64,000 bases of DNA from an uncultured Desulfobacterales bacterium (GTDB taxonomy: Bacteria; Desulfobacterota; Dissulfuribacteria; Dissulfuribacterales; S140-46). Of the stretch, positions 1 through 64,000 are shown one piece after another (position 1 is the first letter of the stretch; every line of letters begins with the position of its first letter). The notes under the pieces were generated by a model. That model was not told where the DNA came from and did no database searches. It was given only the letters and a program-made list of their open reading frames with translations. The stretch covers positions 20,279 through 84,278 of the forward strand of contig CAZUIH010000001.1 of NCBI GenBank assembly GCA_964620365.1, written 5' to 3'. The translations under genes were made by a program, and so were the position numbers.

Positions 1-8
1 CCATCATC

Positions 9-482
9 TCATTTTGAACGTACAGACACAGAATCAAGATAAGAAAAGAGGCTAAACCAGAAAGGAGAGAGAAGCCCATTCAGAACTGCCTGCACAACAC
101 CCCAAGGCCAGACATATTCGACCATACTGCTTCCTGTAAAAATAATGAACTCTACCCCCAAAGACACGAAAAAAACCAGTAGGACCTTTTGCCACCACAA
201 GTTACACACTACGTGCCCCAGCACGTAACGGACCATCAGATATTCAGAAGCATAAGCAATAATGTAACTGCCTGTTGTAATAATAGAAAACGTTTCAGCC
301 AACACACCCAATACCAAAACAGGCAAAAGTCCTGCCGGCAAAGGAATCTCAATTGCGGTCCAAGCCACTAAGGGCACAAGGCCATCCACGCGTGTAAAGC
401 CTACACCAAGTACATCTCCCCAGGTTGTATTGAATAGGAAGAGAAAAAAACCAGTTACAATAACAACAATCTCGGTTTTCAT
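9..482 (-). CDS. mreD: Rod shape-determining protein MreD (polytopic membrane protein)
   Basis: 157-aa hydrophobic multi-TM ORF. It overlaps the mreC stop by 4 nt and holds the third position of the conserved mreB-mreC-mreD order. Confidence 0.6.
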   Translation of the reverse strand: MKTEIVVIVTGFFLFLFNTTWGDVLGVGFTRVDGLVPLVAWTAIEIPLPAGLLPVLVLGVLAETFSIITTGSYIIAYASEYLMVRYVLGHVVCNLWWQKVLLVFFVSLGVEFIIFTGSSMVEYVWPWGVVQAVLNGLLSPFWFSLFSYLDSVSVRSK

Positions 483-1357
483 CTGACATTCCTGACCGTT
501 GGCCTGTCATTAACCAAGATTAAAAGTTCCTCCAGCCTTGAAAGATCAACGGCCGGCTTAACGATGATACGTTGAAACAGACTGGAAGCCGGACCAGGTT
601 CTACCTCTGACACCGTCCCCAGAAGCAGCCCCTTGGGGAAAATATCATCAGTACCAGACGTGATGACAGTGTCACCTATCTCTACATCTACGCTCTTCTC
701 CACGTATGAAAGAAAACACGTTTCATCACCGGCACCTTTCAAAATCCCCCTGACTCTGTTTCGCTGAATCAAGGCCGATATCGCGCTGTTGCGATCAGAC
801 AGAAGCATGACCTTACTAAAATAGGGAGAAGATTCCACCACCTTGCCAACTACACCTGCTCCAGCCATTGCAACCATCCCTGGTTTCACTCCATCCTTTA
901 GCCCCCTGTCAATAGAAACAGCTTTTATCCAGGGAGTGAGCTCTAAGGCTATAATGTTTGCAGCAACTGGCGGAATTTCAGATCTCCGCTTAATGCCCAG
1001 AAGTTTTCTGAGCCTCACATTCTCAATAAGGGCCTCTCTGTACTTAACCAATTCGCTTTGAAGTTGAGCCACCTCCAGACGCAACTTCTCATTTTCAACA
1101 GTAACATTCTGAAGGGCTATGTAATGATCCCACACATAATGGCCCCACCTTACCGGAACGATCAAACCTTTCTGTAAAAATCCTGATCCATCAACTATAA
1201 TCTGTGCCAGTGGCGAAAGGACTCCCAACGAGCCTGAGCGCAGACCTACGATTCCGAAAATCAGAAGCACCACCACCGCAAGCACCACGCCTGCCATAAT
1301 ACGATTTTGTTTGTTTGGGGGGGTTGAAGGCACAGGCGAAAAATTAAATGCTCTCAA
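479..1357 (-). CDS. mreC: Rod shape-determining protein MreC
   Basis: N-terminal TM (IMAGVVLAVVVLLIFGIVGL), a coiled coil (NEKLRLEVAQLQSELVKYREAL) and a C-terminal beta-domain (GDTVITSGTDDIFPKGLLLGTV). Lies directly downstream of mreB. Confidence 0.85.
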   Translation of the reverse strand: MRAFNFSPVPSTPPNKQNRIMAGVVLAVVVLLIFGIVGLRSGSLGVLSPLAQIIVDGSGFLQKGLIVPVRWGHYVWDHYIALQNVTVENEKLRLEVAQLQSELVKYREALIENVRLRKLLGIKRRSEIPPVAANIIALELTPWIKAVSIDRGLKDGVKPGMVAMAGAGVVGKVVESSPYFSKVMLLSDRNSAISALIQRNRVRGILKGAGDETCFLSYVEKSVDVEIGDTVITSGTDDIFPKGLLLGTVSEVEPGPASSLFQRIIVKPAVDLSRLEELLILVNDRPTVRNVR

Positions 1358-1455
1358 CAGCTATATGGTTATCAAGATTTCCTGAAACTACCAATCCCAT
1401 TCCTTCACTAAAAATAAGTCTGTTCTACAAAAAACAAGTCCCAAAAAGCAGTATA

Positions 1456-2502
<1,047 letters not shown>

Positions 2503-2737
2503 TCAAGTTTCTATAATAGATAAACATAACAAAGCGTATGAACCCTACCAAAGGCCAAAAAAAATAGCAAGAATGATATAGTCGGTGAAGAACCACAAAT
2601 AATTTTATGGATTTTTACTTTGAATTCGCCAAAATCTGTGCAGGACCCTGGATTTACGCAACGCATCCATGCATCTGTCCTCCGGGCCATACATCACGAA
2701 ATTATGTGATCGGCACGATTTCCTTGCAACACCATCC

Positions 2738-2766
2738 TTGACATATTAGTTGCTTACGATTATGAA
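2738..2766 (+). promoter_or_regulatory. Candidate sigma-70 promoter upstream of rpmH (TTGACA-N17-TATGAA)
   Basis: TTGACA at 2738-2743, a 17-nt spacer, then TATGAA at 2761-2766. Sits about 100 nt upstream of the rpmH ATG in an AT-rich spacer. Pattern match only. Confidence 0.25.
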
Positions 2767-2872
2767 ATTGCATTTTGTTAGATAGATATATTTTCTTTAC
2801 ATTCTATAATTAATGTGAAAAAAATTTTAAATATTTTAAAATATTACTCCAGCACAATTAAGGAGCGTTACG

Positions 2873-3007
2873 ATGAAAAGAACATTTCAGCCAAGCAATC
2901 TTAAGAGAAAACGCACTCACGGATTCCGTAAACGTATGAGCACCAAGGCCGGTCGCAAAGTCATTAACAGAAGAAGGGCTAAAGGGAGACACCGGTTAAG
3001 CGTTTAA
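2873..3007 (+). CDS. rpmH: 50S ribosomal protein L34
   Basis: Hand translation gives [44 protein letters not shown]. It is below the ORF-track length cutoff. An AGGAG RBS lies at 2861-2865. Canonical position upstream of rnpA. Confidence 0.95.
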
Positions 3008-3071
3008 ACAAAAAAAATTTAACAACTAACTCAAAAGATAACCCTTTTGCCATGGGCTCTTTGTTTGAAGG

Positions 3072-3425
3072 GTGAAACAAAATTCTCTACATAGAATCCA
3101 AAGACTCACCCAACGTGAAGACTACGATAGGGCTTTTAAACAGGGAAAGCGAATAACCCTTCCAGGCCTTACAATCTTACGGATTAAAAATTGTTGTGAC
3201 TATGCGAGGCTTGGGATAAGTGTCAGCAAGAGACGAATTAGCACGGCAGTCGGAAGGAACAGGGCTAAAAGATTAATCAGGGAATTATTTAGGAAAAACA
3301 AAAAACTGTTTTTACCTGGTTACGATTACGTTTTCATTCCCGTCAGGAATTTTTTACAAATCAGCTGGAGGGAACATAACAAAAATCTAGTACAGGCCCT
3401 TAAACAAAACGGGGAATACGTCTGA
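3072..3425 (+). CDS. rnpA: Ribonuclease P protein component
   Basis: 117-aa basic protein (AVGRNRAKRLIRELFR) with a GTG start. Conserved rpmH-rnpA-yidD-yidC order. Confidence 0.85.
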   Translation: MKQNSLHRIQRLTQREDYDRAFKQGKRITLPGLTILRIKNCCDYARLGISVSKRRISTAVGRNRAKRLIRELFRKNKKLFLPGYDYVFIPVRNFLQISWREHNKNLVQALKQNGEYV

Positions 3426-3482
3426 AAGTGTAAGCGAGCGCATCCCATACTATCCTAAATATGGGATAAGCGAGCGAATAAA

Positions 3483-3782
3483 ATGACAATAACAACCTTA
3501 TATTCAAAAAATTCCTTACAGCTTGCAGTAAAGAATTTCAAGCTATCTACTCTTGGCACCAAGATAGCCATAATTGTTATTAATATATATATTTCCTTAA
3601 TATCACCTTTTCTTCCGCGATCCTGCCGTTTTACCCCAACATGCTCTGAATATGCCCGTGAAGCCTTAAAGCAATTTGGATTCTTTAAAGGGATATGGTT
3701 AAGCACCAGGAGAATAATACGGTGTCATCCGTGGAATCCTGGTGGCTATGATCCAGTGCCAGGCACGCATGACAAAGGGTAA
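3483..3782 (+). CDS. yidD: Membrane protein insertion efficiency factor YidD
   Basis: YidD signature CRFTPTCSEYAREAL...CHPWNPGGYDPVP. Lies between rnpA and yidC. Confidence 0.85.
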   Translation: MTITTLYSKNSLQLAVKNFKLSTLGTKIAIIVINIYISLISPFLPRSCRFTPTCSEYAREALKQFGFFKGIWLSTRRIIRCHPWNPGGYDPVPGTHDKG

Positions 3783-3857
3783 AAAACACAAAACTTTTTT
3801 AAAAACCTAATTAAAAAGAAATTATCTTCCAAATTCTACGATAGTTAGGACGATGAC

Positions 3858-5513
3858 ATGGAATCACGGACTTTATTAGCAGTAATTTTATCCTTGCTGG
3901 TTCTAGTAGGATTTCAGTACTTCTTGGGGCCTCAAACTGCACCTACCCCTGATGGCTTAAATGCAACTGAGAATCAATTTGATACTGAAAAAGAAAAAAA
4001 TCAACCAAAACAGGACACTCTCTCTACCCAGGAAGATGCATCCGCACGAAAAACACAGCCACTGTCTCCGCCATTATTGCCGGTAAAAGATGCCCACTTA
4101 AGAGATATTGTAGTTGATACAGACCTCTACAAAATCGTATTTACCGAACAGGGAGCCGGAGTCAAAGAATATCTGTTAAAGGAGTATGGAACAGAACTGT
4201 CTCCAGAAGCACCACGGGTAAATCTTGTAAATGTGATCCCGCCGCATCTGCCCCTCGTCCTGGGTATTGGGAAACAACAAGTCCTTGAACTTTCAACCCA
4301 ACCTTTTGTTGCCGATCAACCAGAAGTTCACGTTGGACCTGAAAAACAAGAGGCAACGCTCACATTTTCCACCAGGTTACAAAACGGAATTACCATCACG
4401 GAAACCTATACATTTCACCATAACAGTTACTGGATAGATTGTCTTATTACGGCCCAGGGACCAAAAGATCAACCGATTTCAATCTTTCTTTACAATAGGC
4501 CTCAGGCAAAGGCAAACAGGTATATTTTCTCAGGGGCCTCCTATTATGCCCAGGGTAAACTGGAAGAGGTAACACTTGACGATGTGGGAGAAATCCACAA
4601 ATATTCTGGCCCCCTTGATTGGATGGGCTATGGAGATAATTACTTTTTTGGTGCCCTAATACCTGCTGATAACGCAAAAACATGGGACATCTCAATTAAA
4701 AAGCTCGATAGCACCGGACTCACCGCCAGTCAACTTTCTCAGGGTAATTTTGCAGGTGGCCAATCCAATGTATTAAAGGTGGGCATATATTTTGGGCCAA
4801 AAGAGATAGACAGGCTCAAAGAGCTCGGCCATAACCTCTCAAAGGCTATCAATTTTGGATGGTTTGATCCCATCGCAAAACCTCTTTTGTACATCCTGAA
4901 GTTTCTGTCCAAATATCTTCCAAACTATGGTGTGGCCATCATTCTAATTACGGTGTTGATCAAAATAGCATTCTGGCCCCTGGCGCATAAAAGTGCCAAG
5001 TCCATGAAAACCATGCAGAAACTTCAACCCAAGCTGGCAAAGCTCAAAGAGAAATATGGAGATGACAAGGAGAGACTGAACAAGGAGCTGTTGCAGCTTT
5101 ACAAGACTTATAGGGTGAATCCCATGAGCGGATGCCTCCCTATGCTTTTACAGATTCCTGTTTTCTTTGCCCTATACAAGGTACTTCTGCAGGCCATAGA
5201 GTTGCGCCACGCACCTTTTATGCTTTGGATCAACGATCTATCTGCTCCAGACCGGTTGATGATCCCTGGAGTCACCATTCCTTACCTTGGTGGAATACCC
5301 GTACTCACTCTGCTGATGGGCCTTTCCATGTATCTGCAACAAAAAATGAGCCCATCCTCTCTTGATCCCACACAGGCCAAAATGATGCAGTTTTTACCTG
5401 TAATCTTCACTTTCATGTTCATCAATTTCCCGTCAGGACTAGTTTTATATTGGCTAGTCAACAATATTCTCTCGATAGTACAGCAATATTACGTAAATAA
5501 ATTCACGGACTAA
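3858..5513 (+). CDS. yidC: Membrane protein insertase YidC (long Gram-negative form with periplasmic P1 domain)
   Basis: N-terminal TM, a roughly 330-aa periplasmic domain, then the conserved 60-kDa IMP core (PMSGCLPMLLQIPVFFALYKVL, FPSGLVLYWLVNNILSIVQQY). Confidence 0.95.
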   Translation: MESRTLLAVILSLLVLVGFQYFLGPQTAPTPDGLNATENQFDTEKEKNQPKQDTLSTQEDASARKTQPLSPPLLPVKDAHLRDIVVDTDLYKIVFTEQGAGVKEYLLKEYGTELSPEAPRVNLVNVIPPHLPLVLGIGKQQVLELSTQPFVADQPEVHVGPEKQEATLTFSTRLQNGITITETYTFHHNSYWIDCLITAQGPKDQPISIFLYNRPQAKANRYIFSGASYYAQGKLEEVTLDDVGEIHKYSGPLDWMGYGDNYFFGALIPADNAKTWDISIKKLDSTGLTASQLSQGNFAGGQSNVLKVGIYFGPKEIDRLKELGHNLSKAINFGWFDPIAKPLLYILKFLSKYLPNYGVAIILITVLIKIAFWPLAHKSAKSMKTMQKLQPKLAKLKEKYGDDKERLNKELLQLYKTYRVNPMSGCLPMLLQIPVFFALYKVLLQAIELRHAPFMLWINDLSAPDRLMIPGVTIPYLGGIPVLTLLMGLSMYLQQKMSPSSLDPTQAKMMQFLPVIFTFMFINFPSGLVLYWLVNNILSIVQQYYVNKFTD

Positions 5514-5528
5514 AAACAAAGACGAAAT

Positions 5529-6359
5529 ATGGAAAAAAATCATATGAAAATGTTAGAACCGACTGAATTTGAAGGTAAGACCACTGAACGAGCCATTGAA
5601 GCAGCCTGCGTTTTTTTTAACTGTACTGAAGATGATCTGGAAATTGAAATTGTAACCAAAGGTTCCACGGGAATATTTGGCTTGGGTGGCAGAAAAGCAA
5701 AGATAAGGGCAATCCCCAAGAAGCAGCCTGAACCTAGCGAAGCAATACCTGATAAAAAAGATACAGAGATTAAAGAGGAGCCCTATGTGCAACCCCAGGC
5801 TGAAGAAAAGGCATTGGAAACCGATTCCAGAGAAAAAATTACGGAAGTGCCTGATGCAGTAATCGATACCCCCAACCAGGAACATCTGGAACAGGCCAAA
5901 GAAATTGTAGACACAATACTGGCAAATGCGAACCTTTCCGGCAAAGTATCTATTAACAGTGACTCAGACAACGACATTAATCTCAACATAGAAGGGGAAG
6001 ACATATCCCTCATAATAGGACGGGATGGCCAGACCCTCAATGCCCTGGAATACCTGTTGAACCGCATTTTGAGACACAGAGGTCTACAAATTAGGATTCA
6101 GATAGATGCCCAGGGCTACCGCGCCAAAAAACAAGAAGCTCTAGAGCGCCTGGCTCACAGGATGGCGAAGAAGGCCAAGCAATCAGGACGTTCGGTAGCG
6201 CTGCAACCTATGGGACCAAAGGAAAGACGTATAGTTCACCTTACCCTTAAAGAAGTGCGTGGAATCGCTACCCGCAGTATAGGGGAAGGTACGTATAGAA
6301 AAGTTCTCATAACCCCTTCCCGTCGTCGGGGTAAATCTCGCTACAGCCAAAAAAATTGA
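5529..6359 (+). CDS. jag: Jag/KhpB-type RNA-binding protein (Jag_N, KH and R3H domains)
   Basis: C-terminal R3H-like segment (PMGPKERRIVHLTLKE). Conserved position between yidC and mnmE. The central linker is acidic. Confidence 0.8.
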   Translation: MEKNHMKMLEPTEFEGKTTERAIEAACVFFNCTEDDLEIEIVTKGSTGIFGLGGRKAKIRAIPKKQPEPSEAIPDKKDTEIKEEPYVQPQAEEKALETDSREKITEVPDAVIDTPNQEHLEQAKEIVDTILANANLSGKVSINSDSDNDINLNIEGEDISLIIGRDGQTLNALEYLLNRILRHRGLQIRIQIDAQGYRAKKQEALERLAHRMAKKAKQSGRSVALQPMGPKERRIVHLTLKEVRGIATRSIGEGTYRKVLITPSRRRGKSRYSQKN

Positions 6360-7786
6360 TGGGAGTCCATCTTACACGGGACGAAGACACGATAGCCGCA
6401 ATAGCGACACCACTCGGCACCGGTGGAATAGGAGTGGTGCGTGTCAGTGGTTCCAAGGCGGAATCCATATTCCGGCAAATATTCTATCCCAACCGCCAAA
6501 TAGAAAAGTTAGAATCCCATCGACTTTATTATGGTTGGGTCAAAGAATCTCCAGATTCCCCTCCAGTCGACGAGGTGCTTTCAGTAGTAATGAAGGCCCC
6601 CCACAGCTATACATGTGAGGATGTCCTGGAAATCCAGTGTCACAGTGGGCCTGCCGTACTGAAACGCATACTGGAGATGGCCTTGAGCCGCGGGGCCAGG
6701 CTTGCTGAGCCAGGGGAGTTTACAAAAAGGGCCTTTTTGAATGGACGTATCGATCTCACCCAGGCAGAAGCCATCGTGGAACTTACCAATGCCCAGAGCG
6801 AGTACCAGCAACGATTAGCTGCCGCCCAACTAAGTGGAAAATTAGGGGAACTGATAAATAAAGTAAGACAATCGATGTTGAACGTTCTGGCCCAGTTGGA
6901 AGTAGCCATCGATTATCCCGATGAAGATATGGAAATCCTAAACTACCAGGACCTCAAACAAGAAATCCATGAAAGGATACTGACCCCTATAAACCGTCTG
7001 ATAACTGCCTATTCACAGGGTCATCTCCTTAGAGAGGGAGCTAGGATAGTACTTGCCGGACGCCCCAATGTGGGAAAATCCAGTCTGTTTAACGCCCTTT
7101 TGGGCACCAGCCGGGTGATAGTCAGCTCTATTCCAGGCACCACAAGAGATGTCATTGAAGAGTCCATGGACCTAAACGGTCTTAAACTCACGTTGGTGGA
7201 TACGGCAGGTATTCACCAGGCCACCAATGATCCCATTGAAGACCAGGGGATTCAGCTGGCAAGCTCTCAACTTGACAAGGCGGATCTTATATTGTTTGTC
7301 CTCGACACATCTTCTCCTTTGACCGAAGAAGATTATGCGATTGCCCAAAATATTCGTGGTCATAAAAACGTGTTGGCGGTATTGAACAAAGTCGACATTG
7401 CTCCTCCGGCAGCACAATCTGTTCAAAAACTACAGAAAGAACTGGATGACATACTAGACAAATCCGAGGTTCTACTGGTTTCAGCCACGACAGGTAAAGG
7501 CATTGAGGAATTGAAATCAAGGATTTCAGCCTGCTTGACCGGATCGGCAAATATGGAGACAAATAATCTACCGGCCTTCGTTCCTGGGCTAAGGCATAAG
7601 GAGGCGTTGGAAACTGCCCATTCAGCTATTGCCAGTAGTCTTGCTCGCATTGAAGAAAACGCACCTACTGAAATCGTGGCCTTTGACATAGGCGAAGCCC
7701 TTGGGATAATGGATTCAATCATAGGCAAAAACGCAGATGAAGATCTCTTAGACACCATTTTCAGCAACTTTTGTCTTGGAAAATGA
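6359..7786 (+). CDS. mnmE: tRNA modification GTPase MnmE (TrmE)
   Basis: N-terminal DTIAAIATP, G1 GRPNVGKSSLFN, DTAG, NKVD and the C-terminal FCLGK motif. The ATG at 6359 overlaps the jag TGA. The ORF track starts at a TTG at 6356. Confidence 0.95.
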   Translation: MGVHLTRDEDTIAAIATPLGTGGIGVVRVSGSKAESIFRQIFYPNRQIEKLESHRLYYGWVKESPDSPPVDEVLSVVMKAPHSYTCEDVLEIQCHSGPAVLKRILEMALSRGARLAEPGEFTKRAFLNGRIDLTQAEAIVELTNAQSEYQQRLAAAQLSGKLGELINKVRQSMLNVLAQLEVAIDYPDEDMEILNYQDLKQEIHERILTPINRLITAYSQGHLLREGARIVLAGRPNVGKSSLFNALLGTSRVIVSSIPGTTRDVIEESMDLNGLKLTLVDTAGIHQATNDPIEDQGIQLASSQLDKADLILFVLDTSSPLTEEDYAIAQNIRGHKNVLAVLNKVDIAPPAAQSVQKLQKELDDILDKSEVLLVSATTGKGIEELKSRISACLTGSANMETNNLPAFVPGLRHKEALETAHSAIASSLARIEENAPTEIVAFDIGEALGIMDSIIGKNADEDLLDTIFSNFCLGK

Positions 7787-7805
7787 AACTTGTCAGGAAT
7801 AGATC

Positions 7806-8642
7806 ATGAAACGATTAAAAGAGATCAGGAACAGTTGCTCAGACAAAAAACTTTACGAAGTCCTCGAGATTGAGTGCAAGGCTGCCCTCAGCGCAGGAGA
7901 GGTTCTAAGGAATCGTTACTTGCAACCCCACCAGATAAAACATAAGGGCGATATAGATCTTGTCACCGAAGCGGATCTCGCATCAGAGGAAACCATTTTA
8001 ACCATAATCAAACATTATGATCCTCAAGGGGAAATTCTTGCCGAAGAATCTCATTCTTCTCTTGATTTTTCCCAAAATAGACCTGTATGGATAATTGATC
8101 CGTTGGATGGCACGACTAATTTTGCCCATGGATTTCCATGGTTCTGCATTTCCATCGCCTATGGTTTGCCCTCCTCAGGTCTTGTAGGGACAATATATTG
8201 TCCTCTTCAAGATGAACTTTTTTTTGCAATAAAAGGGTGTTCAGCATGGCTTAATGGCTTAGAGATACGGGTTTCTCAAGAGACGAAGCTTGGGTCATCG
8301 CTGTTAGCAACAGGCTTTCCCTATGATATACAAAAGGAAACAGACGTTGTCATTGACACCTTGAAGACAATACTTAAGCAGTGTCAGGGAGTAAGACGGG
8401 CAGGGGCCGCTGCCTTGGACATGGCCTATGTAGCATGTGGTCGTCTTGACGGATTCTGGGAAATAAAATTGAAACCGTGGGATACAGCCGCTGGTTTTCT
8501 ACTGATTGAGGAGGCTGGGGGCCGCGTATCTGACTTTAGAGGCAATAACTATTCACCGTTCTTACCCGAAGTAGTGGCCACAAACGGGAAGATCCATAAT
8601 GAACTCATTAATCTCCTGAAACCATTCAGTATCACAAAATGA
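7806..8642 (+). CDS. Inositol monophosphatase family protein (SuhB-like)
   Basis: IMPase motifs [20 protein letters not shown] and WDTAAG. Confidence 0.85.
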
Positions 8643-9115
8643 CTACATTCAAGACCATCAGCTGTCCACAGTGCGGGACTTTTATAAAACAATATGCCAA
8701 TCCTGTTCCGACTGTGGATACAATCATAGAATTTCAAAATGGTATTGTCTTGATAGACCGAAAAAATCCACCCTTTGGTTGGGCGATTCCAGGTGGATTT
8801 GTGGACTATGGCGAAAGTGTAGAGGCCGCGGCTATACGTGAAGCACGTGAAGAAACAGGACTTATTTTAAGACTCAAAGGTATATTAGGCGTTTACTCTG
8901 CCCCGGATAGAGATCCCAGACAACATACCATCAGTACCGTGTTCATAGCCGAGGCCGAAGGCCAACTAAGGGCTGGAGACGATGCAAGGGCAGCCAAGGT
9001 GTTTAACCCCAACGACATTCCTGAGAAACTGGTATTTGATCATGGGACGATCATGGATGACTACATGAGCTACCTCAAAGGTCTTAGGTCACTATGCCCT
9101 GCAAAACTATCTTAA
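8639..9115 (+). CDS. NUDIX hydrolase with N-terminal zinc-ribbon-like CxxC
   Basis: Nudix box [24 protein letters not shown] and an N-terminal CPQCG. Overlaps the upstream gene by 4 nt. Confidence 0.85.
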
Positions 9116-10096
9116 ACCCTTAGCTATTGCCCCTTCATGAAGGACTACACGGTTGCCGCCTGCCTTTTTGGCAGCATACATTGCGTCATCGGCCTCGTGC
9201 ACAAAAACATTTATATCGTGCCGAATCCTTTCGTGCTCCCTTTTAAAGCGAGACACGCCGAGACTTATGGTGGTAGTCCCTATTCCATCTGCTTCAAGAA
9301 AATTGCGCCTCATCCTCTCCGCAATCTGCTCCACCTGTTCCAGGCTTGCTTGAGGCACGATCACGGCAAACTCATCTCCCCCATACCTGAAGGCAATATC
9401 CACGTATTTTCTGGTAGACCCTCTTATCACCTGGGCCAGACTTTTTAAAACTCTGTCACCGGCCTGATGGCCAAAGCAGTCGTTCAACTCCTTAAAATTA
9501 TCCAGATCGAGCATAATCAAAAACAGCGGGTACCCCTGACGGCTGGCCCGCTCCGCTTCTTCTTCAAGCCGTTGCTCAAAAAATCTTCTGTTGTAGAGAT
9601 CTGTAAGGCCATCCCTGATGGACAATCGTCTCAGCATGGCCCTAAGGGCACGTTCTCTTATAACTCTATTTAATTTAGCCTCAAGCTCGTTGAGATTGAA
9701 GGGTTTTTGAATGAAATCACTAGCCCCTGCACCTATGACATCGGTGTATCTAAAATCCCTACTATAGCCCGTCATTACAATAATATCAGTATCCGGCCAC
9801 ATCTCTTTTATCTTCGGTATGAGTTCCATACCGTTCATCTTGGGCATAAGAAGATCGGTTATCACTATGGTACACGAAGCCTGCTCCAGTAATTGCAGGG
9901 CCTCTATCCCATTCAATGCCGTGCGGTACTGATAATTTAGGCTGTCTAAAAACTCACCCAAAAGGCTCAATATAGTAGGATCATCATCCACCACCAGCAT
10001 CCGCTGAGGTTCCTTGGGCAGGTCTTCTAAGCGGAAGAAATCGCTTTGCTCTGGTGGTGTCCTCTCTCCTGACACTATATCCTCCACTTCAAACAT
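9107..10096 (-). CDS. Response regulator receiver + GGDEF diguanylate cyclase
   Basis: REC ([21 protein letters not shown]) followed by GGDEF ([21 protein letters not shown]). Confidence 0.9.
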
Positions 10097-10118
10097 GGTA
10101 GGCCAACATAAAACAAGA

Positions 10119-10484
10119 CTATTTCCGGAGATGTCGTCTTACAGATTCTTTGAGTTCATCCAGATTGAACGACTTGACTATATAGTCATCCGATGCCCAG
10201 GAAGCCAAATCCTGCTTATATTCCGGATAGGCGGAACTCAAAATAACCGGCACATCTGGCTTTTTCTGCTTCATTTGGCGTAAGACCTCTATACCATCCA
10301 TACCAGGCATATTTATGTCCAGTATTACAAGATCTGGTCCTAAGGCATCAAAAATCTTTAATGCCTCCTCACCGCTCAGGGCCGAATGCACCTCATATCC
10401 CTCTTCCTCCAGTTCTTCTCTGTAGAGCAAATGGATGCTCTCCTCGTCGTCCACCACTAAAATTTTCTTTGAATAGTCTCCCAT
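10119..10484 (-). CDS. Single-domain CheY-like response regulator
   Basis: KILVVDDEE, ILDINMPGMDG and a conserved K (IVKSF). 121 aa. Confidence 0.9.
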   Translation of the reverse strand: MGDYSKKILVVDDEESIHLLYREELEEEGYEVHSALSGEEALKIFDALGPDLVILDINMPGMDGIEVLRQMKQKKPDVPVILSSAYPEYKQDLASWASDDYIVKSFNLDELKESVRRHLRK

Positions 10485-10551
10485 GAATCACCTCGCCTGG
10501 TTTTATCAGCATAATTCCCTATTATGATACCACTCCAATGCAATATCTAGT

Positions 10552-11559
10552 TTAATCTAAATCTATTTCAATTTCCCTTAAAAACCTGGCCGCTTCTTCA
10601 GGTGGGGTGGGATTTATGTAAAATCCTGATCCCCATTCAAATCCAGCAACCATTGTAAGCTTTGGCATAATCTCTATATGCCAGTGATAATGTTCCAGGA
10701 ACTGATTCTGAAGCGGAGCAGTATGAAGCACGAAATTATATGGTACCCTTGGAATCGCCTTGTTAAGCCGCTTCATTGTCTCAAGAAACAGATCCGTTAG
10801 AGAGTGAAAAAGAGAATCATCAGTTGCTAAATAGGAGGATTGATGTTTTTTTGGCAAAACCCACATCTCAAAAGGCGATCTGGGAGCAAATGGTGAAATG
10901 GTTACAAAATCCTCATTTTCACATACTATCCTGATGTTCTGTGATCGTTCTTGTCTGATAATATCACAAAAAACGCAACGGTCCTTATAGTCAAAATATT
11001 TTAAGCAACCATTAATTTCTTCTTGAATCCTGTGAGGAACAATAGGAAGCGCTATGAGTTGGGAATGAGAATGTTCCAAAGAGGCCCCGGCAGCCCGACC
11101 AAAATTTTTGAAAACAATAATATATCTAAACCTGGGATCCTTTGATAAATCCGCCATCCTGTCCCTATAGGCCAAGAAAACCTGGATAAGCTGATCATGG
11201 GACATGTCTGTGATTGTCTCATTGTGATGGGGGGTCTCTATTATGACCTCATGGGCACCGATCCCATTCATTTTGTCATAAATACCTTCTCCCCTCTTAT
11301 CTAACTCCCCTTCAATGACAAGGGCGGGAAACTTGTTGGGCACCACCCGCAAGGTCCAGCCCGGGGTATTCGGGGCATACTGGGGCCTGCCATAGGCTAG
11401 AACTTCCGGCGGAGTAAAATGCTCATTACCTGAACACAAAGGGCAAAACCCGCCCTTGCTAATCTCCTTTTCGATCACAAAGTCAGATGGTCTCTTTCCT
11501 CGCTCCTTTGCAATAATAACCCATCGGCCTATTATTGGATCTCTTCTAAGCTCTGGCAT
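10552..11559 (-). CDS. Galactose-1-phosphate uridylyltransferase-like (GalT/HIT superfamily) nucleotidyltransferase
   Basis: Zn-site cysteines CPLCSGNE and the active-site motif HSHSQLIALP (HxHxQ). 335 aa. Confidence 0.8.
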   Translation of the reverse strand: MPELRRDPIIGRWVIIAKERGKRPSDFVIEKEISKGGFCPLCSGNEHFTPPEVLAYGRPQYAPNTPGWTLRVVPNKFPALVIEGELDKRGEGIYDKMNGIGAHEVIIETPHHNETITDMSHDQLIQVFLAYRDRMADLSKDPRFRYIIVFKNFGRAAGASLEHSHSQLIALPIVPHRIQEEINGCLKYFDYKDRCVFCDIIRQERSQNIRIVCENEDFVTISPFAPRSPFEMWVLPKKHQSSYLATDDSLFHSLTDLFLETMKRLNKAIPRVPYNFVLHTAPLQNQFLEHYHWHIEIMPKLTMVAGFEWGSGFYINPTPPEEAARFLREIEIDLD

Positions 11560-11568
11560 ATCTTATCC

Positions 11569-13740
11569 TTAAACAACCCACTGCTTTCTTTCAAAATCTT
11601 CATCAGGTACCGTCACTGCGATGTACCCTTTTGAAGGAATGGTATGTGTCACAAGACCATTGTGCACGATTTCCACACAAAAGGTCAATTTTTCATTGGG
11701 TTGAAGCCTCAAAACAGCAAAAGGAACCGCTATCTCTGCCACTTGCGCAACAGCAATTTTGATTCCAGTCCTACTTAATTCACTCGGCTTACCATCAATT
11801 TCAGTCCGTATATCCCATAAAAGGGTCTCATCCTCCCTTCTGGGAAAAAGGTCAATCCTGATCTCGGCAAAACCATTGATACGTACCCGAATAGAGACAT
11901 CATCAGGCCAATTCCCAAACTTTTTGACCCGGGGATCAATCTTTAGATAAAACCACCGCAAGTCAAACCCATAGGCCAGCTCAGATAAAGGGCCTTCCCC
12001 CGTATGCATCGCTCCGCCTACATCCTGCTGTTTAAAGGTTCCAGCCCCTGCCCACTCCCAGAAAAAACTCAACTTTCCATCAATGTCTGGATGAATAAAG
12101 GCAACAGGATCTTCATAAGCCTGTACTGGTCCAGGACTCTTAACAGGTACAAGCAGACCATCCGGCACCTCTTTTCCAAGGAAACGGTAGACCTGCTGAA
12201 TATGGGACCTGAAAAGACGATCAAATTCAAGCGCATAATCAGTGGAAAACTGGTCTCCATACCACCAAAACCAGTCACTGCCTTCCGCAGCCAAAATAGA
12301 CTGCCTGGCTGATGAAAGCCGGTGCACATCCACAGAGTCCTCTGCCCGTTCCACCTCATCCAAGACTTTTCTTGCAGCCCCCAACAAATCCCAGGCCCTG
12401 TTTTCCTCTTCTCCACCGATCCATATCCCGTAATCACCATTGATCCATGACCCTGAGTGCAGGGTATCAAGAGATTTGGTTGGCGGATTCTTTTCCAAAT
12501 ATTCGCTAACCGTGACTAGGTTGAGCTCTTTGTCATCCAGGATCCTCAGATAAAGCTCTTCCAAAAATTTTTCTCCTCCATCCTGATAATACTCCCATGG
12601 ATTTTCCCCATCCAGGACTACAGCCAAAAAAGGAGACCGTTTCATCCCCTCTAACCCTTTTTTAATATCCTTTAAACGCCTGACAAAATCTGATACAGCA
12701 ATATTAGGATCATTTTTCTGGTAAACAAAGCCTATAAGATCAGACAAGTGATGATGACGAAAAATCATATTAACAGCACAGCCATCTATCTCCACCCTGT
12801 AAGGCTGGAACAGGCTGAAATCATCCACGGAATCCAGGGATCTAAAAAGAACCTCCTCATCTGTTGCCGTCCAGACAAAACCCGATGCGTCTATCAGGGG
12901 AATGAGTTCAGGAGCCACCGCCCCCTCAGATGGCCACAGGCCCTCTGGTCTTTGGCCAAGGATCTTGGCACAGTAATCACGCCCTTTTTCAAGTTGCAAT
13001 AAGGCATCTTCAGGATAATTGAAACGGGAAGGAAGCCTGGCATCCGGCAGTGACCTTTCTGCCAAATTCGTGTCAATTAATAATGGTAATATGGGATGAT
13101 AAAATGGACTGGTGCTTATTTCAATCTGACCTGACCCCCACAACCTTGCATAGTGAGGGATCACGTCTCTTACGATTTTAAGATGAAGATCCAAAAGGGC
13201 ATGTTTTTCGCTTTCAGAAAAATCCCTGCCCTTTTCAAAAAGGGATTTTGCCAACGGGTGCCCCCGGGAACTAAAACCCAGCCACGAAAGGTTGAACCAG
13301 ACCTGGAGATCCAAGATATCCTGTGTTGAGAAAGCCCTACTCAAGGCTGGGAGATCCTCTGTTTTTATCTCTCGCCCCCTTTTGTCCAACAGCTCGGCAT
13401 ACCTGGGATATGGCTCCACCATGGTGGGCCAATGACAACTGAAAAAACGAGAAATTATAAACTCTTTTTCCGAAGAAGCTAAATCACCTACCGATTTTCT
13501 ACTGACACTCAGAAAGACATCACTCTTTCCCCTATTATATAAATCAAGCTGAAGCAGGAGAGACGGGGCCAAATTAAAGGTAACACGCGCCTCCTTTAAA
13601 TTATCAAGGCAAGTCACCATGTCTGTATATGCCTTAGCCGCATGAAGTCTTACCCAAGGCATGGAAAACCGGTCACTGACCGGATCTAGATAGAGTGGCT
13701 GGTGCATATGCCACAAGAATGCCACATTAAGTTGCATCAA
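11569..13740 (-). CDS. Glycoside hydrolase family 57 protein (alpha-glucan acting)
   Basis: GH57 conserved regions by eye: WHMHQPLY, WPSEGAV (candidate nucleophile Glu) and VLDGENPWEYY (candidate acid/base Asp). Confidence 0.85.
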   Translation of the reverse strand: MMQLNVAFLWHMHQPLYLDPVSDRFSMPWVRLHAAKAYTDMVTCLDNLKEARVTFNLAPSLLLQLDLYNRGKSDVFLSVSRKSVGDLASSEKEFIISRFFSCHWPTMVEPYPRYAELLDKRGREIKTEDLPALSRAFSTQDILDLQVWFNLSWLGFSSRGHPLAKSLFEKGRDFSESEKHALLDLHLKIVRDVIPHYARLWGSGQIEISTSPFYHPILPLLIDTNLAERSLPDARLPSRFNYPEDALLQLEKGRDYCAKILGQRPEGLWPSEGAVAPELIPLIDASGFVWTATDEEVLFRSLDSVDDFSLFQPYRVEIDGCAVNMIFRHHHLSDLIGFVYQKNDPNIAVSDFVRRLKDIKKGLEGMKRSPFLAVVLDGENPWEYYQDGGEKFLEELYLRILDDKELNLVTVSEYLEKNPPTKSLDTLHSGSWINGDYGIWIGGEEENRAWDLLGAARKVLDEVERAEDSVDVHRLSSARQSILAAEGSDWFWWYGDQFSTDYALEFDRLFRSHIQQVYRFLGKEVPDGLLVPVKSPGPVQAYEDPVAFIHPDIDGKLSFFWEWAGAGTFKQQDVGGAMHTGEGPLSELAYGFDLRWFYLKIDPRVKKFGNWPDDVSIRVRINGFAEIRIDLFPRREDETLLWDIRTEIDGKPSELSRTGIKIAVAQVAEIAVPFAVLRLQPNEKLTFCVEIVHNGLVTHTIPSKGYIAVTVPDEDFERKQWVV

Positions 13741-14103
13741 TCAAAGCCCTCTGGCCTTTTCTTCCTTTTCCTGCTTTGCCTTGCATTCGATACAAAGAGT
13801 TGCTACAGGCCTTACTTCAAGCCGCTTGGTACTTATTTCCTCTCCACACTCTTCGCATATCCCATAGGTCCCTTCGTCGATTTTCTCAAGGGCCTTTTTG
13901 ATCTTTTTTATAAGTTTTCGCTCTCTATCTCTTATTCTGAGTTCAAAGCTGCGATCTGACTCCACAGCAGCCCTGTCAGTCGGATCGGGAAAATGTTCAT
14001 CTGAATCAGTCATCTCTCCAAGGGTTTTATCTGCTTCGCCCAAAAGCTCATCTAGATTTTTTTGCAAAAGCTTTCTAAAGTGTTCCAACTGTGCCTGATC
14101 CAT
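13741..14103 (-). CDS. DksA/TraR family C4-type zinc-finger protein
   Basis: Coiled-coil N-terminus and a CEECGEEI...CIECK zinc finger. Confidence 0.85.
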   Translation of the reverse strand: MDQAQLEHFRKLLQKNLDELLGEADKTLGEMTDSDEHFPDPTDRAAVESDRSFELRIRDRERKLIKKIKKALEKIDEGTYGICEECGEEISTKRLEVRPVATLCIECKAKQEKEEKARGL

Positions 14104-14106
14104 TGA

Positions 14107-14601
14107 TCAACCTCCTGCTTCCTTTCTCATCCAGGTACCACTTTTGCCACCTGATTTATACTCTAACCGGACCTCATGTATGAGAAGATCCTTATCAACT
14201 GATTTACACATGTCATAGATTGTAAGTGCTGCAACAGATACCGCTGTCAAGGCCTCCATCTCCACCCCCGTAACTCCCTTGGTTTTTACACGGGCCTTGA
14301 TGCCAATCGTCCAGTTCTGCTCATCCGGTATAAAATCCACCTCTACACTGTGAAGGGGTAAAGGATGACAAAGAGGGATGAGATCATCCACTTTCTTGGC
14401 TGCCATTATCCCAGCAACTCTTGCTACTGCAAATACATCCCCCTTTGGAATTCCCTTTTCCATTATCAGCTTGAAAGCCTTTTCACCTATCCTAATCTTG
14501 CCAGAGGCCACAGCTTCCCGGAGGGTGACCGCTTTTTCAGTAACATCCACCATCCGGGCCTTACCTTGGGAATCCACATGGGTCAAAACAGATCCCATCA
14601 C
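14107..14601 (-). CDS. moaC: Cyclic pyranopterin monophosphate synthase MoaC
   Basis: [22 protein letters not shown] and [22 protein letters not shown]. Confidence 0.93.
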
Positions 14602-15740
14602 TGGACTCTCCCTTGCCGTTTCTTTTTATGCGAGTCCGGCCGTTTGAAAAACTTTCGGAAAAAACCTCCTTCTTTCTTGTTTCTTTCTATATCCTCAAAC
14701 TCTTTCAAGAGCTCTTTTTGACGTTCAGTCAATCTTGTTGGGGTAACTACCCTTATCTCTAGTACCTGGTCCCCAGTAGCAAATCCTCGCAGGTCTGGAA
14801 CACCCTTGCCCTTCAACTTAAAACGTTCCCCGTGCTGAGTACCCGGGGGTATCTCAAAAGCAGTCGTGCCATCCAGGGTTGGCACCTCTATGGTGTCCCC
14901 CAAGGCAGCCTGAACCAGTGAAATGGAAATAGGACAATAAATATCGTTGCCTCGCCGCACAAAAAATTCATGGGGTTCAACATTTATCACTATATAAAGA
15001 TCACCTCTTGGGCCTCCTCTGACTCCTGCCTCTCCTTCGCCCTTCAGTCGCAGTCGCGAGCCGGTATCCACACCGGGCGGGATTCTGACCTTTACTTTGT
15101 GTTGTTTGCGCACTCTTCCATGTCCCTGGCATTTCGTGCAAGGATTCGAAATAATAACTCCCCGCCCCGAGCAGTGAGGACATGTGGATGAAACCCTGAA
15201 AAACCCTTGAGATCTTATCACCTGCCCCCGTCCCCCGCAGGTAGGGCAGGTCACCGGCTGGCTTCCTGCCGGCATCCCGGTGCCCCCGCATTGAGTACAA
15301 GTATCAAGGCATGTGATTTCTATCTCTGTTTCCGTTCCCTTTACAGCGTCTTCAAAAGAGATGGACAGATCGTATCTAAGATCCGCCCCGGCCTCAGGCC
15401 TGAGCCCACCTCCGCTGCTGCGGAAACCTCCACCAAATCCAAAAAGGTCTTCAAAAAGATCACTAAAAGCACCAAAAATATCTTCGTGACTGGAAAAACC
15501 GCTGAAACCAGTGCCAGATGTCACTCCTTCATGGCCGTAAGCGTCGTAGACCCTTCTCTTTTCCGGGTCATGCAGCACCTCGTATGCCTCAGCCGCTTCC
15601 TTGAAGCGTTCCTCAGCCTCTTTATCTCCCTGATTCCTATCGGGATGATATTTTAAAGCGAGCTTCCTGTATGCCTTCTTTATATCTTCCTGGGATGCAT
15701 CTTTAGGCACCCCCAAAACTTCATAATAATCTCGTTTCAT
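14598..15740 (-). CDS. dnaJ: Molecular chaperone DnaJ
   Basis: J-domain (DYYEVLGV...KYHPDRN), a G/F region, and four CxxCxGxG zinc-finger repeats. Confidence 0.97.
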
Positions 15741-15888
15741 AAGTCAACCAAATCCACCACCAACTTAGCCGGGATACACCGCCTCCGGCACCTTAGTTTC
15801 AAAGGCAACTGCTATCCTCGCATATAATGTGTTCAGCATATTTTTTTCCAACCAACAAATGATACTATCATCCAATTGCCAACTCATC

Positions 15889-15918
15889 CTTGCCCTAGGC
15901 GATACCGCCAGGGGCAAG
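15889..15918 (-). other. GC-rich imperfect hairpin downstream of rpoZ (no U-tract)
   Basis: CTTGCCC-N-GGGCAAG with an inner GGCG/CGCC pairing, giving a 13-position stem with 2 mismatches. It lies 26 nt after the rpoZ stop. No T-run follows, so it is not a canonical intrinsic terminator. Confidence 0.3.
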
Positions 15919-15943
15919 CGGATCTTTCACGGATAACCACTTA

Positions 15944-16210
15944 TTATTTACCTTCCATCTCCAAGGTATCGGTTTGCAAGGCCTGAAATATCCTCTGTTC
16001 CTCAGTCTGCCTTGACAATTCCTCCAGATTTTCAAAGGTAACCTTGCCCGCGGCTATTTCCCTTAGGGCCTGGACTATCTCTTTATTTTTACATCTAACC
16101 AGAGGCTTAGCGCCCTTTCTAAGCTGTTTGACTCTCTCTACCGTCAAATGAACAAGGCTGAAACGACTATCAACCTTTTCCAAACAATCCTCTACTGTTA
16201 CTCTTGCCAT
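15944..16210 (-). CDS. rpoZ: DNA-directed RNA polymerase subunit omega
   Basis: [36 protein letters not shown] is the canonical RpoZ N-terminus. I chose the ATG at 16210 over the upstream GTG at 16228. Confidence 0.9.
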
Positions 16211-16424
16211 GAGACGCCTCCGATCCACACAAAATTACCAGATGTGGACTCAAAATTATTTATTATTTCTTGTACTCTTCTAAAAGAAGATAGTATTATA
16301 ATGTGCCATTTTCTATAGGCAATCCTATTTTTAATTGAAAAGCAGGCACATACTCTACAGATGGACAAAAGCATTCAACAAAAAGGAATTTTTCCTCTAG
16401 CACAGTTAGCCTTAAAATTGTAGC

Positions 16425-18914
16425 GTGTGGTCATTTCAAGCAATAAATAAGGGTACTATCAGGTTCTCTTGGTCACTTACTCTGACCATAATTATCCTCT
16501 TTTTTCCAATCAACCCTATTACCTTGGAAACGATCGCGGACGAAGGGGTCTCAAACGGCCCTCAAATTCCCAGGTCTAAACTTACAGTAACAGCAGACTC
16601 CATCTCTCCGGCATGGCAAATTCTGTGGAACAAGGCAAGAGAGATGGGGAAGACCGGCGATGCAAGGGGTGCAATCGCTCTATACAAGATACTACTTCGT
16701 GAACGGCCTGGCCTGACCCAAGCCCGGATGGAACTCGCAAACCTGCTTGTGGCTACCGGAGACAGGAACGGGGCCATCAATGAACTGGAAAGGATAGTTG
16801 AGTCTCATCCAGAAAATATTGTCGCAACCTTTAAGCTGGCAGAACTTTTACGTCTCGAAGGGCAGTGGGCAAAGGCATTACCCGTATATAAAAGGATTCT
16901 TGATGCGATAACCAACAAAAACAAATCCTTTCCACAGACCCTTCAAGGGCTCTCCTCAATCGAAACTTTAAAGGCCCGGACAGAGGCAGGCATTGGATTG
17001 TGTCTCAAGGCACTGGGACATCCCAAGGAAGCCATAACTTACCTAGAGCAGGCACTTACACACCTAAATACAAGAGACGACCTGGAAAAAGAGCTCGCTC
17101 TTACATTAACGCACCTTGGAAACACAAAAAATGCAATCCTTCACTTTCAAAAGGCCTATCCCAGCTATGAAGATGACCCCGAATTCCTGAGTGAATATGC
17201 CCTGGCATTGATAAAAATGGGAAGACCTGAAAAAGCTGAAAAGATCTATATACGCATGACAGAGTGTCTAGCAACCGATAATACACTAAGTCCAGAGAAA
17301 AAAGAGCGACTTTTAAAACATACTACCGAGATCTTCATTCCGCAGTATCTGATATATTCGGACTCTGGAAAGGCAATAGATCTGCTGGAACAGGCACACC
17401 GTTCCTTGAGGAATCCAGATCAAACAAATGGACTCTTATCCATTTTGGTCAGGTTGTACTTTGCGAACCATCAGTACCTAAAAGCATGCGAATCCCTTGA
17501 AGATATTGTGAAAAACAACCCTGACAACAGGGAGGGACTTTTTTTTCTAGCCCGCTCCTATGAAAAACTGCAACTGATCAAACCCGCCATTTCTGCATGG
17601 GAACGTCTTTACGAAAAAGAGCGCTCCATCTCAACACTCACCCACCTACTCGAACTTTTAGTGGAACAAGGCAAATTCAAAAGGGCCCAAATGTACCTGC
17701 CTGAAGTTTTCAAATACAAATTTGAGAGCGATAAAAAACTTAAAAAATTAGTTATCTTCATCTTGCTCCATGAAGGCGAAATTGAAAGGGCGAAAAAAGT
17801 ACTTTCGTGGAACCTGTTAAACAATGACCCCGACCTGCTGAGAACATATCTTGCCTCTGCTTTTTCCAATGCCACTGGGAACGAAATCTTTGAGAATTTT
17901 TGTCAAAAATCCCCAATTAAATTGGATGGATACTCAGACTTTTTAATACTGAAGCTATTACTGAAGAGACTCATTGATACCAAGTGTCTCAAAAGGGCAG
18001 AGCAAATCTTACAGAGCCGCTGGAGGACGCAGAGATCTATCTGGACATTACGTGACATTGAAGACGTGTATTCGCTCTCTGGCGATCGCAAATCTTTATT
18101 AATCAGCCTGGAGAATGAGCTGAGTGATTTTCCATCCTCCCAACGAGAAACATTGATCAAAGCCAGACTTCTCATTCAAACCGGCAACAATTTGGAGGCA
18201 GAGCGGATTTTGCTCCATCTTTTATCCACGGGTTCGGCTTGGACAAAGGAATGGACCTGTCTATACTTGGGTCACATCGCAAACCTCCACGGGCAATACG
18301 AAAAGGCCATGGAGTACCTGGATGCCATTATCATGAAATTCCCCAATCACGTAGCTGCCCACATAGAGAAAGGAAACATCTTTTGCGATTATGGGATTAC
18401 ACCAGAGGCTTTCAACGAATTTTCAGCTCTCTTCGAACTTACAGGGGAAAAAAGAGGTTGTTCAAGGACCTCTCAAGCCCCAGACATTAAATTATTTGCC
18501 GATCCCCGAAAAATAATATCAAGCGATATCTGCAGATATAACAACATTAAATGCCAAATCGAGCTCGCGAATTCATATGAAAACATGAACGCCCTTGATG
18601 AGGCAGTATCCGTGTGGCATGGTATTATAAAGAGACATCCTTATTATTGGCCTGGCTATCAAAGTCTTTTCCAACTATATAATAGGTTAGGTAAAAAGAA
18701 AAAGGCAGGTGAGATTAAAAAAATGGCCTGTAGGGCCTTAACTACGTATGATAATAGTGAAAAGTTCTTGTCATATTCATTTATAAAAGAAGAAAATTCA
18801 CCTTACAAAAAGAAGACGGACCCAAGTGAACTGGACAAAGAATACCGTAAATTCCCATGGATGAATGGCAACAAAAAGATTTTAGAAGAATGGACTAAAA
18901 TCTTTTGCAAGTAA
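16425..18914 (+). CDS. Large TPR-repeat protein with N-terminal signal anchor
   Basis: 829 aa. Hydrophobic N-terminus (WSLTLTIIILFFPI), then many TPR-like helical repeats (for example AIALYKILL, ALPVYKRIL, AVSVWHGII). Function unknown. Confidence 0.8.
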   Translation: MWSFQAINKGTIRFSWSLTLTIIILFFPINPITLETIADEGVSNGPQIPRSKLTVTADSISPAWQILWNKAREMGKTGDARGAIALYKILLRERPGLTQARMELANLLVATGDRNGAINELERIVESHPENIVATFKLAELLRLEGQWAKALPVYKRILDAITNKNKSFPQTLQGLSSIETLKARTEAGIGLCLKALGHPKEAITYLEQALTHLNTRDDLEKELALTLTHLGNTKNAILHFQKAYPSYEDDPEFLSEYALALIKMGRPEKAEKIYIRMTECLATDNTLSPEKKERLLKHTTEIFIPQYLIYSDSGKAIDLLEQAHRSLRNPDQTNGLLSILVRLYFANHQYLKACESLEDIVKNNPDNREGLFFLARSYEKLQLIKPAISAWERLYEKERSISTLTHLLELLVEQGKFKRAQMYLPEVFKYKFESDKKLKKLVIFILLHEGEIERAKKVLSWNLLNNDPDLLRTYLASAFSNATGNEIFENFCQKSPIKLDGYSDFLILKLLLKRLIDTKCLKRAEQILQSRWRTQRSIWTLRDIEDVYSLSGDRKSLLISLENELSDFPSSQRETLIKARLLIQTGNNLEAERILLHLLSTGSAWTKEWTCLYLGHIANLHGQYEKAMEYLDAIIMKFPNHVAAHIEKGNIFCDYGITPEAFNEFSALFELTGEKRGCSRTSQAPDIKLFADPRKIISSDICRYNNIKCQIELANSYENMNALDEAVSVWHGIIKRHPYYWPGYQSLFQLYNRLGKKKKAGEIKKMACRALTTYDNSEKFLSYSFIKEENSPYKKKTDPSELDKEYRKFPWMNGNKKILEEWTKIFCK

Positions 18915-19012
18915 TGAAAATATATGGTTTTTACTTATGTGCTTGCTTTTTAGACTCATTACGACTAGAACAGGACAGAATTTTTACATTTAAATAATTC
19001 TCAGGAGTACCA

Positions 19013-19981
19013 ATGAAGGTCTTTGTCACTGGAGGAGCTGGTTTTATAGGTTCAAATCTTTGCGATGCCCTTGTTAACCGGGGAGATTATGTTTCAGTTA
19101 TAGACGATCTATCCACAGGTTCACTAGACAACATTGCTCAGCTCCAAGGACATCCCAGATTTCTGTATGTTAACGACACGATCCTGAATGAAAAGAGGAT
19201 GGAAAATCTTATTCAGGATTGTGACGTAGTAATCCATTTGGCCGCTGCAGTAGGGGTAAAATATGTCATAGAAAACCCTCTTTCTTCCATAGAGACAAAC
19301 ATAAGAGGTACCGAGATAACACTTCAACTCGCAAATAAATACAAGAAAAAAATCCTCCTGGCGTCTACATCAGAGGTTTACGGCAAGCATATGCATGCCC
19401 CCTTAAAAGAAGACGACAATCTTATTTATGGACCTCCTTCCACTATGAGATGGAGTTATGCTGCAGCTAAGCTTGTCGACGAATTCACTGCCCTTGCATA
19501 TCACCGGACAAAAAAATTAAAGGCCGTGATATTCCGCTGCTTCAATACGGTGGGCCCAAGACAGACAGGCCTCTATGGAATGGTGGTCCCCAGATTCATA
19601 CAGCAGGCATTAAGGGATGAGCCAATAACCGTTTATGGAGATGGGCAACAGACCCGGACTTTTACCTATATAGGAGATGTAGTAGAATCCATAATGAGAC
19701 TTATGGAATGTGAAAGGGCCATAGGAGAAGTTGTAAATATTGGGGGCACCGAAGAGGTCACAATACTTGAACTTGCCAAGAGAATTAAGGCCATCGTCGG
19801 GAGTTCATCAGAAATCGTATGTATACCCTATGAACAGGCCTATGGAAGAGATTTCGAGGATATGATGCGCAGAGTTCCATCCTTGGATAAACTGAAAAAT
19901 CTCATAGGCTATACCCCTCAAACATCCCTTGATAAACTTCTTGAAAAGACAATAGAATATTTTCGGTCTAGGGTTTCATAA
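19013..19981 (+). CDS. NAD-dependent sugar-nucleotide epimerase/dehydratase (extended SDR, UXS/GalE-like)
   Basis: Rossmann motif VTGGAGFIGSNL, STSEVYG and the catalytic YAAAK. Confidence 0.9.
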   Translation: MKVFVTGGAGFIGSNLCDALVNRGDYVSVIDDLSTGSLDNIAQLQGHPRFLYVNDTILNEKRMENLIQDCDVVIHLAAAVGVKYVIENPLSSIETNIRGTEITLQLANKYKKKILLASTSEVYGKHMHAPLKEDDNLIYGPPSTMRWSYAAAKLVDEFTALAYHRTKKLKAVIFRCFNTVGPRQTGLYGMVVPRFIQQALRDEPITVYGDGQQTRTFTYIGDVVESIMRLMECERAIGEVVNIGGTEEVTILELAKRIKAIVGSSSEIVCIPYEQAYGRDFEDMMRRVPSLDKLKNLIGYTPQTSLDKLLEKTIEYFRSRVS

Positions 19982-19995
19982 TACACTTCTGGCTG

Positions 19996-21921
19996 TTGGG
20001 GATCATGACTCCTTTTTTTCTTAACACAGCCCTGGTTTTTACATGCTCCTTCGGTATAAGCAGTCTGCTTACGCCGTGTGTCATCTGGGGAGCCAAGAAA
20101 ACCGGGTTTATTGCCAATCCCAGGGAAGACAGATGGCATAAAAGACCAACTGCCCTCCTGGGAGGCATAGCCATTTTCATAGCATTCATCACTGGGTGCC
20201 TGCTTTTCTGTGATCTCAACGGGCCAATCTTGCCCCTGATATTAGGCGCAACCGCCATCTTTATGCTAGGACTGTTTGATGATATTCACGAACTTTCCCC
20301 ACAGGGTAAATTCATCGGCCAACTTATCATAGCCGCTTCGGTAATAGCCGGGGGACTCAGGATACATGCTGGCTATCCAGCCATATCGATAATAGCCTCT
20401 CTCTTCTGGTTTGTAGCGGTTACCAACGCATTGAACATCCTGGACAACATGGATGGCCTTGCTGCTGGGATAGCATTTATAGCCGCCAGTTCCCTGTGGG
20501 CGTACAGCAGGCTGGAGGGTCCACCCCTTCTTGCGACACCCGCAATTATACTGGCCGGAGCCACTGCCGGTTTTTGGATTTACAATTTCAACCCTGCAAA
20601 AATTTTCATGGGGGACTGCGGCAGTCTTCTTTTGGGTTTTGTCCTGGCCAGTCTTTCAATAATCGGAACATGGGGCGCGGCGTCGGATGCACAATCTTCA
20701 ATGGTGGGATATACAGGGGTATCAAACATCATATTGGTCCTGGTCGTTCCAATGGCCGTTCTGATGATACCATTATTTGATACTGCCCTGGTTTCATTCA
20801 CCAGGGTACAAAGTGGCATTTCTCCTTTTCAGGGGGGAAGAGACCACACCTCCCACAGGCTCGTTCTTCTCGGCTTTTCAGAGTCCAGGACTGTTCTAAC
20901 CCTAATGGCATGGGCTGGGATCGTTTCCGCCTTAGTGCTGTACTTATCCCAACACAGTGCCCATGGATTACTGGCCGTACTAAGCATAGTTTCAATAATA
21001 TCCCTGTTTTTCGGAATATTTCTCACCAACCTCAACAGCACCGTTTATACAGGGGATGAATCAAATGAAAAAACAAACCGGAACGCCGTTATCTGGAAAC
21101 TCCTTTTGAATAAAAAACAGATGCTTCAAGCGATAGTAGACACTATCCTTATTACAGTTTCCTATCTTTCCGCCTATCTACTGAAGTATGAAGGTATAAT
21201 AAACGATTGGAACCTGGACCTGATTGAAAAGTCACTCCCTCTGATCATACCGGTTAAGCTAGCCGCATTTTGGGGCTTTGGCCTCTACCGAGGGCAATGG
21301 CGCTTTGTAAGTGTAGGAGATCTATGGCAAATCATAAAGGCGGTAACCATCAGTTCACTCATCATCATTGGCATACTCCTATTCCTCTACAGGTTTGAGG
21401 GTTTTTCACGGGTTGTATTCCTTAACGATGCCATGCTTACCCTGCTACTGATAGGCGGAGTTAGAATGCTGCTTAGACTTTTTAAGGAATATTTTAGTCA
21501 GAAGGCAGAACAGCGACATGAAACACCTATCCTTATCGTTGGGGCAGGGGATGGCGGAGACTTGTTTTTAAGGGAACTAAGGAAAAATCCGCATCATGAC
21601 TACCTGCCAGTGGGATTCATAGATGACGATCCTGCCAAAAAGGGACAAATAATACATGGAGTCAAGGTGCTGGGAGACAGAAAGTCTCTTGCCACCCTAA
21701 TAAAAAGGCATGGTATAAAGGAGATATTTGTTGCGATAATGTCTGCTACGGAAAAGCAACTTTCAGACTACTTTGAAATATCCAAATCAATGGGTGTGAC
21801 CTGTAGACGGGTCAGGCCACTGTTTCAATGTGACTGTGGAAATAACAAAGAACCCCTGAATAATATCAGGAAAAAAAATAATGTAGTTCATCTAGCCATG
21901 GGAGTCGACAACAAAAAATGA
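19996..21921 (+). CDS. Fusion protein: polyprenyl-phosphate HexNAc-1-P transferase (WecA/MraY family) + CapD/WbpM-type N-terminal membrane/Rossmann-like module
   Basis: The N-terminal half has MraY/WecA motifs (GLFDDIHELSP, NALNILDNMDGLAAG, NFNPAKIFMGDCGS). The C-terminal half has 4 TMs with GLYRGQWRFVS, then ILIVGAGDGG...VGFIDDDPAKKG, as in the N-terminus of PglF/WbpM/CapD. It lacks their dehydratase domain. Confidence 0.8.
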   Translation: MGIMTPFFLNTALVFTCSFGISSLLTPCVIWGAKKTGFIANPREDRWHKRPTALLGGIAIFIAFITGCLLFCDLNGPILPLILGATAIFMLGLFDDIHELSPQGKFIGQLIIAASVIAGGLRIHAGYPAISIIASLFWFVAVTNALNILDNMDGLAAGIAFIAASSLWAYSRLEGPPLLATPAIILAGATAGFWIYNFNPAKIFMGDCGSLLLGFVLASLSIIGTWGAASDAQSSMVGYTGVSNIILVLVVPMAVLMIPLFDTALVSFTRVQSGISPFQGGRDHTSHRLVLLGFSESRTVLTLMAWAGIVSALVLYLSQHSAHGLLAVLSIVSIISLFFGIFLTNLNSTVYTGDESNEKTNRNAVIWKLLLNKKQMLQAIVDTILITVSYLSAYLLKYEGIINDWNLDLIEKSLPLIIPVKLAAFWGFGLYRGQWRFVSVGDLWQIIKAVTISSLIIIGILLFLYRFEGFSRVVFLNDAMLTLLLIGGVRMLLRLFKEYFSQKAEQRHETPILIVGAGDGGDLFLRELRKNPHHDYLPVGFIDDDPAKKGQIIHGVKVLGDRKSLATLIKRHGIKEIFVAIMSATEKQLSDYFEISKSMGVTCRRVRPLFQCDCGNNKEPLNNIRKKNNVVHLAMGVDNKK

Positions 21922-23363
21922 ATCACAAAAGACTTACCAAAAAGGACTATAAACTTATTCACAAAAAACTTTGCAAAGAGAAAAAGTCGGTTTGGAAACA
22001 GTTAAAAAAAAGAGAAAGGGACGAAGTCTTTAAATTTTCTGAAGAATACAAGGCATTTTTATCCGAGGCAAAGACAGAAAGAGAGGCCGTTGAGATAATA
22101 AGACAGGCGGCCATTGATAACGGTTTTAAAGAAACAGAAACGATTTCCGGCACTCCGACACGAATCCTGTGGAGCTTTAGAGGCAAGGCTGCCGCTCTTG
22201 CGGTCATTGGGAAAAGACCTTTAGAAAACGGGGTTCGCCTGATCGCATCCCATATCGATGCCCCAAGACTGGATCTGAAACAGAATCCTCTCTATGAGGA
22301 GCTTGAAATGGGATATCTCAAGACCCATTATTATGGAGGAATCAAAAAATTTCATTGGGTGGCCCGTCCTCTTGCCATCCATGGAGTGGCTATCAAATCG
22401 GACGGCACCACGGTCCCCGTAACAATAGGTGAAAAAGATGGGGACCCGGTAATGACCATAAACGACATCCTGCCACATCTGGCATATAACGTTCAGGCAG
22501 ACAAAAAGATCTCCCAGGCCATACCCGCAGAGAAACTAAACGTTCTGGTAGGCGGTATCCCGCTACTGGGCCCTGAAGATGCGAAAAATGGAATCAAACT
22601 CAACATTCTTAAGATCCTAAACGACAGGTATGGGTTGATAGAGGAAGATCTCATAAGCGCAGAGATCGAAATCGTTCCCGCAGGACGGGCGCAAGACGTG
22701 GGTCTGGATAGGAGTTTTGTAGGTGGCTACGGTCAAGATGACCGTTCATGCGCCTATGCATCATTAAAGGCTATCCTTGAACAAGACAAACCTGAACATA
22801 CAGCCATCGCACTATTTCTTGACAAAGAGGAAATCGGAAGTGACGGAAACACCGGTGCCAAATCACGTTTTCTTGAACTGATCCTCTACGACCTCATGCG
22901 TCTTACCGAGACATCCTTGGCACCAGATACCCTTATAAGAACATTTATCGAGTCAAAGGCCATTTCCGCAGATGTCACGGCCGGAATCGACCCTGACTAC
23001 CAGGAGGTTCACGAAAAAAGAAATGACGCCCTTATTGGTCATGGGATTTGCGTCACAAAATACACTGGATCCAGGGGAAAATATTCTGCAAATGACGCCC
23101 ACGCAGAGTATGTAGGTTGGCTAAGAAACATATTTAACGAGGCAAATATAATCTGGCAGGCAGGAGAATTAGGCAGAGTAGATGAAGGAGGGGGAGGAAC
23201 CGTCGCCAAGTATCTTTCACAACACGGAATAGACACCATAGACGCCGGGCCACCTCTTTTGAGCATGCACTCACCTTTTGAAATTGCTCATAAAGCCGAT
23301 CTATATATGACATACAGGGCATATAAGACCTTTTATCAAAAAGGGACCAAAGGAGGGGCCTAA
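21918..23363 (+). CDS. M18-family aminopeptidase
   Basis: SHIDAPRLDLKQNP, GQDDRSC and EEIGSDG metal-site-like motifs. 481 aa. Confidence 0.85.
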   Translation: MNHKRLTKKDYKLIHKKLCKEKKSVWKQLKKRERDEVFKFSEEYKAFLSEAKTEREAVEIIRQAAIDNGFKETETISGTPTRILWSFRGKAAALAVIGKRPLENGVRLIASHIDAPRLDLKQNPLYEELEMGYLKTHYYGGIKKFHWVARPLAIHGVAIKSDGTTVPVTIGEKDGDPVMTINDILPHLAYNVQADKKISQAIPAEKLNVLVGGIPLLGPEDAKNGIKLNILKILNDRYGLIEEDLISAEIEIVPAGRAQDVGLDRSFVGGYGQDDRSCAYASLKAILEQDKPEHTAIALFLDKEEIGSDGNTGAKSRFLELILYDLMRLTETSLAPDTLIRTFIESKAISADVTAGIDPDYQEVHEKRNDALIGHGICVTKYTGSRGKYSANDAHAEYVGWLRNIFNEANIIWQAGELGRVDEGGGGTVAKYLSQHGIDTIDAGPPLLSMHSPFEIAHKADLYMTYRAYKTFYQKGTKGGA

Positions 23364-24331
23364 TGAAAATCGTTGATCCTACATTTACGGTCTTAGATGA
23401 ATACTTCAGAAAAGCCAAGGTGTTGGAACAGATAGAACGGTGTGGAAGAATATGTTACAAGAGCGAAGACAAAATCACTTTGGACTCGGCCGGCCCCTTT
23501 ATAAAAAGGATCATAGAAAGAGGACATGAATCTGTCCTGGAAATGGCACACCTCGTGATGGAGATTACAGTAGAAAGTAACTCCATTATGCACAAGTTCT
23601 TTGAAAGGATACCTAGGTTCTGCCAGGCAGACCGGTTAGACAAAAAACGGTACTTGCTATCTGGGAACCCGAGAGCCTTCAGGGATCTTGCCAGGGATTA
23701 CAGTGATCTTAAGGTAGTAAAGGCAATTTTGAAGATCCTGACTGAAAAATATCCCGTCCTTTACGAAGACCTGATCCCTAAACATGGCTGGATTCCCCAG
23801 GATGGCATATCCATACGTTTGCTGGAACCAAAAGAGATCGATGAGCTGCCTTTGGATTACCTGATAAAACATAGGACGCTTCTTGTACATCTCGTGGTGA
23901 ACAGAGCGGTAACCCACGAGTTGGTCCGTCACAGGGTGGCCTCATATCTCCAGGAATCCCAACGATACTGCAGGTATGGGGAAAGCAAATTCGGTGGTGA
24001 AGTTGCCTTTATCAGGCCTTGTTTTTTCAGGGATGACACGAATGAATTTCAACTGTGGCGAAAAGCCATGGAAGAGACAGAAAAAATATATCTTCAACTT
24101 CTAAAGACTTCGTCCCCCCAGGCAGCGAGGACTGTACTTCCAAATTCATGCAAGACCGAGATAATGGTAAATGCCACTTTGGCGGAATGGATGCACATAA
24201 CCCGTCTCAGGGCATCAAAAGCGGCTGACCCCTCCATGAGGGAAATAATGATCATGCTCTTAAATGATTTTGTCAAACGTTTTCCGACTGTTTTCAATCC
24301 GGTAAAAGAAACCCTTCAAATAGAGGAATAA
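23363..24331 (+). CDS. thyX: FAD-dependent thymidylate synthase ThyX
   Basis: Exact ThyX signature RHRxxSxxxxSxRY (RHRVASYLQESQRY), plus GHESVLEM near the N-terminus. Confidence 0.85.
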   Translation: MKIVDPTFTVLDEYFRKAKVLEQIERCGRICYKSEDKITLDSAGPFIKRIIERGHESVLEMAHLVMEITVESNSIMHKFFERIPRFCQADRLDKKRYLLSGNPRAFRDLARDYSDLKVVKAILKILTEKYPVLYEDLIPKHGWIPQDGISIRLLEPKEIDELPLDYLIKHRTLLVHLVVNRAVTHELVRHRVASYLQESQRYCRYGESKFGGEVAFIRPCFFRDDTNEFQLWRKAMEETEKIYLQLLKTSSPQAARTVLPNSCKTEIMVNATLAEWMHITRLRASKAADPSMREIMIMLLNDFVKRFPTVFNPVKETLQIEE

Positions 24332-24344
24332 TATAGGCGCCGAA

Positions 24345-25970
24345 ATGAAATTTGAGACTGACTTTCTCATAATAGGAAGTGGAATAGCCGGGCTTTCCCT
24401 TGCCCTTAAGGCAAGCAAGTTGGGGAAGGTAACCGTAGTCACAAAGAAAGAAATATCTAATACGGCAACCAATCTTGCACAGGGAGGCATTGCCTGTGTT
24501 CTCGATTCAAACGACAGCTTTGAACTTCACGTACAAGATACGCTGCGGGCAGGAGATGGCCTCTGTCACGAAGATGTAGTCAAGATGATAGTGGAAGAAG
24601 GGCCTGAACGGATAAAGGAACTAGCGGAACTGGGGGTATCTTTTACGCGAAACCCCAAAGATCCAGATAAATATGATCTTGGGCAGGAAGGTGGACACTC
24701 GAGACGAAGAGTGGTCCATGCAGCGGATTTTACCGGCAGGGCCATCCAAAGCGTTCTGTCCCAAAGGGCCTATGAAAATCCCAATATCGAAATTTTAGAA
24801 GATCATGTTGCTGTTGATCTTATAACTGAGGGAAAGATTACCAAGACTCCGTACAAAAGTTACAAGGAAAGATGCATAGGCGCCTACATTCTTGATGTCT
24901 CTTCGAATCGAGTCAGAAGATTTCTATCTCCCATAACGGTGCTTGCAACAGGCGGAGCAGGCAAGGTTTATCTCTACACAAGCAATCCTGATATTGCCTC
25001 GGGAGCTGGTATAGCAATGGCCTACAGAGCCGGTGCCAGGATAGCCAATCTCGAATTCGTCCAATTTCACCCTACATGTCTTTATCATCCCAGTGCCAAA
25101 AACTTTTTGATATCCGAGGCATTAAGAGGAGAAGGCGCAAAGCTACTAGACCATAACGGCACCCCTTTCATGGAAAAGTATGATCCCGTCCATAAGGAAC
25201 TGGCCTTTCGGGATCTGGTTGCAAGGGCCATAGACTTCGAGCTGAAAAAAAGCGGAAAAGATTGCGTTTACCTTGACATAAGCCATAGGGACTCCTCTTT
25301 CATACAAAAACGTTTTCCCAATATCTACAAGGTTTGTCTCACCTTTGGTATAGACATAACCAAGGAGCCCATACCGGTGGTGCCAGCAGCCCATTACATG
25401 TGCGGCGGTGTCGTAACAGATTCCTTTGGCCACACTGATCTAGTAGGGCTCTTTGCCATAGGAGAGACGGCTTGTACCGGACTCCATGGTGCAAACAGGC
25501 TTGCCTCAAATTCCCTACTGGAAGGCCTTGTCATGGCCCACCGTGTCTTTCTGAAATCTTGCAGCCTGTTAGACGATTTGAAAAGTAAAGACCCTGCACA
25601 GGTTCCCCCATGGAATACAGGAGGAGCTGTGGATCTAGAGGAAGCTGTCCTGATATCCCACAACTGGGATGCAATAAGGCGACTCATGTGGAACTATGTG
25701 GGAATTGTCCGAAGCAGTAAGAGACTGTCCCTGGCAAGACAACACCTAGATCCAATTCTTAAAGAAATCCAACAGCATTATTGGGACTACATACTAACAA
25801 GAGATTTTATTGAACTAAGAAACTTGGCCCAGACGGCTACACTCATAATAGATGCAGCCAGCATGCGAAAGGAAAGCCGGGGAGGGCACTACACCCTTGA
25901 TTACCCCCATAAAAATGACTGGGAGTGGCGCCGTGATACAGTAATAGAAAGACCGCAGAACAATAAGTGA
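24345..25970 (+). CDS. nadB: L-aspartate oxidase
   Basis: FAD-binding FLIIGSGIAGLSLAL, QGGIA, and GETACTGLHGANRLASNSLLE. Confidence 0.95.
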   Translation: MKFETDFLIIGSGIAGLSLALKASKLGKVTVVTKKEISNTATNLAQGGIACVLDSNDSFELHVQDTLRAGDGLCHEDVVKMIVEEGPERIKELAELGVSFTRNPKDPDKYDLGQEGGHSRRRVVHAADFTGRAIQSVLSQRAYENPNIEILEDHVAVDLITEGKITKTPYKSYKERCIGAYILDVSSNRVRRFLSPITVLATGGAGKVYLYTSNPDIASGAGIAMAYRAGARIANLEFVQFHPTCLYHPSAKNFLISEALRGEGAKLLDHNGTPFMEKYDPVHKELAFRDLVARAIDFELKKSGKDCVYLDISHRDSSFIQKRFPNIYKVCLTFGIDITKEPIPVVPAAHYMCGGVVTDSFGHTDLVGLFAIGETACTGLHGANRLASNSLLEGLVMAHRVFLKSCSLLDDLKSKDPAQVPPWNTGGAVDLEEAVLISHNWDAIRRLMWNYVGIVRSSKRLSLARQHLDPILKEIQQHYWDYILTRDFIELRNLAQTATLIIDAASMRKESRGGHYTLDYPHKNDWEWRRDTVIERPQNNK

Positions 25971-26126
25971 TACAGACAACTAAAGATAAAAAAATCATAT
26001 TTTTTTTTTACCCTAATTGCTGGACTTCTCCTGGCGCTGGCTTTAAAGGGATACCAGGCATACAACCTTACGGCCATCTACCACACCATCGTCAAAATTA
26101 TTAAGGAGAGAGAAGCTGCTAGAGAA

Positions 26127-26684
26127 TTGATTATGTCCCTGGGGCCAATGGCACCCTTGGCATTTATCGGGCTTCAGACGCTACAGATAATAATCTCCCC
26201 TATTCCTGGAGAAGCCACAGGTTTCATTGGTGGTTTTCTTTTTGGCAAATGGGCCGGATTCATTTACTCGACCATAGGACTGACCATAGGCTCTGGCCTG
26301 GCATTCTGTATCGCAAGGCAATTTCGGCGCCTTATAAGTAAGAGACTCAAGCGGTCAGATCTGTACAACAAATTTGAGAAACTGATCGAGCACCAGGGCA
26401 TATTCATCTTTTTTTTATTCTTTCTCATGCCTGGCTTCCCAAAGGACTTTTTATGTTATTTTTTAGGATTGAGCCGGATGCCGTGGCAAGCATTCATTAT
26501 TATCGTCTTTCTGGGACGCATGCCCGGCACCCTCATGCTAACACTCCAAGGTGCCAATGTGTACGATGGTAACATCAAAGGTTTTTTATGGCTCCTTGTA
26601 ATCACCCTAATAGTCGTTGCCCCTTCCTGGTATTTTCGACAACGGGTATATCAATGGGTGGATCAACATAGTCTCAAGGAGTAA
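26127..26684 (+). CDS. TVP38/TMEM64 (DedA-related) family membrane protein; the N-terminus appears disrupted or mis-framed upstream
   Basis: Family-like core (ISPIPGEATGFIGGFLFG, PGFPKDFLCYFLGLS). The same frame stays open and encodes a TM helix back to 25971, but has no ATG/GTG/TTG there. See the T10-tract finding. Confidence 0.8.
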   Translation: MIMSLGPMAPLAFIGLQTLQIIISPIPGEATGFIGGFLFGKWAGFIYSTIGLTIGSGLAFCIARQFRRLISKRLKRSDLYNKFEKLIEHQGIFIFFLFFLMPGFPKDFLCYFLGLSRMPWQAFIIIVFLGRMPGTLMLTLQGANVYDGNIKGFLWLLVITLIVVAPSWYFRQRVYQWVDQHSLKE

Positions 26685-26689
26685 TTCCA

Positions 26690-27871
26690 TTGAAAATAGC
26701 ATATCTGGACTGTTTTTCCGGCATAAGCGGAGATATGATGCTGGGGGCGTTTATAAGTCTTGGATGGCCGGAAAAGGAATTCAGAAAACTCCCTGAAAAA
26801 ATTGGTCTTAAAGATATAAGGATATCCTTAAAAAAGGTGCTTCGACAGGGCATAGGTGGCACCAAGGTGGACATAGTGTATCCCATTCCACAACCCTTGC
26901 GGACACTAAAAGATATATCCAGTCTGCTTAAGGTATCAACCCTGTCCCATGATGTCATCAAAAAGACCATGAGGACCTTTACATTGCTGGCAGAGGCAGA
27001 GAGTAAAGTTCACAATTGTTCAATAAATGAGATACACTTCCATGAAATTGGAGGTGTGGACACCATCCTCGATATCGTTGGGGTTTTTGAGGCCCTAGAT
27101 TTTCTCAAAATAGACCAAATAGCATGCTCCCCGCTACCTGTCTCCGCGGGATGGATAGAGTCCGATCACGGCAGGCTTCCTCTTCCGGCCCCTGCAACGG
27201 CAGAACTTCTAAGCGGGATTCCAGTATACACGCTATCATCAGGATATGAACTTGTAACCCCCACAGGGGCTGCGATTGTGAGGGCATTGACCCCTACCTT
27301 CTCTCCCATGCCTGAAATGAAAGTGCTTGCTGTTGGATATGGGGCAGGAGCACACGATATCGCAAGTCATCCCAATCTTCTTAGAATCTGGCTTGGTGAA
27401 GCGGACACATTCAAGGCCGTTCCGGTTGTTGAAATCCGCACCCACATAGATGATATGAACCCGGAATGGTATGAATACACGATGGAACGCCTGTTTGCTG
27501 AAGGCGCCCTTGACGTGACCCTCTCCCCGGTTCAAATGAAAAAAAACAGGCCTGGATGCGAGTTGATTGTCATATGCACACCAGGTATGGAAGAACGGTT
27601 GAGCTCGATTCTATTTCAGGAAACTACCACTTCCGGTGTCAGACTTATAAAGTGTCACCGTTATACCCTGCCGAGGTTGACAGGTGTAATTGAGACCCGT
27701 TGGGGAGACCTTGAAGTAAAACTTATCACCGGTCCAGCAGGTGAAAAAAGGATGGTGCCCGAATATGATGCATGTAAAAAGATAGCGCTGAAACATGGCG
27801 TACCATTACAGAAGGTATATGAAACCGTTTCTCTGTTACCAATAGAAAGATTCAAAAAAAGAGAAAAATAA
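26690..27871 (+). CDS. larC: LarC-family nickel insertion protein (nickel-pincer cofactor biosynthesis, DUF111)
   Basis: N-terminal KIAYLDCFSGISGDMMLGA and HFHEIGGVDTILDIVG. TTG start. Confidence 0.9.
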   Translation: MKIAYLDCFSGISGDMMLGAFISLGWPEKEFRKLPEKIGLKDIRISLKKVLRQGIGGTKVDIVYPIPQPLRTLKDISSLLKVSTLSHDVIKKTMRTFTLLAEAESKVHNCSINEIHFHEIGGVDTILDIVGVFEALDFLKIDQIACSPLPVSAGWIESDHGRLPLPAPATAELLSGIPVYTLSSGYELVTPTGAAIVRALTPTFSPMPEMKVLAVGYGAGAHDIASHPNLLRIWLGEADTFKAVPVVEIRTHIDDMNPEWYEYTMERLFAEGALDVTLSPVQMKKNRPGCELIVICTPGMEERLSSILFQETTTSGVRLIKCHRYTLPRLTGVIETRWGDLEVKLITGPAGEKRMVPEYDACKKIALKHGVPLQKVYETVSLLPIERFKKREK

Positions 27872-28375
27872 ATGGGCTTTCAAAAGGCCAACGACAAAAA
27901 AGGAACACCGGAAAGGATCATAATATTTATTGCCTCTGGCCTTTACCTGGGGTTTATGCCCAAGGCCCCCGGCACATGGGGCAGTATTCTTGGAATACCT
28001 TTATATCTCTTGGTTTCCCGTATAGCTCCTCTTCCCGTGGATATTATCTTACTATTGTTATTCCTGCTATTCTCCAGTTGGATCGCAGACAGGGCGGGAA
28101 AGCTATTCCACTGTACTGACGCCTCTCAAATCGTGGTGGACGAGGTAGTTGGAATGTGGACAGCCCTTGTCGGGGCCCCTTTTTCGCCTGTCATTATTGG
28201 ACTTGCCTTTATTCTGTTCCGTTTTTTCGACATCTTAAAACCTTTTCCAATAAGACAATTAGAAAAAAAAATCCCTGGCGGTGTCGGAGTAGTTATGGAC
28301 GACATCATAGCAGGGGTTTTTGCCAATATAGGCTGGCATCTATTGGATCACTTCTTCCATATTGGGAACCTCTAA
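27872..28375 (+). CDS. pgpA: Phosphatidylglycerophosphatase A
   Basis: PGTWGS, VVDEVVGMW, ILKPFPI and GVVMDDIIAG. Confidence 0.9.
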   Translation: MGFQKANDKKGTPERIIIFIASGLYLGFMPKAPGTWGSILGIPLYLLVSRIAPLPVDIILLLLFLLFSSWIADRAGKLFHCTDASQIVVDEVVGMWTALVGAPFSPVIIGLAFILFRFFDILKPFPIRQLEKKIPGGVGVVMDDIIAGVFANIGWHLLDHFFHIGNL

Positions 28376-28629
28376 AAATTGTCATTTTGTCCGATGACCG
28401 CGTTGCTCGTCGGCAAAAAAGACTCACACCTAGAAAATATGCCGCGCTTTTCGAGTTTGTTTGCTCATTCGGCGCTCTCCCACTCCCTCGAAACGGGTTT
28501 CAGGCCCTTGAAAATTTCATTCTGGTTTGAAGACTTGCCGAATGGAATAAATGGTATAGTCTAATAAAAGTCGTCATTGGTCCATTTTAAAAACTGCCAA
28601 TTAAAAGGGATTAATACTTTTGCTGAAAA

Positions 28630-29916
28630 ATGAATAAAAAGTCCAATCACATAAAAAAAACTCCAAAAGGTGAGATCATCTCAATCGGAGATGAACTTAT
28701 CTCTGGCAAAATACTGAACACGACCAGTGAATTTGCGGCAAAGGTCCTTTTTTCACTCGGTTACCAGATAAGCCGCATAACTGCCATAGGAGATGACCCT
28801 GAAGATATCGAAGAATGCCTGTTGAGCTCTCTGAAAAGGGCTGACTTTGTTATTGTAACAGGGGGACTCGGACCTACCACTGATGACATAACCAGTGAAA
28901 CTGTCTCTAAAGTCCTTGGTAGGAAATTGGTCTTTTACAATGAAATATATAAAAAGATCAAGGAAGCAGAGGCTGAACATTTTTTGGGTGAAAAGCTGGC
29001 ATGGCTGCCACAAGGAGCAGAAGTGTTGAATCCGGATGGCCACGCCGCAGGGTACCTTATAATCCATGAAGGCATCCCTATTTTCTTTCTGCCTGGTGTA
29101 CCAGACCAGCTTGAAGATCACATGGTAAACCAAGTGATACCCAGGCTTGAAAACCTGATCCCTGACCACCCCACGATTTTGCAGCGAACCTTCAAGATCT
29201 TTGGATTGTCAGAAACTGAGATCAACAGTTTTTTTGAAGAATTTGAACGCAGTTACGACACCGTTTCTTTTGGTTACTATCCAAACTTTCCAGAGGTCCA
29301 CTTGACTGTCACTGTACGAGACGATGAGCCCCAAAAGGCTTCTTCAGATCTTGAAATGGCGTGCGCAAAAATTAGAGACGTCCTGGGAGAATACATTGTA
29401 GCCTCAGACCAGGCTACACTTGAAATGACTGTTGGAAAGCTCCTCTTAAGGCATAATGCCATGCTATCTGTTGCTGAATCCTGCACTGGCGGATTGGTGG
29501 GCCATAGAATAACCAAGGTCCCAGGCAGCTCAAGCTGGTTCGAGAGGGGTGTCATAACATACAGCAACAGGGCAAAAGAAGAATTGCTGGGCGTGTCCGG
29601 GGAAACACTGACAAAGCATGGTGCAGTAAGTAGAAATACGGCCATAGAGATGGCACAAGGCATAAAATCCAGGTCCGGCACAGATTTTAGTCTTGCCATT
29701 ACTGGAATCGCAGGTCCAGGTGGAGGGACTCCGGAAAAACCCGTAGGCACGGTATACATCGCCATGGCGACCCCGGAGAAAACCGTTGCCAACCATTTTC
29801 ACTTTTCCGGAACCAGACATATGATACAGACTATTTCTGGGGAAACCGCCCTTGATTGGCTGAGACGTTTTCTTGAATATGGTACGTACATTCCTGGCTA
29901 TAGAACTGCCTCATGA
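28630..29916 (+). CDS. cinA: CinA family protein (MoCF-type domain + nicotinamide-nucleotide amidase domain)
   Basis: IISIGDELISGKILNTTS, VTGGLGPTTDD, SVAESCTGGL and ITGIAGPGGG. Confidence 0.93.
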   Translation: MNKKSNHIKKTPKGEIISIGDELISGKILNTTSEFAAKVLFSLGYQISRITAIGDDPEDIEECLLSSLKRADFVIVTGGLGPTTDDITSETVSKVLGRKLVFYNEIYKKIKEAEAEHFLGEKLAWLPQGAEVLNPDGHAAGYLIIHEGIPIFFLPGVPDQLEDHMVNQVIPRLENLIPDHPTILQRTFKIFGLSETEINSFFEEFERSYDTVSFGYYPNFPEVHLTVTVRDDEPQKASSDLEMACAKIRDVLGEYIVASDQATLEMTVGKLLLRHNAMLSVAESCTGGLVGHRITKVPGSSSWFERGVITYSNRAKEELLGVSGETLTKHGAVSRNTAIEMAQGIKSRSGTDFSLAITGIAGPGGGTPEKPVGTVYIAMATPEKTVANHFHFSGTRHMIQTISGETALDWLRRFLEYGTYIPGYRTAS

Positions 29917-30439
29917 TATCCGCCAAGAGCTGTCCCGTTATCTGGAAAAATGGCGCAGCACAAAGGCAAACGTAAAATGGGTGCAACCATCTAGAATGCA
30001 CATCACTCTAAAATTTTTTGGAGAAATCCCTGAGACCCATATCCCGTCAATAATGCAGACCTGTGAAAAAATTTGTGCTGCACAAAGGCCTTTTCAACTC
30101 GCAATTGCAGGTACAGGGATATTTCCAAATCTGCAAAAGCCACGGGTCTTGTGGACAGGGATAACTGAAGACAAAAACATGTTGATTAGTCTTCAACAAC
30201 AACTTGAAGATTCCTTGTGTGCCATAGGATTTGCCAAGGAAAAACGTTCTTTTTCTCCCCACCTGACTGTCGGACGTATTCGCTCGTCCAAAAGGACTTC
30301 ACAATTAATAAAAATTTTTATGGCCGAACGAATCAAAACCATTCCATTTACTGTGAACTCTGTATCTCTATTTAAGAGCGTGCTCACACCTCAAGGTCCT
30401 CAATACTATGTCTTGGGTATCTTCCCCTTCAAGGACTGA
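29879..30439 (+). CDS. thpR: RNA 2',3'-cyclic phosphodiesterase (2H family, ThpR/LigT)
   Basis: Two HxT motifs (HITLKF, HLTVGR). I chose the ATG at 29879; the ORF track starts at a TTG at 29873. Overlaps the cinA 3' end. Confidence 0.85.
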   Translation: MVRTFLAIELPHDIRQELSRYLEKWRSTKANVKWVQPSRMHITLKFFGEIPETHIPSIMQTCEKICAAQRPFQLAIAGTGIFPNLQKPRVLWTGITEDKNMLISLQQQLEDSLCAIGFAKEKRSFSPHLTVGRIRSSKRTSQLIKIFMAERIKTIPFTVNSVSLFKSVLTPQGPQYYVLGIFPFKD

Positions 30440-30740
30440 ACCCGTATCATGGAGCTGTGAAGCATGCCGAAGCGGCAAGGCGGCAGACACATAGAGTCTC
30501 TCTTGCACTTCAACTATCTGATAAGACAGCATATCAAGAGGTGACCATCGACTCCTTACGGCTTTAAATGCCAAAAATAGCGTAATGTTGTTACAATCAT
30601 TTTTCGGCATTTTAAGTGCTTAATCTGGGCTGAAATGTACTGGTTACCATGACGAGAACTGCCTCCCTAAACGGACCCCAGGCTGTTTCCCGAGATTGAG
30701 TAGGGCATATCGCAAAATAAATTTCCAAATATAAAAGGGC

Positions 30741-30767
30741 TAAAGTCTTTTATCAGCAGGACGATAA
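30741..30767 (+). promoter_or_regulatory. Sigma-28 (FliA)-type promoter candidate upstream of cheW-mcp
   Basis: TAAAGTCT-N11-GACGATAA against the enterobacterial FliA consensus TAAAGTTT-N11-GCCGATAA. 7/8 in each element with exact 11-nt spacing. About 190 nt upstream of the cheW ATG. Confidence 0.45.
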
Positions 30768-30954
30768 GTAGGAAAGATTTAAGGATCAGCTTTATGCTGT
30801 TCCGTGGTCACTAGTTTATAAAAACAATGCAACCACAGGGTATGTTACGAAAGAATTTTGATCTTATCCTCTCAAAGAGGAATCCTATGGCAACATATCC
30901 CCGGCAACAAGGTTACTAGCTAAGGTAACATGATAAGCTTTAATTATTCTTTCC

Positions 30955-31464
30955 ATGGATGAGATGCAATCTTTTCAGCAAACCAAGGGATTACAGACAG
31001 TAATCTTTCATATAAATAACCGTCCTTTTTGCATTGAACTTTCGTTTATTAGGGAGGTTGTCACCCTTTCTGGGCTGAAAAGCATTCCAAATGCCACACC
31101 CCATGTGGCAGGAGTGATTAATATCAGAGGAGAAGTAATTCCAGTTTTTAACATTGAGTCTATACTCCTTGGTCCATCTAACCAGGCAGCTTCGACCATT
31201 CCCTATAAGCAGAAAATACTTTTGATAAATTTTGGGACAACAAACGCCGGACTAATAGTTCACTCGGTATCCCGAGTGGCTTCACTTTCGTTGGACGGAA
31301 ATGATGATGAAAAAGCCTCGAAACAGGGGTATCAAAATCAATTCCTTAAAACTGTACTTAAAAGTGATGATGAAGAACTGATTCCTCTGGTTGATATTCC
31401 CAAGCTAATGGCCAGGTTAGAAAGAATCAATAGCTCGATACAGGCAACTGCCCAAAAGTATTAG
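30955..31464 (+). CDS. cheW: Chemotaxis coupling protein CheW
   Basis: CheW-like domain (FCIELSFIREVVTLSGLKSIPNATPHVAGVINIRGEVIPVFNI; AGLIVHSVSRV). 169 aa. Confidence 0.9.
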   Translation: MDEMQSFQQTKGLQTVIFHINNRPFCIELSFIREVVTLSGLKSIPNATPHVAGVINIRGEVIPVFNIESILLGPSNQAASTIPYKQKILLINFGTTNAGLIVHSVSRVASLSLDGNDDEKASKQGYQNQFLKTVLKSDDEELIPLVDIPKLMARLERINSSIQATAQKY

Positions 31465-31479
31465 GACAGGAGGATATAT

Positions 31480-33858
31480 ATGAAAAGCGGAGCAGGAGGC
31501 ATACGAAATTGGCGGCTCAGAACCAAGGTCTTGGCCATGGTTGTCATAGTGCTTTTAATTGCGCTGTCAGCCCAGGTCTATATCTATTTCCAGCAGCAGA
31601 GATTGCTCCAAAAGGAGGGGATATTATTACTTGAGGCCCAAGCCTCTGCACTCGCGGACAAAATGTCCTTGATGTTGAAAGACAGGACGAATGAACTGGA
31701 ATGGTTAGGAAACATAGAATCAGTCAGGAATGTCGTTACAACAGGAGAAAGCCAACAGAATGTAAACAAAATTCTCTCTCAACTTGTCAGAAAAACAGGA
31801 ATTTACCAATCTGTAATAATTACTGACCGTCATGGGCGTATAGCCGCTGGCAGTGACGCAAGGCTGGTGGGTAACAAAATCAAAAATGATGTCTGGTTTC
31901 AACCAGCCAGACTTGTTGAGACATATATCTATGGCCCTTTGTCATCCCCCGCTTCAACAGATAAAAGTGTCTTAAGCTTTGCCATAATTTCTCCCATCAG
32001 AAAAAATGAGGCCACAATAGGTACGGCCATCGGTTTTATACCGTTGGAGGATCTTAAGGGGCTATTGACCACGGCAAAAAAATTTGTGACAAAGATGGGA
32101 GGCGAGACCTACTTCACAGATAAATCAGGCAAGATCATTTTGCATTCTGACAACAATAGAGTTGGCGCGACCTCCATTATAAAAGGACAGTTGGACATTG
32201 CTTCTCCTGTGCAGGGAGTGATTTCTTTCAATAATCCAAGGGATGGTAAATCCACATTTGCAGCTTTACAAACAGTGCCAACTTCCGGACAGATAAATAG
32301 TTCCCAGTGGATTGCAGTGGTCCAGGGACCTAAGGCAGCTCTTTCTTCAGCACTTATTCCTTTACTCAGGCACCAGCTAGGGGCCAATGCCATTGTGTTT
32401 ATTTTCCTGCTGGCACTTGCTTACTTCTTGAATCGGGACGTTGTAAAACCAATTTCGGAAGCTGCCACTCTCCTGGGCAGGACGGCCAGAAACCTTGATC
32501 TGACGGAAAGATTGACAATAAGAAGCAATGATGAAGTAGGCCAGATGTCAGAAGCAGTTAACAAGTTCCTCAATACACTCCAGGACACCTTCAATGATGC
32601 TGTAAATGCCACATCCAGCTTTGCAAAATCTAGCCGGGACATCCATAGCGTAGCTCAAAAAATCGTGGAAAATGCCTCTGCTCAGGCCGAGAGGGCCCGC
32701 AATGTCGTACAACGTATATCGGTCATGGGCCAGACTGCCGCGGAGGTAGCCGCTCACGCTGAATCTTCAGCAAAACTGGCACGGGAAGCCGCCGATGTCA
32801 TAGCGGATATGTCCAACACCAGCGACAAGATCAATGAAATTTCCCAGCAGAACAAAGAAAGAGCGGAAGGGGCGGCTCAAACCGTAGTTGATATGGGTGT
32901 AACAGCCAAAGAGGTCCAATCAAGAGCTGTAGCCCAGTCGGAGGCTGCCAGCAAGACAGCGGAATCACTCCACAAAATGGCTGAACAATTGCAGGATATG
33001 GCCTCTAAGGCCCAGAATGCAGCAAAACAGGCACAACGGGCCATGGAAGATGCCCAGACGGGAAGCAAGGCCATGGCCATGACAGTTCAGGGTATGGAAG
33101 CCATTGCCCAAAGCTCGGATCAGGTAAAAGATATTGTAGACCTGATATCTGATATTGCAGAACAGACCAACCTCCTGGCTCTAAATGCGGCAATTGAGGC
33201 GGCGAGGGCAGGTGATCATGGAAGAGGTTTTGCAGTAGTTGCGGAAGAAATCAGAAAGCTTGCAGAAAGGACCAGTGAATCCACAAAAGAGATCGAAGCC
33301 CTTATTAAAGAGAGTACTGAAAACGTCCAAGAGGGAATGAAGCTCACCAAGCAGACCGCGGCTGCATTTGAAAACATAGTCGACACCATCGAAACCAGTG
33401 GTAAGGTTACCATTAATATTGCTGAGGTATCCTCCAAACAGGCTAAAGATACCCAGGGTCTTGTTTCTACAACTGATGAACTGAAAAATCTGGCCGGGAA
33501 TATCGTGGAGATGACAAATCAACAGGCAATTCGCCGTCAAAGGGCTGAAGAAGCAATCAAGCAGCTCATGAAACTCAGTGAAGAGATTACATCCGCTGCG
33601 AATTCAACCAGCCTTACCACCAAAACAGCCTCCGAGACGGTAGCTCATGTCGTTGAAAACTCTACGGAAATTACAAGCCGAACATCCAAGCAAAGAGAAC
33701 GGAGTGCCGCCCTTCAGGCACTCATGAACGAGATGGCAGAAGTAGCAGTACAAAACGCCCAAGGGGCCCAAGGGGCGCTGGCAGCCATGGAAGATCTTAT
33801 GGCAAAGGCCCATGAACTTGAACAAGAAATTAAAAGATTCAAGGTTTCAGCCATATAG
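31480..33858 (+). CDS. Methyl-accepting chemotaxis protein (Cache-like periplasmic sensor, HAMP, long signalling domain)
   Basis: Two TMs flank a sensor region of about 260 aa. Signalling hairpin tip [38 protein letters not shown]. No C-terminal NWETF-type pentapeptide. GGAGG RBS. Confidence 0.95.
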
Positions 33859-33867
33859 ACAATTAAA

Positions 33868-33974
33868 CCCAAACTTTCATGCGGCCCGTACATCCGTGCC
33901 GCACCCCTAAGGCATGAAAATACAGCGCCGCAGTGTGTATTTTCACGGTAAATTATGCAGCTCGCAAGTTTGGG
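33868..33974. other. Nested inverted-repeat (three-way-junction-like) element in the mcp / ATPase convergent spacer
   Basis: Outer 9-bp repeat CCCAAACTT (33868-76) / AAGTTTGGG (33966-74). It encloses hairpins TGCGGC-N12-GCCGCA (33880-33903) and TGAAAATACA-N11-TGTATTTTCA (33915-33945). Confidence 0.3.
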
Positions 33975-33977
33975 ATT

Positions 33978-34011
33978 AAAAAAGGCGAGGCTATATGCCT
34001 CGCCCTTTTTT
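33978..34011. terminator. Bidirectional rho-independent terminator between mcp (+) and the ATPase gene (-)
   Basis: AAAAAA-GGCGAGGC-TATAT-GCCTCGCC-C-TTTTTT. A perfect 8-bp GC-rich stem has an A-run on one side and a T-run on the other, so it fits both strands. Confidence 0.7.
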
Positions 34012-34020
34012 AATCCTTGA

Positions 34021-36357
34021 TTATCTGACACAGGCAGCCCTTACCTGTTTTAGATCCGTGTCTCCCTGCAAGATCTTATGAATACCATCCTGTTTCAGTG
34101 TGAGCATCCCGGCTCCCATGGCATGCTTTTGTATCTCACTAACAGGACTCCTCTTTTGAATAAGATCTCTCATTGCATCATCACAGACCAACAATTCATG
34201 AATTGCAAGACGGCCCTTATAGCCTGTCCTATTGCAAAATTCGCATCCATTAGGCTTATACAAGGTCAGATTATTGTAAGCGTCAAGATCAAGGGGAATT
34301 GAGGGATGTGCACCATACTCGTAAAGAAGTAATTTTTTCTCCTCTTCATCAGGACTATACGCAACCTTACACTTGGGACACAGACGTTTTACAAGGCGTT
34401 GGGCCAAAACACCCAAAAGGGCATCGGCAAAATTAAACGGATCTATTCCCATGCCAAGCAGACGGGTTACTGTCTCTGGCGCAGAGTTCGTATGAAGTGT
34501 AGAAAACACAAGATGTCCAGTTAAAGATGCCTCTATGACTGTATGAGCCGTTTCTTCGTCTCTGGTTTCTCCAACCATTATTATATCAGGGTCCGCTCTC
34601 AAAAAGGCCCTCAACACCCTGGCAAAAGTCAGGCCTATGGAAGGCTTAACCTGTACCTGTCTCAATCCATCCTGGACTATTTCCACTGGATCTTCCGCTG
34701 TCCAAATCTTTTTTTCAGGCCTATTTATGTACCCCAAAGCAGCATGAAGAGTAGTGGTCTTTCCAGAACCTGTAGGTCCTACTACGAAGATAAGCCCATA
34801 AGGCATTTCTATAAGCTTTTTTAATCTTTCCAGATTGCGTTCCGACAGTCCTATCTTGTCCAAGGGCATTGCATCGGTCGCAGCAAGAATCCTGAGGACT
34901 ATATCTTCATTCCCCTCCGTTGTTGGCAGTGTTGCAACTCGAAGTTCTATAGTCCTTCCTCTCCTGGTTTTGAACTTTATCTTACCATCTTGAGGAAGCC
35001 GTTTCTCAGCAATATCCAGGTTTGCCATAATCTTGATCCTGGATATCAAGGCCCGTTTATAATTATACGGAATAGTCTGATACCGCATACAATCCCCATC
35101 AATTCTGAAACGGACCAGCGCGCCCCGCTTACCGGTCAAGGACTCAATATGAATATCCGACGCCTGACGTACGTACGCGTCTTCAATTATCTTGTTCGCC
35201 AGCTGTACTACTACACTGTCGACATCCGAGGTAAGGTCTTCTTCCTCGTCAACCTCTTCCTCCTCCTCAACCAACTCCAGCTGCTCGAAAACATCTACGT
35301 CGGACTCTCCAAGGGAATATTTTCCAAAAAAATAATCAATGAATTTATCAATATCTTCTTTTAGGGATACAACAAAATGGAACTCTCCAGCCTTTAATAC
35401 TCGACGGATGTTATCGATCTTGATAAGATCATGGGGATTATCCACGGCGACATGGAGGACATCGCCTTCTTCTTTTACCGGAACACATGTATTTGTCCTA
35501 AAAAAATGTTCTTTTATGCCATGTATGCAGGAAGGGGTTGAGCCTACCTCTAATTCATTAAACTCAACAAATGGACAGCGATAATATTCACTGAGAGACC
35601 TGCCCAGTGCCATTTTTTCCACGCCAAACTTTGAAAGCAAAATACTTTCTATAGATTTTCTGCTCTGCTTGGCTATTTCACGGGCTTGTTCCAGTTCTTC
35701 TTCTGTAATATGGCCTTCAATGATCAGATTATAAAATCTTCCATACTTTTGAGCCGTCTTGGTAAGATCATCGAGTCTTTGAGCAGCATTTCTAAACCCT
35801 CTGTCAATTTTTATAATCTGCTCCAGTGCCTCGATTGCTCGTGGAACAGCACCTGTCTTTTCGTGGGCGATCGCAAGCTGATAAAATATATTCAGCCGCA
35901 CCTCCTGGGAAACATTCGGATCTTTCAGGGCCTCTTCAAAGGCCTCTACTGCCTCAAAGGGCATATCAAGCCTAAGATAACACTCCCCAATCTTTGCATT
36001 GACTTCACCGACCCTGAAGCCTTTATCCAACAAAACCTTAAACTCATCTATGGCCTCAGAATGGAACCCGGCCTCCATGAGGCCAAGACAATTATTAAAT
36101 CTCTTTTCATTGGATTCTTCCTCTGACTCTTCGGCTGTCTGTGCCCCCAAGCCGATCTGCCTATCTACGCCCTCGATGCGTTTAAGGTTCTCTTCGATTT
36201 TGGCCTTTAATGGATGATCCTTTCCATTCAAATAGGCCAAAATCTCCTTGTATATTTGACAGGCCTCTTCATTTAATCCCTGATTAACATAAAGCTCCGC
36301 TTCTTGGAACTTGGCGTCTAGAGATATTTCGGAAACAACCTGCAGGTCAGACATCAT
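34021..36357 (-). CDS. PilB/GspE/MshE-family secretion-type ATPase with N-terminal TPR extension
   Basis: N-terminal TPR-like helices of about 220 aa. Then a T2SSE_N-like region (FYNLIIEGHITEEELEQAREIAKQ...). Then Walker A VGPTGSGKTTTL, Asp box/Walker B (ADPDIIMVGETRDEETA), His box (TGHLVFSTLHTN) and a tetracysteine CPKC...CEFC. Confidence 0.9.
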   Translation of the reverse strand: MMSDLQVVSEISLDAKFQEAELYVNQGLNEEACQIYKEILAYLNGKDHPLKAKIEENLKRIEGVDRQIGLGAQTAEESEEESNEKRFNNCLGLMEAGFHSEAIDEFKVLLDKGFRVGEVNAKIGECYLRLDMPFEAVEAFEEALKDPNVSQEVRLNIFYQLAIAHEKTGAVPRAIEALEQIIKIDRGFRNAAQRLDDLTKTAQKYGRFYNLIIEGHITEEELEQAREIAKQSRKSIESILLSKFGVEKMALGRSLSEYYRCPFVEFNELEVGSTPSCIHGIKEHFFRTNTCVPVKEEGDVLHVAVDNPHDLIKIDNIRRVLKAGEFHFVVSLKEDIDKFIDYFFGKYSLGESDVDVFEQLELVEEEEEVDEEEDLTSDVDSVVVQLANKIIEDAYVRQASDIHIESLTGKRGALVRFRIDGDCMRYQTIPYNYKRALISRIKIMANLDIAEKRLPQDGKIKFKTRRGRTIELRVATLPTTEGNEDIVLRILAATDAMPLDKIGLSERNLERLKKLIEMPYGLIFVVGPTGSGKTTTLHAALGYINRPEKKIWTAEDPVEIVQDGLRQVQVKPSIGLTFARVLRAFLRADPDIIMVGETRDEETAHTVIEASLTGHLVFSTLHTNSAPETVTRLLGMGIDPFNFADALLGVLAQRLVKRLCPKCKVAYSPDEEEKKLLLYEYGAHPSIPLDLDAYNNLTLYKPNGCEFCNRTGYKGRLAIHELLVCDDAMRDLIQKRSPVSEIQKHAMGAGMLTLKQDGIHKILQGDTDLKQVRAACVR

Positions 36358-37982
36358 CCATTACCTGTCAAACTCTCCAGAGTAGCCACCGGAATGGCTC
36401 CATTGCTACCCTTCAAAAACCCTTTCCATACATCCGAGTCTTTCCCAGGTTCCCAAGACCAATCATCAGGAATGGATACGGTCCTTGGCTGTTCATCCAC
36501 AAAAAGCACACATCCGCGATCTCCTGAATAAAGTACCAACATTGTAGACTCAGAGTTATTTTCATTAAAGATTGATGAGGGTTCAGGACTCGAAATTACT
36601 GGCAGTTCAAGCCCTTTCAATTCTTCTTCTGTAAGACCAGACAACTCTCCAACAAATAAGGGTCTTAATTTTGACCATGGCCATTTCTTTAATTTTTTCA
36701 AAGGGAACGTCGACTTTCCTTTAAACTCACTAAGATTCAACCTAGTGGTACCGATAAATCCTATCTCCTCAGGCAAAAAACCAACTTCCCTGCCCTCCCA
36801 TCGGGCCAACGCAAGCTCTTTCCAGGGACTTTTCTGTTCAGTCTTTTCCGGAATATCTCCTTCCGCCTCAAAAAATCTGGTATACACCGGTGGAGTAAAT
36901 GACTTCCCCCCCAAAACATCTAACAAGACCCCTTTTTGCTCCTCCAGTCTAGTCCTCAGGCCGACATGAAATCGATACAGTTTTTCCAGTCCCCTGGTCT
37001 TTTTCAAAAGCGATTCCACTGGCCGGAGATTTTCAATACAATCATCAAGAACCGCTACATGAAAATTCACCGCAGAAATAAGGGACTCTGCGATCTTCTC
37101 TCCAGGCCCTGATTGTTCCGTTTTCGCATCTTCCTCGAAAGGTGTGTCGCTGACAGCCTCAACCACTTCTTTAGGTTCCACGATCCCTTGTGAAGAGACC
37201 TCCTCCAACTCAACAGAAGCGGGCTCAACATCCTTTACTTCGTCAGGTTGCAGTTCAAGCTCCATGTCCAGATATTCAGAAGCCAAACTTTCCTGCTGAT
37301 CTCCTGCTTCCTCTTCGGATAGATAAGAAGCGGTTTTTTCTAACTGCTGAAGGCCCTCTAATTCCACAATCGCATCTTCGAGAGATTGTTTCTTGCCAAT
37401 CAACACCCCATTTTCACCGCTCTGAAGACCTATTACTGCCTCTACAACCTTCTGCAAAACCTTTGGCGCAGTGGTAGGGACGGATTCCGGATCTTCGGCC
37501 AGTTTAGACAAGGTCTTCCTCATCAGACTCAATACCTTGTCTCCATCAACCCCTTCTATCAGCTTGAATTCAGACGCGACTCCTTCCAAGAGGTCCTTTG
37601 CAGCATGTATATTGTCCCTGTTGACCTCCCATTCTAGGGTTAAAAGCGCCTGGTAGAGCTGATTAAATCTATGGATTCTATTTTCCTCTGTTTCGTTTAC
37701 CTGCTTAACCTCTTCTTCATCAAAATCCAGATCCAAGTCCAGTTCGAGGTCTCCACCAGGAGATACATCTGGCTTTGGAGTAGTCTCTGACGTATCCTGA
37801 TCCCCTTCACCAAAATCCAGGCCTAAGGGTGCCTCCACTTCTTCAGTTTGAGACAGTTCCTTTATTTCATTTGTCAAGGGATCAATCTCAATCTGTTTTG
37901 CAGGAGCAAACAAATCTTCTATTGTATCTTCAATCTCTTTTGTAAACTGTTCAGGATCAGGCTGGTTGTTGGTCTGCTCCAT
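36354..37982 (-). CDS. Hypothetical highly acidic protein; the C-terminal roughly 170 aa may be a divergent CheW-like domain
   Basis: 542-aa ORF with a good RBS (AAGGAGAG). Translationally coupled to the downstream ATPase gene by a 4-nt overlap. The N-terminal two-thirds is D/E-rich and low complexity. The C-terminus (ELALARWEGREVGFLPEEIGFI...MLVLYSGDRGCVLFVDEQPRTVSIP...WKGFLKGSNGAIPVATLESL) recalls the CheW/P5 pattern. No confident family assignment. Confidence 0.7.
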   Translation of the reverse strand: MEQTNNQPDPEQFTKEIEDTIEDLFAPAKQIEIDPLTNEIKELSQTEEVEAPLGLDFGEGDQDTSETTPKPDVSPGGDLELDLDLDFDEEEVKQVNETEENRIHRFNQLYQALLTLEWEVNRDNIHAAKDLLEGVASEFKLIEGVDGDKVLSLMRKTLSKLAEDPESVPTTAPKVLQKVVEAVIGLQSGENGVLIGKKQSLEDAIVELEGLQQLEKTASYLSEEEAGDQQESLASEYLDMELELQPDEVKDVEPASVELEEVSSQGIVEPKEVVEAVSDTPFEEDAKTEQSGPGEKIAESLISAVNFHVAVLDDCIENLRPVESLLKKTRGLEKLYRFHVGLRTRLEEQKGVLLDVLGGKSFTPPVYTRFFEAEGDIPEKTEQKSPWKELALARWEGREVGFLPEEIGFIGTTRLNLSEFKGKSTFPLKKLKKWPWSKLRPLFVGELSGLTEEELKGLELPVISSPEPSSIFNENNSESTMLVLYSGDRGCVLFVDEQPRTVSIPDDWSWEPGKDSDVWKGFLKGSNGAIPVATLESLTGNG

Positions 37983-38040
37983 AACAACTCTCTCCTTGAG
38001 ATTTTTTTACGCTAAAACCATGGGTGCCGATTTTGCCACC

Positions 38041-38673
38041 CTACATGCTTCCTGCCTTTCGACTCGGCATCAAATGCTTCGATGCCACGTGTCTGACAGT
38101 CCTCTTGCTTATCTCCTTTAAGGTCTCAAAAACGCCAATTCCCTTGATTGCTGCTGCTCCAAAGGCCTTGGTCCTGAGTTCTTTGTTAAGATCAGCCTCC
38201 AACTCTTCTATGGTAAGGGTTGGAATGGAGGTCTGGACCAAATCTCGTTTATTATATTGCAGGACAATTGGTATTTCGTGTAGCGAGATATTGTAATCCA
38301 AGAGATTACGCCTAAGATCTTCCAGACTCTCAATATTTTTGGCCTGCCTTACCTTCAACGAATCCGCTACGAATACTAGACCATCCACCCCTTTTAAAAC
38401 CAACTTTCTGGTTGCTTCATAAATCGCCTGTCCTGGTACCGTGTATAACTGAATCCTTATGTCAAATCCGCTGACTTTTCCCAGACTTAATGGAAGAAGA
38501 TCAAAAAAAAGGGTACGGTCTCCCTTTGTTTCTATAGTGAGCATCTTGCCCCGGGCGGCATTGCCCATGGCATTATATATGTAGAGAAGGTTAGTTGTCT
38601 TTCCACATCTACCTGGACCATAGTAGACGATCTTACAGTGAATTTCCTTTTTACTCAGATCAATTAGGGCCAT
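38041..38673 (-). CDS. mglA: Ras-like small GTPase MglA
   Basis: Near-colinear with Myxococcus MglA from memory: KIVYYGPGRCGKTTNL, DRTLFFDLLPLSLG, LYTVPGQ (Thr replaces the G3 Asp, an MglA hallmark), LKGVDGLVFVADS and QYNKRDL. Confidence 0.93.
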   Translation of the reverse strand: MALIDLSKKEIHCKIVYYGPGRCGKTTNLLYIYNAMGNAARGKMLTIETKGDRTLFFDLLPLSLGKVSGFDIRIQLYTVPGQAIYEATRKLVLKGVDGLVFVADSLKVRQAKNIESLEDLRRNLLDYNISLHEIPIVLQYNKRDLVQTSIPTLTIEELEADLNKELRTKAFGAAAIKGIGVFETLKEISKRTVRHVASKHLMPSRKAGSM

Positions 38674-38675
38674 AT

Positions 38676-39077
38676 CTACGCTTCTATGCCAAAGGTTTCC
38701 GCTATTGTCTTCGCCAGTTGGGCCACTCGCAGTCTTACAAGCCCAAGAGATACATCATCGCCAAAAATGGTTACGAGTATAAAATGCTCTCCAATCCTGG
38801 AAAAATGAATGCTGTCCTTCTTTCCTTTATGAAACAGGAGAGAAAAATCATCTTCTCCTATGAGTCTTGCTATCTGAGATGTAGCTCCAAAATTTGCTGC
38901 TGCCAATGCTGCCAATGAGGTGGCATCCACCCTGCCTTGGTCTTTGCCACAATTTGCCACTATGTTGCCAGCCTCATCAATCAAGAGCACCATATGAACT
39001 CCTGCACTTATCAGGATCTCCTCAATCTGATTCTTAGTCTTTTCAAGCACTGAGGCACTTAGCACTAAATCCGCCAT
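38676..39077 (-). CDS. mglB: Roadblock/LC7-domain protein MglB (MglA GAP)
   Basis: Roadblock fold sequence resembling MglB (VLLIDEAGNIV, TSLAALAAANFGA, LIGEDDF, SLGLVRLRV). Lies 2 nt upstream of mglA. AAGGAG RBS. Confidence 0.9.
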   Translation of the reverse strand: MADLVLSASVLEKTKNQIEEILISAGVHMVLLIDEAGNIVANCGKDQGRVDATSLAALAAANFGATSQIARLIGEDDFSLLFHKGKKDSIHFSRIGEHFILVTIFGDDVSLGLVRLRVAQLAKTIAETFGIEA

Positions 39078-39222
39078 CCTTGTAACTCCTTAAAATAGGC
39101 TTTTATTAGCAAAACGACCTGTCATGTCGCAACAAGAATAAGATCCTGCCTGCATAATCCTATATCGACTCTTTCAAAAAAAATATTAAAGAATGTTTAA
39201 AAAGAAAAAGTAGCTAGTATCT

Positions 39223-39249
39223 TAAGTTTTTGGGTATGATGGTCGATAA
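39223..39249 (+). promoter_or_regulatory. Sigma-28-type promoter candidate upstream of the HDOD-cheB-like-cheY-cheA operon
   Basis: TAAGTTTT-N11-GTCGATAA. The -10 element matches GCCGATAA 7/8. The -35 element matches 6/8, or 7/8 with a 12-nt spacer. About 130 nt upstream of the HDOD ATG. Confidence 0.35.
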
Positions 39250-39378
39250 TGCAGGAAGAAGTAATTGTATGGACGCTTTTATCCCATGGTGAATCACCAA
39301 GATATACTTAAGGCCCATATAGAAATGCATTTTAAACCGGGATATTAACCAACGTATCTAAGGAAAACTCAAAGAAAT

Positions 39379-40227
39379 ATGCCTGTTTCAATCGCCCAGC
39401 GACTTGACAACATAGAAGACCTTCCCACGATTCCTCACACTCTGCATCAGGTATTAACCAGTCTTGACAAGGTTTCATCCTCGGCTCAAACCCTTGAAGC
39501 TATAATAAGGGAAGATCCAGTACTTACAGCCAAGATACTCAAGATGGCCAATTCTCCCTATTATGGACTGCCAGGGGAGATATCCAGCATTGCCAGGGCG
39601 GTAGTAATCCTTGGCTTTGAAGAGGTAAAAAATTTGGTCATAGGTCTGTCACTTACTGGCGCCTTCACAGGAAACCTGGGTATAAAGGAATTTGACTCAA
39701 AAGGCATCTGGTTACACTCGGTAGCCGTTGCCATAACATCAAAGATTCTTGCTGACTCAGTCTCGGAAGTTGACCCAGATGAACTTTTTACCGCCGGACT
39801 TATCCACGACATCGGCCGCCTACTAATGTGCCTCTACTTCCCCAAGGAGCTTAGAGAGATACTGGATCTCCAACAGAGAGAAAACATACCTCTTGCAGTA
39901 GCTGAAGAGCGTTACGGTCTTACACATGGTGAAATCGGGGCATATCTTACCCAAAAATGGCAGCTCAGTGACATGCTGGTCAATGTGGTAAGGTATCATC
40001 ATCATCCCCAGGGTGCAGGCCCCTATATAAAGGCCGCCTCAATAATATTTCTTGCAGATGAAATATGCCACAAATTGAAAATAGGTTGGAGCTTCGATTA
40101 CGGGGAAAAAAAGATTCTGGTACCCAAGTCCTTGGGACTTAACGCAGAAACCATAAAAAAAGTAGCGCAGCGAATCAAAAAGGAAAAAGAAAAAATCGAA
40201 GCCGGCTGGCTAGAAATGATAAAATAG
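39379..40227 (+). CDS. HDOD domain protein
   Basis: HDOD-like sequence (LPTIPHTLHQVL, DPVLTAKILKMANSPYYG, AVVILGFEEVKNL, GLIHDIGRLL, HGEIGAYL). Confidence 0.9.
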   Translation: MPVSIAQRLDNIEDLPTIPHTLHQVLTSLDKVSSSAQTLEAIIREDPVLTAKILKMANSPYYGLPGEISSIARAVVILGFEEVKNLVIGLSLTGAFTGNLGIKEFDSKGIWLHSVAVAITSKILADSVSEVDPDELFTAGLIHDIGRLLMCLYFPKELREILDLQQRENIPLAVAEERYGLTHGEIGAYLTQKWQLSDMLVNVVRYHHHPQGAGPYIKAASIIFLADEICHKLKIGWSFDYGEKKILVPKSLGLNAETIKKVAQRIKKEKEKIEAGWLEMIK

Positions 40228-40235
40228 AATCCCCA

Positions 40236-41312
40236 ATGGAGGTAAAAGGGGTGAAATCTCAAGGACGACGCATCAAAACCCTTGTAGTAGATGATACCGC
40301 TTTCATGAGGAAGGCCCTGGTAGATATCCTTTCAATGGATGAGGAAGTCGAAGTTGTGGGTGTGGCGAGGCATGGAAAGGAAGCTCTTCAGGCCATTGAA
40401 ATACTAAAGCCTGACGTAGTAACCTTGGATGTGGACATGCCTGTAATGGATGGACTGACTGCTATAAAACATATTATGATCCGCAGCCCTCGACCAGTCA
40501 TAATGGTAAGCGGACTGGCAGGCCAGGGAACCGTAACCCTGGAGGCCTTAAGACTCGGTGCAATAGACTTTTTTCCCAAACCATCTGGAACCATTTCCCT
40601 TGATATTCACGAACAGGCCGATGAACTGAATAACATTGTTAAGCAGGCCGCCCAGATTAATCCTTGGGCCTTACAAAGGGCTAGACTGCCCTTGGCCAAC
40701 AAGCAGCCCAGGCATACCTCAGACAATCCTATGGGAATCTTGATGATAGGGGCTCACAGGGGTACATGCACAAGCCTTATACGACTACTAGGGAACATCA
40801 ATCCCCAGTTACCATTAACAATAATCGCCGTCCAGGACATCTCCTGCCAGGTCCTAGACTCGTATGCCCAGGAACTTAACAAGGTGATTCCATGGCATGT
40901 CTCCGTCAACAGGCACAAAAGCAAACTGTATCCAGGCCACTGTATTTTAGCTAGCTATGGGCAACCATGGTCCATCAGGAAAAACTCATCAGGCCACCTA
41001 GAGCTAATCGCGGAGAAACAAGGTTCTCTTGATGATCTATTCGCCCAAACGGCTTTAATATTGGGAAATCGCTCACTGGGTGTCATCCTCGGCGGGACCT
41101 CCCGGGAAGGAATCAAAGGTCTCAAGACATTAAGGGAAAAGGGGGGGACATCACTTGTCCTTGCTCCTCAGGCGTGCATTTACAAGGATGCAGCAGAGAC
41201 GGCCCTTAGGGAACAGGCAGCTAAAGCTGTTGCCTCGGAAAAGGAACTCTGGTCTAGAATTGAGGCCTTTGGCCGACAGCTTGTACTGAAGGCCGCGTGC
41301 AATCAAGCATAA
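40236..41312 (+). CDS. Response-regulator receiver fused to a CheB-methylesterase-like domain with a degenerate catalytic triad
   Basis: REC looks intact (VVDDTAF, TLDVDMPVMDG, FFPKP). At the CheB triad positions (Ser164/His190/Asp286 of enteric CheB) I read IGAHRGT, AVQDIS and GGTSREG by eye, so Ser, His and Asp are all replaced. Confidence 0.85.
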   Translation: MEVKGVKSQGRRIKTLVVDDTAFMRKALVDILSMDEEVEVVGVARHGKEALQAIEILKPDVVTLDVDMPVMDGLTAIKHIMIRSPRPVIMVSGLAGQGTVTLEALRLGAIDFFPKPSGTISLDIHEQADELNNIVKQAAQINPWALQRARLPLANKQPRHTSDNPMGILMIGAHRGTCTSLIRLLGNINPQLPLTIIAVQDISCQVLDSYAQELNKVIPWHVSVNRHKSKLYPGHCILASYGQPWSIRKNSSGHLELIAEKQGSLDDLFAQTALILGNRSLGVILGGTSREGIKGLKTLREKGGTSLVLAPQACIYKDAAETALREQAAKAVASEKELWSRIEAFGRQLVLKAACNQA

Positions 41313-41482
41313 CCAGGCCTCTAAAGAGGCTGTCTTTTCTAAAACAAACAGGAGACAAAAAACGATTCTCAGTGGAGTTACACAAACATACTTCACAGAC
41401 GGACAAAGCAACTAAGGCAGAAGACATAGTATTTCAGGAGTGCATTATTTCTAATCACAACATAGATCTTGGGAGAAGATTA

Positions 41483-42580
41483 ATGGGGAACGGCGTCCAA
41501 CCTTCGCTGAAACAAGAGCAACAAGAAACAGTGAAAGTTTTTATCATCGACGATTCTCAGTTGATGTGTAAGGTATTGGAAAAAGTCTTGGCAGAAGATC
41601 CGGGAATAGAAATTGCCGGCCATGCATTGAATGGGCAGGAGGCCTTGCGAAACCTCAGGTCTATGCGGTGTGATGTGTGCACTTTGGATGTTCATATGCC
41701 AGGCATGAATGGTCTAAGCGTGCTAAAACACATAATGATTCAGTGTCCATTGCCTACACTTATGGTTAGCGCCTTTACCGCAGACGGTTCCAGGGTGACA
41801 TTCGAGGCACTTAGATATGGCGCAGTCGATTTTTTCCAGAAGCCTGCAAGGGACAAAGGAGAAGACATTCAATCCCAGGCGGAAATGTTACGGGCCAAGG
41901 TAAAAAGGGCGGCCAGGGTGCAGGTTGGTGCGGCCAGATACCTTCGCCTGCGTCCTGTCGCGTCATCCACCACAAAAACAGCGAACAGAACCGAATCTGC
42001 CACCATTTCAAATATTACAATAATAACTGCGTCCACAGGAGGCTATTCCAGTCTCTTGTCTCTTCTCCCGATGATGCAATATCCGCCAAAGGCACCTGTT
42101 ATTGTATCCCTTGGAACAGCGACTCAATTCATGGATCCATTCATAGACTATCTTAGCTCTTTTGTGTCCTTTCCTGTCATACGGGCAAAAAACGGTATGC
42201 AATTGAAAAATGGAACGGTTTTTTTTATAAGCGGTAATGAGTCGGCAACTCTTGAAAAAAACGGAGATAAAATCGAGCTTATCATATCTCCTCGCCCAGA
42301 CATGTTTGATCTTGAAGGAGGGGTTGACCTGCTCATGTTTTCAGCCAGTGAACTTTTTGGAGAGGACACGGTTGGCATATTTCTTTCTGGAGACAGGCCA
42401 GAAGGACTGTCTGGTGCCAGGGAAATTGTGCGAAACAAGGGCAAAATAATTGTACAAAGGCCTGAAACATGTTTGTCCCCTGACCAACCACTCCGCATCT
42501 TTACAGAGGTTGGAGCAGAATCGCTGGGCCTGTCCGAACTAGCCCAGAACCTTTCTTCTAGTGAAAGGTCACAATCTTGA
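41483..42580 (+). CDS. Response-regulator receiver fused to a CheB-like domain (Ser motif kept, His and Asp positions not conserved)
   Basis: REC looks intact (IIDDSQL, TLDVHMPGMNG, FFQKP). The CheB-like domain has TASTGG but VSLGTATQF where QHMP is expected, and SGDRPEG where GMGxDG is expected. I chose the ATG at 41483, preceded by GGGAGAAG. The ORF track extends to a GTG at 41297. Confidence 0.8.
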   Translation: MGNGVQPSLKQEQQETVKVFIIDDSQLMCKVLEKVLAEDPGIEIAGHALNGQEALRNLRSMRCDVCTLDVHMPGMNGLSVLKHIMIQCPLPTLMVSAFTADGSRVTFEALRYGAVDFFQKPARDKGEDIQSQAEMLRAKVKRAARVQVGAARYLRLRPVASSTTKTANRTESATISNITIITASTGGYSSLLSLLPMMQYPPKAPVIVSLGTATQFMDPFIDYLSSFVSFPVIRAKNGMQLKNGTVFFISGNESATLEKNGDKIELIISPRPDMFDLEGGVDLLMFSASELFGEDTVGIFLSGDRPEGLSGAREIVRNKGKIIVQRPETCLSPDQPLRIFTEVGAESLGLSELAQNLSSSERSQS

Positions 42581-42611
42581 CTGAAGATAAAACAGCTTAC
42601 CAGTCTCTCAA

Positions 42612-44036
42612 ATGAACTCTATAGACCATCCACAACATCCATTTTCCAGTGAAACGCCACCTAAGGACTTTAACGGTTTCATGGAAGAAATAGCCCTCGG
42701 AGACCTGGTCCAGCTGGCCTGTCTTGAAGGCAGTGATCGTGTACTCAAGGTTTCAGGGGAAACCGTAGAAGGAGAAATATACTTTTCCAACGGTGAAATT
42801 GTTCATGCGGTATCCTCTCGAAACGAAGGTGAAAAAGCCTTTTTTGAAATTATGAGGATGAGCAGAGGCACCTTTTTCTTTTCCAAAGGGCGACCTCCCA
42901 AAACAACTATAAGCGTACCCTGGAATTTCCTTCTTATTGAGGCCTCACGTCAAATAGATGAAGGCGACGAAAAGAATGAAAAAGGACTTGAAAAAAAACC
43001 TACTGTTCTGATCGTGGATGATTCTAGGGTGGCGTGCAAGTCTCTGCGGGAGTGCATAAAGGAAAAATTCAACATAGAAAACATACTGGAGGCCTCCAAC
43101 GGACGACAAGCAATTGATGCCATGGAGAAAGAAAAACCAGGCCTTGTCACCCTTGACATGAACATGCCGATAATGGCAGGCGACGTAACCCTTAAGCACA
43201 TAATGATACGCTCGCCAGCACCGGTGGTGCTAATAAGCGGCATTGACCCCCAAAATTTCCCCAGGATCATGGACTTTTTGCGTCTTGGCGCTGTGGATTT
43301 TATCCCCAAGCCTCTTGGAGACATGGAGTGGGATAACGGTGCTGAACGACTGGGTAGACATATTGAAAAAGCAAGTAGTCTGATGGTCCAAAATATACGC
43401 AGGGCCAAGCTGGCCAAACCGGTTGATTCTAAAATTACTCCATCAGGCCATGCCAAAAGAATTGCCATCTTTGTAGGAGGAGCTGGAGGGCTTCTTGAAC
43501 TCCAAAAAATTGTACCGGCCCTTTCACCTGATGAACATCTGTGTATTGTCATATTTCAGGACATGGCGGATGAAATAGTATCTCCTGTATCTCAATATCT
43601 AGATAAATTCTTTTCAGGTAATGTGTCTCCTCTTAGAGACGAAGCAGAACTTTTATCCGGACTCTGCCTGATTTCCAACTGGGGAAAGAACTGGGACATA
43701 AGAGGGGATAAACCTGGCAGACTTTCGCTATACCCTGCCGAAGACCATGGACTTGATCTTGAACAGTTTCTGGGTTCCGTTGCCAAAAACTTTGGTCCCA
43801 GCAGCGCGCTTTTTGTCCTTAGTGGCGCAGATCTGGAGCTGGAGAAGGGAGTAGAGAAAATGTCAGCCATGGGAGGTCGAATACTTCTTCAAGATCCTGA
43901 AACGTGTCTGGACCCAAATCCTGTTTTGAGATTACAGAGAATCGAAATGGAAGATGGGACCTTTGAGCCTGAAAAAATTATCGAGTCATTCAATGCCTGG
44001 CTCGAAGCTACCGATACGATATTAGCAGATTCATGA
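42612..44036 (+). CDS. PATAN/DUF4388 domain + receiver + degenerate CheB-like domain protein
   Basis: N-terminal LGDLVQLACLEGSDRVLKVSGETVEGEIYFSNGEIVHAV...GEKAFFEIMRMSRGTFFF fits the DUF4388/PATAN pattern. REC looks intact (IVDDSRV, TLDMNMPIMAG, FIPKP). The CheB-like C-terminus has VGGAGG (no Ser) and IFQDM (His to Asp). Confidence 0.8.
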   Translation: MNSIDHPQHPFSSETPPKDFNGFMEEIALGDLVQLACLEGSDRVLKVSGETVEGEIYFSNGEIVHAVSSRNEGEKAFFEIMRMSRGTFFFSKGRPPKTTISVPWNFLLIEASRQIDEGDEKNEKGLEKKPTVLIVDDSRVACKSLRECIKEKFNIENILEASNGRQAIDAMEKEKPGLVTLDMNMPIMAGDVTLKHIMIRSPAPVVLISGIDPQNFPRIMDFLRLGAVDFIPKPLGDMEWDNGAERLGRHIEKASSLMVQNIRRAKLAKPVDSKITPSGHAKRIAIFVGGAGGLLELQKIVPALSPDEHLCIVIFQDMADEIVSPVSQYLDKFFSGNVSPLRDEAELLSGLCLISNWGKNWDIRGDKPGRLSLYPAEDHGLDLEQFLGSVAKNFGPSSALFVLSGADLELEKGVEKMSAMGGRILLQDPETCLDPNPVLRLQRIEMEDGTFEPEKIIESFNAWLEATDTILADS

Positions 44037-44079
44037 GCAATAGATTCAGTTTTGTCGAAACAAACAATCGGAGAATGTT

Positions 44080-44424
44080 GTGGCAAGAGTTCTTATAGTC
44101 GATGATTCCAGCTTTATGAGAAAGCGCATTGCCCAGGCCCTTATAGAGAATGGCCATGAGGTCATTGGACAGGCAAAAGACGGGCTAGAGGGATTCACGG
44201 TTTATAAAGAAACCAAACCAGATGTTGTTGTAATGGACATCACTATGCGGGGCACAGACGGTATCTCAGGGGCGCAGCTTATTCGGGATTACGATCCCGA
44301 TGCAAGGATCATATTCATGAGTCTGATTGCAGATCCTGATGTAATTGCCAAAGCCAAGGCCCTTGGGGCAGAAGGTTTCCTAGGCAAAAAGGACTATGAT
44401 AGACTTTTGGCACTATTAAAATGA
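44080..44424 (+). CDS. cheY: Chemotaxis response regulator CheY
   Basis: VLIVDDSSFMR, VVMDITMRGTDG and a conserved K (LGKKD). 114 aa with a GTG start and a GGAGA RBS. Confidence 0.9.
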   Translation: MARVLIVDDSSFMRKRIAQALIENGHEVIGQAKDGLEGFTVYKETKPDVVVMDITMRGTDGISGAQLIRDYDPDARIIFMSLIADPDVIAKAKALGAEGFLGKKDYDRLLALLK

Positions 44425-44525
44425 TTGTTGCCGGAAATGGATACTTTGGCCAAGACGGTAAGCCCCTCCGGGCATGAAAATCACAATATTTTTACTGAAG
44501 TCGTATCGCGGTAAATTTTACATGG

Positions 44526-47252
44526 GTGGGTTGTATCATGAGTCAGATAGATAAAGAGATGTGGCAGGATTTTGTGGTCGAAGCCAACGAGAACCTTGAG
44601 GAGCTCGAACCCAATCTTTTGTTATTGGAAAATGATCCCAAGAACATTTCACTTCTCAACGATTGTTTCAGGAATATGCACTCCATTAAGGGCGCTGCAG
44701 GCTACATGGGGCTTGAAGCTATATCGAGTCTGGCACATAGCGTTGAAAACCTCTTTGACAAGGTAAGACAGGGAGAGCTCTCGCTTTCTCCAGAAGACAT
44801 CAACCTGATTTTTGCAGCTATCGACAGGATAAGAGCCCTAATAAAAGAGGTATCTGAATCGAATCAGGAAAAATCCCAGGTAGAGGATCTTCTTAAAAAA
44901 ATTGATGATCTCATCTCCACAAGATCAGGCAACTTATCGGAGGGGGCGAATACTTCCGTTCAACCATCCAGGATTCAGGCTCAGTCAGACACCGATGGGG
45001 GGGAAACCGGTATTCAGAATCAGGACGAAGATCTAGAACTCATGGAGATTTTTGCTGAAGAAATAAAGAGTTTGTATCAACAGCTCCAACAGTTGACCCA
45101 CGCCCATCCAATTGCCAAGGACGCCCTGCTCACCGTGCTGAATAACATTGAAAGGGTAACAAACTATATAGGGTTGGATGAACTTCTTGAAGAGATTGTT
45201 TCCATAAAAGGACGTATCGATAAAGAAGAGGACAATACCCTTGACGCCGATAAGGTTCGGGAACTCATCAAAGAAACAGGAAAAGTGCTGGAACGCCATA
45301 TACCTTCATTCAGCATGATGGAAGAAAATCAGGACCGTGGCGAATTAGGCCTTGAAGAAGATGAAGAGCTTTACAAAATTTTCCTGGACTTCGTAAAAGA
45401 AAATTCCGGCCCTCTGGCCAACACCCCCACCACCCCTGATGAAACATGGCTTAAGGAATGTCAGGAATCAGTTGAAAAGCTAAAGACATCTGCCCATTAC
45501 ATGGATTATCCAGACATCGTGGCCCTTTTTGAGGAATGGGGAGAAAGGCTGGCAGAATCTCTGTCAAAATATCACGAAGAAAAAAAATTCGATCCAGGGC
45601 CCTTCAAGGAGCTTTGGACAAGACTTGTGGAACGTCTACCTGAACTTGGCTCAATTGAGCCTACGCCCCTTAAAGAAGACCTGATAGAAGAAGAATTCGA
45701 AGCCATAGGAGAAGAACCAATAGTTGAAAATCTTGAATCCGCTATAGACCAACTGTTTGACAACCAGGACCTGTTCGGCGAAGGAACCGATCCAGATAAC
45801 CTTCCCTTCCCAACCGAAATCGACACTGCTTTGGAACAGGCAGAATCTGTTCAGTCAACACAGCATGAAAACACGGCCGCTGCCCCATCAGCCTCAGAGC
45901 AGATAGCTGATTCAGAACCTCAAGAACAGTTAGAAAAACCCTCCGCCCCCCCATCACAAACAGTCCGCATAGATCTCGACCGGGTCGAGCACCTGTTAAG
46001 AGACGTTGGAGAACTTGTCGTACTGCGCTCTGGCCTCACCCAGGCGGCGGAAGAGATGAAGGCCACCTATAAGGAATGGATGGAAAAGAGGCTTCTGGAT
46101 ACCAAGCATCTCAAGAGATTCAAGGATGCCATGATCCGTTTGAACGAACAGGCAGCAGCCCTTGGGAGAGTTGTACACAACTTACAGGATGGCGTCATGA
46201 GAATGAGGATGCTGCCTGTTAGAAACCTCTTCAATCGTTATCCCAGGATGATCCGTGATCTTTGTCAGAAACTCGACAAAAAAGTCAATTTAAATGTCAT
46301 CGGTGCGGAAACTGCCCTTGATAAACGGGTCATTGAAGAAATGGCGGATCCTATGCTCCATATTATCAGAAATGCCATTGATCATGGTATAGAACCCCCT
46401 GATACCAGAGAAAAACTAGGCAAACCGGCAACCGGCACGCTTACTCTTTCAGCAAGCCAAGAGGGCAACTACGTTGTAATCAAGGTAAAGGATGATGGAA
46501 AAGGGCTGGACAGGGAAGGCATCATCAGACGTGCGGTAAGTCTCGGGCTCATTGGAAGGGAAGAGGCCCAGACACTTCCCGATGAAAAAGTATGGGAATT
46601 GATATTCCTGCCAGGCATAACCACTGCGGAAAGTGTCTCCGAGACCTCCGGTCGAGGAGTGGGCATGGATGTGGTCAAAAGGAACGTTGAAAAGCTGGGG
46701 GGCGTAATGAAAATCCGCTCGGTTCCCGGCAGAGAGACCGAAATAACAGTCCGAATCCCGCTGACCCTGGCTATCATCCCGACTCTTCTTACCCGTGTTG
46801 GACATCAGGTGATGGCTATTCCAATTTCCGCTGTCCAGGAGACATTCAGGATACGGTCTGATGAAATCAGTACTGTAGAAGGTTTTGAGATTATATCCCT
46901 GAGACAGGATACTCTTCCACTAATAAGATTAAGCCGTATTTTCCGGGGAACAGGTGCTGATGAGAACCCGGAAAAACTTTTTGTAGTGAGGATCAAACAG
47001 GGTGAAGTGGAAGCCGGCCTTGCTGTTGATGGATTTATTGGGCAGCAGGAGGTGGTTATCAAGCCTCTTGCTGAATATCTTACGGATCAACCTGGATTTT
47101 CCGGCGCTACTATCCTGGGAGACGGTTCTATCGCCCTAATTTTGGATATCCCTGTGATGCTGGACAAAGCAAAAAAATTCACAGTGAAGAGACAACAGCT
47201 ATTGGAAAAATCAGCCCTTGAGTTTGAAGAAATAAGCAACACGATCCATTGA
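44526..47252 (+). CDS. cheA: Chemotaxis histidine kinase CheA with an extended multi-Hpt-like N-terminal region
   Basis: Hpt (FRNMHSIKGAAGYMGL), a long acidic linker with two further Hpt-like helical segments, a dimerisation domain, HATPase_c (HIIRNAIDHGIE, DDGKGLD, SGRGVGMDVV) and a C-terminal CheW-like P5. An alternative ATG start lies at 44538. Confidence 0.95.
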   Translation: MGCIMSQIDKEMWQDFVVEANENLEELEPNLLLLENDPKNISLLNDCFRNMHSIKGAAGYMGLEAISSLAHSVENLFDKVRQGELSLSPEDINLIFAAIDRIRALIKEVSESNQEKSQVEDLLKKIDDLISTRSGNLSEGANTSVQPSRIQAQSDTDGGETGIQNQDEDLELMEIFAEEIKSLYQQLQQLTHAHPIAKDALLTVLNNIERVTNYIGLDELLEEIVSIKGRIDKEEDNTLDADKVRELIKETGKVLERHIPSFSMMEENQDRGELGLEEDEELYKIFLDFVKENSGPLANTPTTPDETWLKECQESVEKLKTSAHYMDYPDIVALFEEWGERLAESLSKYHEEKKFDPGPFKELWTRLVERLPELGSIEPTPLKEDLIEEEFEAIGEEPIVENLESAIDQLFDNQDLFGEGTDPDNLPFPTEIDTALEQAESVQSTQHENTAAAPSASEQIADSEPQEQLEKPSAPPSQTVRIDLDRVEHLLRDVGELVVLRSGLTQAAEEMKATYKEWMEKRLLDTKHLKRFKDAMIRLNEQAAALGRVVHNLQDGVMRMRMLPVRNLFNRYPRMIRDLCQKLDKKVNLNVIGAETALDKRVIEEMADPMLHIIRNAIDHGIEPPDTREKLGKPATGTLTLSASQEGNYVVIKVKDDGKGLDREGIIRRAVSLGLIGREEAQTLPDEKVWELIFLPGITTAESVSETSGRGVGMDVVKRNVEKLGGVMKIRSVPGRETEITVRIPLTLAIIPTLLTRVGHQVMAIPISAVQETFRIRSDEISTVEGFEIISLRQDTLPLIRLSRIFRGTGADENPEKLFVVRIKQGEVEAGLAVDGFIGQQEVVIKPLAEYLTDQPGFSGATILGDGSIALILDIPVMLDKAKKFTVKRQQLLEKSALEFEEISNTIH

Positions 47253-48350
47253 TTACCTTGGAACCACATCTTCGGATGGACAAAAATTTTGGCCACCTGC
47301 AATGACGTCCCGCCGGGACGGGGTACTTAAAAAATCTGCATATAGCTGCCCACATGCAGCCGAAATATCCTCTCCCTTACTCTTACGAATTATAGCGGTG
47401 TAATTAGCATCAGTCAGTATCTTCTGAAAGGCCAATATCCTGGCCTCGGATGGTCTCCTGAACTTAAGGGCAGAGCTTTGATTAAAAGGAATAAGATTTA
47501 TCTTTGCAGGAATTCCCCTGAGTATTTTTGCCAGACGAGCCGCTTGTTCCATTGAATCATTTATATCCTTTAGAAGAAGGTATTCGAAGGTTATCCTTCT
47601 TCTTGGCGAAAGAGGATAGTTCCTGCACGCATCAAGCAACTTGTCCACTCCATACTTTCTGTTGATTGGCATTATGGCACTTCTGGTCCCATCATCAGCT
47701 GCATGGAGTGAGATGGCAAGACCAACATCTGTATCTTGGCCTAATCTCAGGATCTCAGGGACCAGTCCACAGGTGGACAGGGTTATCCTTCTTAGGGAAA
47801 AATTTAACCCTTTTGGATCAGTCAAAATAGCAAGAGCCTTTAAGACATTGGAATAATTGGCCAGCGGCTCTCCCATTCCCATGAACACGATATTTCTCAG
47901 TTTGTCCCGATCAATCGCCAGCTCCAACACTGAAAGGACCTGCCCGGCTATTTCTGAAGGCAGAAGGTCCCTGTGGAAACCCATCTTGGCAGTATGACAG
48001 AATCGACATCCCATCTTGCATCCCACCTGACTCGAGATGCAAATTGTATAGTGTCTTCTTTCAGGAATAAGCACGCTTTCTATAACCAGACCGTCGTGCA
48101 GCTGGAACCCGAATTTTTCCGTACCGTCCTTGGAACGTTGTCTGACAACCAATCGTAACGAATATAGTCTGCCAAGTTCAGAAATTCGCTTCCTCAAATC
48201 CTTGGGCAAATCTGTCATGCAGGAAAAATCTCTAAGCCCGGGCCTCCAAAGCCACTTGAAAATCTGCCGCCCCCTGTAAGCCGGAAGCCCCAAGGAACCT
48301 GCCCAATGCTCGAGTTCTTCTGAACTCATGCTTCTGTAATCAAAATCCAT
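47253..48350 (-). CDS. rlmN: 23S rRNA/tRNA adenine-C2 methyltransferase RlmN (radical SAM)
   Basis: Radical-SAM cluster motif SSQVGCKMGCRFCHT, MGMGEPLAN and C-terminal ACGQL. Confidence 0.95.
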   Translation of the reverse strand: MDFDYRSMSSEELEHWAGSLGLPAYRGRQIFKWLWRPGLRDFSCMTDLPKDLRKRISELGRLYSLRLVVRQRSKDGTEKFGFQLHDGLVIESVLIPERRHYTICISSQVGCKMGCRFCHTAKMGFHRDLLPSEIAGQVLSVLELAIDRDKLRNIVFMGMGEPLANYSNVLKALAILTDPKGLNFSLRRITLSTCGLVPEILRLGQDTDVGLAISLHAADDGTRSAIMPINRKYGVDKLLDACRNYPLSPRRRITFEYLLLKDINDSMEQAARLAKILRGIPAKINLIPFNQSSALKFRRPSEARILAFQKILTDANYTAIIRKSKGEDISAACGQLYADFLSTPSRRDVIAGGQNFCPSEDVVPR

Positions 48351-48373
48351 TTCAGATCAGTATCCTGTCTACC

Positions 48374-49729
48374 CTAGTTCTTATTTTTTAAAGTAGACTG
48401 CCCTGTAGACTCAAGAACGCTTAACCAGAAACGACTATTCAGGTTTATCTGCTTTCTCTTCCTTATCGCAGATAATATTGGCACATGGACATATCGATCA
48501 TTCCAAAGGCTCACCATCATACCTGTTTTTCCCGCCATTGCCGCATGGACAGCATTTTGCCCAAGATTGGCGCAATACAGGCTGTCATCTACATTGGCAG
48601 GGACACTCCTTATGATATAGCTTGGATCTATATATCTTATAAAGACCTCCATGCCTATCTTCTTGAAATAATGCTGAAAACTCTCTTTGAGATATTGTCC
48701 TATATCGCCCAGTTTTATGTTTCCAGAGGGATCGCGTTCCATTTTGCTTCCTCTTACATAACGCTGTCCGGCTCCCTCGGCTGCAATAATCACCGCATGC
48801 CCCCTTGCTTTCAACCTGCGTTCCAAGGATTTTAGCAGGCCATACTCACCTTCCATGTCAAAATCACTTTCAGGGATAAGGCAAAAATTGACTTCGCGCC
48901 GGGCATTGGCTGCAGCAGCAGCAATAAATCCAGAATGGCGCCCCATCACCTTTACAAGTCCTATACAATTGGGAGCACCTATCGCCTCGGTGTGGGCGGA
49001 TGCTATTGCCTGACAAGCCATCTCCACCGCCGTATCAAAGCCAAAGGTCTTGGACACCAGATAAATATCATTGTCAATGGTCTTGGGAATCGCTATTACT
49101 GATATTTTCAGCCCACGCCTTTTAATCTCATCGCATATCTTCGCCCCTGCCCGAAAGGTTCCGTCACCACCTATAATAAACAAGACGGAAACATTCATGC
49201 GTTCCAGAGAATCCACGATTGCTCCGATGGGTTGAGGTCCTCGAGAAGAACCTAGTATGGTGCCTCCATACTCATGAATCCTTTCTACGCTCTGGGGTGT
49301 GAGTTCCATGACAGGAAGTCCATATTCGGGCACAAACCCCCTGAGGCCATACCTAATACCATAGGCAAAGGGTACCCCATAACCAAAATAGAGAGTGAGT
49401 ACTATCGCCCTTATCACATTGTTTATACCTGGACACAGCCCTCCACACGTAACAATAGCGGCCTTTACCTTGGTGGGGTCAAAGTATATGTACTCCCTTG
49501 GACCAGCCATTTCAAAAGACAAGGGCTCCCTTCCTTGCTCCAATGCCGCCTTTATTACTTCAAGAGAGACCCGGACTAGAATCTGGTCCGAATCATTAAT
49601 GAAACAAGTGTAGCCTTGACCTCGGAGCGGAGAAAGTATATTTGGTTCCCCTAAATTTTCGATATTTGTTTCAAAAACTTCATCAAGTTCGATTTCATCT
49701 ATTGCATAACAATTTCGGTCACGTCCCAT
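48374..49729 (-). CDS. 6-phosphofructokinase (long PFK-A family form; phosphoryl donor not assignable from sequence)
   Basis: CGGLCPGINN, IIGGDGT, IPKTIDNDI and MGRHSGFIA. 451 aa. Confidence 0.9.
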   Translation of the reverse strand: MGRDRNCYAIDEIELDEVFETNIENLGEPNILSPLRGQGYTCFINDSDQILVRVSLEVIKAALEQGREPLSFEMAGPREYIYFDPTKVKAAIVTCGGLCPGINNVIRAIVLTLYFGYGVPFAYGIRYGLRGFVPEYGLPVMELTPQSVERIHEYGGTILGSSRGPQPIGAIVDSLERMNVSVLFIIGGDGTFRAGAKICDEIKRRGLKISVIAIPKTIDNDIYLVSKTFGFDTAVEMACQAIASAHTEAIGAPNCIGLVKVMGRHSGFIAAAAANARREVNFCLIPESDFDMEGEYGLLKSLERRLKARGHAVIIAAEGAGQRYVRGSKMERDPSGNIKLGDIGQYLKESFQHYFKKIGMEVFIRYIDPSYIIRSVPANVDDSLYCANLGQNAVHAAMAGKTGMMVSLWNDRYVHVPILSAIRKRKQINLNSRFWLSVLESTGQSTLKNKN

Positions 49730-49921
49730 ACCAACTCCTTTCGGCAGGATTTATGAGAAAAACTGTAACGGTTTTTTCGAACCTGTGTCAATCTATCATC
49801 AAGACCATACAATAGATTCTTTGAGATATTCGGCTAAGGTGGCCTGTACCATGCGCGAAGGACAACCGAACAAAGATCCAGGACCCAACTGTCTCAAAAC
49901 ATATCTTTATCAAAAAGATTT

Positions 49922-50074
49922 TCAAAGACCATTTTTCTCTCCCTGCCTTACCTTTAAAAAAAGGTCTTGCCAGGCCAGCCTTTCCAAACCAGAAAAGATT
50001 CTTGTCGATAGCTCCTTATTAAGCTTAAGCGACTGGCTTTTTTTCTCACTATCTGCTACTATTTTTGTCGTCAT
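49922..50074 (-). CDS. Possible small ORF (50 aa) in the pfk-upstream spacer
   Basis: Hand translation MTTKIVADSEKKSQSLKLNKELSTRIFSGLERLAWQDLFLKVRQGEKNGL*, preceded by AGGAGA 7 nt upstream of the ATG. I recognise no homology. Confidence 0.15.
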   Translation of the reverse strand: MTTKIVADSEKKSQSLKLNKELSTRIFSGLERLAWQDLFLKVRQGEKNGL

Positions 50075-50582
50075 TTGGGTGTCTCCTAGCTTTTCGAGTT
50101 GGGAGAAAATTTGCCTCAGAAGGAGACATTTTTCAAAAAATCAGCTAGTTATTTTAGCCTAGCGCCGAAAGCTCAGCCATATCAACAATCGAAAACACAT
50201 TACCTATATTCTTATACCTGTATATGGCATGAAAAAGTGGCTTGGTCCAGTGACCATGCTTCACTTGCACCTGTCAAAGACAGGCTAAAAGTTATATTGT
50301 CATTAGGCAAAAATCATCTTTGACAAACTTGATCGCCAGACTCAACCCAAAACACACAAGGCCATAGGAATCCGATTTTTCACATGTGGCTTGAGTAGTT
50401 ATGATATGACTGTGGCAACAGCATCCTTTATTAAACTCAATACGCACCGTGTTCATGACACGTCCAACTGAAAGATGTGGATAGTAGTATAATGTTTCAG
50501 GCAAAAGAGACTGCTTTTCAGGGGAGTAAGGAATATTTCCTTTCTAATATTATATCTAAAAAAATGGGTCCAATATGGGCTT

Positions 50583-50598
50583 TGGTATGCTGATAGCA
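50583..50598 (+). promoter_or_regulatory. Sigma-54-type (-24/-12) promoter candidate
   Basis: TGGTATGCTGATAGCA against the consensus TGGCAC-N5-TTGCA. GG and GC have the correct 10-nt separation. About 50 nt upstream of the 50648 ATG. Overlaps the inverted repeat CTGATA-N8-TATCAG. Confidence 0.25.
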
Positions 50599-50647
50599 AT
50601 CGATATCAGATAAAAACAAGAACAAATCTTCTAATAGGAGATGAGGA

Positions 50648-51085
50648 ATGAAACTTCGTCAAAATGCTAAAGAACTTGTTCTCGTAGAAATAGATGGATT
50701 GGGCCTTCTGCTTGGGCAAATCCGGTATAATCGTCAGACAGAAACGGCTATTTTTGCCTTGGAAAAGGCAGCCTTTTTTGATCTTTACTTCCCGTGCACA
50801 GTTGTTTATGACCAACAGAAGGGTCCAGTAGTGCATCCCCACATCCTTGCCGCTTTGACCAACTCTTCCATTAGGGTCCAGAGGAGCCGGGTGTCATGTT
50901 TTATCATGGAACAGGATCTGAACTTGAATCTAATTGAACAGTATAACAGATTGGTAGAGGCAGTAATGGCCCAACACGGCATAGGTCTTGCCCAGGAGAA
51001 ACCTTCAGATGAGGATCCCAGTGGGCCCAAGCCCGGAGGAGGAAAACGTGTAATCCCCCTCTCCGGCAGAAAGGACAAGAGCTAG
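50648..51085 (+). CDS. Hypothetical protein (145 aa)
   Basis: ATG preceded by AGGAGATGAGG. Lies 6 nt upstream of lgt. I recognise no family. The C-terminal tail is Pro/Gly/Lys-rich. Confidence 0.6.
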   Translation: MKLRQNAKELVLVEIDGLGLLLGQIRYNRQTETAIFALEKAAFFDLYFPCTVVYDQQKGPVVHPHILAALTNSSIRVQRSRVSCFIMEQDLNLNLIEQYNRLVEAVMAQHGIGLAQEKPSDEDPSGPKPGGGKRVIPLSGRKDKS

Positions 51086-51091
51086 ACAAAA

Positions 51092-51922
51092 ATGCTCCCT
51101 TACCCCGCCATAGATCCAGTAATAGTCAGGATAGGCCCTTTGGCCTTGAGGTGGTATGGACTCATGTACCTTTTGGGATTTGCGGCGTCGTATTTCCTGG
51201 TGCGGCTACAAATTCTCGAAAATTGTCAAAAAAGGCAAAAAGCTCTGTCGAAAGAGGTCATGAGCCAGCTCGACTTCCTGGATAGTCTTATGATCGTCCT
51301 GGTAACAGGAGTTATAATAGGGGGCAGACTGGGATATGTTCTCTTTTACAACCTGACCTATTTTATTCATAATCCTTCCGAAATTTTTGCCACTTGGCAT
51401 GGCGGGATGTCATTTCACGGTGGGCTTGCAGGGGCCGTAGCCGCGGGCCTTATCTACTGCCAGCTGAGAAAAGAGCCTTTTCTCATGTGGGCGGACCGTT
51501 TCATAGTCACAGCTCCCATAGGCTTAGGGCTTGGCAGGTTGGGCAATTTCATAAATGGCGAACTGTTTGGTCGTCCTACTGATGTACCATGGGCAATGAT
51601 ATTTCCCCATGGCGGATTTGTTCCGCGGCACCCGTCTCAAATTTATGAGGCTTTTTTAGAGGGGATCGTACTTTTCTTGATACTGTGGCCACTAAGAAAG
51701 AAAAAATGGCCTCATGGGAAAAAACTAGCTCTTTTTTTGATATGTTATGGAATATTTCGTATTTTTGTTGAATTTTTCAGGGAACCAGACCCACAACTTG
51801 GTTTTATTCTGTTTGGCTGGATCACCATGGGGCAGATCCTGAGTTTTGCGCTGTCCGCACTTGGACTAGTCCTTTGGTGGATTTTGAGCCTGGACAGTGC
51901 AACCAAGTCCGTCTCCAAGTAG
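51092..51922 (+). CDS. lgt: Prolipoprotein diacylglyceryl transferase
   Basis: RWYGLMYLLGF, HGGLAG, GRLGNFINGELFGRPT and HPSQIYE. Confidence 0.95.
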   Translation: MLPYPAIDPVIVRIGPLALRWYGLMYLLGFAASYFLVRLQILENCQKRQKALSKEVMSQLDFLDSLMIVLVTGVIIGGRLGYVLFYNLTYFIHNPSEIFATWHGGMSFHGGLAGAVAAGLIYCQLRKEPFLMWADRFIVTAPIGLGLGRLGNFINGELFGRPTDVPWAMIFPHGGFVPRHPSQIYEAFLEGIVLFLILWPLRKKKWPHGKKLALFLICYGIFRIFVEFFREPDPQLGFILFGWITMGQILSFALSALGLVLWWILSLDSATKSVSK

Positions 51923-52831
51923 TGACAAGTTCCTGTACATAAGATCTATAAAACTCTTTCCTTCTGAAATTTCCTCTTTTGAAAGATTGGCCCCTGTGCT
52001 GATAACAGCTATGGAAGCCCCTGTTTCCAAGGCCAGCGTCTGGGCGATCCGATCACTGACACTCCTTTCAAAAAAAATAGTGTTTATGTTGTTCTCCCTT
52101 ATGATACTTATTAAATGAGCCATTTTTTGGGCTGTCGGTCTGGAATCAGGACTGATTCCGTAAAGGGATATCTGGGTCAACCCGTAAGCCCTTGCCAAAT
52201 ACCCAAAGGCGCTGTGCCCTCCAACTATAAAAATTTTTGTTCTGCAGTGGGAAAAGGTCCTCTTGTAGGCATCATCCAGTTCTTCCAGCTCACGAATGTA
52301 TTTCTCCCCGGCCTTTTTAAAAATGGGGCCCTTCTCAGGCTCAAGCTTGGATAAGGCCTCTACTATACGTTGAACAACAGTTTTGTCCCAGGAAAAATCA
52401 AGCCATACATGCGGATCGACATCGCTATACCCGTGGTGATGATGGGCATGATAATGCTTTTCTTGAGATGGCAAATGATCAGTATGCATAAGATGTGCGC
52501 CTGCGCAGGCCTCTATCAAAACTTTGTTTTTGTTGTCCAGAACCCCCATTACATCTGACGCCCAGGGTTCGAGTTCCTTTCCCACCATCAATATGATGTC
52601 AACTTTTTCAAGTAATGCAATGTCACTGGGCTTGGGCTCCCATGAGTGGGGGGTGGCCCCGGGAGGCAGCAGAAGAGTTACATCGACTTCATCGCCTCCC
52701 ACATTCCTTGCCATGTCAGCCAGAGGAAAGATAGTAGCTGCAACCCTTATTTTTGCACCTGCACTCACGGGTTGTATGAATAAGACGAGACAGCTGGATA
52801 AAAAGTAGATAAAAAAGAGAAATCGTTTCAT
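51866..52831 (-). CDS. Metal (Zn/Mn) ABC-transporter substrate-binding protein, ZnuA/TroA family, with His-rich loop
   Basis: Signal peptide, ATIFPLADM, HSWEP, a His-rich insert HYHAHHHHGYSDVDPHVWLD, and FIVGGHSAFGYLA. Confidence 0.9.
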   Translation of the reverse strand: MKRFLFFIYFLSSCLVLFIQPVSAGAKIRVAATIFPLADMARNVGGDEVDVTLLLPPGATPHSWEPKPSDIALLEKVDIILMVGKELEPWASDVMGVLDNKNKVLIEACAGAHLMHTDHLPSQEKHYHAHHHHGYSDVDPHVWLDFSWDKTVVQRIVEALSKLEPEKGPIFKKAGEKYIRELEELDDAYKRTFSHCRTKIFIVGGHSAFGYLARAYGLTQISLYGISPDSRPTAQKMAHLISIIRENNINTIFFERSVSDRIAQTLALETGASIAVISTGANLSKEEISEGKSFIDLMYRNLSLLGDGLGCTVQAQNPPKD

Positions 52832-53772
52832 GTTTCCTGCCTTTCCCTACGATCGATAAGATAGTTGCTACCAGGAAGTTTTTTTACTTGTTTCTTCAAC
52901 TGGGCCGCCACTGAAGCGACTTCACCATAGTGTTTGTACTTACCCTTTGGGCATGGCACAATGGCTATTGAAAGGCTTGTGAGCGGAAAAGTTTGTTTTT
53001 GACCTTGGCGATCGATACTGAGAAAACATCCGGCTTCAAGATCAGCTTCATCAAGGAAAAGCGGAATAAGTGAATTAAAGTTGGTTAATATTTTTTCACA
53101 GACCTGCTTGACAAGTTCAAGGGGTACCGCAAACACAAAGTCGTCACCACCCACATGACCTACAAACTCTCTGGAACCAGCTTCTTCCTGTATTACGTTT
53201 ACCAATATGCGGGCCACCATACGAATTACCTCATCTCCTCTGGCAAACCCGTATCTATCATTATATGGCTTGAAATTGTCTATGTCTACATATCCAATGG
53301 CTCTGTCTTTCTGGGAGTCCAAGATATTTTGTATGGTTTTAAGAATTGACGAATTTCCTGGGAGTTTTGTCAAGGGATTATTGTCAGCCACCCGGAGTAC
53401 TCTTGCCAGTGCCAGGGTCACCCTGGCGATGACTTCCTCAACCCCGGCCTTGTCCGATAAAAGATCATCAACTGGATACTCATCCCAGTCTATGCCTGCT
53501 GAAAACTCATTCCCGGAAATGACTAGAAATATTGGAAGAAGTGCAAGCTGAAGATTATTTTTTAGGGCCTGGATAACGTCCTTGTCAAGATTGTTGGGCA
53601 AACCTTTTTGAATAATGAGCAGGTCTGGAGGATCATTTAAAAGCGCCTCCAATGCCTTGGAAAGATCATTGCTTGTGATTACATGGAGGCCTTTTGCTTC
53701 AAGACAAAGACGTTCTTCTGAACTAGAGAGAAAATCAGGTGCAACAAGGGTTATCCTGGCCTCTTGTTTCAT
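52828..53772 (-). CDS. GGDEF-domain protein (GGDDF variant) with N-terminal receiver-like domain lacking the phospho-acceptor Asp
   Basis: VDIDNFKPYNDRYGFARGD and GHVGGDDFVF. The N-terminal REC-like fold has LLIIQKGLP where the acceptor D is expected. I chose the internal ATG (MKQEARI) so the gene does not overlap the HDOD gene. Confidence 0.85.
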   Translation of the reverse strand: MKQEARITLVAPDFLSSSEERLCLEAKGLHVITSNDLSKALEALLNDPPDLLIIQKGLPNNLDKDVIQALKNNLQLALLPIFLVISGNEFSAGIDWDEYPVDDLLSDKAGVEEVIARVTLALARVLRVADNNPLTKLPGNSSILKTIQNILDSQKDRAIGYVDIDNFKPYNDRYGFARGDEVIRMVARILVNVIQEEAGSREFVGHVGGDDFVFAVPLELVKQVCEKILTNFNSLIPLFLDEADLEAGCFLSIDRQGQKQTFPLTSLSIAIVPCPKGKYKHYGEVASVAAQLKKQVKKLPGSNYLIDRRERQET

Positions 53773-53776
53773 TTGC

Positions 53777-54643
53777 TCAATCTTCTCGCACCTGGTGGAT
53801 CTCCATGGTGAAATCCTGCAGATCCACCAACTTTTCATCCAGCTCCCTTAATATGTCTTTTCCTTCTGTTTTACCAAATTTTATCCTGGACCAGGCCCTG
53901 TGATCCAGAGGAGGCACCCAGGGATCTCCACCATCTCCAAATCCGATTGCCCTAATGATTATGTCAGACACATGTATTATGGCAGCCAGGTCTTTGAATT
54001 CAGGGGCCTTTTCAGGAACATGATGAAAGGTTATCGGTTCAACCAAGCGGTTTGGAAGATTCCATTCAGTTGCAAGCCATCCCCCCACCTCTGCATGTGC
54101 TATACCCAATCTCAGCTCTTCAGCCTCCCGCATGGACACCTGCTTTTCCGCAACAATTTTTTGTATCTGGTTATATTCTTCAGGCATTTCAGCCCGTATG
54201 ACAATTTTGCCGAGATCATGAATGAGTCCTGCGGTAGATATCTCCTCTGGATTTTTAATACCTCTTCTTCTCGCAAGAATTCCGGCCGCAGTTGCACATC
54301 CCAAGGAATGTTCCCAAAGTCCGACGTCAGAGGATTGCATTACCTCGAATATGGAAGATGTTACGATCAATGTTTTTACTACATTAAATCCCAGCAGGAC
54401 CAGGGCATTGGAAACAGTGCTGATCCTCTGGGGAAAACCAAAAAATGATGAGTTCACCATTTTGAGCAACTTACTTGTGAGAACCTGATCTTTTTCAATA
54501 ATAGAGCCTAGCTGAACGGCGGTTACATTTTCATCCTCCACCATTCGATTAAGCTTGGACACGATCGGCGGCAGTGTCGGGAGGGATTGAACATTCTTGA
54601 GACGCTGCCTGATTTCTTCTTTTTGAGGACTAGTATCTTCCAT
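53777..54643 (-). CDS. HDOD domain protein (paralogue of 39379..40227)
   Basis: LPTLPPIVSKL, DQVLTSKLLKMVNSSFFG, ALVLLGFNVVKTL, GLIHDLGKIV and HAEVGGWL. Confidence 0.9.
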   Translation of the reverse strand: MEDTSPQKEEIRQRLKNVQSLPTLPPIVSKLNRMVEDENVTAVQLGSIIEKDQVLTSKLLKMVNSSFFGFPQRISTVSNALVLLGFNVVKTLIVTSSIFEVMQSSDVGLWEHSLGCATAAGILARRRGIKNPEEISTAGLIHDLGKIVIRAEMPEEYNQIQKIVAEKQVSMREAEELRLGIAHAEVGGWLATEWNLPNRLVEPITFHHVPEKAPEFKDLAAIIHVSDIIIRAIGFGDGGDPWVPPLDHRAWSRIKFGKTEGKDILRELDEKLVDLQDFTMEIHQVRED

Positions 54644-54665
54644 CGTTTACATAGGGTCTGTTAGC

Positions 54666-54998
54666 TCAACGCTGTTCCTGTGCCGTAGCTTGGCTCTTTT
54701 CCTCTTCGATCCAATGTTCTGCAATGAGTTTCATGAGCGCTTTCAGTACAGGATCATCTTTGACCCGTGAAAAGCGTGCATCCAGTTCCTTTATCTTTTC
54801 CGAGAGATTCTTTTCTCCCGGCAGCTTTACTGGTCTTCCCTCAACGGTTATTGCCGCTATCCCCATTCTGGAAAACCTGTCAATAAGCTCCTGCCCGATA
54901 CTGGTGCCAGCCCCACACAATATCTTGCCGTCCTCTGTCTGAACATCCTTGGCCAACTTCATGCCAGGCCTAGCCAGTTTCAAGGGGATCCGCTGCAT
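54666..54998 (-). CDS. Hypothetical small protein (110 aa)
   Basis: ORF between gatA and the HDOD gene. The N-terminal pattern LARPGMKLAKDV..DGKILCGAGTSIGQELIDRFSRMGIAAITVEG resembles modules found N-terminal to HD-GYP-type signalling proteins. That comparison is from memory and not verified. Confidence 0.6.
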   Translation of the reverse strand: MQRIPLKLARPGMKLAKDVQTEDGKILCGAGTSIGQELIDRFSRMGIAAITVEGRPVKLPGEKNLSEKIKELDARFSRVKDDPVLKALMKLIAEHWIEEEKSQATAQEQR

Positions 54999-55013
54999 AT
55001 CAAAAAGCTCCTT

Positions 55014-56477
55014 TTACGAAAACGGCCAATTCCCCAGATTCCCGCGCATTTTTTCGAAATTATAGGCCACGGTTAAAAGTTTTTCTTCCTGAAAATGGCC
55101 GCTTATCAATTGCAACCCTATGGGAAGCCCGCTTTTGCTCAAGGCACATGGGACAGAAATCCCTGGAAGTCCAGCAAGATTTACTGGAATAGTAAATATA
55201 TCAGAAAGATACATCTGCAATGGATCATCAGTCTTTTCCCCTATACGAAAAGCAGGAGTAGGAGCAACCGGCCCTAGAATTACATCGCACTGCTCAAAGG
55301 CCTTTATAAAATCCCTGGTTATCAGGGTCCGGACTTGGGACGCTTTTTTGTAATAGGCATCATAGTAACCAGCTGAAAGTGCATATGTACCTATCATTAT
55401 ACGCCTTTTCACTTCAGGCCCAAATCCAGCTGACCTGGTTTTTTTGTACATATCAATTAGATTTTCATATTCCTCAGCCCTGAACCCATACTTCACCCCA
55501 TCATAACGCGACAGGTTTGAACTTGCTTCTGCGGGGGCTATGATATAATAGGTGGCAACTGCATATTTTGAGTAGGGAAGGGTTACCTCTACTATCTCTG
55601 CACCATTTTCCTCCAAAATAGATATGGCCTTTTTTACAGCCAGTTCAACCTCTTCTGACAGGCCTTTGACAAAATATTCCCTTGGAACCCCTATTTTGAT
55701 ACCTTTTACCCCCTCTGTTAAAGCGGCTTCATAATCAGGGACCTCCTTGTTTACAGACGTGGAGTCCTTTGGATCATGACCCGCAATATGCTTGAGCATT
55801 ATTGCACAATCCCTTACATCCTTGGTGAGGGGACCTATCTGATCAAGGGAGGAAGCAAAGGCTACAAGACCAAACCTGGAGACCCTGCCATAGGTAGGCT
55901 TTAAGCCTACAACACCACAGTGGGAAGCTGGCTGCCTAATGGAACCACCGGTATCCGAGCCAAGGGATCCGGCACACGTAAGAGAGGCTACCGATGCGGC
56001 CGAACCTCCACTGGACCCTCCTGGAATGTGATTGAGATCCCATGGATTATAAGTGGGATGGAAGGCGGAATTCTCTGTGGATGACCCCATGGCAAATTCA
56101 TCCATATTGAGTTTTCCAAGGGTGATTGCCCCGCTTGCTTCAAGCTTTTCCATGACAGTGGCGCTATAAGGGGGAACAAAATTTTCGAGCATTTTCGATG
56201 CACAGGTAGTAGTGATACCTTCAGTGCAGATTACGTCCTTGATTCCTAACGGGATGCCGGTAAGAGGCGTCACGTTCTCTCCTGTTTTGAGGCTCTCATC
56301 CGCCTTTTCCGCCTGTTCTAAAGCAAGTTCGGGAATAACTTTCAGATAAGCCCTTACTTTGGCATCAACCTGTTCGATCTTTTCGATATATGCCTTGGTA
56401 ACCTCGACAGCAGATACCTTCCGCTCCTTCAGCAGTTCATGGGTTTCATGTATTGTAAGCTCGGTGAGATCGCTCAT
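55014..56477 (-). CDS. gatA: Glutamyl-tRNA(Gln)/aspartyl-tRNA(Asn) amidotransferase subunit A
   Basis: Amidase signature [12 protein letters not shown] and [12 protein letters not shown]. 487 aa. Confidence 0.97.
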
Positions 56478-56492
56478 TACTCATCTCCTGCC

Positions 56493-56777
56493 TTATATAA
56501 TACGTGGGACAGTAAAGGCCCCGTCTTCTGTCTCAGGACCGTTTTCGAGGGATTTTTCAACACCGAGGGATTCAGCAACTCTGTCTTCCCGAAATGCATT
56601 AACTAATTGAAGGGCATGTGTGGTTGGCTCAACCCCGGATGTATCCACTCCCTGGAGTTCATCCACGTAAGCAAGTATGTCATTTAACTGTTTGGAGTAA
56701 TTTCGTATTTCTTCTTCTGAAAGATGAAGCCTTGCCAGATGTGCTACATGTTCTATCTCCGAAGCGGTAATCTTCAC
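56493..56777 (-). CDS. gatC: Glutamyl-tRNA(Gln)/aspartyl-tRNA(Asn) amidotransferase subunit C
   Basis: EIEHVAHLARLHLSEEE and LNDILAYVDELQGVDT. Directly upstream of gatA. Confidence 0.93.
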   Translation of the reverse strand: MKITASEIEHVAHLARLHLSEEEIRNYSKQLNDILAYVDELQGVDTSGVEPTTHALQLVNAFREDRVAESLGVEKSLENGPETEDGAFTVPRII

Positions 56778-57037
56778 CTTGAGACCTCCATTGATGCTGT
56801 AAAATGTCTAGAAAATCCCTCTTAGAAATTCTTATAATAGGCTATAAACTTTCTACCACAAAGGATTGAAAAACCCAATAGTCTTGATTTACCGTGAGAC
56901 GTTTATTGTAGGACCAATACGTTAGGGAAACCTAAATATTCTCATTAAATAGACGTGAATGATATCAGAAGGTCAAACTAGTCAAAATAAATTGTTCAGT
57001 CAAAGATAACCTCTAAAGAAACATCCTGCATAAGACC

Positions 57038-58819
57038 CTAGAACAGCGTTTTTTGCTTGGGTCTTATATTTTTTTTCTTCTTTTTAACCGTACTCTTTTC
57101 CTGTTCTACAAGATCTCTCGGGATCTTTGAAAGAAAAGGAGATCCCTTTCCGGGAAGCTTTTTTCCAAAAAATTTTCGGGATCGTACGTAACTAAGGAAA
57201 AGTCTCTCGGATGCCCTGGTAATTCCCACGTAGAAGAGCCTTTCCTCCTCTCTAAGGTCACTTCCCTCCCATGGAAGAATGCCTGCTTCACAGCCAATGA
57301 TGAAGACCACCGGGAATTCCAGCCCCTTTGAGGCATGAAGAGAGAGCAGGCTTACTGCCTCGATGTTAACTTCCATTCCGTCTGCCTCATGCCGTAGAAT
57401 AAGGGGTAGGCAATCCACAGCCCCATACCTGAGGACTATATTTTTCAAAGCCCGAATCTTTGGTGCGTTCAATGAGATGTCAAGTAATTCGACGATTGAA
57501 TCAAGGAGATTTTCGCCTCTAAGACCTTTTAGTTCAGGAAGGCCTTCTTGAACTTTTTTTTCGTGTCGGGGGTCATAATCGTGGATCCTTTTGAGATGAT
57601 AATCGATATTGCGGCCCCTTGATGCCTCCCACAAATGGTAAACAAGGCGTACTTCTGGATCGGACAGGAGGGTTTCCCGCATTGATCTCTGAAAAGGTAT
57701 CCCTGCCCTTGAGAGTTTATCGGCTACTACTTTGGCAAGATGATTAGTCCTGAAAAGGATGGCAAAATCTGAAAGACTTCTGAGCCCATCCTCCCCCTTG
57801 CATCCACCGTGAACGCTCTCAAAACTGAGCCCTCCGGCCATTTTCTCGATTGTCTTTGCAATCCAGCTTGCCTCGCCTTCTTGAGAGGAGAACTCCCTTG
57901 TCGTGATCAGTGGCCCCTTTCCCTTTTCGGAGGTTAAGGCACAACGGGACCTTTCCTCGGAAATGACTGCTCCTGCGGCATCCAGAAAAACCTGGGGACA
58001 ACGATAGGCGGTATCAAGTCTGATCACACATACATTGGAAAAATCTCTCTGAAACCTATCAAGGAATTCAGGGCTTGCCCCCCTGAAGCCATAAATTGCC
58101 TGGTTTGGATCCCCTATAACAGTAATTTCTCCCATTTCATGGGCCATAAGACGCAGAAGCTCGTATTGGGCCGGGCTTACGTCTTGAAATTCATCCACTA
58201 GCACATAGGGACGGGAGCAACGGAACTTCTCCCTGATATCCGGAATTGTAAGGAGTCTTATGGCTTCAAGAATGAGATCATCATAATCCCACAATCCATG
58301 CAGCCCTAACAAGGCTTCATAACTTTTATAGGCCTCAACAAAAAGAGGATCATCCTCTGCAAGTGGTGGATAGTGTTGTTTTGCCAACGAAATCCTGGAT
58401 AACAGCCTATTTTTTTTGGAAGATGCTGCCGGAATATTTTTTAAGGCCTCATGAAAAAGAAAGGTTGCCTCTTCTTCATCTATAGGGAGTCTGGCGTCCT
58501 TTCCCAATTCGCTGCGCAAGAAATTCAGGGCCCAGCTATGAAAGGTAGTTATGTAAGGGGCTTGTTGAGATATCTGATCGCAGGTGCCCTTCTCTCCAAG
58601 ACCCTCTTTTACCCTTTTTGATATTTCTCCAGCCGCCTGGTTGGTAAATGTGATAGCCAGGATATCTTCAGGCCTTGCCCTGCCTGACTTGATCAGGTTA
58701 ATTATCCTCTGGGTTAGCACCCTTGTCTTTCCGGTACCTGGACCAGCCAATACTAGGAGCGGGCCACCGGTATAAAGTACGGCCCTTTCCTGGAGAGGAT
58801 TCAACCCTAAACCCGTCAT
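57038..58819 (-). CDS. UvrD/Rep/PcrA-family (SF1) DNA helicase, short form
   Basis: Walker A AGPGTGKT, motif II VDEFQD, motif III GDPNQAIYGFRGA, and C-terminal FYVGITRA. Confidence 0.9.
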   Translation of the reverse strand: MTGLGLNPLQERAVLYTGGPLLVLAGPGTGKTRVLTQRIINLIKSGRARPEDILAITFTNQAAGEISKRVKEGLGEKGTCDQISQQAPYITTFHSWALNFLRSELGKDARLPIDEEEATFLFHEALKNIPAASSKKNRLLSRISLAKQHYPPLAEDDPLFVEAYKSYEALLGLHGLWDYDDLILEAIRLLTIPDIREKFRCSRPYVLVDEFQDVSPAQYELLRLMAHEMGEITVIGDPNQAIYGFRGASPEFLDRFQRDFSNVCVIRLDTAYRCPQVFLDAAGAVISEERSRCALTSEKGKGPLITTREFSSQEGEASWIAKTIEKMAGGLSFESVHGGCKGEDGLRSLSDFAILFRTNHLAKVVADKLSRAGIPFQRSMRETLLSDPEVRLVYHLWEASRGRNIDYHLKRIHDYDPRHEKKVQEGLPELKGLRGENLLDSIVELLDISLNAPKIRALKNIVLRYGAVDCLPLILRHEADGMEVNIEAVSLLSLHASKGLEFPVVFIIGCEAGILPWEGSDLREEERLFYVGITRASERLFLSYVRSRKFFGKKLPGKGSPFLSKIPRDLVEQEKSTVKKKKKNIRPKQKTLF

Positions 58820-60516
58820 GGCGCCTTGAAAAGATGTCTTTTTATTTTCTTTGTAGAGGTCTTTATGAACTCCTCATCCTGTAATGTAAACGATTTGATT
58901 CGCTTATACGAAGCTATTTTCTGATTTGCCCGTTTGACCTCTTTTTTTATTATTTTATACACCTGCTTTTCATCAAGCCTTTTTCCTCCGAATTGATGAC
59001 CAAGGGTTTCATAGTCTGGCACTATAACCGCCCTTACTTCCTCACCACCAGTTGGCAGGGGATGTCCGTAAACCATTGATTCGAGCACAAAGGGGCTTCT
59101 GTTTAGTTCTCCTTCCAGCTCTTCGGGATAGACATTTTTCCCAGCTGGGGTAACAATCAGATTTTTGCCTCGTCCACAGATATATAAATACCCCTTGTCA
59201 TCCTGGAAGCCCAAATCACCAGTCTTGAGCCAGCCATCCTCAGTGAGGACCTCCCTTGTAGCCACTTCATTTTGATAGTAGCCCTTCATAATCATGGGTC
59301 CCTTGAACGCCAGCTCACCCACACCAGAATCATCCGGATTCAAGACCTTCACTTCCACTGAGGGTAAAGGCTTACCTATACTTTCATCCACAGGATCTTC
59401 CACGGGATTGATGGTGAGAACCGGACTCGCCTCAGTAAGACCATATCCCTGTATCATCTTCAGGCCAAGCCGTCTGAATTCTCCAGGGATATATGGCATG
59501 AGCGGTGCCCCCCCAACTACCAAAAGACGTAGATGGCCAAGGCCAGCCTTTTCTCTTAGCCCCTTGAACAGGTGCTTCCCAAGCTCTTTCTTGCCCAGCT
59601 TTTCACCCAGTTTCACCGCTTTCATCAGACCTGTAAAGGCGCCTCTTTTAATCACGGGACTGCGCTCAACCGCCCGATGAATGGATTCGAGCATCTTTTG
59701 AAACAACAGGGGCACTCCGAGCATTACCGTGGCCCTACTGGCCTGGAGATCTTCGATAATGTACTTGGACTTGAGACTCCTGGCATAGGTAACGGTACAT
59801 CCGCTATAAAGGGGAAGCAGGAATCCAGCCGTGCATTCAAATGTGTGATGCATGGGAAGAACGGATAAAAACCGTTCTTCCCTAATATCAATAGCCGCAA
59901 AACATGCGGCCACATCTGAAATAATGTTGCCATGGGTGAGCATAACACCTTTGGGCTGCCCTGTGGTGCCGGATGTATAAATAATGGATGCGATATCATC
60001 CAGCTTCCGCCCAGGCAACTTCGCCTTGTGTTCCTTACCCAGGTTTATCAGGGCATTGAAGGAGATAACATCTCCTATAGGCTCTTCATCCTCACATGCC
60101 AGAACGATTATCTTTCTGGGACTCGGAAAACCTCTATGGGTATCCAGAAGGATATCCAGAAACTTAGGCGCAACAAATGCGTATTCCGCCTTGGAATCTG
60201 CCAGCAGATGGCGGATCTCATTTGGACTCAGCAGGGAATCCAAAGGAACGCATATCCCACCAGCGGTTTGTATAGCCAGGTAGGCCATAGCCCACTCGGG
60301 AGAATTGGGCCCCAAGATTGCGCATTTGCTGTTGGCAGAAAATCCCAGCTTGGCAAGTCCCCTGGCCAGGAGTTCCACCTTTTTGCCAAGCTCTTTATAG
60401 GTAATCCTCCTGTCTCCACCCTTCTCTCTGGCCACAAGGGCAACTTTTTCCCCAAATTTCCGGGAGCAGGCCCGAACTACTTCCGGAATAGGCAACACGT
60501 CCCAATCAGGTTTCAT
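58816..60516 (-). CDS. Long-chain fatty acid-CoA ligase (AMP-binding enzyme)
   Basis: AMP-binding motif YTSGTTGQPKGVMLTH, GYGLTE and TGDLG. Confidence 0.9.
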   Translation of the reverse strand: MKPDWDVLPIPEVVRACSRKFGEKVALVAREKGGDRRITYKELGKKVELLARGLAKLGFSANSKCAILGPNSPEWAMAYLAIQTAGGICVPLDSLLSPNEIRHLLADSKAEYAFVAPKFLDILLDTHRGFPSPRKIIVLACEDEEPIGDVISFNALINLGKEHKAKLPGRKLDDIASIIYTSGTTGQPKGVMLTHGNIISDVAACFAAIDIREERFLSVLPMHHTFECTAGFLLPLYSGCTVTYARSLKSKYIIEDLQASRATVMLGVPLLFQKMLESIHRAVERSPVIKRGAFTGLMKAVKLGEKLGKKELGKHLFKGLREKAGLGHLRLLVVGGAPLMPYIPGEFRRLGLKMIQGYGLTEASPVLTINPVEDPVDESIGKPLPSVEVKVLNPDDSGVGELAFKGPMIMKGYYQNEVATREVLTEDGWLKTGDLGFQDDKGYLYICGRGKNLIVTPAGKNVYPEELEGELNRSPFVLESMVYGHPLPTGGEEVRAVIVPDYETLGHQFGGKRLDEKQVYKIIKKEVKRANQKIASYKRIKSFTLQDEEFIKTSTKKIKRHLFKAP

Positions 60517-60523
60517 GATCTTG

Positions 60524-61747
60524 CTAGAAACTCCATTGTACTGTCATGTTGATTATGTGGGCACTTGAATCATAGGTACCGTCCAGAGTAGGCGTTGCAG
60601 GAGAGGTCTTGCTCTCTTCAACACTAAGGTATGTGTAGGCGGTATCAACCGTAAAGTTCCCATGATTGTAGCCGAAACCGATGCTAAAAAGATGGCGGTC
60701 ATTTGTGGGAAGGCTTGGATCTCTTGTTGCGTCGTCAATCGGACTCTGGTCAAACACATATGAAGCCCTGAGGGTCCATGCTGGATTAAGCCTATACTCT
60801 GTTCCAAAGCGCAGTGCGTAGACGTCATCCCAATCCTTTTCAATTCTGACAGTGCCGGGCATACCTGTGCCGGGGGCCTTGTCATAATGGAACTTCAAGG
60901 CATCATACGATGACCACCAAGTATAAAGAAAATCTGCGGAAATGGTCCAATCTTTGATAATGGTTGTGCTAATTCCCACCTGGAGGGAAGCGGGCAGCCT
61001 TAACGGAAGGTGCATATCTGAATCAAAGAACCCAGGAACATTGAGATCGTAACGGGCGGTGCCGTCAAGATCAAGCTCTACCTCGGAGCGGAAAACCACG
61101 CCCACTCTCCAGTTTTTTACCGGTTTAGCAAACATGGAGAGCACATATCCAGAACTTACATCATCTCCTTCCAGTTTCGTGGATAGGCCAGGTACCAGGG
61201 GGGAAACCTCTTTCTTCATTTCAGCATCTGCCCTCACTATCTGGGCGCCTACCCCCAAAGAAAGCCAATCAGTTATCTTGTAAGACACAGACGGAGTGAC
61301 AAAGAGGCATCTCAGTTCAGTCTTGGTTGCATAATAACGGCCTATCCAGTCGGAATCCCACTCGGTGGTCAACCCATAGGGATAGTTTACCGACAGGGAA
61401 AGGCCTATCTTGTCTTTTAAAGGCAATACAGCGTAAAAATATGGAAGAGGGTATACTTTTTCTTTCATTTGTGAATCATGACCTGGTTTGTCTAGCTCAT
61501 TATATGGCATGACGAGGGCAACCCCGGCCATTGTTCCCGGTCTTTTCATCATAGCTACTGCGGCGGGATTCATCCAGGCGCTTTCAACCGCGTCGTCAAA
61601 AGATGTCATAGCTGCACCGAGACCAGTTGCCCTGGCGGACACTTCATTAAAAAGCTGAAAACCTGCACCGTAGCCATTTCTGCCCATCCCCATCAGGACA
61701 GAAAAACACAAGAGAACAACTAAACTAAAGAAATTTTTTCCTTTCAT
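60524..61747 (-). CDS. Outer-membrane hydrophobic-compound transport protein (FadL/OMPP1/TodX family)
   Basis: Signal peptide, GAGFQLFNE...ARATGLGAAMT near the N-terminus, alternating beta-strand pattern, C-terminal aromatic residue (WSF). Adjacent to the acyl-CoA ligase gene. Confidence 0.85.
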   Translation of the reverse strand: MKGKNFFSLVVLLCFSVLMGMGRNGYGAGFQLFNEVSARATGLGAAMTSFDDAVESAWMNPAAVAMMKRPGTMAGVALVMPYNELDKPGHDSQMKEKVYPLPYFYAVLPLKDKIGLSLSVNYPYGLTTEWDSDWIGRYYATKTELRCLFVTPSVSYKITDWLSLGVGAQIVRADAEMKKEVSPLVPGLSTKLEGDDVSSGYVLSMFAKPVKNWRVGVVFRSEVELDLDGTARYDLNVPGFFDSDMHLPLRLPASLQVGISTTIIKDWTISADFLYTWWSSYDALKFHYDKAPGTGMPGTVRIEKDWDDVYALRFGTEYRLNPAWTLRASYVFDQSPIDDATRDPSLPTNDRHLFSIGFGYNHGNFTVDTAYTYLSVEESKTSPATPTLDGTYDSSAHIINMTVQWSF

Positions 61748-61915
61748 TTTCCCCTCCCTGATTTTTTTGTTCTATTTTCCCAAGTTTTGGGCGTTTGAGT
61801 TATCAGGCCCATTTCCCGGTGTCAAGTCAAAAGATTACGCTATAGATGTAATCATTTCCTATAAAGAGGATGATATTTTTTCAGAAGTTGTAGCTGGGAA
61901 GAGGAAAAGGATTTT

Positions 61916-62872
61916 TTACTTGGAGGTCGCAAGCAGGATCACATAACCACCATAAGTTAAAAGAAACAAAACACCCATCCACCGTTTTATCTCGGCTCCT
62001 ATCTTCATTGCCGGGAACAAAAGTATGGTAAGGCCGGTCATCAACGGAATGTCCCGATAAAGGGTATCCGGATTGGCAGGAATCGGTGATACCACGGCCG
62101 TCAGCCCAAGAACAATTGTGGAATTGGCTAAATTACTGCCTGCCACATTTCCGAGAACAAGGTCACTCTGTTTTCTGCGTACAGCCGCTATGGTAGTAGC
62201 AAGTTCTGGAAGGGAAGTGCCTATAGCAGTAAGGCTCAGGCCAATAATGAGTTCAGGTACCTCCAAAAGGGACGCAATGGATGTAGCTCCCCAGACCAGG
62301 AATTTTGACCCCGCTACGAGACCAACAAGACCTAGAATCACTATTGCGCTGTCATACCAAATATTATTGTCTTCTTCTAGGGCCTCTTCAAATTCAAGCT
62401 GGACCGTGTAAGGCTCTTTTTTGCTGTATATATAAAGGGTCCAGCAATAGACTACGAAGAATATGATGAGCCCAAACCCCGCTAGTCTCGAAATTTCGCC
62501 TTGGTGTACCATGAACCCTGTGGCCAAACTGAGAAAAATCAAAAATGGCACTTCTATTCTCAAAAGGCGCATATTTACAGGAAGTGCCCCGAGGGTTGCA
62601 GCGACCCCCAAGATGAGTCCAATGTTGGCGATATTGCTCCCGAGGATGTTTCCAAGAGCGATATCGGGACTCCCGGAAAGGGCAGCCGAAATCGAGACGC
62701 CCATTTCTGGGGCAGAAGTTCCAAATGCCACAATGGTAAGCCCTATTACCAGTGGGCTTAACCCCAGACTCTTGGCTATCCGTATAGAGCCAGCAACAAA
62801 CATCTCCGCTCCTCCAAAAAGGAGCACGAATCCCAAAATTAAGCCTAATAAAGGCAAAAGCCATAGGAGCAT
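61916..62872 (-). CDS. Calcium/cation antiporter (CaCA family, YrbG-like)
   Basis: Two alpha-repeats: GTSAPEMGVS...GNILGSNIANI and GTSLPELATT...GNVAGSNLAN. Confidence 0.9.
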   Translation of the reverse strand: MLLWLLPLLGLILGFVLLFGGAEMFVAGSIRIAKSLGLSPLVIGLTIVAFGTSAPEMGVSISAALSGSPDIALGNILGSNIANIGLILGVAATLGALPVNMRLLRIEVPFLIFLSLATGFMVHQGEISRLAGFGLIIFFVVYCWTLYIYSKKEPYTVQLEFEEALEEDNNIWYDSAIVILGLVGLVAGSKFLVWGATSIASLLEVPELIIGLSLTAIGTSLPELATTIAAVRRKQSDLVLGNVAGSNLANSTIVLGLTAVVSPIPANPDTLYRDIPLMTGLTILLFPAMKIGAEIKRWMGVLFLLTYGGYVILLATSK

Positions 62873-62927
62873 TTTGCAATCTCTTTCAAAGCATAGATAT
62901 GGTTAGGCCTAAATCCAATCTGCATAG

Positions 62928-63647
62928 TTATGCAATAGGCCTGTTATCATCATCAAGTAGCTGACAGACGTGTTGCCAAACGATTTTTGTCAGTTCCTCC
63001 TTGGAAAGGCCGTTATATTGGCGGTTAGTTGATATGGGTGAACCGATTCTCACAATAACATGGCCTGGCCGCATTTTCAGGCTTCCTTTAGGAAGAATCC
63101 TCTGACTCCCACTTATACCCACTGGTACTATAGGCACATCAGCTTTTTGAGCCAGAAATATGCTACCAGTCTTGAATGGTCGAAGGCGTCCGTCTGGACT
63201 TCTTGTGCCTTCGGGGAAAACCACTACAGATATCCCGTTTTTTATTTTTTGAGCGGCATCTTTCAGGCTTTTTAAAGCCGCCTTGCCTCCACTTCTGTCT
63301 ATGGGGATATAACCTGTTCGCCTCATCGCCAAGCCAAAAAGAGGTATCTTGAACAGCTCCTTTTTTACGATAAACCTGAACTGCACTGGAAGTGCTACGG
63401 TCAGGATCGGAATATCAAATTGACTGGCGTGGTTACAGGCGAACACGACTGGAATACCAGGCGGTATATTGTCGACACCTTCCACATGAATAGTGACTCC
63501 GGATATTAAAAGCACAATCCGGGACCAGATCCTTGATATTGAATGGGCCAGATTGCCGGAACCTGTAATGATGCCCGAAATTATGGCCAAAGGGCTTAAA
63601 ACCAGAAAGCTCAGGACAATAAAAAAGATTGCAAAAAAAGCTCTCAT
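62928..63647 (-). CDS. plsC: 1-acyl-sn-glycerol-3-phosphate acyltransferase
   Basis: Acyltransferase motifs NHASQFD and FPEGTRS. N-terminal TM. Confidence 0.9.
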   Translation of the reverse strand: MRAFFAIFFIVLSFLVLSPLAIISGIITGSGNLAHSISRIWSRIVLLISGVTIHVEGVDNIPPGIPVVFACNHASQFDIPILTVALPVQFRFIVKKELFKIPLFGLAMRRTGYIPIDRSGGKAALKSLKDAAQKIKNGISVVVFPEGTRSPDGRLRPFKTGSIFLAQKADVPIVPVGISGSQRILPKGSLKMRPGHVIVRIGSPISTNRQYNGLSKEELTKIVWQHVCQLLDDDNRPIA

Positions 63648-63841
63648 ATCTCCTCGCTGCCATCCTTGAGATGTGGACCTATTTCAAACACTACAGGACG
63701 CTTTTTGGCAAGCCTTTTTGGTGATCAAAAACAGTATCGTCAACGAGCTAAACCCAGATCCATACTTGTCTAAAATAATATGGAAGACAGGTTATTAAAG
63801 AAAAATGGCAGCACGACTCGTTGAAAGGTGGGCGACAGGTA

Positions 63842-64000
63842 TTACTCATCCTTCCAAAAGATACATTGAGCAGGACAGCTATCTATAGCCTCCTGAACGG
63901 TGTCTTCTGGACAATCAAAACTGATTACCTCTGCATGGTCCATTGTTTCTTCATCAAACTGGAAGCACTCCGGGCAGATGGAAGCGCAAGTACCACATAA
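63842..64000 (-). CDS. Ferredoxin-like iron-sulfur protein, C-terminal part (truncated by the window edge)
   Basis: Hand translation of the minus strand: ...LCGTCASICPECFQFDEETMDHAEVISFDCPEDTVQEAIDSCPAQCIFWKDE*. It has Cys-Pro cluster motifs. The frame is open to the window end. Confidence 0.6.
   Translation of the reverse strand, partial: LCGTCASICPECFQFDEETMDHAEVISFDCPEDTVQEAIDSCPAQCIFWKDE

Follow-up and report, generated by a model that had tools for sequence, protein, structure and literature searches.

In Myxococcus xanthus, MglA-GTP, which PilB-dependent pilus formation requires, binds the C-terminal TPRs of SgmX (PMC7668184, PMC7519303), and direct contact between SgmX and PilB was not detected (PMC11580455). 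The kinase MasK, encoded beside mglBA, also binds MglA (PMC3546991). In Bdellovibrio, MglA and the TPR protein Bd2492 form a 1:1 complex (PMC3983030). In Synechocystis, the PATAN domain binds PilB1 and PilC (bioRxiv 10.1101/2021.06.11.447907).

A locus that brings elements of these systems together is present in the window, that is, the whole stretch of 64,000 nucleotides analysed here. Its gene order, checked on the open reading frames, is mglB, mglA, X and a gene for a TPR::PilB-type ATPase, all on the minus strand. The preliminary description had reported four tightly packed, co-directional frames, and both positions and spacings were confirmed: a 2-nt gap separates mglB from mglA, a 58-nt gap separates mglA from X, and X overlaps the ATPase gene by 4 nt (ATGA), which suggests translational coupling and stoichiometric co-production of the last two proteins. 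X is preceded by an AAGGAG ribosome-binding site. Between mglA and X there is nothing comparable to the GC-rich hairpin and T-run (an 8-bp stem with 7 GC pairs followed by CTTTTTT) located on the plus strand (33984..34004) in the gap where the MCP and ATPase genes converge. All four genes, co-directional and in identical order, were found in 42 fetched loci from Thermodesulfobacteriota genomes, so the possibility that the arrangement is conserved in no relative clearly fails. The operon is kept in about 50 species of this phylum, the exception to synteny being one ATPase homologue (locus L062) that sits apart from mglBA-X. Identity to the window proteins across loci is 68-85% for MglA, 51-71% for the ATPase and 25-36% for X, and clustering of the flanking frames gave no further universally conserved neighbour. 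The mglB-mglA-X-ATPase order is more than a chance arrangement. No description of it was found in the searchable literature, in agreement with the initial impression that it had not been described. The four genes might form one functional cassette, in which the switch state of the GTPase would be turned into an output, with a PilB-type hexameric ATPase recruited or activated locally; the chances of this reading are about even.

The first gene, mglB (38676..39077, minus strand), encodes a Roadblock/LC7 protein of 133 aa, the presumed GAP of MglA. The early assignment is borne out by Pfam Robl_LC7 (2.6e-15; 56 bits against a cut-off of 23) and by similarity to M. xanthus MglB from the PDB (1.1e-21). 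The C-terminal helix seen in M. xanthus MglB is missing from the window protein, which reaches 64 bits on the NCBIfam equivalog, a Thermus-type MglB model with a cut-off of 200. In 46 loci mglB lies directly upstream of mglA. The mglA gene (38041..38673, minus strand) encodes a Ras-superfamily small GTPase of the MglA family with 210 aa, which shares 55% identity with M. xanthus MglA from the PDB (3.3e-62). The marks of the family are present, including the P-loop GxxxxGKT, the intrinsic arginine finger R53, TVPGQ with Thr78 and the catalytic Gln82, and NKxD. The LYTVPGQ motif with Thr in G3, noticed at the outset, is thus found as described, and T78 is conserved together with G19, G21, K25, T26, R53, T54, G81, Q82, N141, K142 and D144 in 48 of 48 cassette MglAs.

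The ATPase gene (34021..36357, minus strand) encodes 778 aa. Residues 386-778 (34021..35202, minus strand) comprise N2 and the C-terminal hexameric ATPase core, and T2SSE is matched at residues 380-772 with 7.1e-122. The Walker A GPTGSGKTTT, the Asp box EDPVE, the Walker B DPDIIMVGETRD, the His box TGHLVFSTLHTN and RLPQDGK show strict or nearly strict conservation among 47 homologues, across which the four Cys are invariant. Strict or almost strict conservation of the catalytic motifs of both MglA and the ATPase indicates that selection maintains both proteins as active enzymes. The alignment with full-length PilB (M. xanthus 3jc8, residues 3-557) starts at about residue 206 of the ATPase, and the PilB architecture is present, with an MshEN-type N-domain, N2, the C-terminal domain, Walker A and B, the Asp and His boxes and the tetracysteine. 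The protein scores below the cut-offs of both the PilB equivalog TIGR02538 (511.9 bits; cut-off 675.65) and the GspE equivalog TIGR02533 (496.7 bits; cut-off 630.25). Identity as GspE was considered and rejected, as TIGR02533 matches the protein only from residue 281 onwards and its N-domain belongs to the MshEN type rather than to the GspL-binding N1E type. By its sequence, the ATPase is a paralogue with a PilB/MshE-type core; of the PilB/GspE-type hexameric ATPase first proposed, the hexameric class and the length stand and the GspE half does not.

The PilB/MshE-type N-terminal (MshEN) domain occupies residues 206-345 (35323..35742, minus strand), and Pfam MshEN is matched at residues 259-345 (4e-13, 49.6 bits). 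This domain would fit an alternative in which the main role of the ATPase is that of a regulator under second-messenger control, as a c-di-GMP receptor like MshE and PilB; MglA and X would be accessories, and the cassette would be a c-di-GMP output device. Other genes related to this second messenger occur nearby: HDOD proteins are encoded in the divergent operon, a PilZ gene directly follows the ATPase gene in one locus (L042), an HD-GYP/MASE1 gene is present in another (L010), and the window contains GGDEF genes. The canonical c-di-GMP motif, however, is a tandem 24-residue RLGxx(L/V/I)(L/V/I)xxG(L/V/I)(L/V/I)xxxxLxxxLxxQ, whereas the first motif of the ATPase reads GRFYNLIIEGHIT, where a family-specific G-R-F-Y-N-L, with invariant G206 and L211, replaces RLGxxLL. 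The motif model NF053729 gives 17.4 bits against a cut-off of 38, and the strict conservation of all catalytic ATPase motifs indicates a working motor. An output device of this kind is considered very unlikely.

The machine driven by the motor would be encoded elsewhere. In agreement with the first account, no pilin, PilC, PilMNOPQ or secretin gene was found among the window frames annotated outside 58816 to 63647, and in the 40-50 loci whose flanks could be used (up to 10 kb, where available) no pilC, pilT, pilMNOPQ or pilin gene is conserved. An alternative is that the ATPase powers a T2SS-like system or another type IV filament not used for motility, for instance in polar secretion or in the assembly of extracellular appendages; MglA, MglB and X would then provide spatial control of secretion instead of pilus-based movement. 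The near-equal scores of the GspE and PilB models (497 and 512 bits) are consistent with this, as are a GspE-like ATPase (598 bits) and a secretin directly convergent to the cassette in the SEEP-SRB2 locus L010, a GspG major pseudopilin (175 bits; cut-off 88.85) directly upstream of mglB in L061, and the link of the Bdellovibrio MglA-TPR pair to a TamAB secretion operon (PMC3983030). Such T2SS-like neighbours are nevertheless lineage-specific and not conserved. The architecture after the TPRs resembles PilB/MshE, with an MshEN domain aligned from PilB residue 3 instead of GspE N1E, and linkage to PATAN and chemosensory genes is typical of pilus motility control. A machine of this kind is regarded as unlikely.

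The feature that sets this ATPase apart is its N-terminus. Residues 1-205 (35743..36357, minus strand) form a putative TPR adaptor module, in which a single TPR-like hairpin is followed by an acidic linker and then by about three TPRs. The early notice of about 220 aa of TPR-like repeats before the core holds as far as the repeats are concerned: the region, which might have scored as no TPR at all, matches Pfam TPR models at about residues 20-194, with 34.2 bits for TPR_2 (cut-off 27) and 35.3 bits for TPR_6 (cut-off 26.3). Its length was revised to about 205 aa because the alignment with full-length PilB starts at about residue 206. Distant relatives of X in Syntrophobacteria also follow mglB-mglA, and the fourth gene there encodes a TPR::Ser/Thr kinase. 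These kinases share the N-module, with EAxLYxxQGLxxEA, an acidic linker and then three TPRs. The ATPase module is colinear with the kinase N-termini of L059 and L060 over 200-215 aa, with 27.5-28% identity and 65-68 bits (E 1e-16 and 1e-15). This colinear homology suggests that the TPR module is an operon-specific adaptor swapped between effectors, and it lends independent support to the adaptor role that had been proposed for it.

The same module bears on the possibility that the genes are co-regulated without direct coupling. MglA, MglB and X would then be a polarity or signalling unit acting on effectors elsewhere, and the TPR::ATPase or TPR::kinase would merely be co-expressed, with the TPRs binding a polar landmark or the filament platform. 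TPR domains bind ligands of many kinds, the L062 ATPase keeps its N-terminal region (the TPR match being only faint) although it is encoded apart from mglBA-X, and the undetected SgmX-PilB contact in M. xanthus (PMC11580455) points the same way. The N-module, however, is kept by two enzymes that are unrelated to each other, both of them encoded precisely in fourth place of mglB-mglA-X operons, which is hard to explain without a partner inside the cassette. The overlap with X, suggestive of stoichiometric co-production, and the binding of MglA by MasK, the product of a gene next to mglBA (PMC3546991), also speak for coupling. Mere co-expression is judged decidedly unlikely.

Between the GTPase and the effector lies X (36354..37982, minus strand), a putative acidic scaffold protein of 542 aa belonging to an unnamed family. 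It contains 21% D+E and has a pI of 4.35, in line with the first account of a 542-aa D/E-rich protein; the label of a simple acidic protein falls short, since X belongs to a conserved family with a predicted CheW-like fold. No hydrophobic stretch suggestive of a transmembrane segment was seen in X, and it has no match in Pfam or NCBIfam. Its full-length homologues form 31 clusters, all annotated as 'hypothetical', and a profile search returned 367 matches at E<=1e-3 and 83 at E<=1e-30. In the loci examined, remote homologues included, X always comes after mglB-mglA. X is a conserved family and the most constant partner of mglBA, rather than filler, and a role as scaffold may be attributed to it.

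Three regions can be distinguished in X. Residues 10-43 (37854..37955, minus strand) carry the N-terminal motif F..E.E.TI..LF.P...IEIDP.T.E, predicted as a helix and a hairpin (pLDDT 75-85), with invariant columns in the family alignment and a flanking acidic disordered linker. Its core, (F/L)xxEI(D/E)xxI(D/E)xLFxP, is present in at least two copies in the remote homologues P0240 and P0256. Residues 95-360 (36903..37700, minus strand) are predicted to form a helical bundle that contains an LTLEWE motif and is split by a disordered acidic insert (residues 217-293), outside which the AF2 pLDDT is 80-92. The bundle has weak Foldseek similarity to CheA-P1/Hpt (1i5n, TM 0.64, E 0.5), and no invariant His was found in the family alignment. 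Residues 382-542 (36357..36839, minus strand) are modelled as a CheW-like double beta-barrel having a helical insertion with LKKWPWSK. In a domain-only AF2 model (pLDDT 84, pTM 0.80), the top 18 Foldseek matches in the PDB are all CheW or CheA-P5, with E 1.4e-5 to 6.5e-3, prob >=0.99 and TM 0.39-0.60, and the next ones drop to prob 0.03. Two independent models agree on this fold. The Pfam CheW family (PF01584) gave no match in 19 family members at E<=10, and hhalign gave a probability of 20% against CheW. The CheW assignment of the modelled domain holds at the level of the fold only.

Chemosensory genes lie on both sides of the cassette. Upstream, a divergent intergenic region of 301 nt between mglB and the HDOD gene (39078..39378) presumably contains the promoters of both operons; a sigma-70-like match on its minus strand (39293-39264) is weak and is not evidence of function. 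The divergent operon, on the plus strand, starts with the HDOD gene (39379..40227; HDOD 1.2e-59), found at the equivalent position in 24 loci. Three paralogues with Response_reg and CheB_methylest domains follow (40236..41312, 41297..42580 and 42612..44036), the third of which has an N-terminal PATAN/DUF4388 domain (6.7e-18). The receiver residues D10, D11 and D56 are conserved in them. CheB_methylest scores just 57-87 bits in Pfam, and of the CheB triad Ser164-His190-Asp286, H190 is absent in all three families and S164 is retained only in the second paralogue (17 of 26 sequences). These proteins are predicted to be pseudo-methylesterases. The operon continues with a single-domain CheY-like response regulator of 114 aa (44080..44424), whose cluster is present in 25 loci and at whose equivalent position Response_reg is annotated in L003, and with a CheA histidine kinase of 908 aa (44526..47252; 21 loci), in which Pfam recognises Hpt, dimerisation, HATPase and CheW-like P5 domains. 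This che operon, from HDOD to CheA, accompanies the cassette in about two thirds of loci (21-25 loci), and of the 36 loci with enough flank, 27 have a PATAN gene no more than 10 kb away. In several loci the cassette has no adjoining che or PATAN gene (the L006, L008, L011 and L026 type, and L049). On the other side, genes for CheW (30955..31464, plus strand) and a dCache-HAMP MCP (31480..33858, plus strand), both assigned by Pfam, converge on the ATPase gene; the pair adjoins the cassette only in the window, L024 and L052. The operon is indeed sandwiched between two chemosensory operons in the window, as was first observed, but only the divergent one is conserved.

These data permit a stepwise mechanism to be proposed. 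MglA would cycle between GTP and GDP with MglB as its GAP, as family membership and intact catalytic residues suggest. The TPR module of the ATPase would serve as the docking element that reads the cassette. Its partner may be MglA-GTP, bound directly as it is by SgmX and Bd2492, or the short N-terminal motif of X, or the two together; alternatively, GTPase and ATPase may be bridged by X or the PATAN regulators. As a scaffold, X might dock through its CheW-fold domain to the chemosensory array or another CheW/P5-binding partner, and its acidic linkers and N-terminal motif might tether the remaining components. In most lineages, the input would come from the divergent chemosensory pathway, comprising MCP, CheW, CheA, CheY, three phosphorylatable REC-pseudo-CheB proteins (one with PATAN) and HDOD, by analogy with the control of MglA/MglB by Frz and of PilB1 by PATAN regulators. 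The activated ATPase would then engage the platform of a type IV filament whose genes lie elsewhere, most likely that of a type IVa pilus, with a T2SS-like machine as the less probable option, leading to filament assembly at a defined place and time. More tentatively, and with a chance well short of even, MglB-MglA-X-[TPR::effector] may represent a previously unrecognised modular G-protein signalling cassette, in which a Ras-like switch and a dedicated CheW-fold scaffold, X, connect a chemosensory array directly to exchangeable enzymatic outputs, a PilB-type motor ATPase in one version and a Ser/Thr kinase in the other, via a shared N-terminal TPR docking module. The step from MglA to the pilus motor is still described as an 'unknown mechanism' in Myxococcus. 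If the reading is true, the ATPase version would be a natural Rosetta-stone fusion, showing in fused form the route from an MglA-type GTPase to the pilus extension motor.

Several parts of the locus can be compared with described systems. Synechocystis PATAN-REC proteins belong to a chemotaxis-like system whose PATAN regulator targets the pilus extension ATPase (bioRxiv 10.1101/2021.06.11.447907; PMC11181946), and the frequent PATAN gene beside the window-type cassette (the 27/36 loci above) is a likeness. The window-type PATAN is fused to REC and a catalytically dead CheB-like domain, or is standalone, and no counterpart of MglA/MglB and X has been described for this cyanobacterial system. 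In mglBA-masABK of M. xanthus, MasK interacts with MglA and affects pilus-dependent motility (PMC3546991), which parallels the mglB-mglA-X'-TPR::kinase sister operons, compared by description and not by sequence. However, masABK is divergent from mglBA whereas the sister operons are co-directional, and MasA and MasB are described as membrane and lipoprotein components. The Bd2492 hub of Bdellovibrio bacteriovorus resembles the cassette in that MglA is linked to a polar machine by a small TPR protein, with which it forms a 1:1 complex (PMC3983030), and its c-di-GMP-related partner is counted as a further likeness; Bd2492 is free-standing and encoded with tamAB, and Bdellovibrio has neither MglB nor the ATPase fusion. 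The domain of X resembles CheW and CheA-P5 in its predicted fold, which matches only these structures, but it has no detectable sequence similarity to them, contains the LKKWPWSK helical insertion, ends an acidic protein of 540 aa and is encoded with a GTPase rather than with MCP or CheA.

With PilB, MshE and PilF (PDB 3jc8, 5tsg, 6f8l), the window ATPase has in common the MshEN, N2 and C-terminal domains, the boxes and the tetracysteine motif, and the alignment spans full-length PilB. It differs in its N-terminal TPR module, its degenerate c-di-GMP motif, its score below the PilB equivalog cut-off and the lack of adjoining pilC or pilT. The closest parallel is the MglA/MglB-SgmX-PilB pathway of M. 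xanthus. Both combine a bona fide MglA and its Roadblock GAP with a TPR element that stands between this GTPase and a PilB-type extension ATPase, and both have chemosensory input upstream, Frz in M. xanthus and CheA/CheY/REC in the window. No homologues of RomR/RomX, FrzS or SopA were seen in the window cassette, and its ATPase is a paralogue that falls below the PilB equivalog cut-off. The CheW-fold X is an obligatory extra of the cassette. Finally, SgmX, which is about 1,000 aa long and has 14 TPRs, stands as a protein of its own and the M. xanthus genes are unlinked, whereas in the window a TPR region of about 205 aa is fused to the ATPase, and the gene for this fusion lies in one operon with mglBA.

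The four genes of the cassette lie on the minus strand: mglB (38676..39077, 133 aa), mglA (38041..38673, 210 aa, with the motif IQLYTVPGQ), the gene for the acidic protein X (36354..37982, 542 aa), and the gene for TPR::ATPase, a PilB-type ATPase with an N-terminal TPR region (34021..36357, 778 aa). The spacings reported in the preliminary description are borne out exactly by the ORF coordinates, with gaps of 2 nt between mglB and mglA and 58 nt between mglA and X, and a 4-nt ATGA overlap between X and the ATPase gene. An AAGGAG ribosome-binding site precedes X, and a consensus scan of the mglA-X gap revealed no terminator. A strong hairpin with a T-run is located at 33984-34004, in the gap that follows the neighbouring MCP gene, which converges on the cassette. 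The four genes form a conserved unit that is probably translationally coupled. Since the G+C content of the window is even, tRNA genes are absent from it, and the neighbours are ordinary housekeeping genes (mreBC, yidC, mnmE, dnaJ, thyX, cinA, rlmN, pfk, lgt), the region is regarded as chromosomal core, and a mobile or horizontally transferred island is unsupported.

Elsewhere in the window, an 829-aa protein (16425-18914, plus strand), whose only Pfam matches are TPR-type repeats spread between about residues 66 and 652, adjoins sugar epimerase and glycosyltransferase genes. It is possibly a TPR protein of an exopolysaccharide system, with no evident link to the cassette. The region also holds several c-di-GMP-related genes, as judged from a second HDOD protein overlapping a gene with a partial GGDEF match (52828-54643, minus strand; model positions 5-89 of 161, E 2.9e-13) and from a REC-GGDEF response regulator (9107-10096, minus strand).

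MglB is a Roadblock/LC7 protein (Pfam 2.6e-15; Myxococcus xanthus MglB 1.1e-21) devoid of the C-terminal helix of its M. xanthus counterpart. M. xanthus MglA matches the window protein at 3.3e-62 with 55% identity, which identifies the latter, by similarity, as a genuine MglA. The P-loop, the R53 finger, T78, Q82, and NKxD are retained in 48 of 48 cassette MglAs examined. In the ATPase, residues 1-205 constitute the TPR region, with TPR_2 and TPR_6 above the Pfam cut-offs. The rest, starting near residue 206, aligns with full-length PilB (M. xanthus 3jc8 residues 3-557, Geobacter PilB, and Thermus PilF) and is made up of an MshEN domain, then an acidic linker, and finally the N2 and C-terminal core. 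In the 47 homologues compared, the four cysteines never vary, and conservation is strict or nearly so for Walker A, Walker B, the Asp and His boxes, and RLPQDGK; mean column identity is 0.57 in the TPR part versus 0.83 in the core. By these motifs, the catalytic sites of both the GTPase and the ATPase are intact. NCBIfam equivalog scores were used as a proxy for placing the ATPase core relative to PilB, GspE, MshE, TadA, and PilT. They reached 512 bits for PilB (cut-off 676) and 497 for GspE (cut-off 630), and by NCBI thresholds the enzyme is an orthologue of neither reference family. The canonical c-di-GMP motif of MshEN was not found by the motif model (17 bits versus 38). The sequence GRFYNL (residues 206-211; window 35725-35742, minus strand) stands where the canonical RLGxxL motif would start; in the ATPase family G206 and L211 are invariant, and the intervening R-F-Y-N is more than 80% conserved.

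The distribution of the cassette was approached from both of its unusual members. Scanning the X motifs against one genome per species (GTDB) yielded 54 loci. All informatively labelled ones belong to Thermodesulfobacteriota, including SEEP-SRB2, Dissulfuribacterales, Thermodesulfatator, Desulfobulbia, Desulfobacterales, and the isolate M19, and a few carry generic or different labels ("uncultured bacterium", "Pseudomonadota bacterium"). Counting all fetched loci, the full four-gene set occurs on one strand and in the same order in 42, the others being contig fragments. Identity to the window proteins across loci is 68-85% for MglA, 52-77% for MglB, 51-71% for the ATPase, and 25-36% for X. The search starting from the ATPase retrieved more than 120 clusters at 61-72% identity with the TPR, MshEN, and T2SSE architecture. 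The cassette was present in three of the four neighbourhoods looked up, and nine further ATPase/X pairs have both members on equally sized contigs. Linkage is not universal, because a 63%-identical TPR::ATPase homologue (L062, 10001-12412) sits away from mglBA-X, with CarD and pseudouridine synthase genes upstream and an HDOD gene 3 kb off. One truncated case is a Thermodesulfobacteriaceae MAG (L053, 2650-6273), where X has only 179 aa and keeps the N-terminal motif and part of the helical bundle without the CheW-like domain, and where no mglB ORF precedes mglA; either the locus is decaying or the assembly is at fault.

Searching exhaustively with an X profile detected 367 relatives at E<=1e-3, and four distant ones (P0232, P0233, P0248, P0260) were traced to contigs. 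Three of them (P0232, P0233, P0248) share 16-17% identity with X in A2, an alignment that includes remote X sequences. Each of the four directly follows a Roadblock gene and an mglA whose product is 59-67% identical to the window MglA. The few named relatives of this remote subfamily are annotated as Syntrophobacteria or plain Deltaproteobacteria. In three of the four loci the fourth gene encodes not an ATPase but a Ser/Thr kinase with an N-terminal TPR region. These mglB-mglA-X'-TPR::kinase operons, in which X' denotes the remote homologue, come from Syntrophobacteria-like genomes (L059 9757-11994, L060 10302-12449, L061 9772-11406). In the two longer kinases, the first ~220 residues are colinear with ATPase residues 16-205 (27.5-28% identity, 65-68 bits, E 1e-16 and 1e-15), and the third matches at 3e-6. 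Beginning at the shared N-terminal motif EAxLYxxQGLxxEA, the aligned stretch continues across the acidic linker into three TPRs, a likeness that, at the sequence level, exceeds generic TPR similarity. One N-terminal module thus heads two unrelated enzymes at one operon position, and for this reason the simplest explanation is that it would dock the effector to what stays constant in the cassette, namely MglA and/or X. The earlier reading of a TPR adaptor fused to the ATPase as a direct GTPase-to-motor module is partly supported: its genomic side is strong, and the physical coupling is putative. A PATAN protein is encoded just downstream of the operon on the opposite strand in L059 and L060.

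Protein X has no Pfam or NCBIfam match, and the same holds for 19 homologues (E<=10) and 10 remote homologues. It contains 21% Asp+Glu (pI 4.35), and its sequence has no hydrophobic stretch suggestive of a transmembrane segment. Its full-length homologues fall into 31 clusters at 26-36% identity, every one annotated "hypothetical". They share the invariant N-terminal motif F..E..I..LF.....IEIDP.T.E, followed by LTLEWE, EKLY, and LKKWPWSK....G.L; X is a real protein family. MasA and MasB of M. xanthus were considered as possible X homologues, and a profile search with A3, a further alignment including remote X, returned 179 matches, the best 120 of which are all close relatives of the query; organism names, where given among the matches listed, are few and point to Syntrophobacteria/Deltaproteobacteria. 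The N-terminal motif is embedded in acidic disordered sequence, and the remote homologues P0240 and P0256 carry it as (F/L)xxEI(D/E)xxI(D/E)xLFxP in at least two copies separated by acidic linkers (alignment A2). In view of this setting and these multiple copies, the motif behaves as expected for a short linear docking motif, in keeping with the docking role proposed for the TPR module.

In the AlphaFold2 model of X, built from the family alignment, a short N-terminal helix and hairpin are ordered, the acidic linker after them is disordered, and a helical bundle, interrupted by a second acidic disordered insert, leads to a beta-rich C-terminal domain. When the full model was compared with the PDB by Foldseek, the top 14 hits were all CheW or CheA-P5. 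The C-terminal domain was also modelled alone from a deeper alignment including remote relatives (pLDDT 84, pTM 0.80), and its best 18 hits were again all CheW or CheA-P5 (E 1.4e-5 to 6.5e-3, probability >=0.99, TM 0.39-0.60), rank 19 falling to E 0.3 and probability 0.03. Pfam CheW matches none of 19 X family members, and hhalign against a small CheW/P5 alignment gave 20% probability in a register that disagrees with the fold. Because the relationship is invisible at the sequence level, the domain is described as a predicted CheW-like fold and not as a CheW family member. The helical bundle (residues 95-360; window 36903-37700, minus strand) weakly resembles CheA-P1/Hpt (1i5n, TM 0.64, E 0.5). 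With a Foldseek E of 0.5 and no invariant histidine in the family alignment, a functional Hpt domain is unsupported, and phosphotransfer by X is unlikely, as a conserved His is missing. An Hpt-like bundle followed by a CheW/P5-like domain makes X look like a kinase-less CheA skeleton.

When every flanking ORF was clustered all-against-all, the only other recurring set was the divergent operon HDOD - REC-CheB-like x3 - CheY - CheA, which 21-25 loci possess; only two other loci share the convergent CheW-MCP pair of the window. The three tandem REC-CheB-like paralogues (40236-44036, plus strand), a set conserved in about 25 loci, keep the receiver residues D10, D11, and D56, but their esterase triad is lost: none of the three families has His190, and Ser164 survives in paralogue 2 alone (17 of 26 sequences). 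The annotated ORFs of the window include no CheR. From these residues, the paralogues are best read as phosphorylation-controlled, non-catalytic output proteins (pseudo-enzymes). The third bears an N-terminal PATAN (DUF4388) domain, and a PATAN gene, mostly this PATAN-REC-CheB-like gene, lies within 10 kb of the cassette in 27 of 36 loci with enough flank. In Desulfobulbia-like loci a stand-alone PATAN protein is encoded just after the ATPase. In Desulfobacterota bacterium M19 (L042, 14211-15640, plus strand), the stand-alone PATAN protein (337 aa) is preceded by a PilZ protein (121 aa), the pair coming directly after the ATPase, which hints at an input through c-di-GMP and PATAN without a CheA operon. 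PATAN genes near mglA/mglB have been noted earlier (PMC4316618), and PATAN domains are output domains binding PilB1 and PilC in Synechocystis (bioRxiv 10.1101/2021.06.11.447907).

A working mechanism can be proposed in which MglA-GTP, switched off by MglB, and/or X would bind the TPR module, and this binding would bring the PilB-type hexamer to a defined site or license it there. X might bridge to the chemosensory array or to another CheW/P5-binding partner, and the CheA pathway would set the switch via its REC proteins. Concerning the machine driven, clustering of the flanking ORFs revealed no conserved pilin, platform, alignment-complex, secretin, or retraction-ATPase gene near the cassette. 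A type IVa pilus machine encoded elsewhere is the first choice, because the architecture of the ATPase after the TPRs is PilB/MshE-like. A role in secretion is possible in view of lineage-specific T2SS-like neighbours. In a SEEP-SRB2 locus (L010, 14173-17324, minus strand), a second ATPase of MshEN-T2SSE type (598 bits with the GspE model) is encoded, along with a secretin, convergently to the cassette; there, divergent genes for an Hpt protein and a MASE1-HD-GYP protein replace the full che operon. In the kinase-type operon L061, a GspG-type major pseudopilin gene (6530-6955, plus strand; 175 bits, cut-off 88.85) lies directly upstream of mglB. Because SEEP-SRB2 and other Thermodesulfobacteriota are among the carriers, the surface appendages of these groups, and where they are placed, deserve study.

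Of the known systems, MglA-SgmX-PilB of M. xanthus comes closest to the cassette. There, SgmX binds MglA-GTP through its C-terminal TPRs, and polar PilB needs SgmX (PMC7668184, PMC7519303). Recruitment of PilB to the pilus machine depends on both MglA-GTP and SgmX; no direct contact between SgmX and PilB has ever been detected, and how recruitment works is stated to be unknown (PMC11580455). A conserved operon with a TPR element fused to a PilB-type ATPase and presumably co-transcribed with mglBA offers a minimal three- or four-protein system, in which this open question of GTPase-to-pilus-motor signalling becomes directly testable by binding, activation, and structure. In Bdellovibrio, MglA binds the small TPR protein Bd2492 (PMC3983030). 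The M. xanthus kinase MasK, whose gene adjoins mglBA, binds MglA (PMC3546991), which also fits the docking reading, and the TPR::kinase sister operons may, by analogy, be a counterpart of this link. As the same N-terminal module also heads a Ser/Thr kinase, the effector seems to be exchangeable and the GTPase-scaffold core fixed, a design that gives a rationale for the old MasK observation and may be an instance of a general, modular kind of G-protein output cassette in bacteria. Family X puts a protein with a predicted CheW fold on the list of putative MglA partners, and through it chemoreceptor arrays may have a physical route to a small GTPase. A 2014 survey of prokaryotic small GTPases described MglAs of groups 1, 4, and 5 as having no conserved neighbourhood, occasional PATAN genes aside (PMC4316618), and nothing turned up in full-text literature searches on a TPR::PilB fusion within an mglBA operon, on family X, or on an adaptor swap between ATPase and kinase. 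Each building block is of a known kind, and the novelty lies in how they are wired, in the fusion, in family X, and in an effector that can be exchanged.

Follow-up and report, generated by a model that had tools for sequence, protein, structure and literature searches.

The closest described relatives of the proteins considered here are the chemotaxis protein-glutamate methylesterases/glutaminases (CheB, EC 3.1.1.61/3.5.1.44), which act on methylatable receptors together with a CheR methyltransferase, in which a receiver (REC) domain is combined with a catalytic domain of family PF01339 and which are encoded beside CheA, CheY, CheW and chemoreceptor (MCP) genes. Structures are available for the E. 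coli/Salmonella (1A2O, 1CHD), P. atrosepticum (6YMZ) and T. maritima (3SFT) proteins. In Myxococcus xanthus, the Frz pathway is linked with the GTPase MglA and the Roadblock protein MglB; Frz contains an active CheR/CheB pair (FrzF/FrzG), its outputs are the CheY-type domains FrzZ, FrzX and RomR, and its che genes are not linked to mgl. Where phosphate sinks operate, as with Sinorhizobium CheY1 and the Rhodobacter CheB2/CheY6 network, several receivers compete for one CheA, and the sinks described so far are either CheYs of a single domain or catalytically active CheBs. Cyanobacterial PatA-type regulators (PixG, PixE, PilG and TaxP of the Tax/Pix systems) have an N-terminal PATAN domain followed by REC and are encoded with a CheA-type kinase; in Synechocystis, PATAN is the output domain and binds the N-terminal part of PilB1 as well as PilC (bioRxiv 10.1101/2021.06.11.447907). 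The genes mglA and mglB recurrently neighbor PATAN genes, and the MglA/MglB module governs the polar sorting of pilus ATPases (PMC4316618).

The window analyzed here is a 64-kb stretch of DNA from a member of the Desulfobacterota. As the original prediction had stated, it contains three consecutive genes with the REC plus PF01339 architecture of CheB; all are + strand ORFs, and we call their products P1 (pseudo-CheB 1, 40236-41312, 358 aa), P2 (pseudo-CheB 2, 41483-42580) and P3 (pseudo-CheB 3, 42612-44036, 474 aa). All of their Pfam domains score above the gathering cut-offs: REC (Response_reg) with 74, 72 and 65 bits and CheB_methylest, for which the cut-off is 24 bits, with 82, 86.5 and 57 bits, respectively. 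The NCBIfam CheB model NF001965 (cut-off 293 bits) gives 214.7, 223.5 and 130.3 bits, so that, unlike CheB, all three fall below the curated threshold. The P2 ORF, which ends at 42580, is open from a GTG at 41297 (427 aa) or an ATG at 41483 (365 aa); the ATG is most likely the start, because it has a GGGAGA ribosome-binding site and agrees with the public gene call.

Rather than the single protein of the CheB systems, there are three diverged copies, with only 23-28% pairwise identity between their C-terminal domains (C-domains), and one of them is fused to a further domain. Residues 22-117 of P3 form a PATAN domain (PF14332, DUF4388; 65 bits) directly N-terminal of REC, overlooked in the original prediction and present in all of the approximately 120 P3-family homologs listed. 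P3 therefore begins as a PatA-type regulator does and is likewise encoded with a CheA-type kinase near a PilB-family ATPase. It differs in its third domain, a CheB fold predicted to be dead, which is absent from PatA-type regulators as described in bioRxiv 10.1101/2021.06.11.447907; in addition, the host is not a cyanobacterium, and the candidate partner ATPase has a TPR N-terminus.

The three genes belong to a + strand operon with the order HDOD-P1-P2-P3-CheY-CheA. The first gene encodes an HDOD-domain protein (39379..40227; Pfam HDOD 201.6 bits, syntenic in 16 loci), and the trio is followed by a single-domain CheY-like response regulator (44080..44424, +; Response_reg 79.9 bits) and a CheA histidine kinase (44526..47252, +), both syntenic. 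In the kinase, which has a long acidic linker, Pfam finds Hpt, dimerization, HATPase and CheW domains; a CheA-type P2 domain was not detected in it, and its scores against the NCBIfam CheA models are below cut-off. Divergent from this operon are four genes on the - strand. An MglB-like Roadblock/LC7 protein (38676..39077; Pfam Robl_LC7, syntenic, but a weak 64 bits against the NCBIfam MglB model with its cut-off of 200), the putative GAP of the next product, is followed by an MglA-like small Ras-superfamily GTPase (38041..38673; Pfam Arf/Ras, 76-84% identity in syntenic loci); the two genes adjoin as in the MglA/MglB module. An acidic protein of about 541 aa comes next (36354..37982), with 79 Glu in 542 residues. 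It is conserved in position, with only 24-30% identity among positional orthologs; it has no Pfam match even at E<=1, and a CheW-like identity was rejected (hhalign probability 12%). The last gene encodes a PilB/GspE-like secretion ATPase with N-terminal TPR and MshEN domains (34021..36357; T2SSE 407 bits), syntenic in 11 loci at 63-71% identity. Like the M. xanthus system, the locus brings together a Che-type pathway, an MglA-like GTPase and a Roadblock/MglB protein, but here the che and mgl genes form one physical cluster, and its CheB homologs are predicted to be catalytically dead.

A CheW coupling protein (30955..31464, +; 85.5 bits) and a dCache-HAMP-MCPsignal chemoreceptor (31480..33858, +) lie alongside, and the MCP has an ortholog at the corresponding place in loci L003 and L009. 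The original prediction described an adjacent MCP without a C-terminal pentapeptide tether. The receptor does lack an xWxxF motif at its C-terminus, but it is not adjacent, lying 6 kb upstream past the divergent four-gene operon. A regular-expression scan of the MCP for the methylation-site consensus gave no match, although this is a weak test run without a positive control. The window was also said to encode no methylation enzyme, and indeed there is no Pfam match to CheR, CheD, CheC/X or CheZ among its non-nested ORFs of >=110 aa (excepting 9-482 on the - strand). Neither CheR nor CheD is found in loci L001-L004, examined gene by gene, nor did a scan of ten unassigned ORFs from L039, L043 and L061 reveal either. 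The rest of the genome may still harbor CheR and a genuine CheB. The window contains no pilin, PilC or PilMNOPQ genes, and the ATPase is atypical, with its TPR N-terminus and a score below the GspE cut-off as well as that of PilB (TIGR02538, 512 versus 676 bits); for these reasons, 'pilus motor' is a guess at the identity of the ATPase system.

The locus is not a one-off, a point missed by the original prediction. HDOD, P1, P2, P3, MglA and MglB genes occur together in 14 other Desulfobacterota genomes among those fetched, and of 85 loci with a PATAN-REC-CheB-like gene, 69 have a CheA gene and 24 an MglA gene no more than 10 kb away from it. The trio recurs in many sulfur-cycling deltaproteobacteria, beside genes for a putative cell-polarity switch and an ATPase resembling pilus motors. 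CheB-like regulators without the triad are widespread in Desulfobacterota, cable bacteria included. The related genes of cable bacteria and Desulfobacterales form a different cluster, which lacks a PilB-like gene, and so the link between the trio and this ATPase is lineage-specific. A description of three pseudo-CheBs in tandem could not be found in the searchable literature.

For the question of catalysis, the positions corresponding to the CheB triad Ser164-His190-Asp286 are crucial. They were mapped in three ways: with phmmer against the PDB CheB entries 1A2O and 6YMZ, in a MAFFT alignment of 180 sequences including 1A2O, and by aligning the profiles of the families with that of canonical CheB in hhalign (probability 100%). 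The three methods agree, and none places Ser, His and Asp at the catalytic positions: the corresponding residues are H174/D201/E291 in P1, S246/G273/E369 in P2 (numbered in the 427-aa ORF starting at 41297) and G290/D317/E409 in P3. As a control, the triad is invariant in 16/16 aligned canonical CheB sequences. The motifs quoted in the original prediction are all present (GAHRGT, VQDIS and TSREG in P1; ASTGG, SLGT and DRPEG in P2; GGAGG and FQDM in P3), and its statement that none of the proteins keeps the His holds with each method. The third motif of P3, which it had left ambiguous, can now be placed: it is SGADLEL, in which Glu stands where CheB has the Asp.

The fold, on the other hand, has been kept. 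The AF2 models of P1 (pLDDT 92) and P3 (pLDDT 88.6) have as their top PDB matches full-length CheB (1A2O, 6YMZ) and the catalytic domains 3SFT and 1CHD, with TMt of 0.76-0.88, and both reproduce the closed packing of REC against the C-domain. P1 superposes on 1A2O with a TM-score of 0.83-0.85 and on 3SFT with TMt 0.87; P3 gives TMt 0.78 to 1A2O and 6YMZ and 0.80 to 3SFT, the two-way values against 1A2O being 0.58/0.78 since P3 is longer owing to PATAN. Overall, the TM values against CheB are 0.78-0.85 over the whole protein and reach 0.87 for the catalytic domain. The REC sites are complete in all three proteins (DD, phospho-acceptor Asp, Ser and Lys), as had been claimed, and near-invariant across more than 300 homologs: among 123 P1-, 85 P2- and 121 P3-family sequences there is no exception to the phospho-acceptor Asp or the Lys, and the DD pair hardly varies. 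Ser92 and Ser209 do not vary in alignments A2 and A1. With the fold retained, the triad residues gone and the genes under purifying selection (see below), these proteins have the attributes of pseudoenzymes, and their original description as phosphorylatable pseudo-enzymes is supported by all of the checks proposed with it that are computational (triad alignments, fold, conservation, dN/dS and frameshifts).

Our preferred reading, to which we give a probability of roughly 55%, is that P1-P3 are ancient CheB paralogs in which the methylesterase domain has turned into a non-catalytic, phosphorylation-gated binding module, within a Che pathway that sets polarity or a pilus-type ATPase; it looks as if an adaptation enzyme had become a signaling adaptor. 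The dCache chemoreceptor would control CheA, from which CheY and P1-P3 would receive phosphoryl groups. Phosphorylation would then, as it does in CheB, loosen the interface between REC and the C-domain and expose the old active-site face, which would then bind a partner in place of hydrolyzing methyl-glutamate. PATAN could give P3 an extra contact to the MglA/MglB switch, the PilB-like ATPase or both; gene adjacency together with the Synechocystis precedent is what suggests binding to the ATPase N-terminus or to PilC. The pathway might thus govern how a pilus-type or secretion-type motor is polarized or how active it is, without methylation-based adaptation, and P1 and P2 may provide non-enzymatic feedback on the receptor/CheA array or act on further targets.

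Of the three functions originally put forward, the evidence favors an output or adaptor module over a pure phosphate sink, given the PATAN of P3, the divergent MglB-MglA-PilB-like operon, and C-domains that are under selection and carry family-specific invariant polar residues. If the proteins were sinks, they would matter through REC only, draining phosphoryl groups from CheA and shaping CheY-P kinetics, and the C-domains would be inert. One CheA does face four receiver proteins in the operon, the same kind of competition as in the known sink systems, and the P1 C-domain has few invariant residues despite its invariant REC site. Sink roles and reverse phosphotransfer for CheY/CheB paralogs are also reportedly an established concept from Rhodobacter modeling. 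However, C-domain dN/dS is 0.05-0.36 in five ortholog pairs, comparable to CheA (0.08-0.19; the MglA-like GTPase has 0.02-0.07) and indicative of purifying selection. The P2 and P3 families each have many invariant polar C-domain residues of their own, which point to a selected binding surface, and P3 has gained a PATAN domain that is retained across its family. Unlike the known sinks, these proteins conserve a large non-catalytic domain, and a folded appendage of 180 residues on three paralogs throughout the phylum is unexpected for a sink; we regard this explanation as unlikely.

Another possibility is that the dead CheB domains dock, depending on phosphorylation, on the adaptation region or signaling tip of the receptor and tune CheA, in a feedback like that of CheV or CheD instead of an output to MglA and the ATPase. 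Around the old pocket, a glycine-rich elbow and an 'SG' loop are conserved along with the fold, the models have the closed CheB-like arrangement, and a CheW-MCP pair is part of the locus. Such feedback fits part of our preferred reading, for P1 and P2. As a full account it is improbable, leaving the PATAN of P3 and the tight MglA/MglB/ATPase linkage unexplained, and three feedback proteins for a single receptor seem excessive.

It is rather doubtful that any of the three, most plausibly P2, is still an enzyme that acts as a hydrolase on methyl-esters or amides of the receptor or on some other substrate, for example with Ser246 and Asp366 or Asp344. In the P2 family, Ser is retained in a GxSTGG elbow in 69/85 sequences, Asp344, Asp366, Arg379 and Tyr250 are invariant, and an 'SGD' motif is conserved; with its Ser and this set of acidic and basic residues, some non-canonical chemistry is conceivable for P2. 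P1-like proteins of Desulfobacterales and cable bacteria have S/T, E and D at the triad positions, and Ser-Glu-Asp and Ser-Lys hydrolases occur in other folds. On the other side, that Ser is replaced by G, T or A in the remaining 16/85 P2 orthologs, the nucleophile position is Gly in 121/121 P3-family sequences, and in the P1 family it is hypervariable, with 13 different residues. The His position holds Gly in 60/85 P2- and Asp or Glu in 95/123 P1-family sequences, each paralog family having its own conserved pattern, and no conserved His occurs elsewhere in the C-domain in any of the three ortholog families. The loci examined, moreover, encode no CheR to make a substrate, and the MCP has no methylation sites recognizable by the weak scan. 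Finally, decay of pseudogenes after loss of methylation-based adaptation, which the missing catalytic residues and the absence of CheR nearby might suggest, is hardly credible with intact full-length ORFs, free of frameshifts, in all genomes examined, gene order kept in at least 14 genomes, dN/dS well below 1, confident AF2 folds for P1 and P3, and invariant REC sites.

More tentatively, and with odds that we would place somewhat against it, the CheB fold may have taken on a new role in Desulfobacterota, as an output domain that binds proteins under the control of phosphorylation. The locus would then represent an undescribed class of chemosensory system without methylation-based adaptation, in which several pseudo-CheB outputs, one of them PATAN-fused, couple CheA directly with a PilB-like ATPase and an MglA/MglB polarity switch. 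If this is true, the relatives in Electrothrix and Electronema could be regulators of gliding in cable bacteria.

The three tandem genes studied here lie on the forward strand, and each encodes a receiver domain (Response_reg) followed by a CheB_methylest domain (PF01339), with every match exceeding the Pfam gathering threshold: P1 (40236-41312, 358 aa), P2 (41483-42580, 365 aa) and P3 (42612-44036, 474 aa). P3 also has an N-terminal DUF4388/PATAN domain in Pfam that was absent from the original prediction. Against the NCBI curated CheB models, the proteins score 215, 224 and 130 bits, respectively, all well below the cut-off of 293.

The positions equivalent to the Ser164/His190/Asp286 triad of Salmonella CheB (1A2O) were located in three ways: with pairwise phmmer alignments to PDB chains 1A2O and 6YMZ, with a MAFFT alignment of 180 sequences including 1A2O, and with hhalign, in which the profile of each orthologue family was compared with that of 16 triad-intact canonical CheBs (probability 100%). 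The mappings are concordant for all three proteins. P1 has H174, D201 and E291 (motifs GAHRGT, VQDIS and GGTSREG); P2, numbered on a 427-aa open reading frame starting at GTG 41297, has S246, G273 and E369 (TASTGG, VSLGTA and SGDRPEG); and P3 has G290, D317 and E409 (VGGAGG, FQDMA and SGADLEL). The by-eye alignment from which the triads were originally judged degenerate was thus correct, and the third motif of P3, then called ambiguous, is SGADLEL with E409 at the Asp286 position. In the canonical control set, the Ser, His and Asp are invariant. Only one of the roughly 170 CheB-like open reading frames across the 85 fetched loci contains the full set (L039, 4109-5398).

The fold itself is kept. 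AlphaFold models built from the family alignments have a pLDDT of 92 and pTM of 0.90 for P1 and a pLDDT of 89 for P3; in overall fold scores, their best PDB matches are the full-length CheB structures 1A2O and 6YMZ (TM of about 0.8), and comparison with the isolated catalytic domains 3SFT and 1CHD gives TMt values of 0.76-0.87. The predicted P1 and P3 structures also reproduce the closed packing of receiver and catalytic domains seen in CheB. Across 123, 85 and 121 homologues of P1, P2 and P3, the receivers always have the phospho-acceptor Asp and the Lys, and nearly always the acidic DD. Because the nearest orthologues of the window genes are only 55-59% identical, with saturated synonymous sites, dN/dS was calculated from more similar orthologue pairs taken from the fetched loci; the CheB-like domains give 0.05-0.36 (Nei-Gojobori, five pairs), the same range as CheA of the same loci. 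Confident folds, low dN/dS and invariant receiver sites dispose of the possibility, raised with the original prediction, that these are decaying pseudogenes. Recent tandem duplication is likewise ruled out: the C-terminal domains are mutually only 23-28% identical, so the duplications are old, and each protein belongs to a separate orthologue family.

The families differ in what has replaced the triad. In the P1 family, the Ser164 position is hypervariable and the His190 position is Asp or Glu in 95 of 123 members. In the P3 family, the Ser164 position is Gly in all 121, and Asp, Asn, Gln or Glu takes the place of His190. The P2 family retains the Ser in 69 of 85 members, has Gly at the His190 position in 60 of 85, and conserves an SGD three residues ahead of the old Asp. 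In no orthologue family does the C-terminal domain contain a conserved His, so a relocated general base appears unlikely; the retained Ser of P2 leaves room for unusual chemistry. The P2 family also has a set of invariant polar residues in this domain (Y250, R333, E340, D344, S364-G365-D366, E376, R379, Q387 and C392, within residues 246-395) that is missing from canonical CheB and points to a conserved pocket or interface newly formed in the former catalytic domain; the P3 family has invariant polar residues of its own, E296, Q298, K299 and Q427. With the fold kept, the catalytic residues gone and the genes under selection, P1-P3 fit the definition of pseudoenzymes.

In the window, the trio is part of an operon-like row that is headed by an HDOD gene (39379-40227) and continues after P3 with CheY (44080-44424, +) and CheA (44526-47252, +). 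This CheA has an acidic linker of about 370 residues from the Hpt to the dimerisation domain, and a CheA P2 docking domain was not detected in it. Dissulfurirhabdus has a small stand-alone Hpt-like gene ahead of cheA (L003, 11907-12512). For the P2 gene, the most likely translation start is ATG 41483, since a GGGAGA ribosome-binding site, the public gene call and orthologue length agree on it, and this start leaves room for a small hairpin directly 3' of the P1 stop (a GC hairpin and then a T-rich run, 41316-41331). The resulting P1-P2 spacing is 170 bp (41313-41482), compared with about 10 bp in orthologous loci; it could be an internal attenuator or a mere lineage-specific spacer. Scans for promoters and terminators over 30.4-47.6 kb gave counts at or below shuffle expectation and were therefore not used to define operon structure, the two exceptions being this hairpin and one 3' of the chemoreceptor gene (33984-34004).

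Upstream of the row is a divergent set on the reverse strand: an MglB-like Roadblock protein (38676-39077), an MglA-like small GTPase (38041-38673), an acidic 541-aa protein (36354-37982) and a PilB/GspE-like ATPase (34021-36357). The acidic protein contains 79 Glu, and Pfam gives no hit to it at a cut-off as loose as E<=1. Fourteen loci have it in the same place, between the MglA-like and PilB-like genes, although its identity is only 24-30% in most of them; it probably serves the module as a scaffold that evolves quickly. A CheW-like scaffold was considered and rejected (12% hhalign probability against the CheW profile, and nothing in Pfam at E<=1). The ATPase is unusual in having an N-terminal TPR region ahead of its MshEN domain, and it scores under the PilB and GspE equivalog cut-offs; neither a strict nor a relaxed pattern for the c-di-GMP-binding motif RLGxx(L/V/I)(L/V/I)xxG... 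matches its MshEN domain.

Beyond the divergent set are CheW (30955-31464) and a dCache-HAMP chemoreceptor (31480-33858). As originally stated, the latter lacks a C-terminal pentapeptide, and no scanned open reading frame of the 64-kb window matches CheR or CheD; the same is true of the CheC/X and CheZ families. The chemoreceptor has no match to the methylation-site consensus, a weak test without a positive control, and a CheR gene may lie outside the window in the rest of the genome. More signalling genes are found in the same stretch: the gene after a second HDOD-domain gene (53777-54643, -) encodes a protein that matches GGDEF only in part (profile positions 5-89 of 161), and the two, spanning 52828-54643, may be another degenerate signalling pair. 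Further two-component and c-di-GMP signalling occurs at 9107-10484, where a REC-GGDEF diguanylate cyclase (9107-10096, -) adjoins a stand-alone CheY-like receiver (10119-10484, -).

Homologues of P1, P2 and P3 share the same long contigs in other genomes. The full arrangement is found again in Dissulfurirhabdus thermomarina and many uncultured Desulfobacterota: the genes for the ATPase, the acidic protein, MglA and MglB share one strand, and those for HDOD, P1, P2, P3, CheY and CheA the other. HDOD, P1-P3, MglA and MglB are found together in 14 of the 85 loci, and several further loci end at contig edges. Among GTDB species representatives (one genome per species), at least 590 stretches encode PATAN-REC-CheB-like relatives, and all 80 kept loci are from Desulfobacterota or unclassified 'delta/proteobacterial' MAGs.

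Relatives in Desulfobulbales (including Ca. Electrothrix and Electronema) and Desulfobacterales occur in a second conserved cluster, which contains MCP, CheW, CheY, CheA, one or two triad-less CheB-like regulators and a Zn-ribbon ParA-like ATPase, along with ABC transporter genes and PilZ, HAMP and TauE proteins; MglA/MglB are often nearby. Examples are L001, L019, L023 and other cable-bacteria loci, and L039, L043 and L061 from Desulfobacterales. Here the REC-CheB-like protein reads S/T-E-D at the triad positions, and a PATAN-REC-CheB-like protein is also present. No CheR was found in L001, gene by gene, or among the ten unassigned open reading frames of L039, L043 and L061.

Two other groups can be distinguished. 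In Desulfobacterales (L038, L042-L044, L047, L070, L082, L084), a further CheB-like family, best matching P2, lies upstream of MCP-CheW-CheY-CheA; its elbow is G[AS][AS]EGG, with Glu for Ser, Tyr or His is at the His position, and the GxDG Asp is kept. A PATAN-REC-CheB-like subgroup from Syntrophales/Desulfomonilaceae (L062, L066, L072, L074-L081, L083, L085) retains the Ser, in GASTGG or SSTGG, and has xHDMQ, with His one residue before the canonical position; this shifted His could serve as the catalytic base, and some members of that lineage may still be active.

The receiver domain of CheB covers the active-site face as long as it is unphosphorylated (cf. the title of PDB entry 1A2O). Given this occlusion and the closed packing in the models, phosphorylation of P1-P3 by the adjacent CheA would expose the former active-site face, now for binding. 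A simple phosphate sink would not require the family-invariant polar residues of the P2 and P3 families. The locus would then be a methylation-independent Che pathway with CheY and three phospho-gated pseudo-CheB adaptors as outputs, and its target would be the MglA/MglB switch and the PilB-like ATPase; mglA and mglB are known neighbours of PATAN genes (PMC4316618). [quoted passage not shown] This reading of the locus is weakened by the lack of pilus structural genes (PilC, pilin or PilMNOPQ) in the window, by the atypical ATPase and by the missing ATPase link in the second cluster type, as well as by the retained Ser of P2 and a possible CheR elsewhere. Taking the CheB analogy, the models, the invariant residues and the gene neighbours together, phospho-gated binding adaptors are the most likely role of P1-P3.

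Public records name these proteins 'chemotaxis protein CheB', 'protein-glutamate methylesterase' or 'response regulator', and where 'CheB' genes are cited for cable bacteria, those of the second cluster may be meant. Where genomes have been taken to show methylation-dependent adaptation in these Desulfobacterota, cable bacteria among them, the conclusion probably does not hold for these loci. Searches of the accessible literature found neither triad-less CheB regulators nor PATAN-REC-CheB fusions described, nor the locus itself; subscription-only work fell outside the search, and prior mention is possible. P1-P3 are a CheB-derived pseudoenzyme regulator family in a distinctive conserved locus, rather than something categorically new. 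If the adaptor reading is true, this radiation of dead CheB domains coupled to receivers would clearly exemplify, for bacteria, the conversion of an adaptation enzyme into a signalling adaptor. A Che pathway physically linked to MglA/MglB and a PilB-family ATPase is a compact, testable system, and could show coupling of chemosensory input to cell polarity outside Myxococcus.
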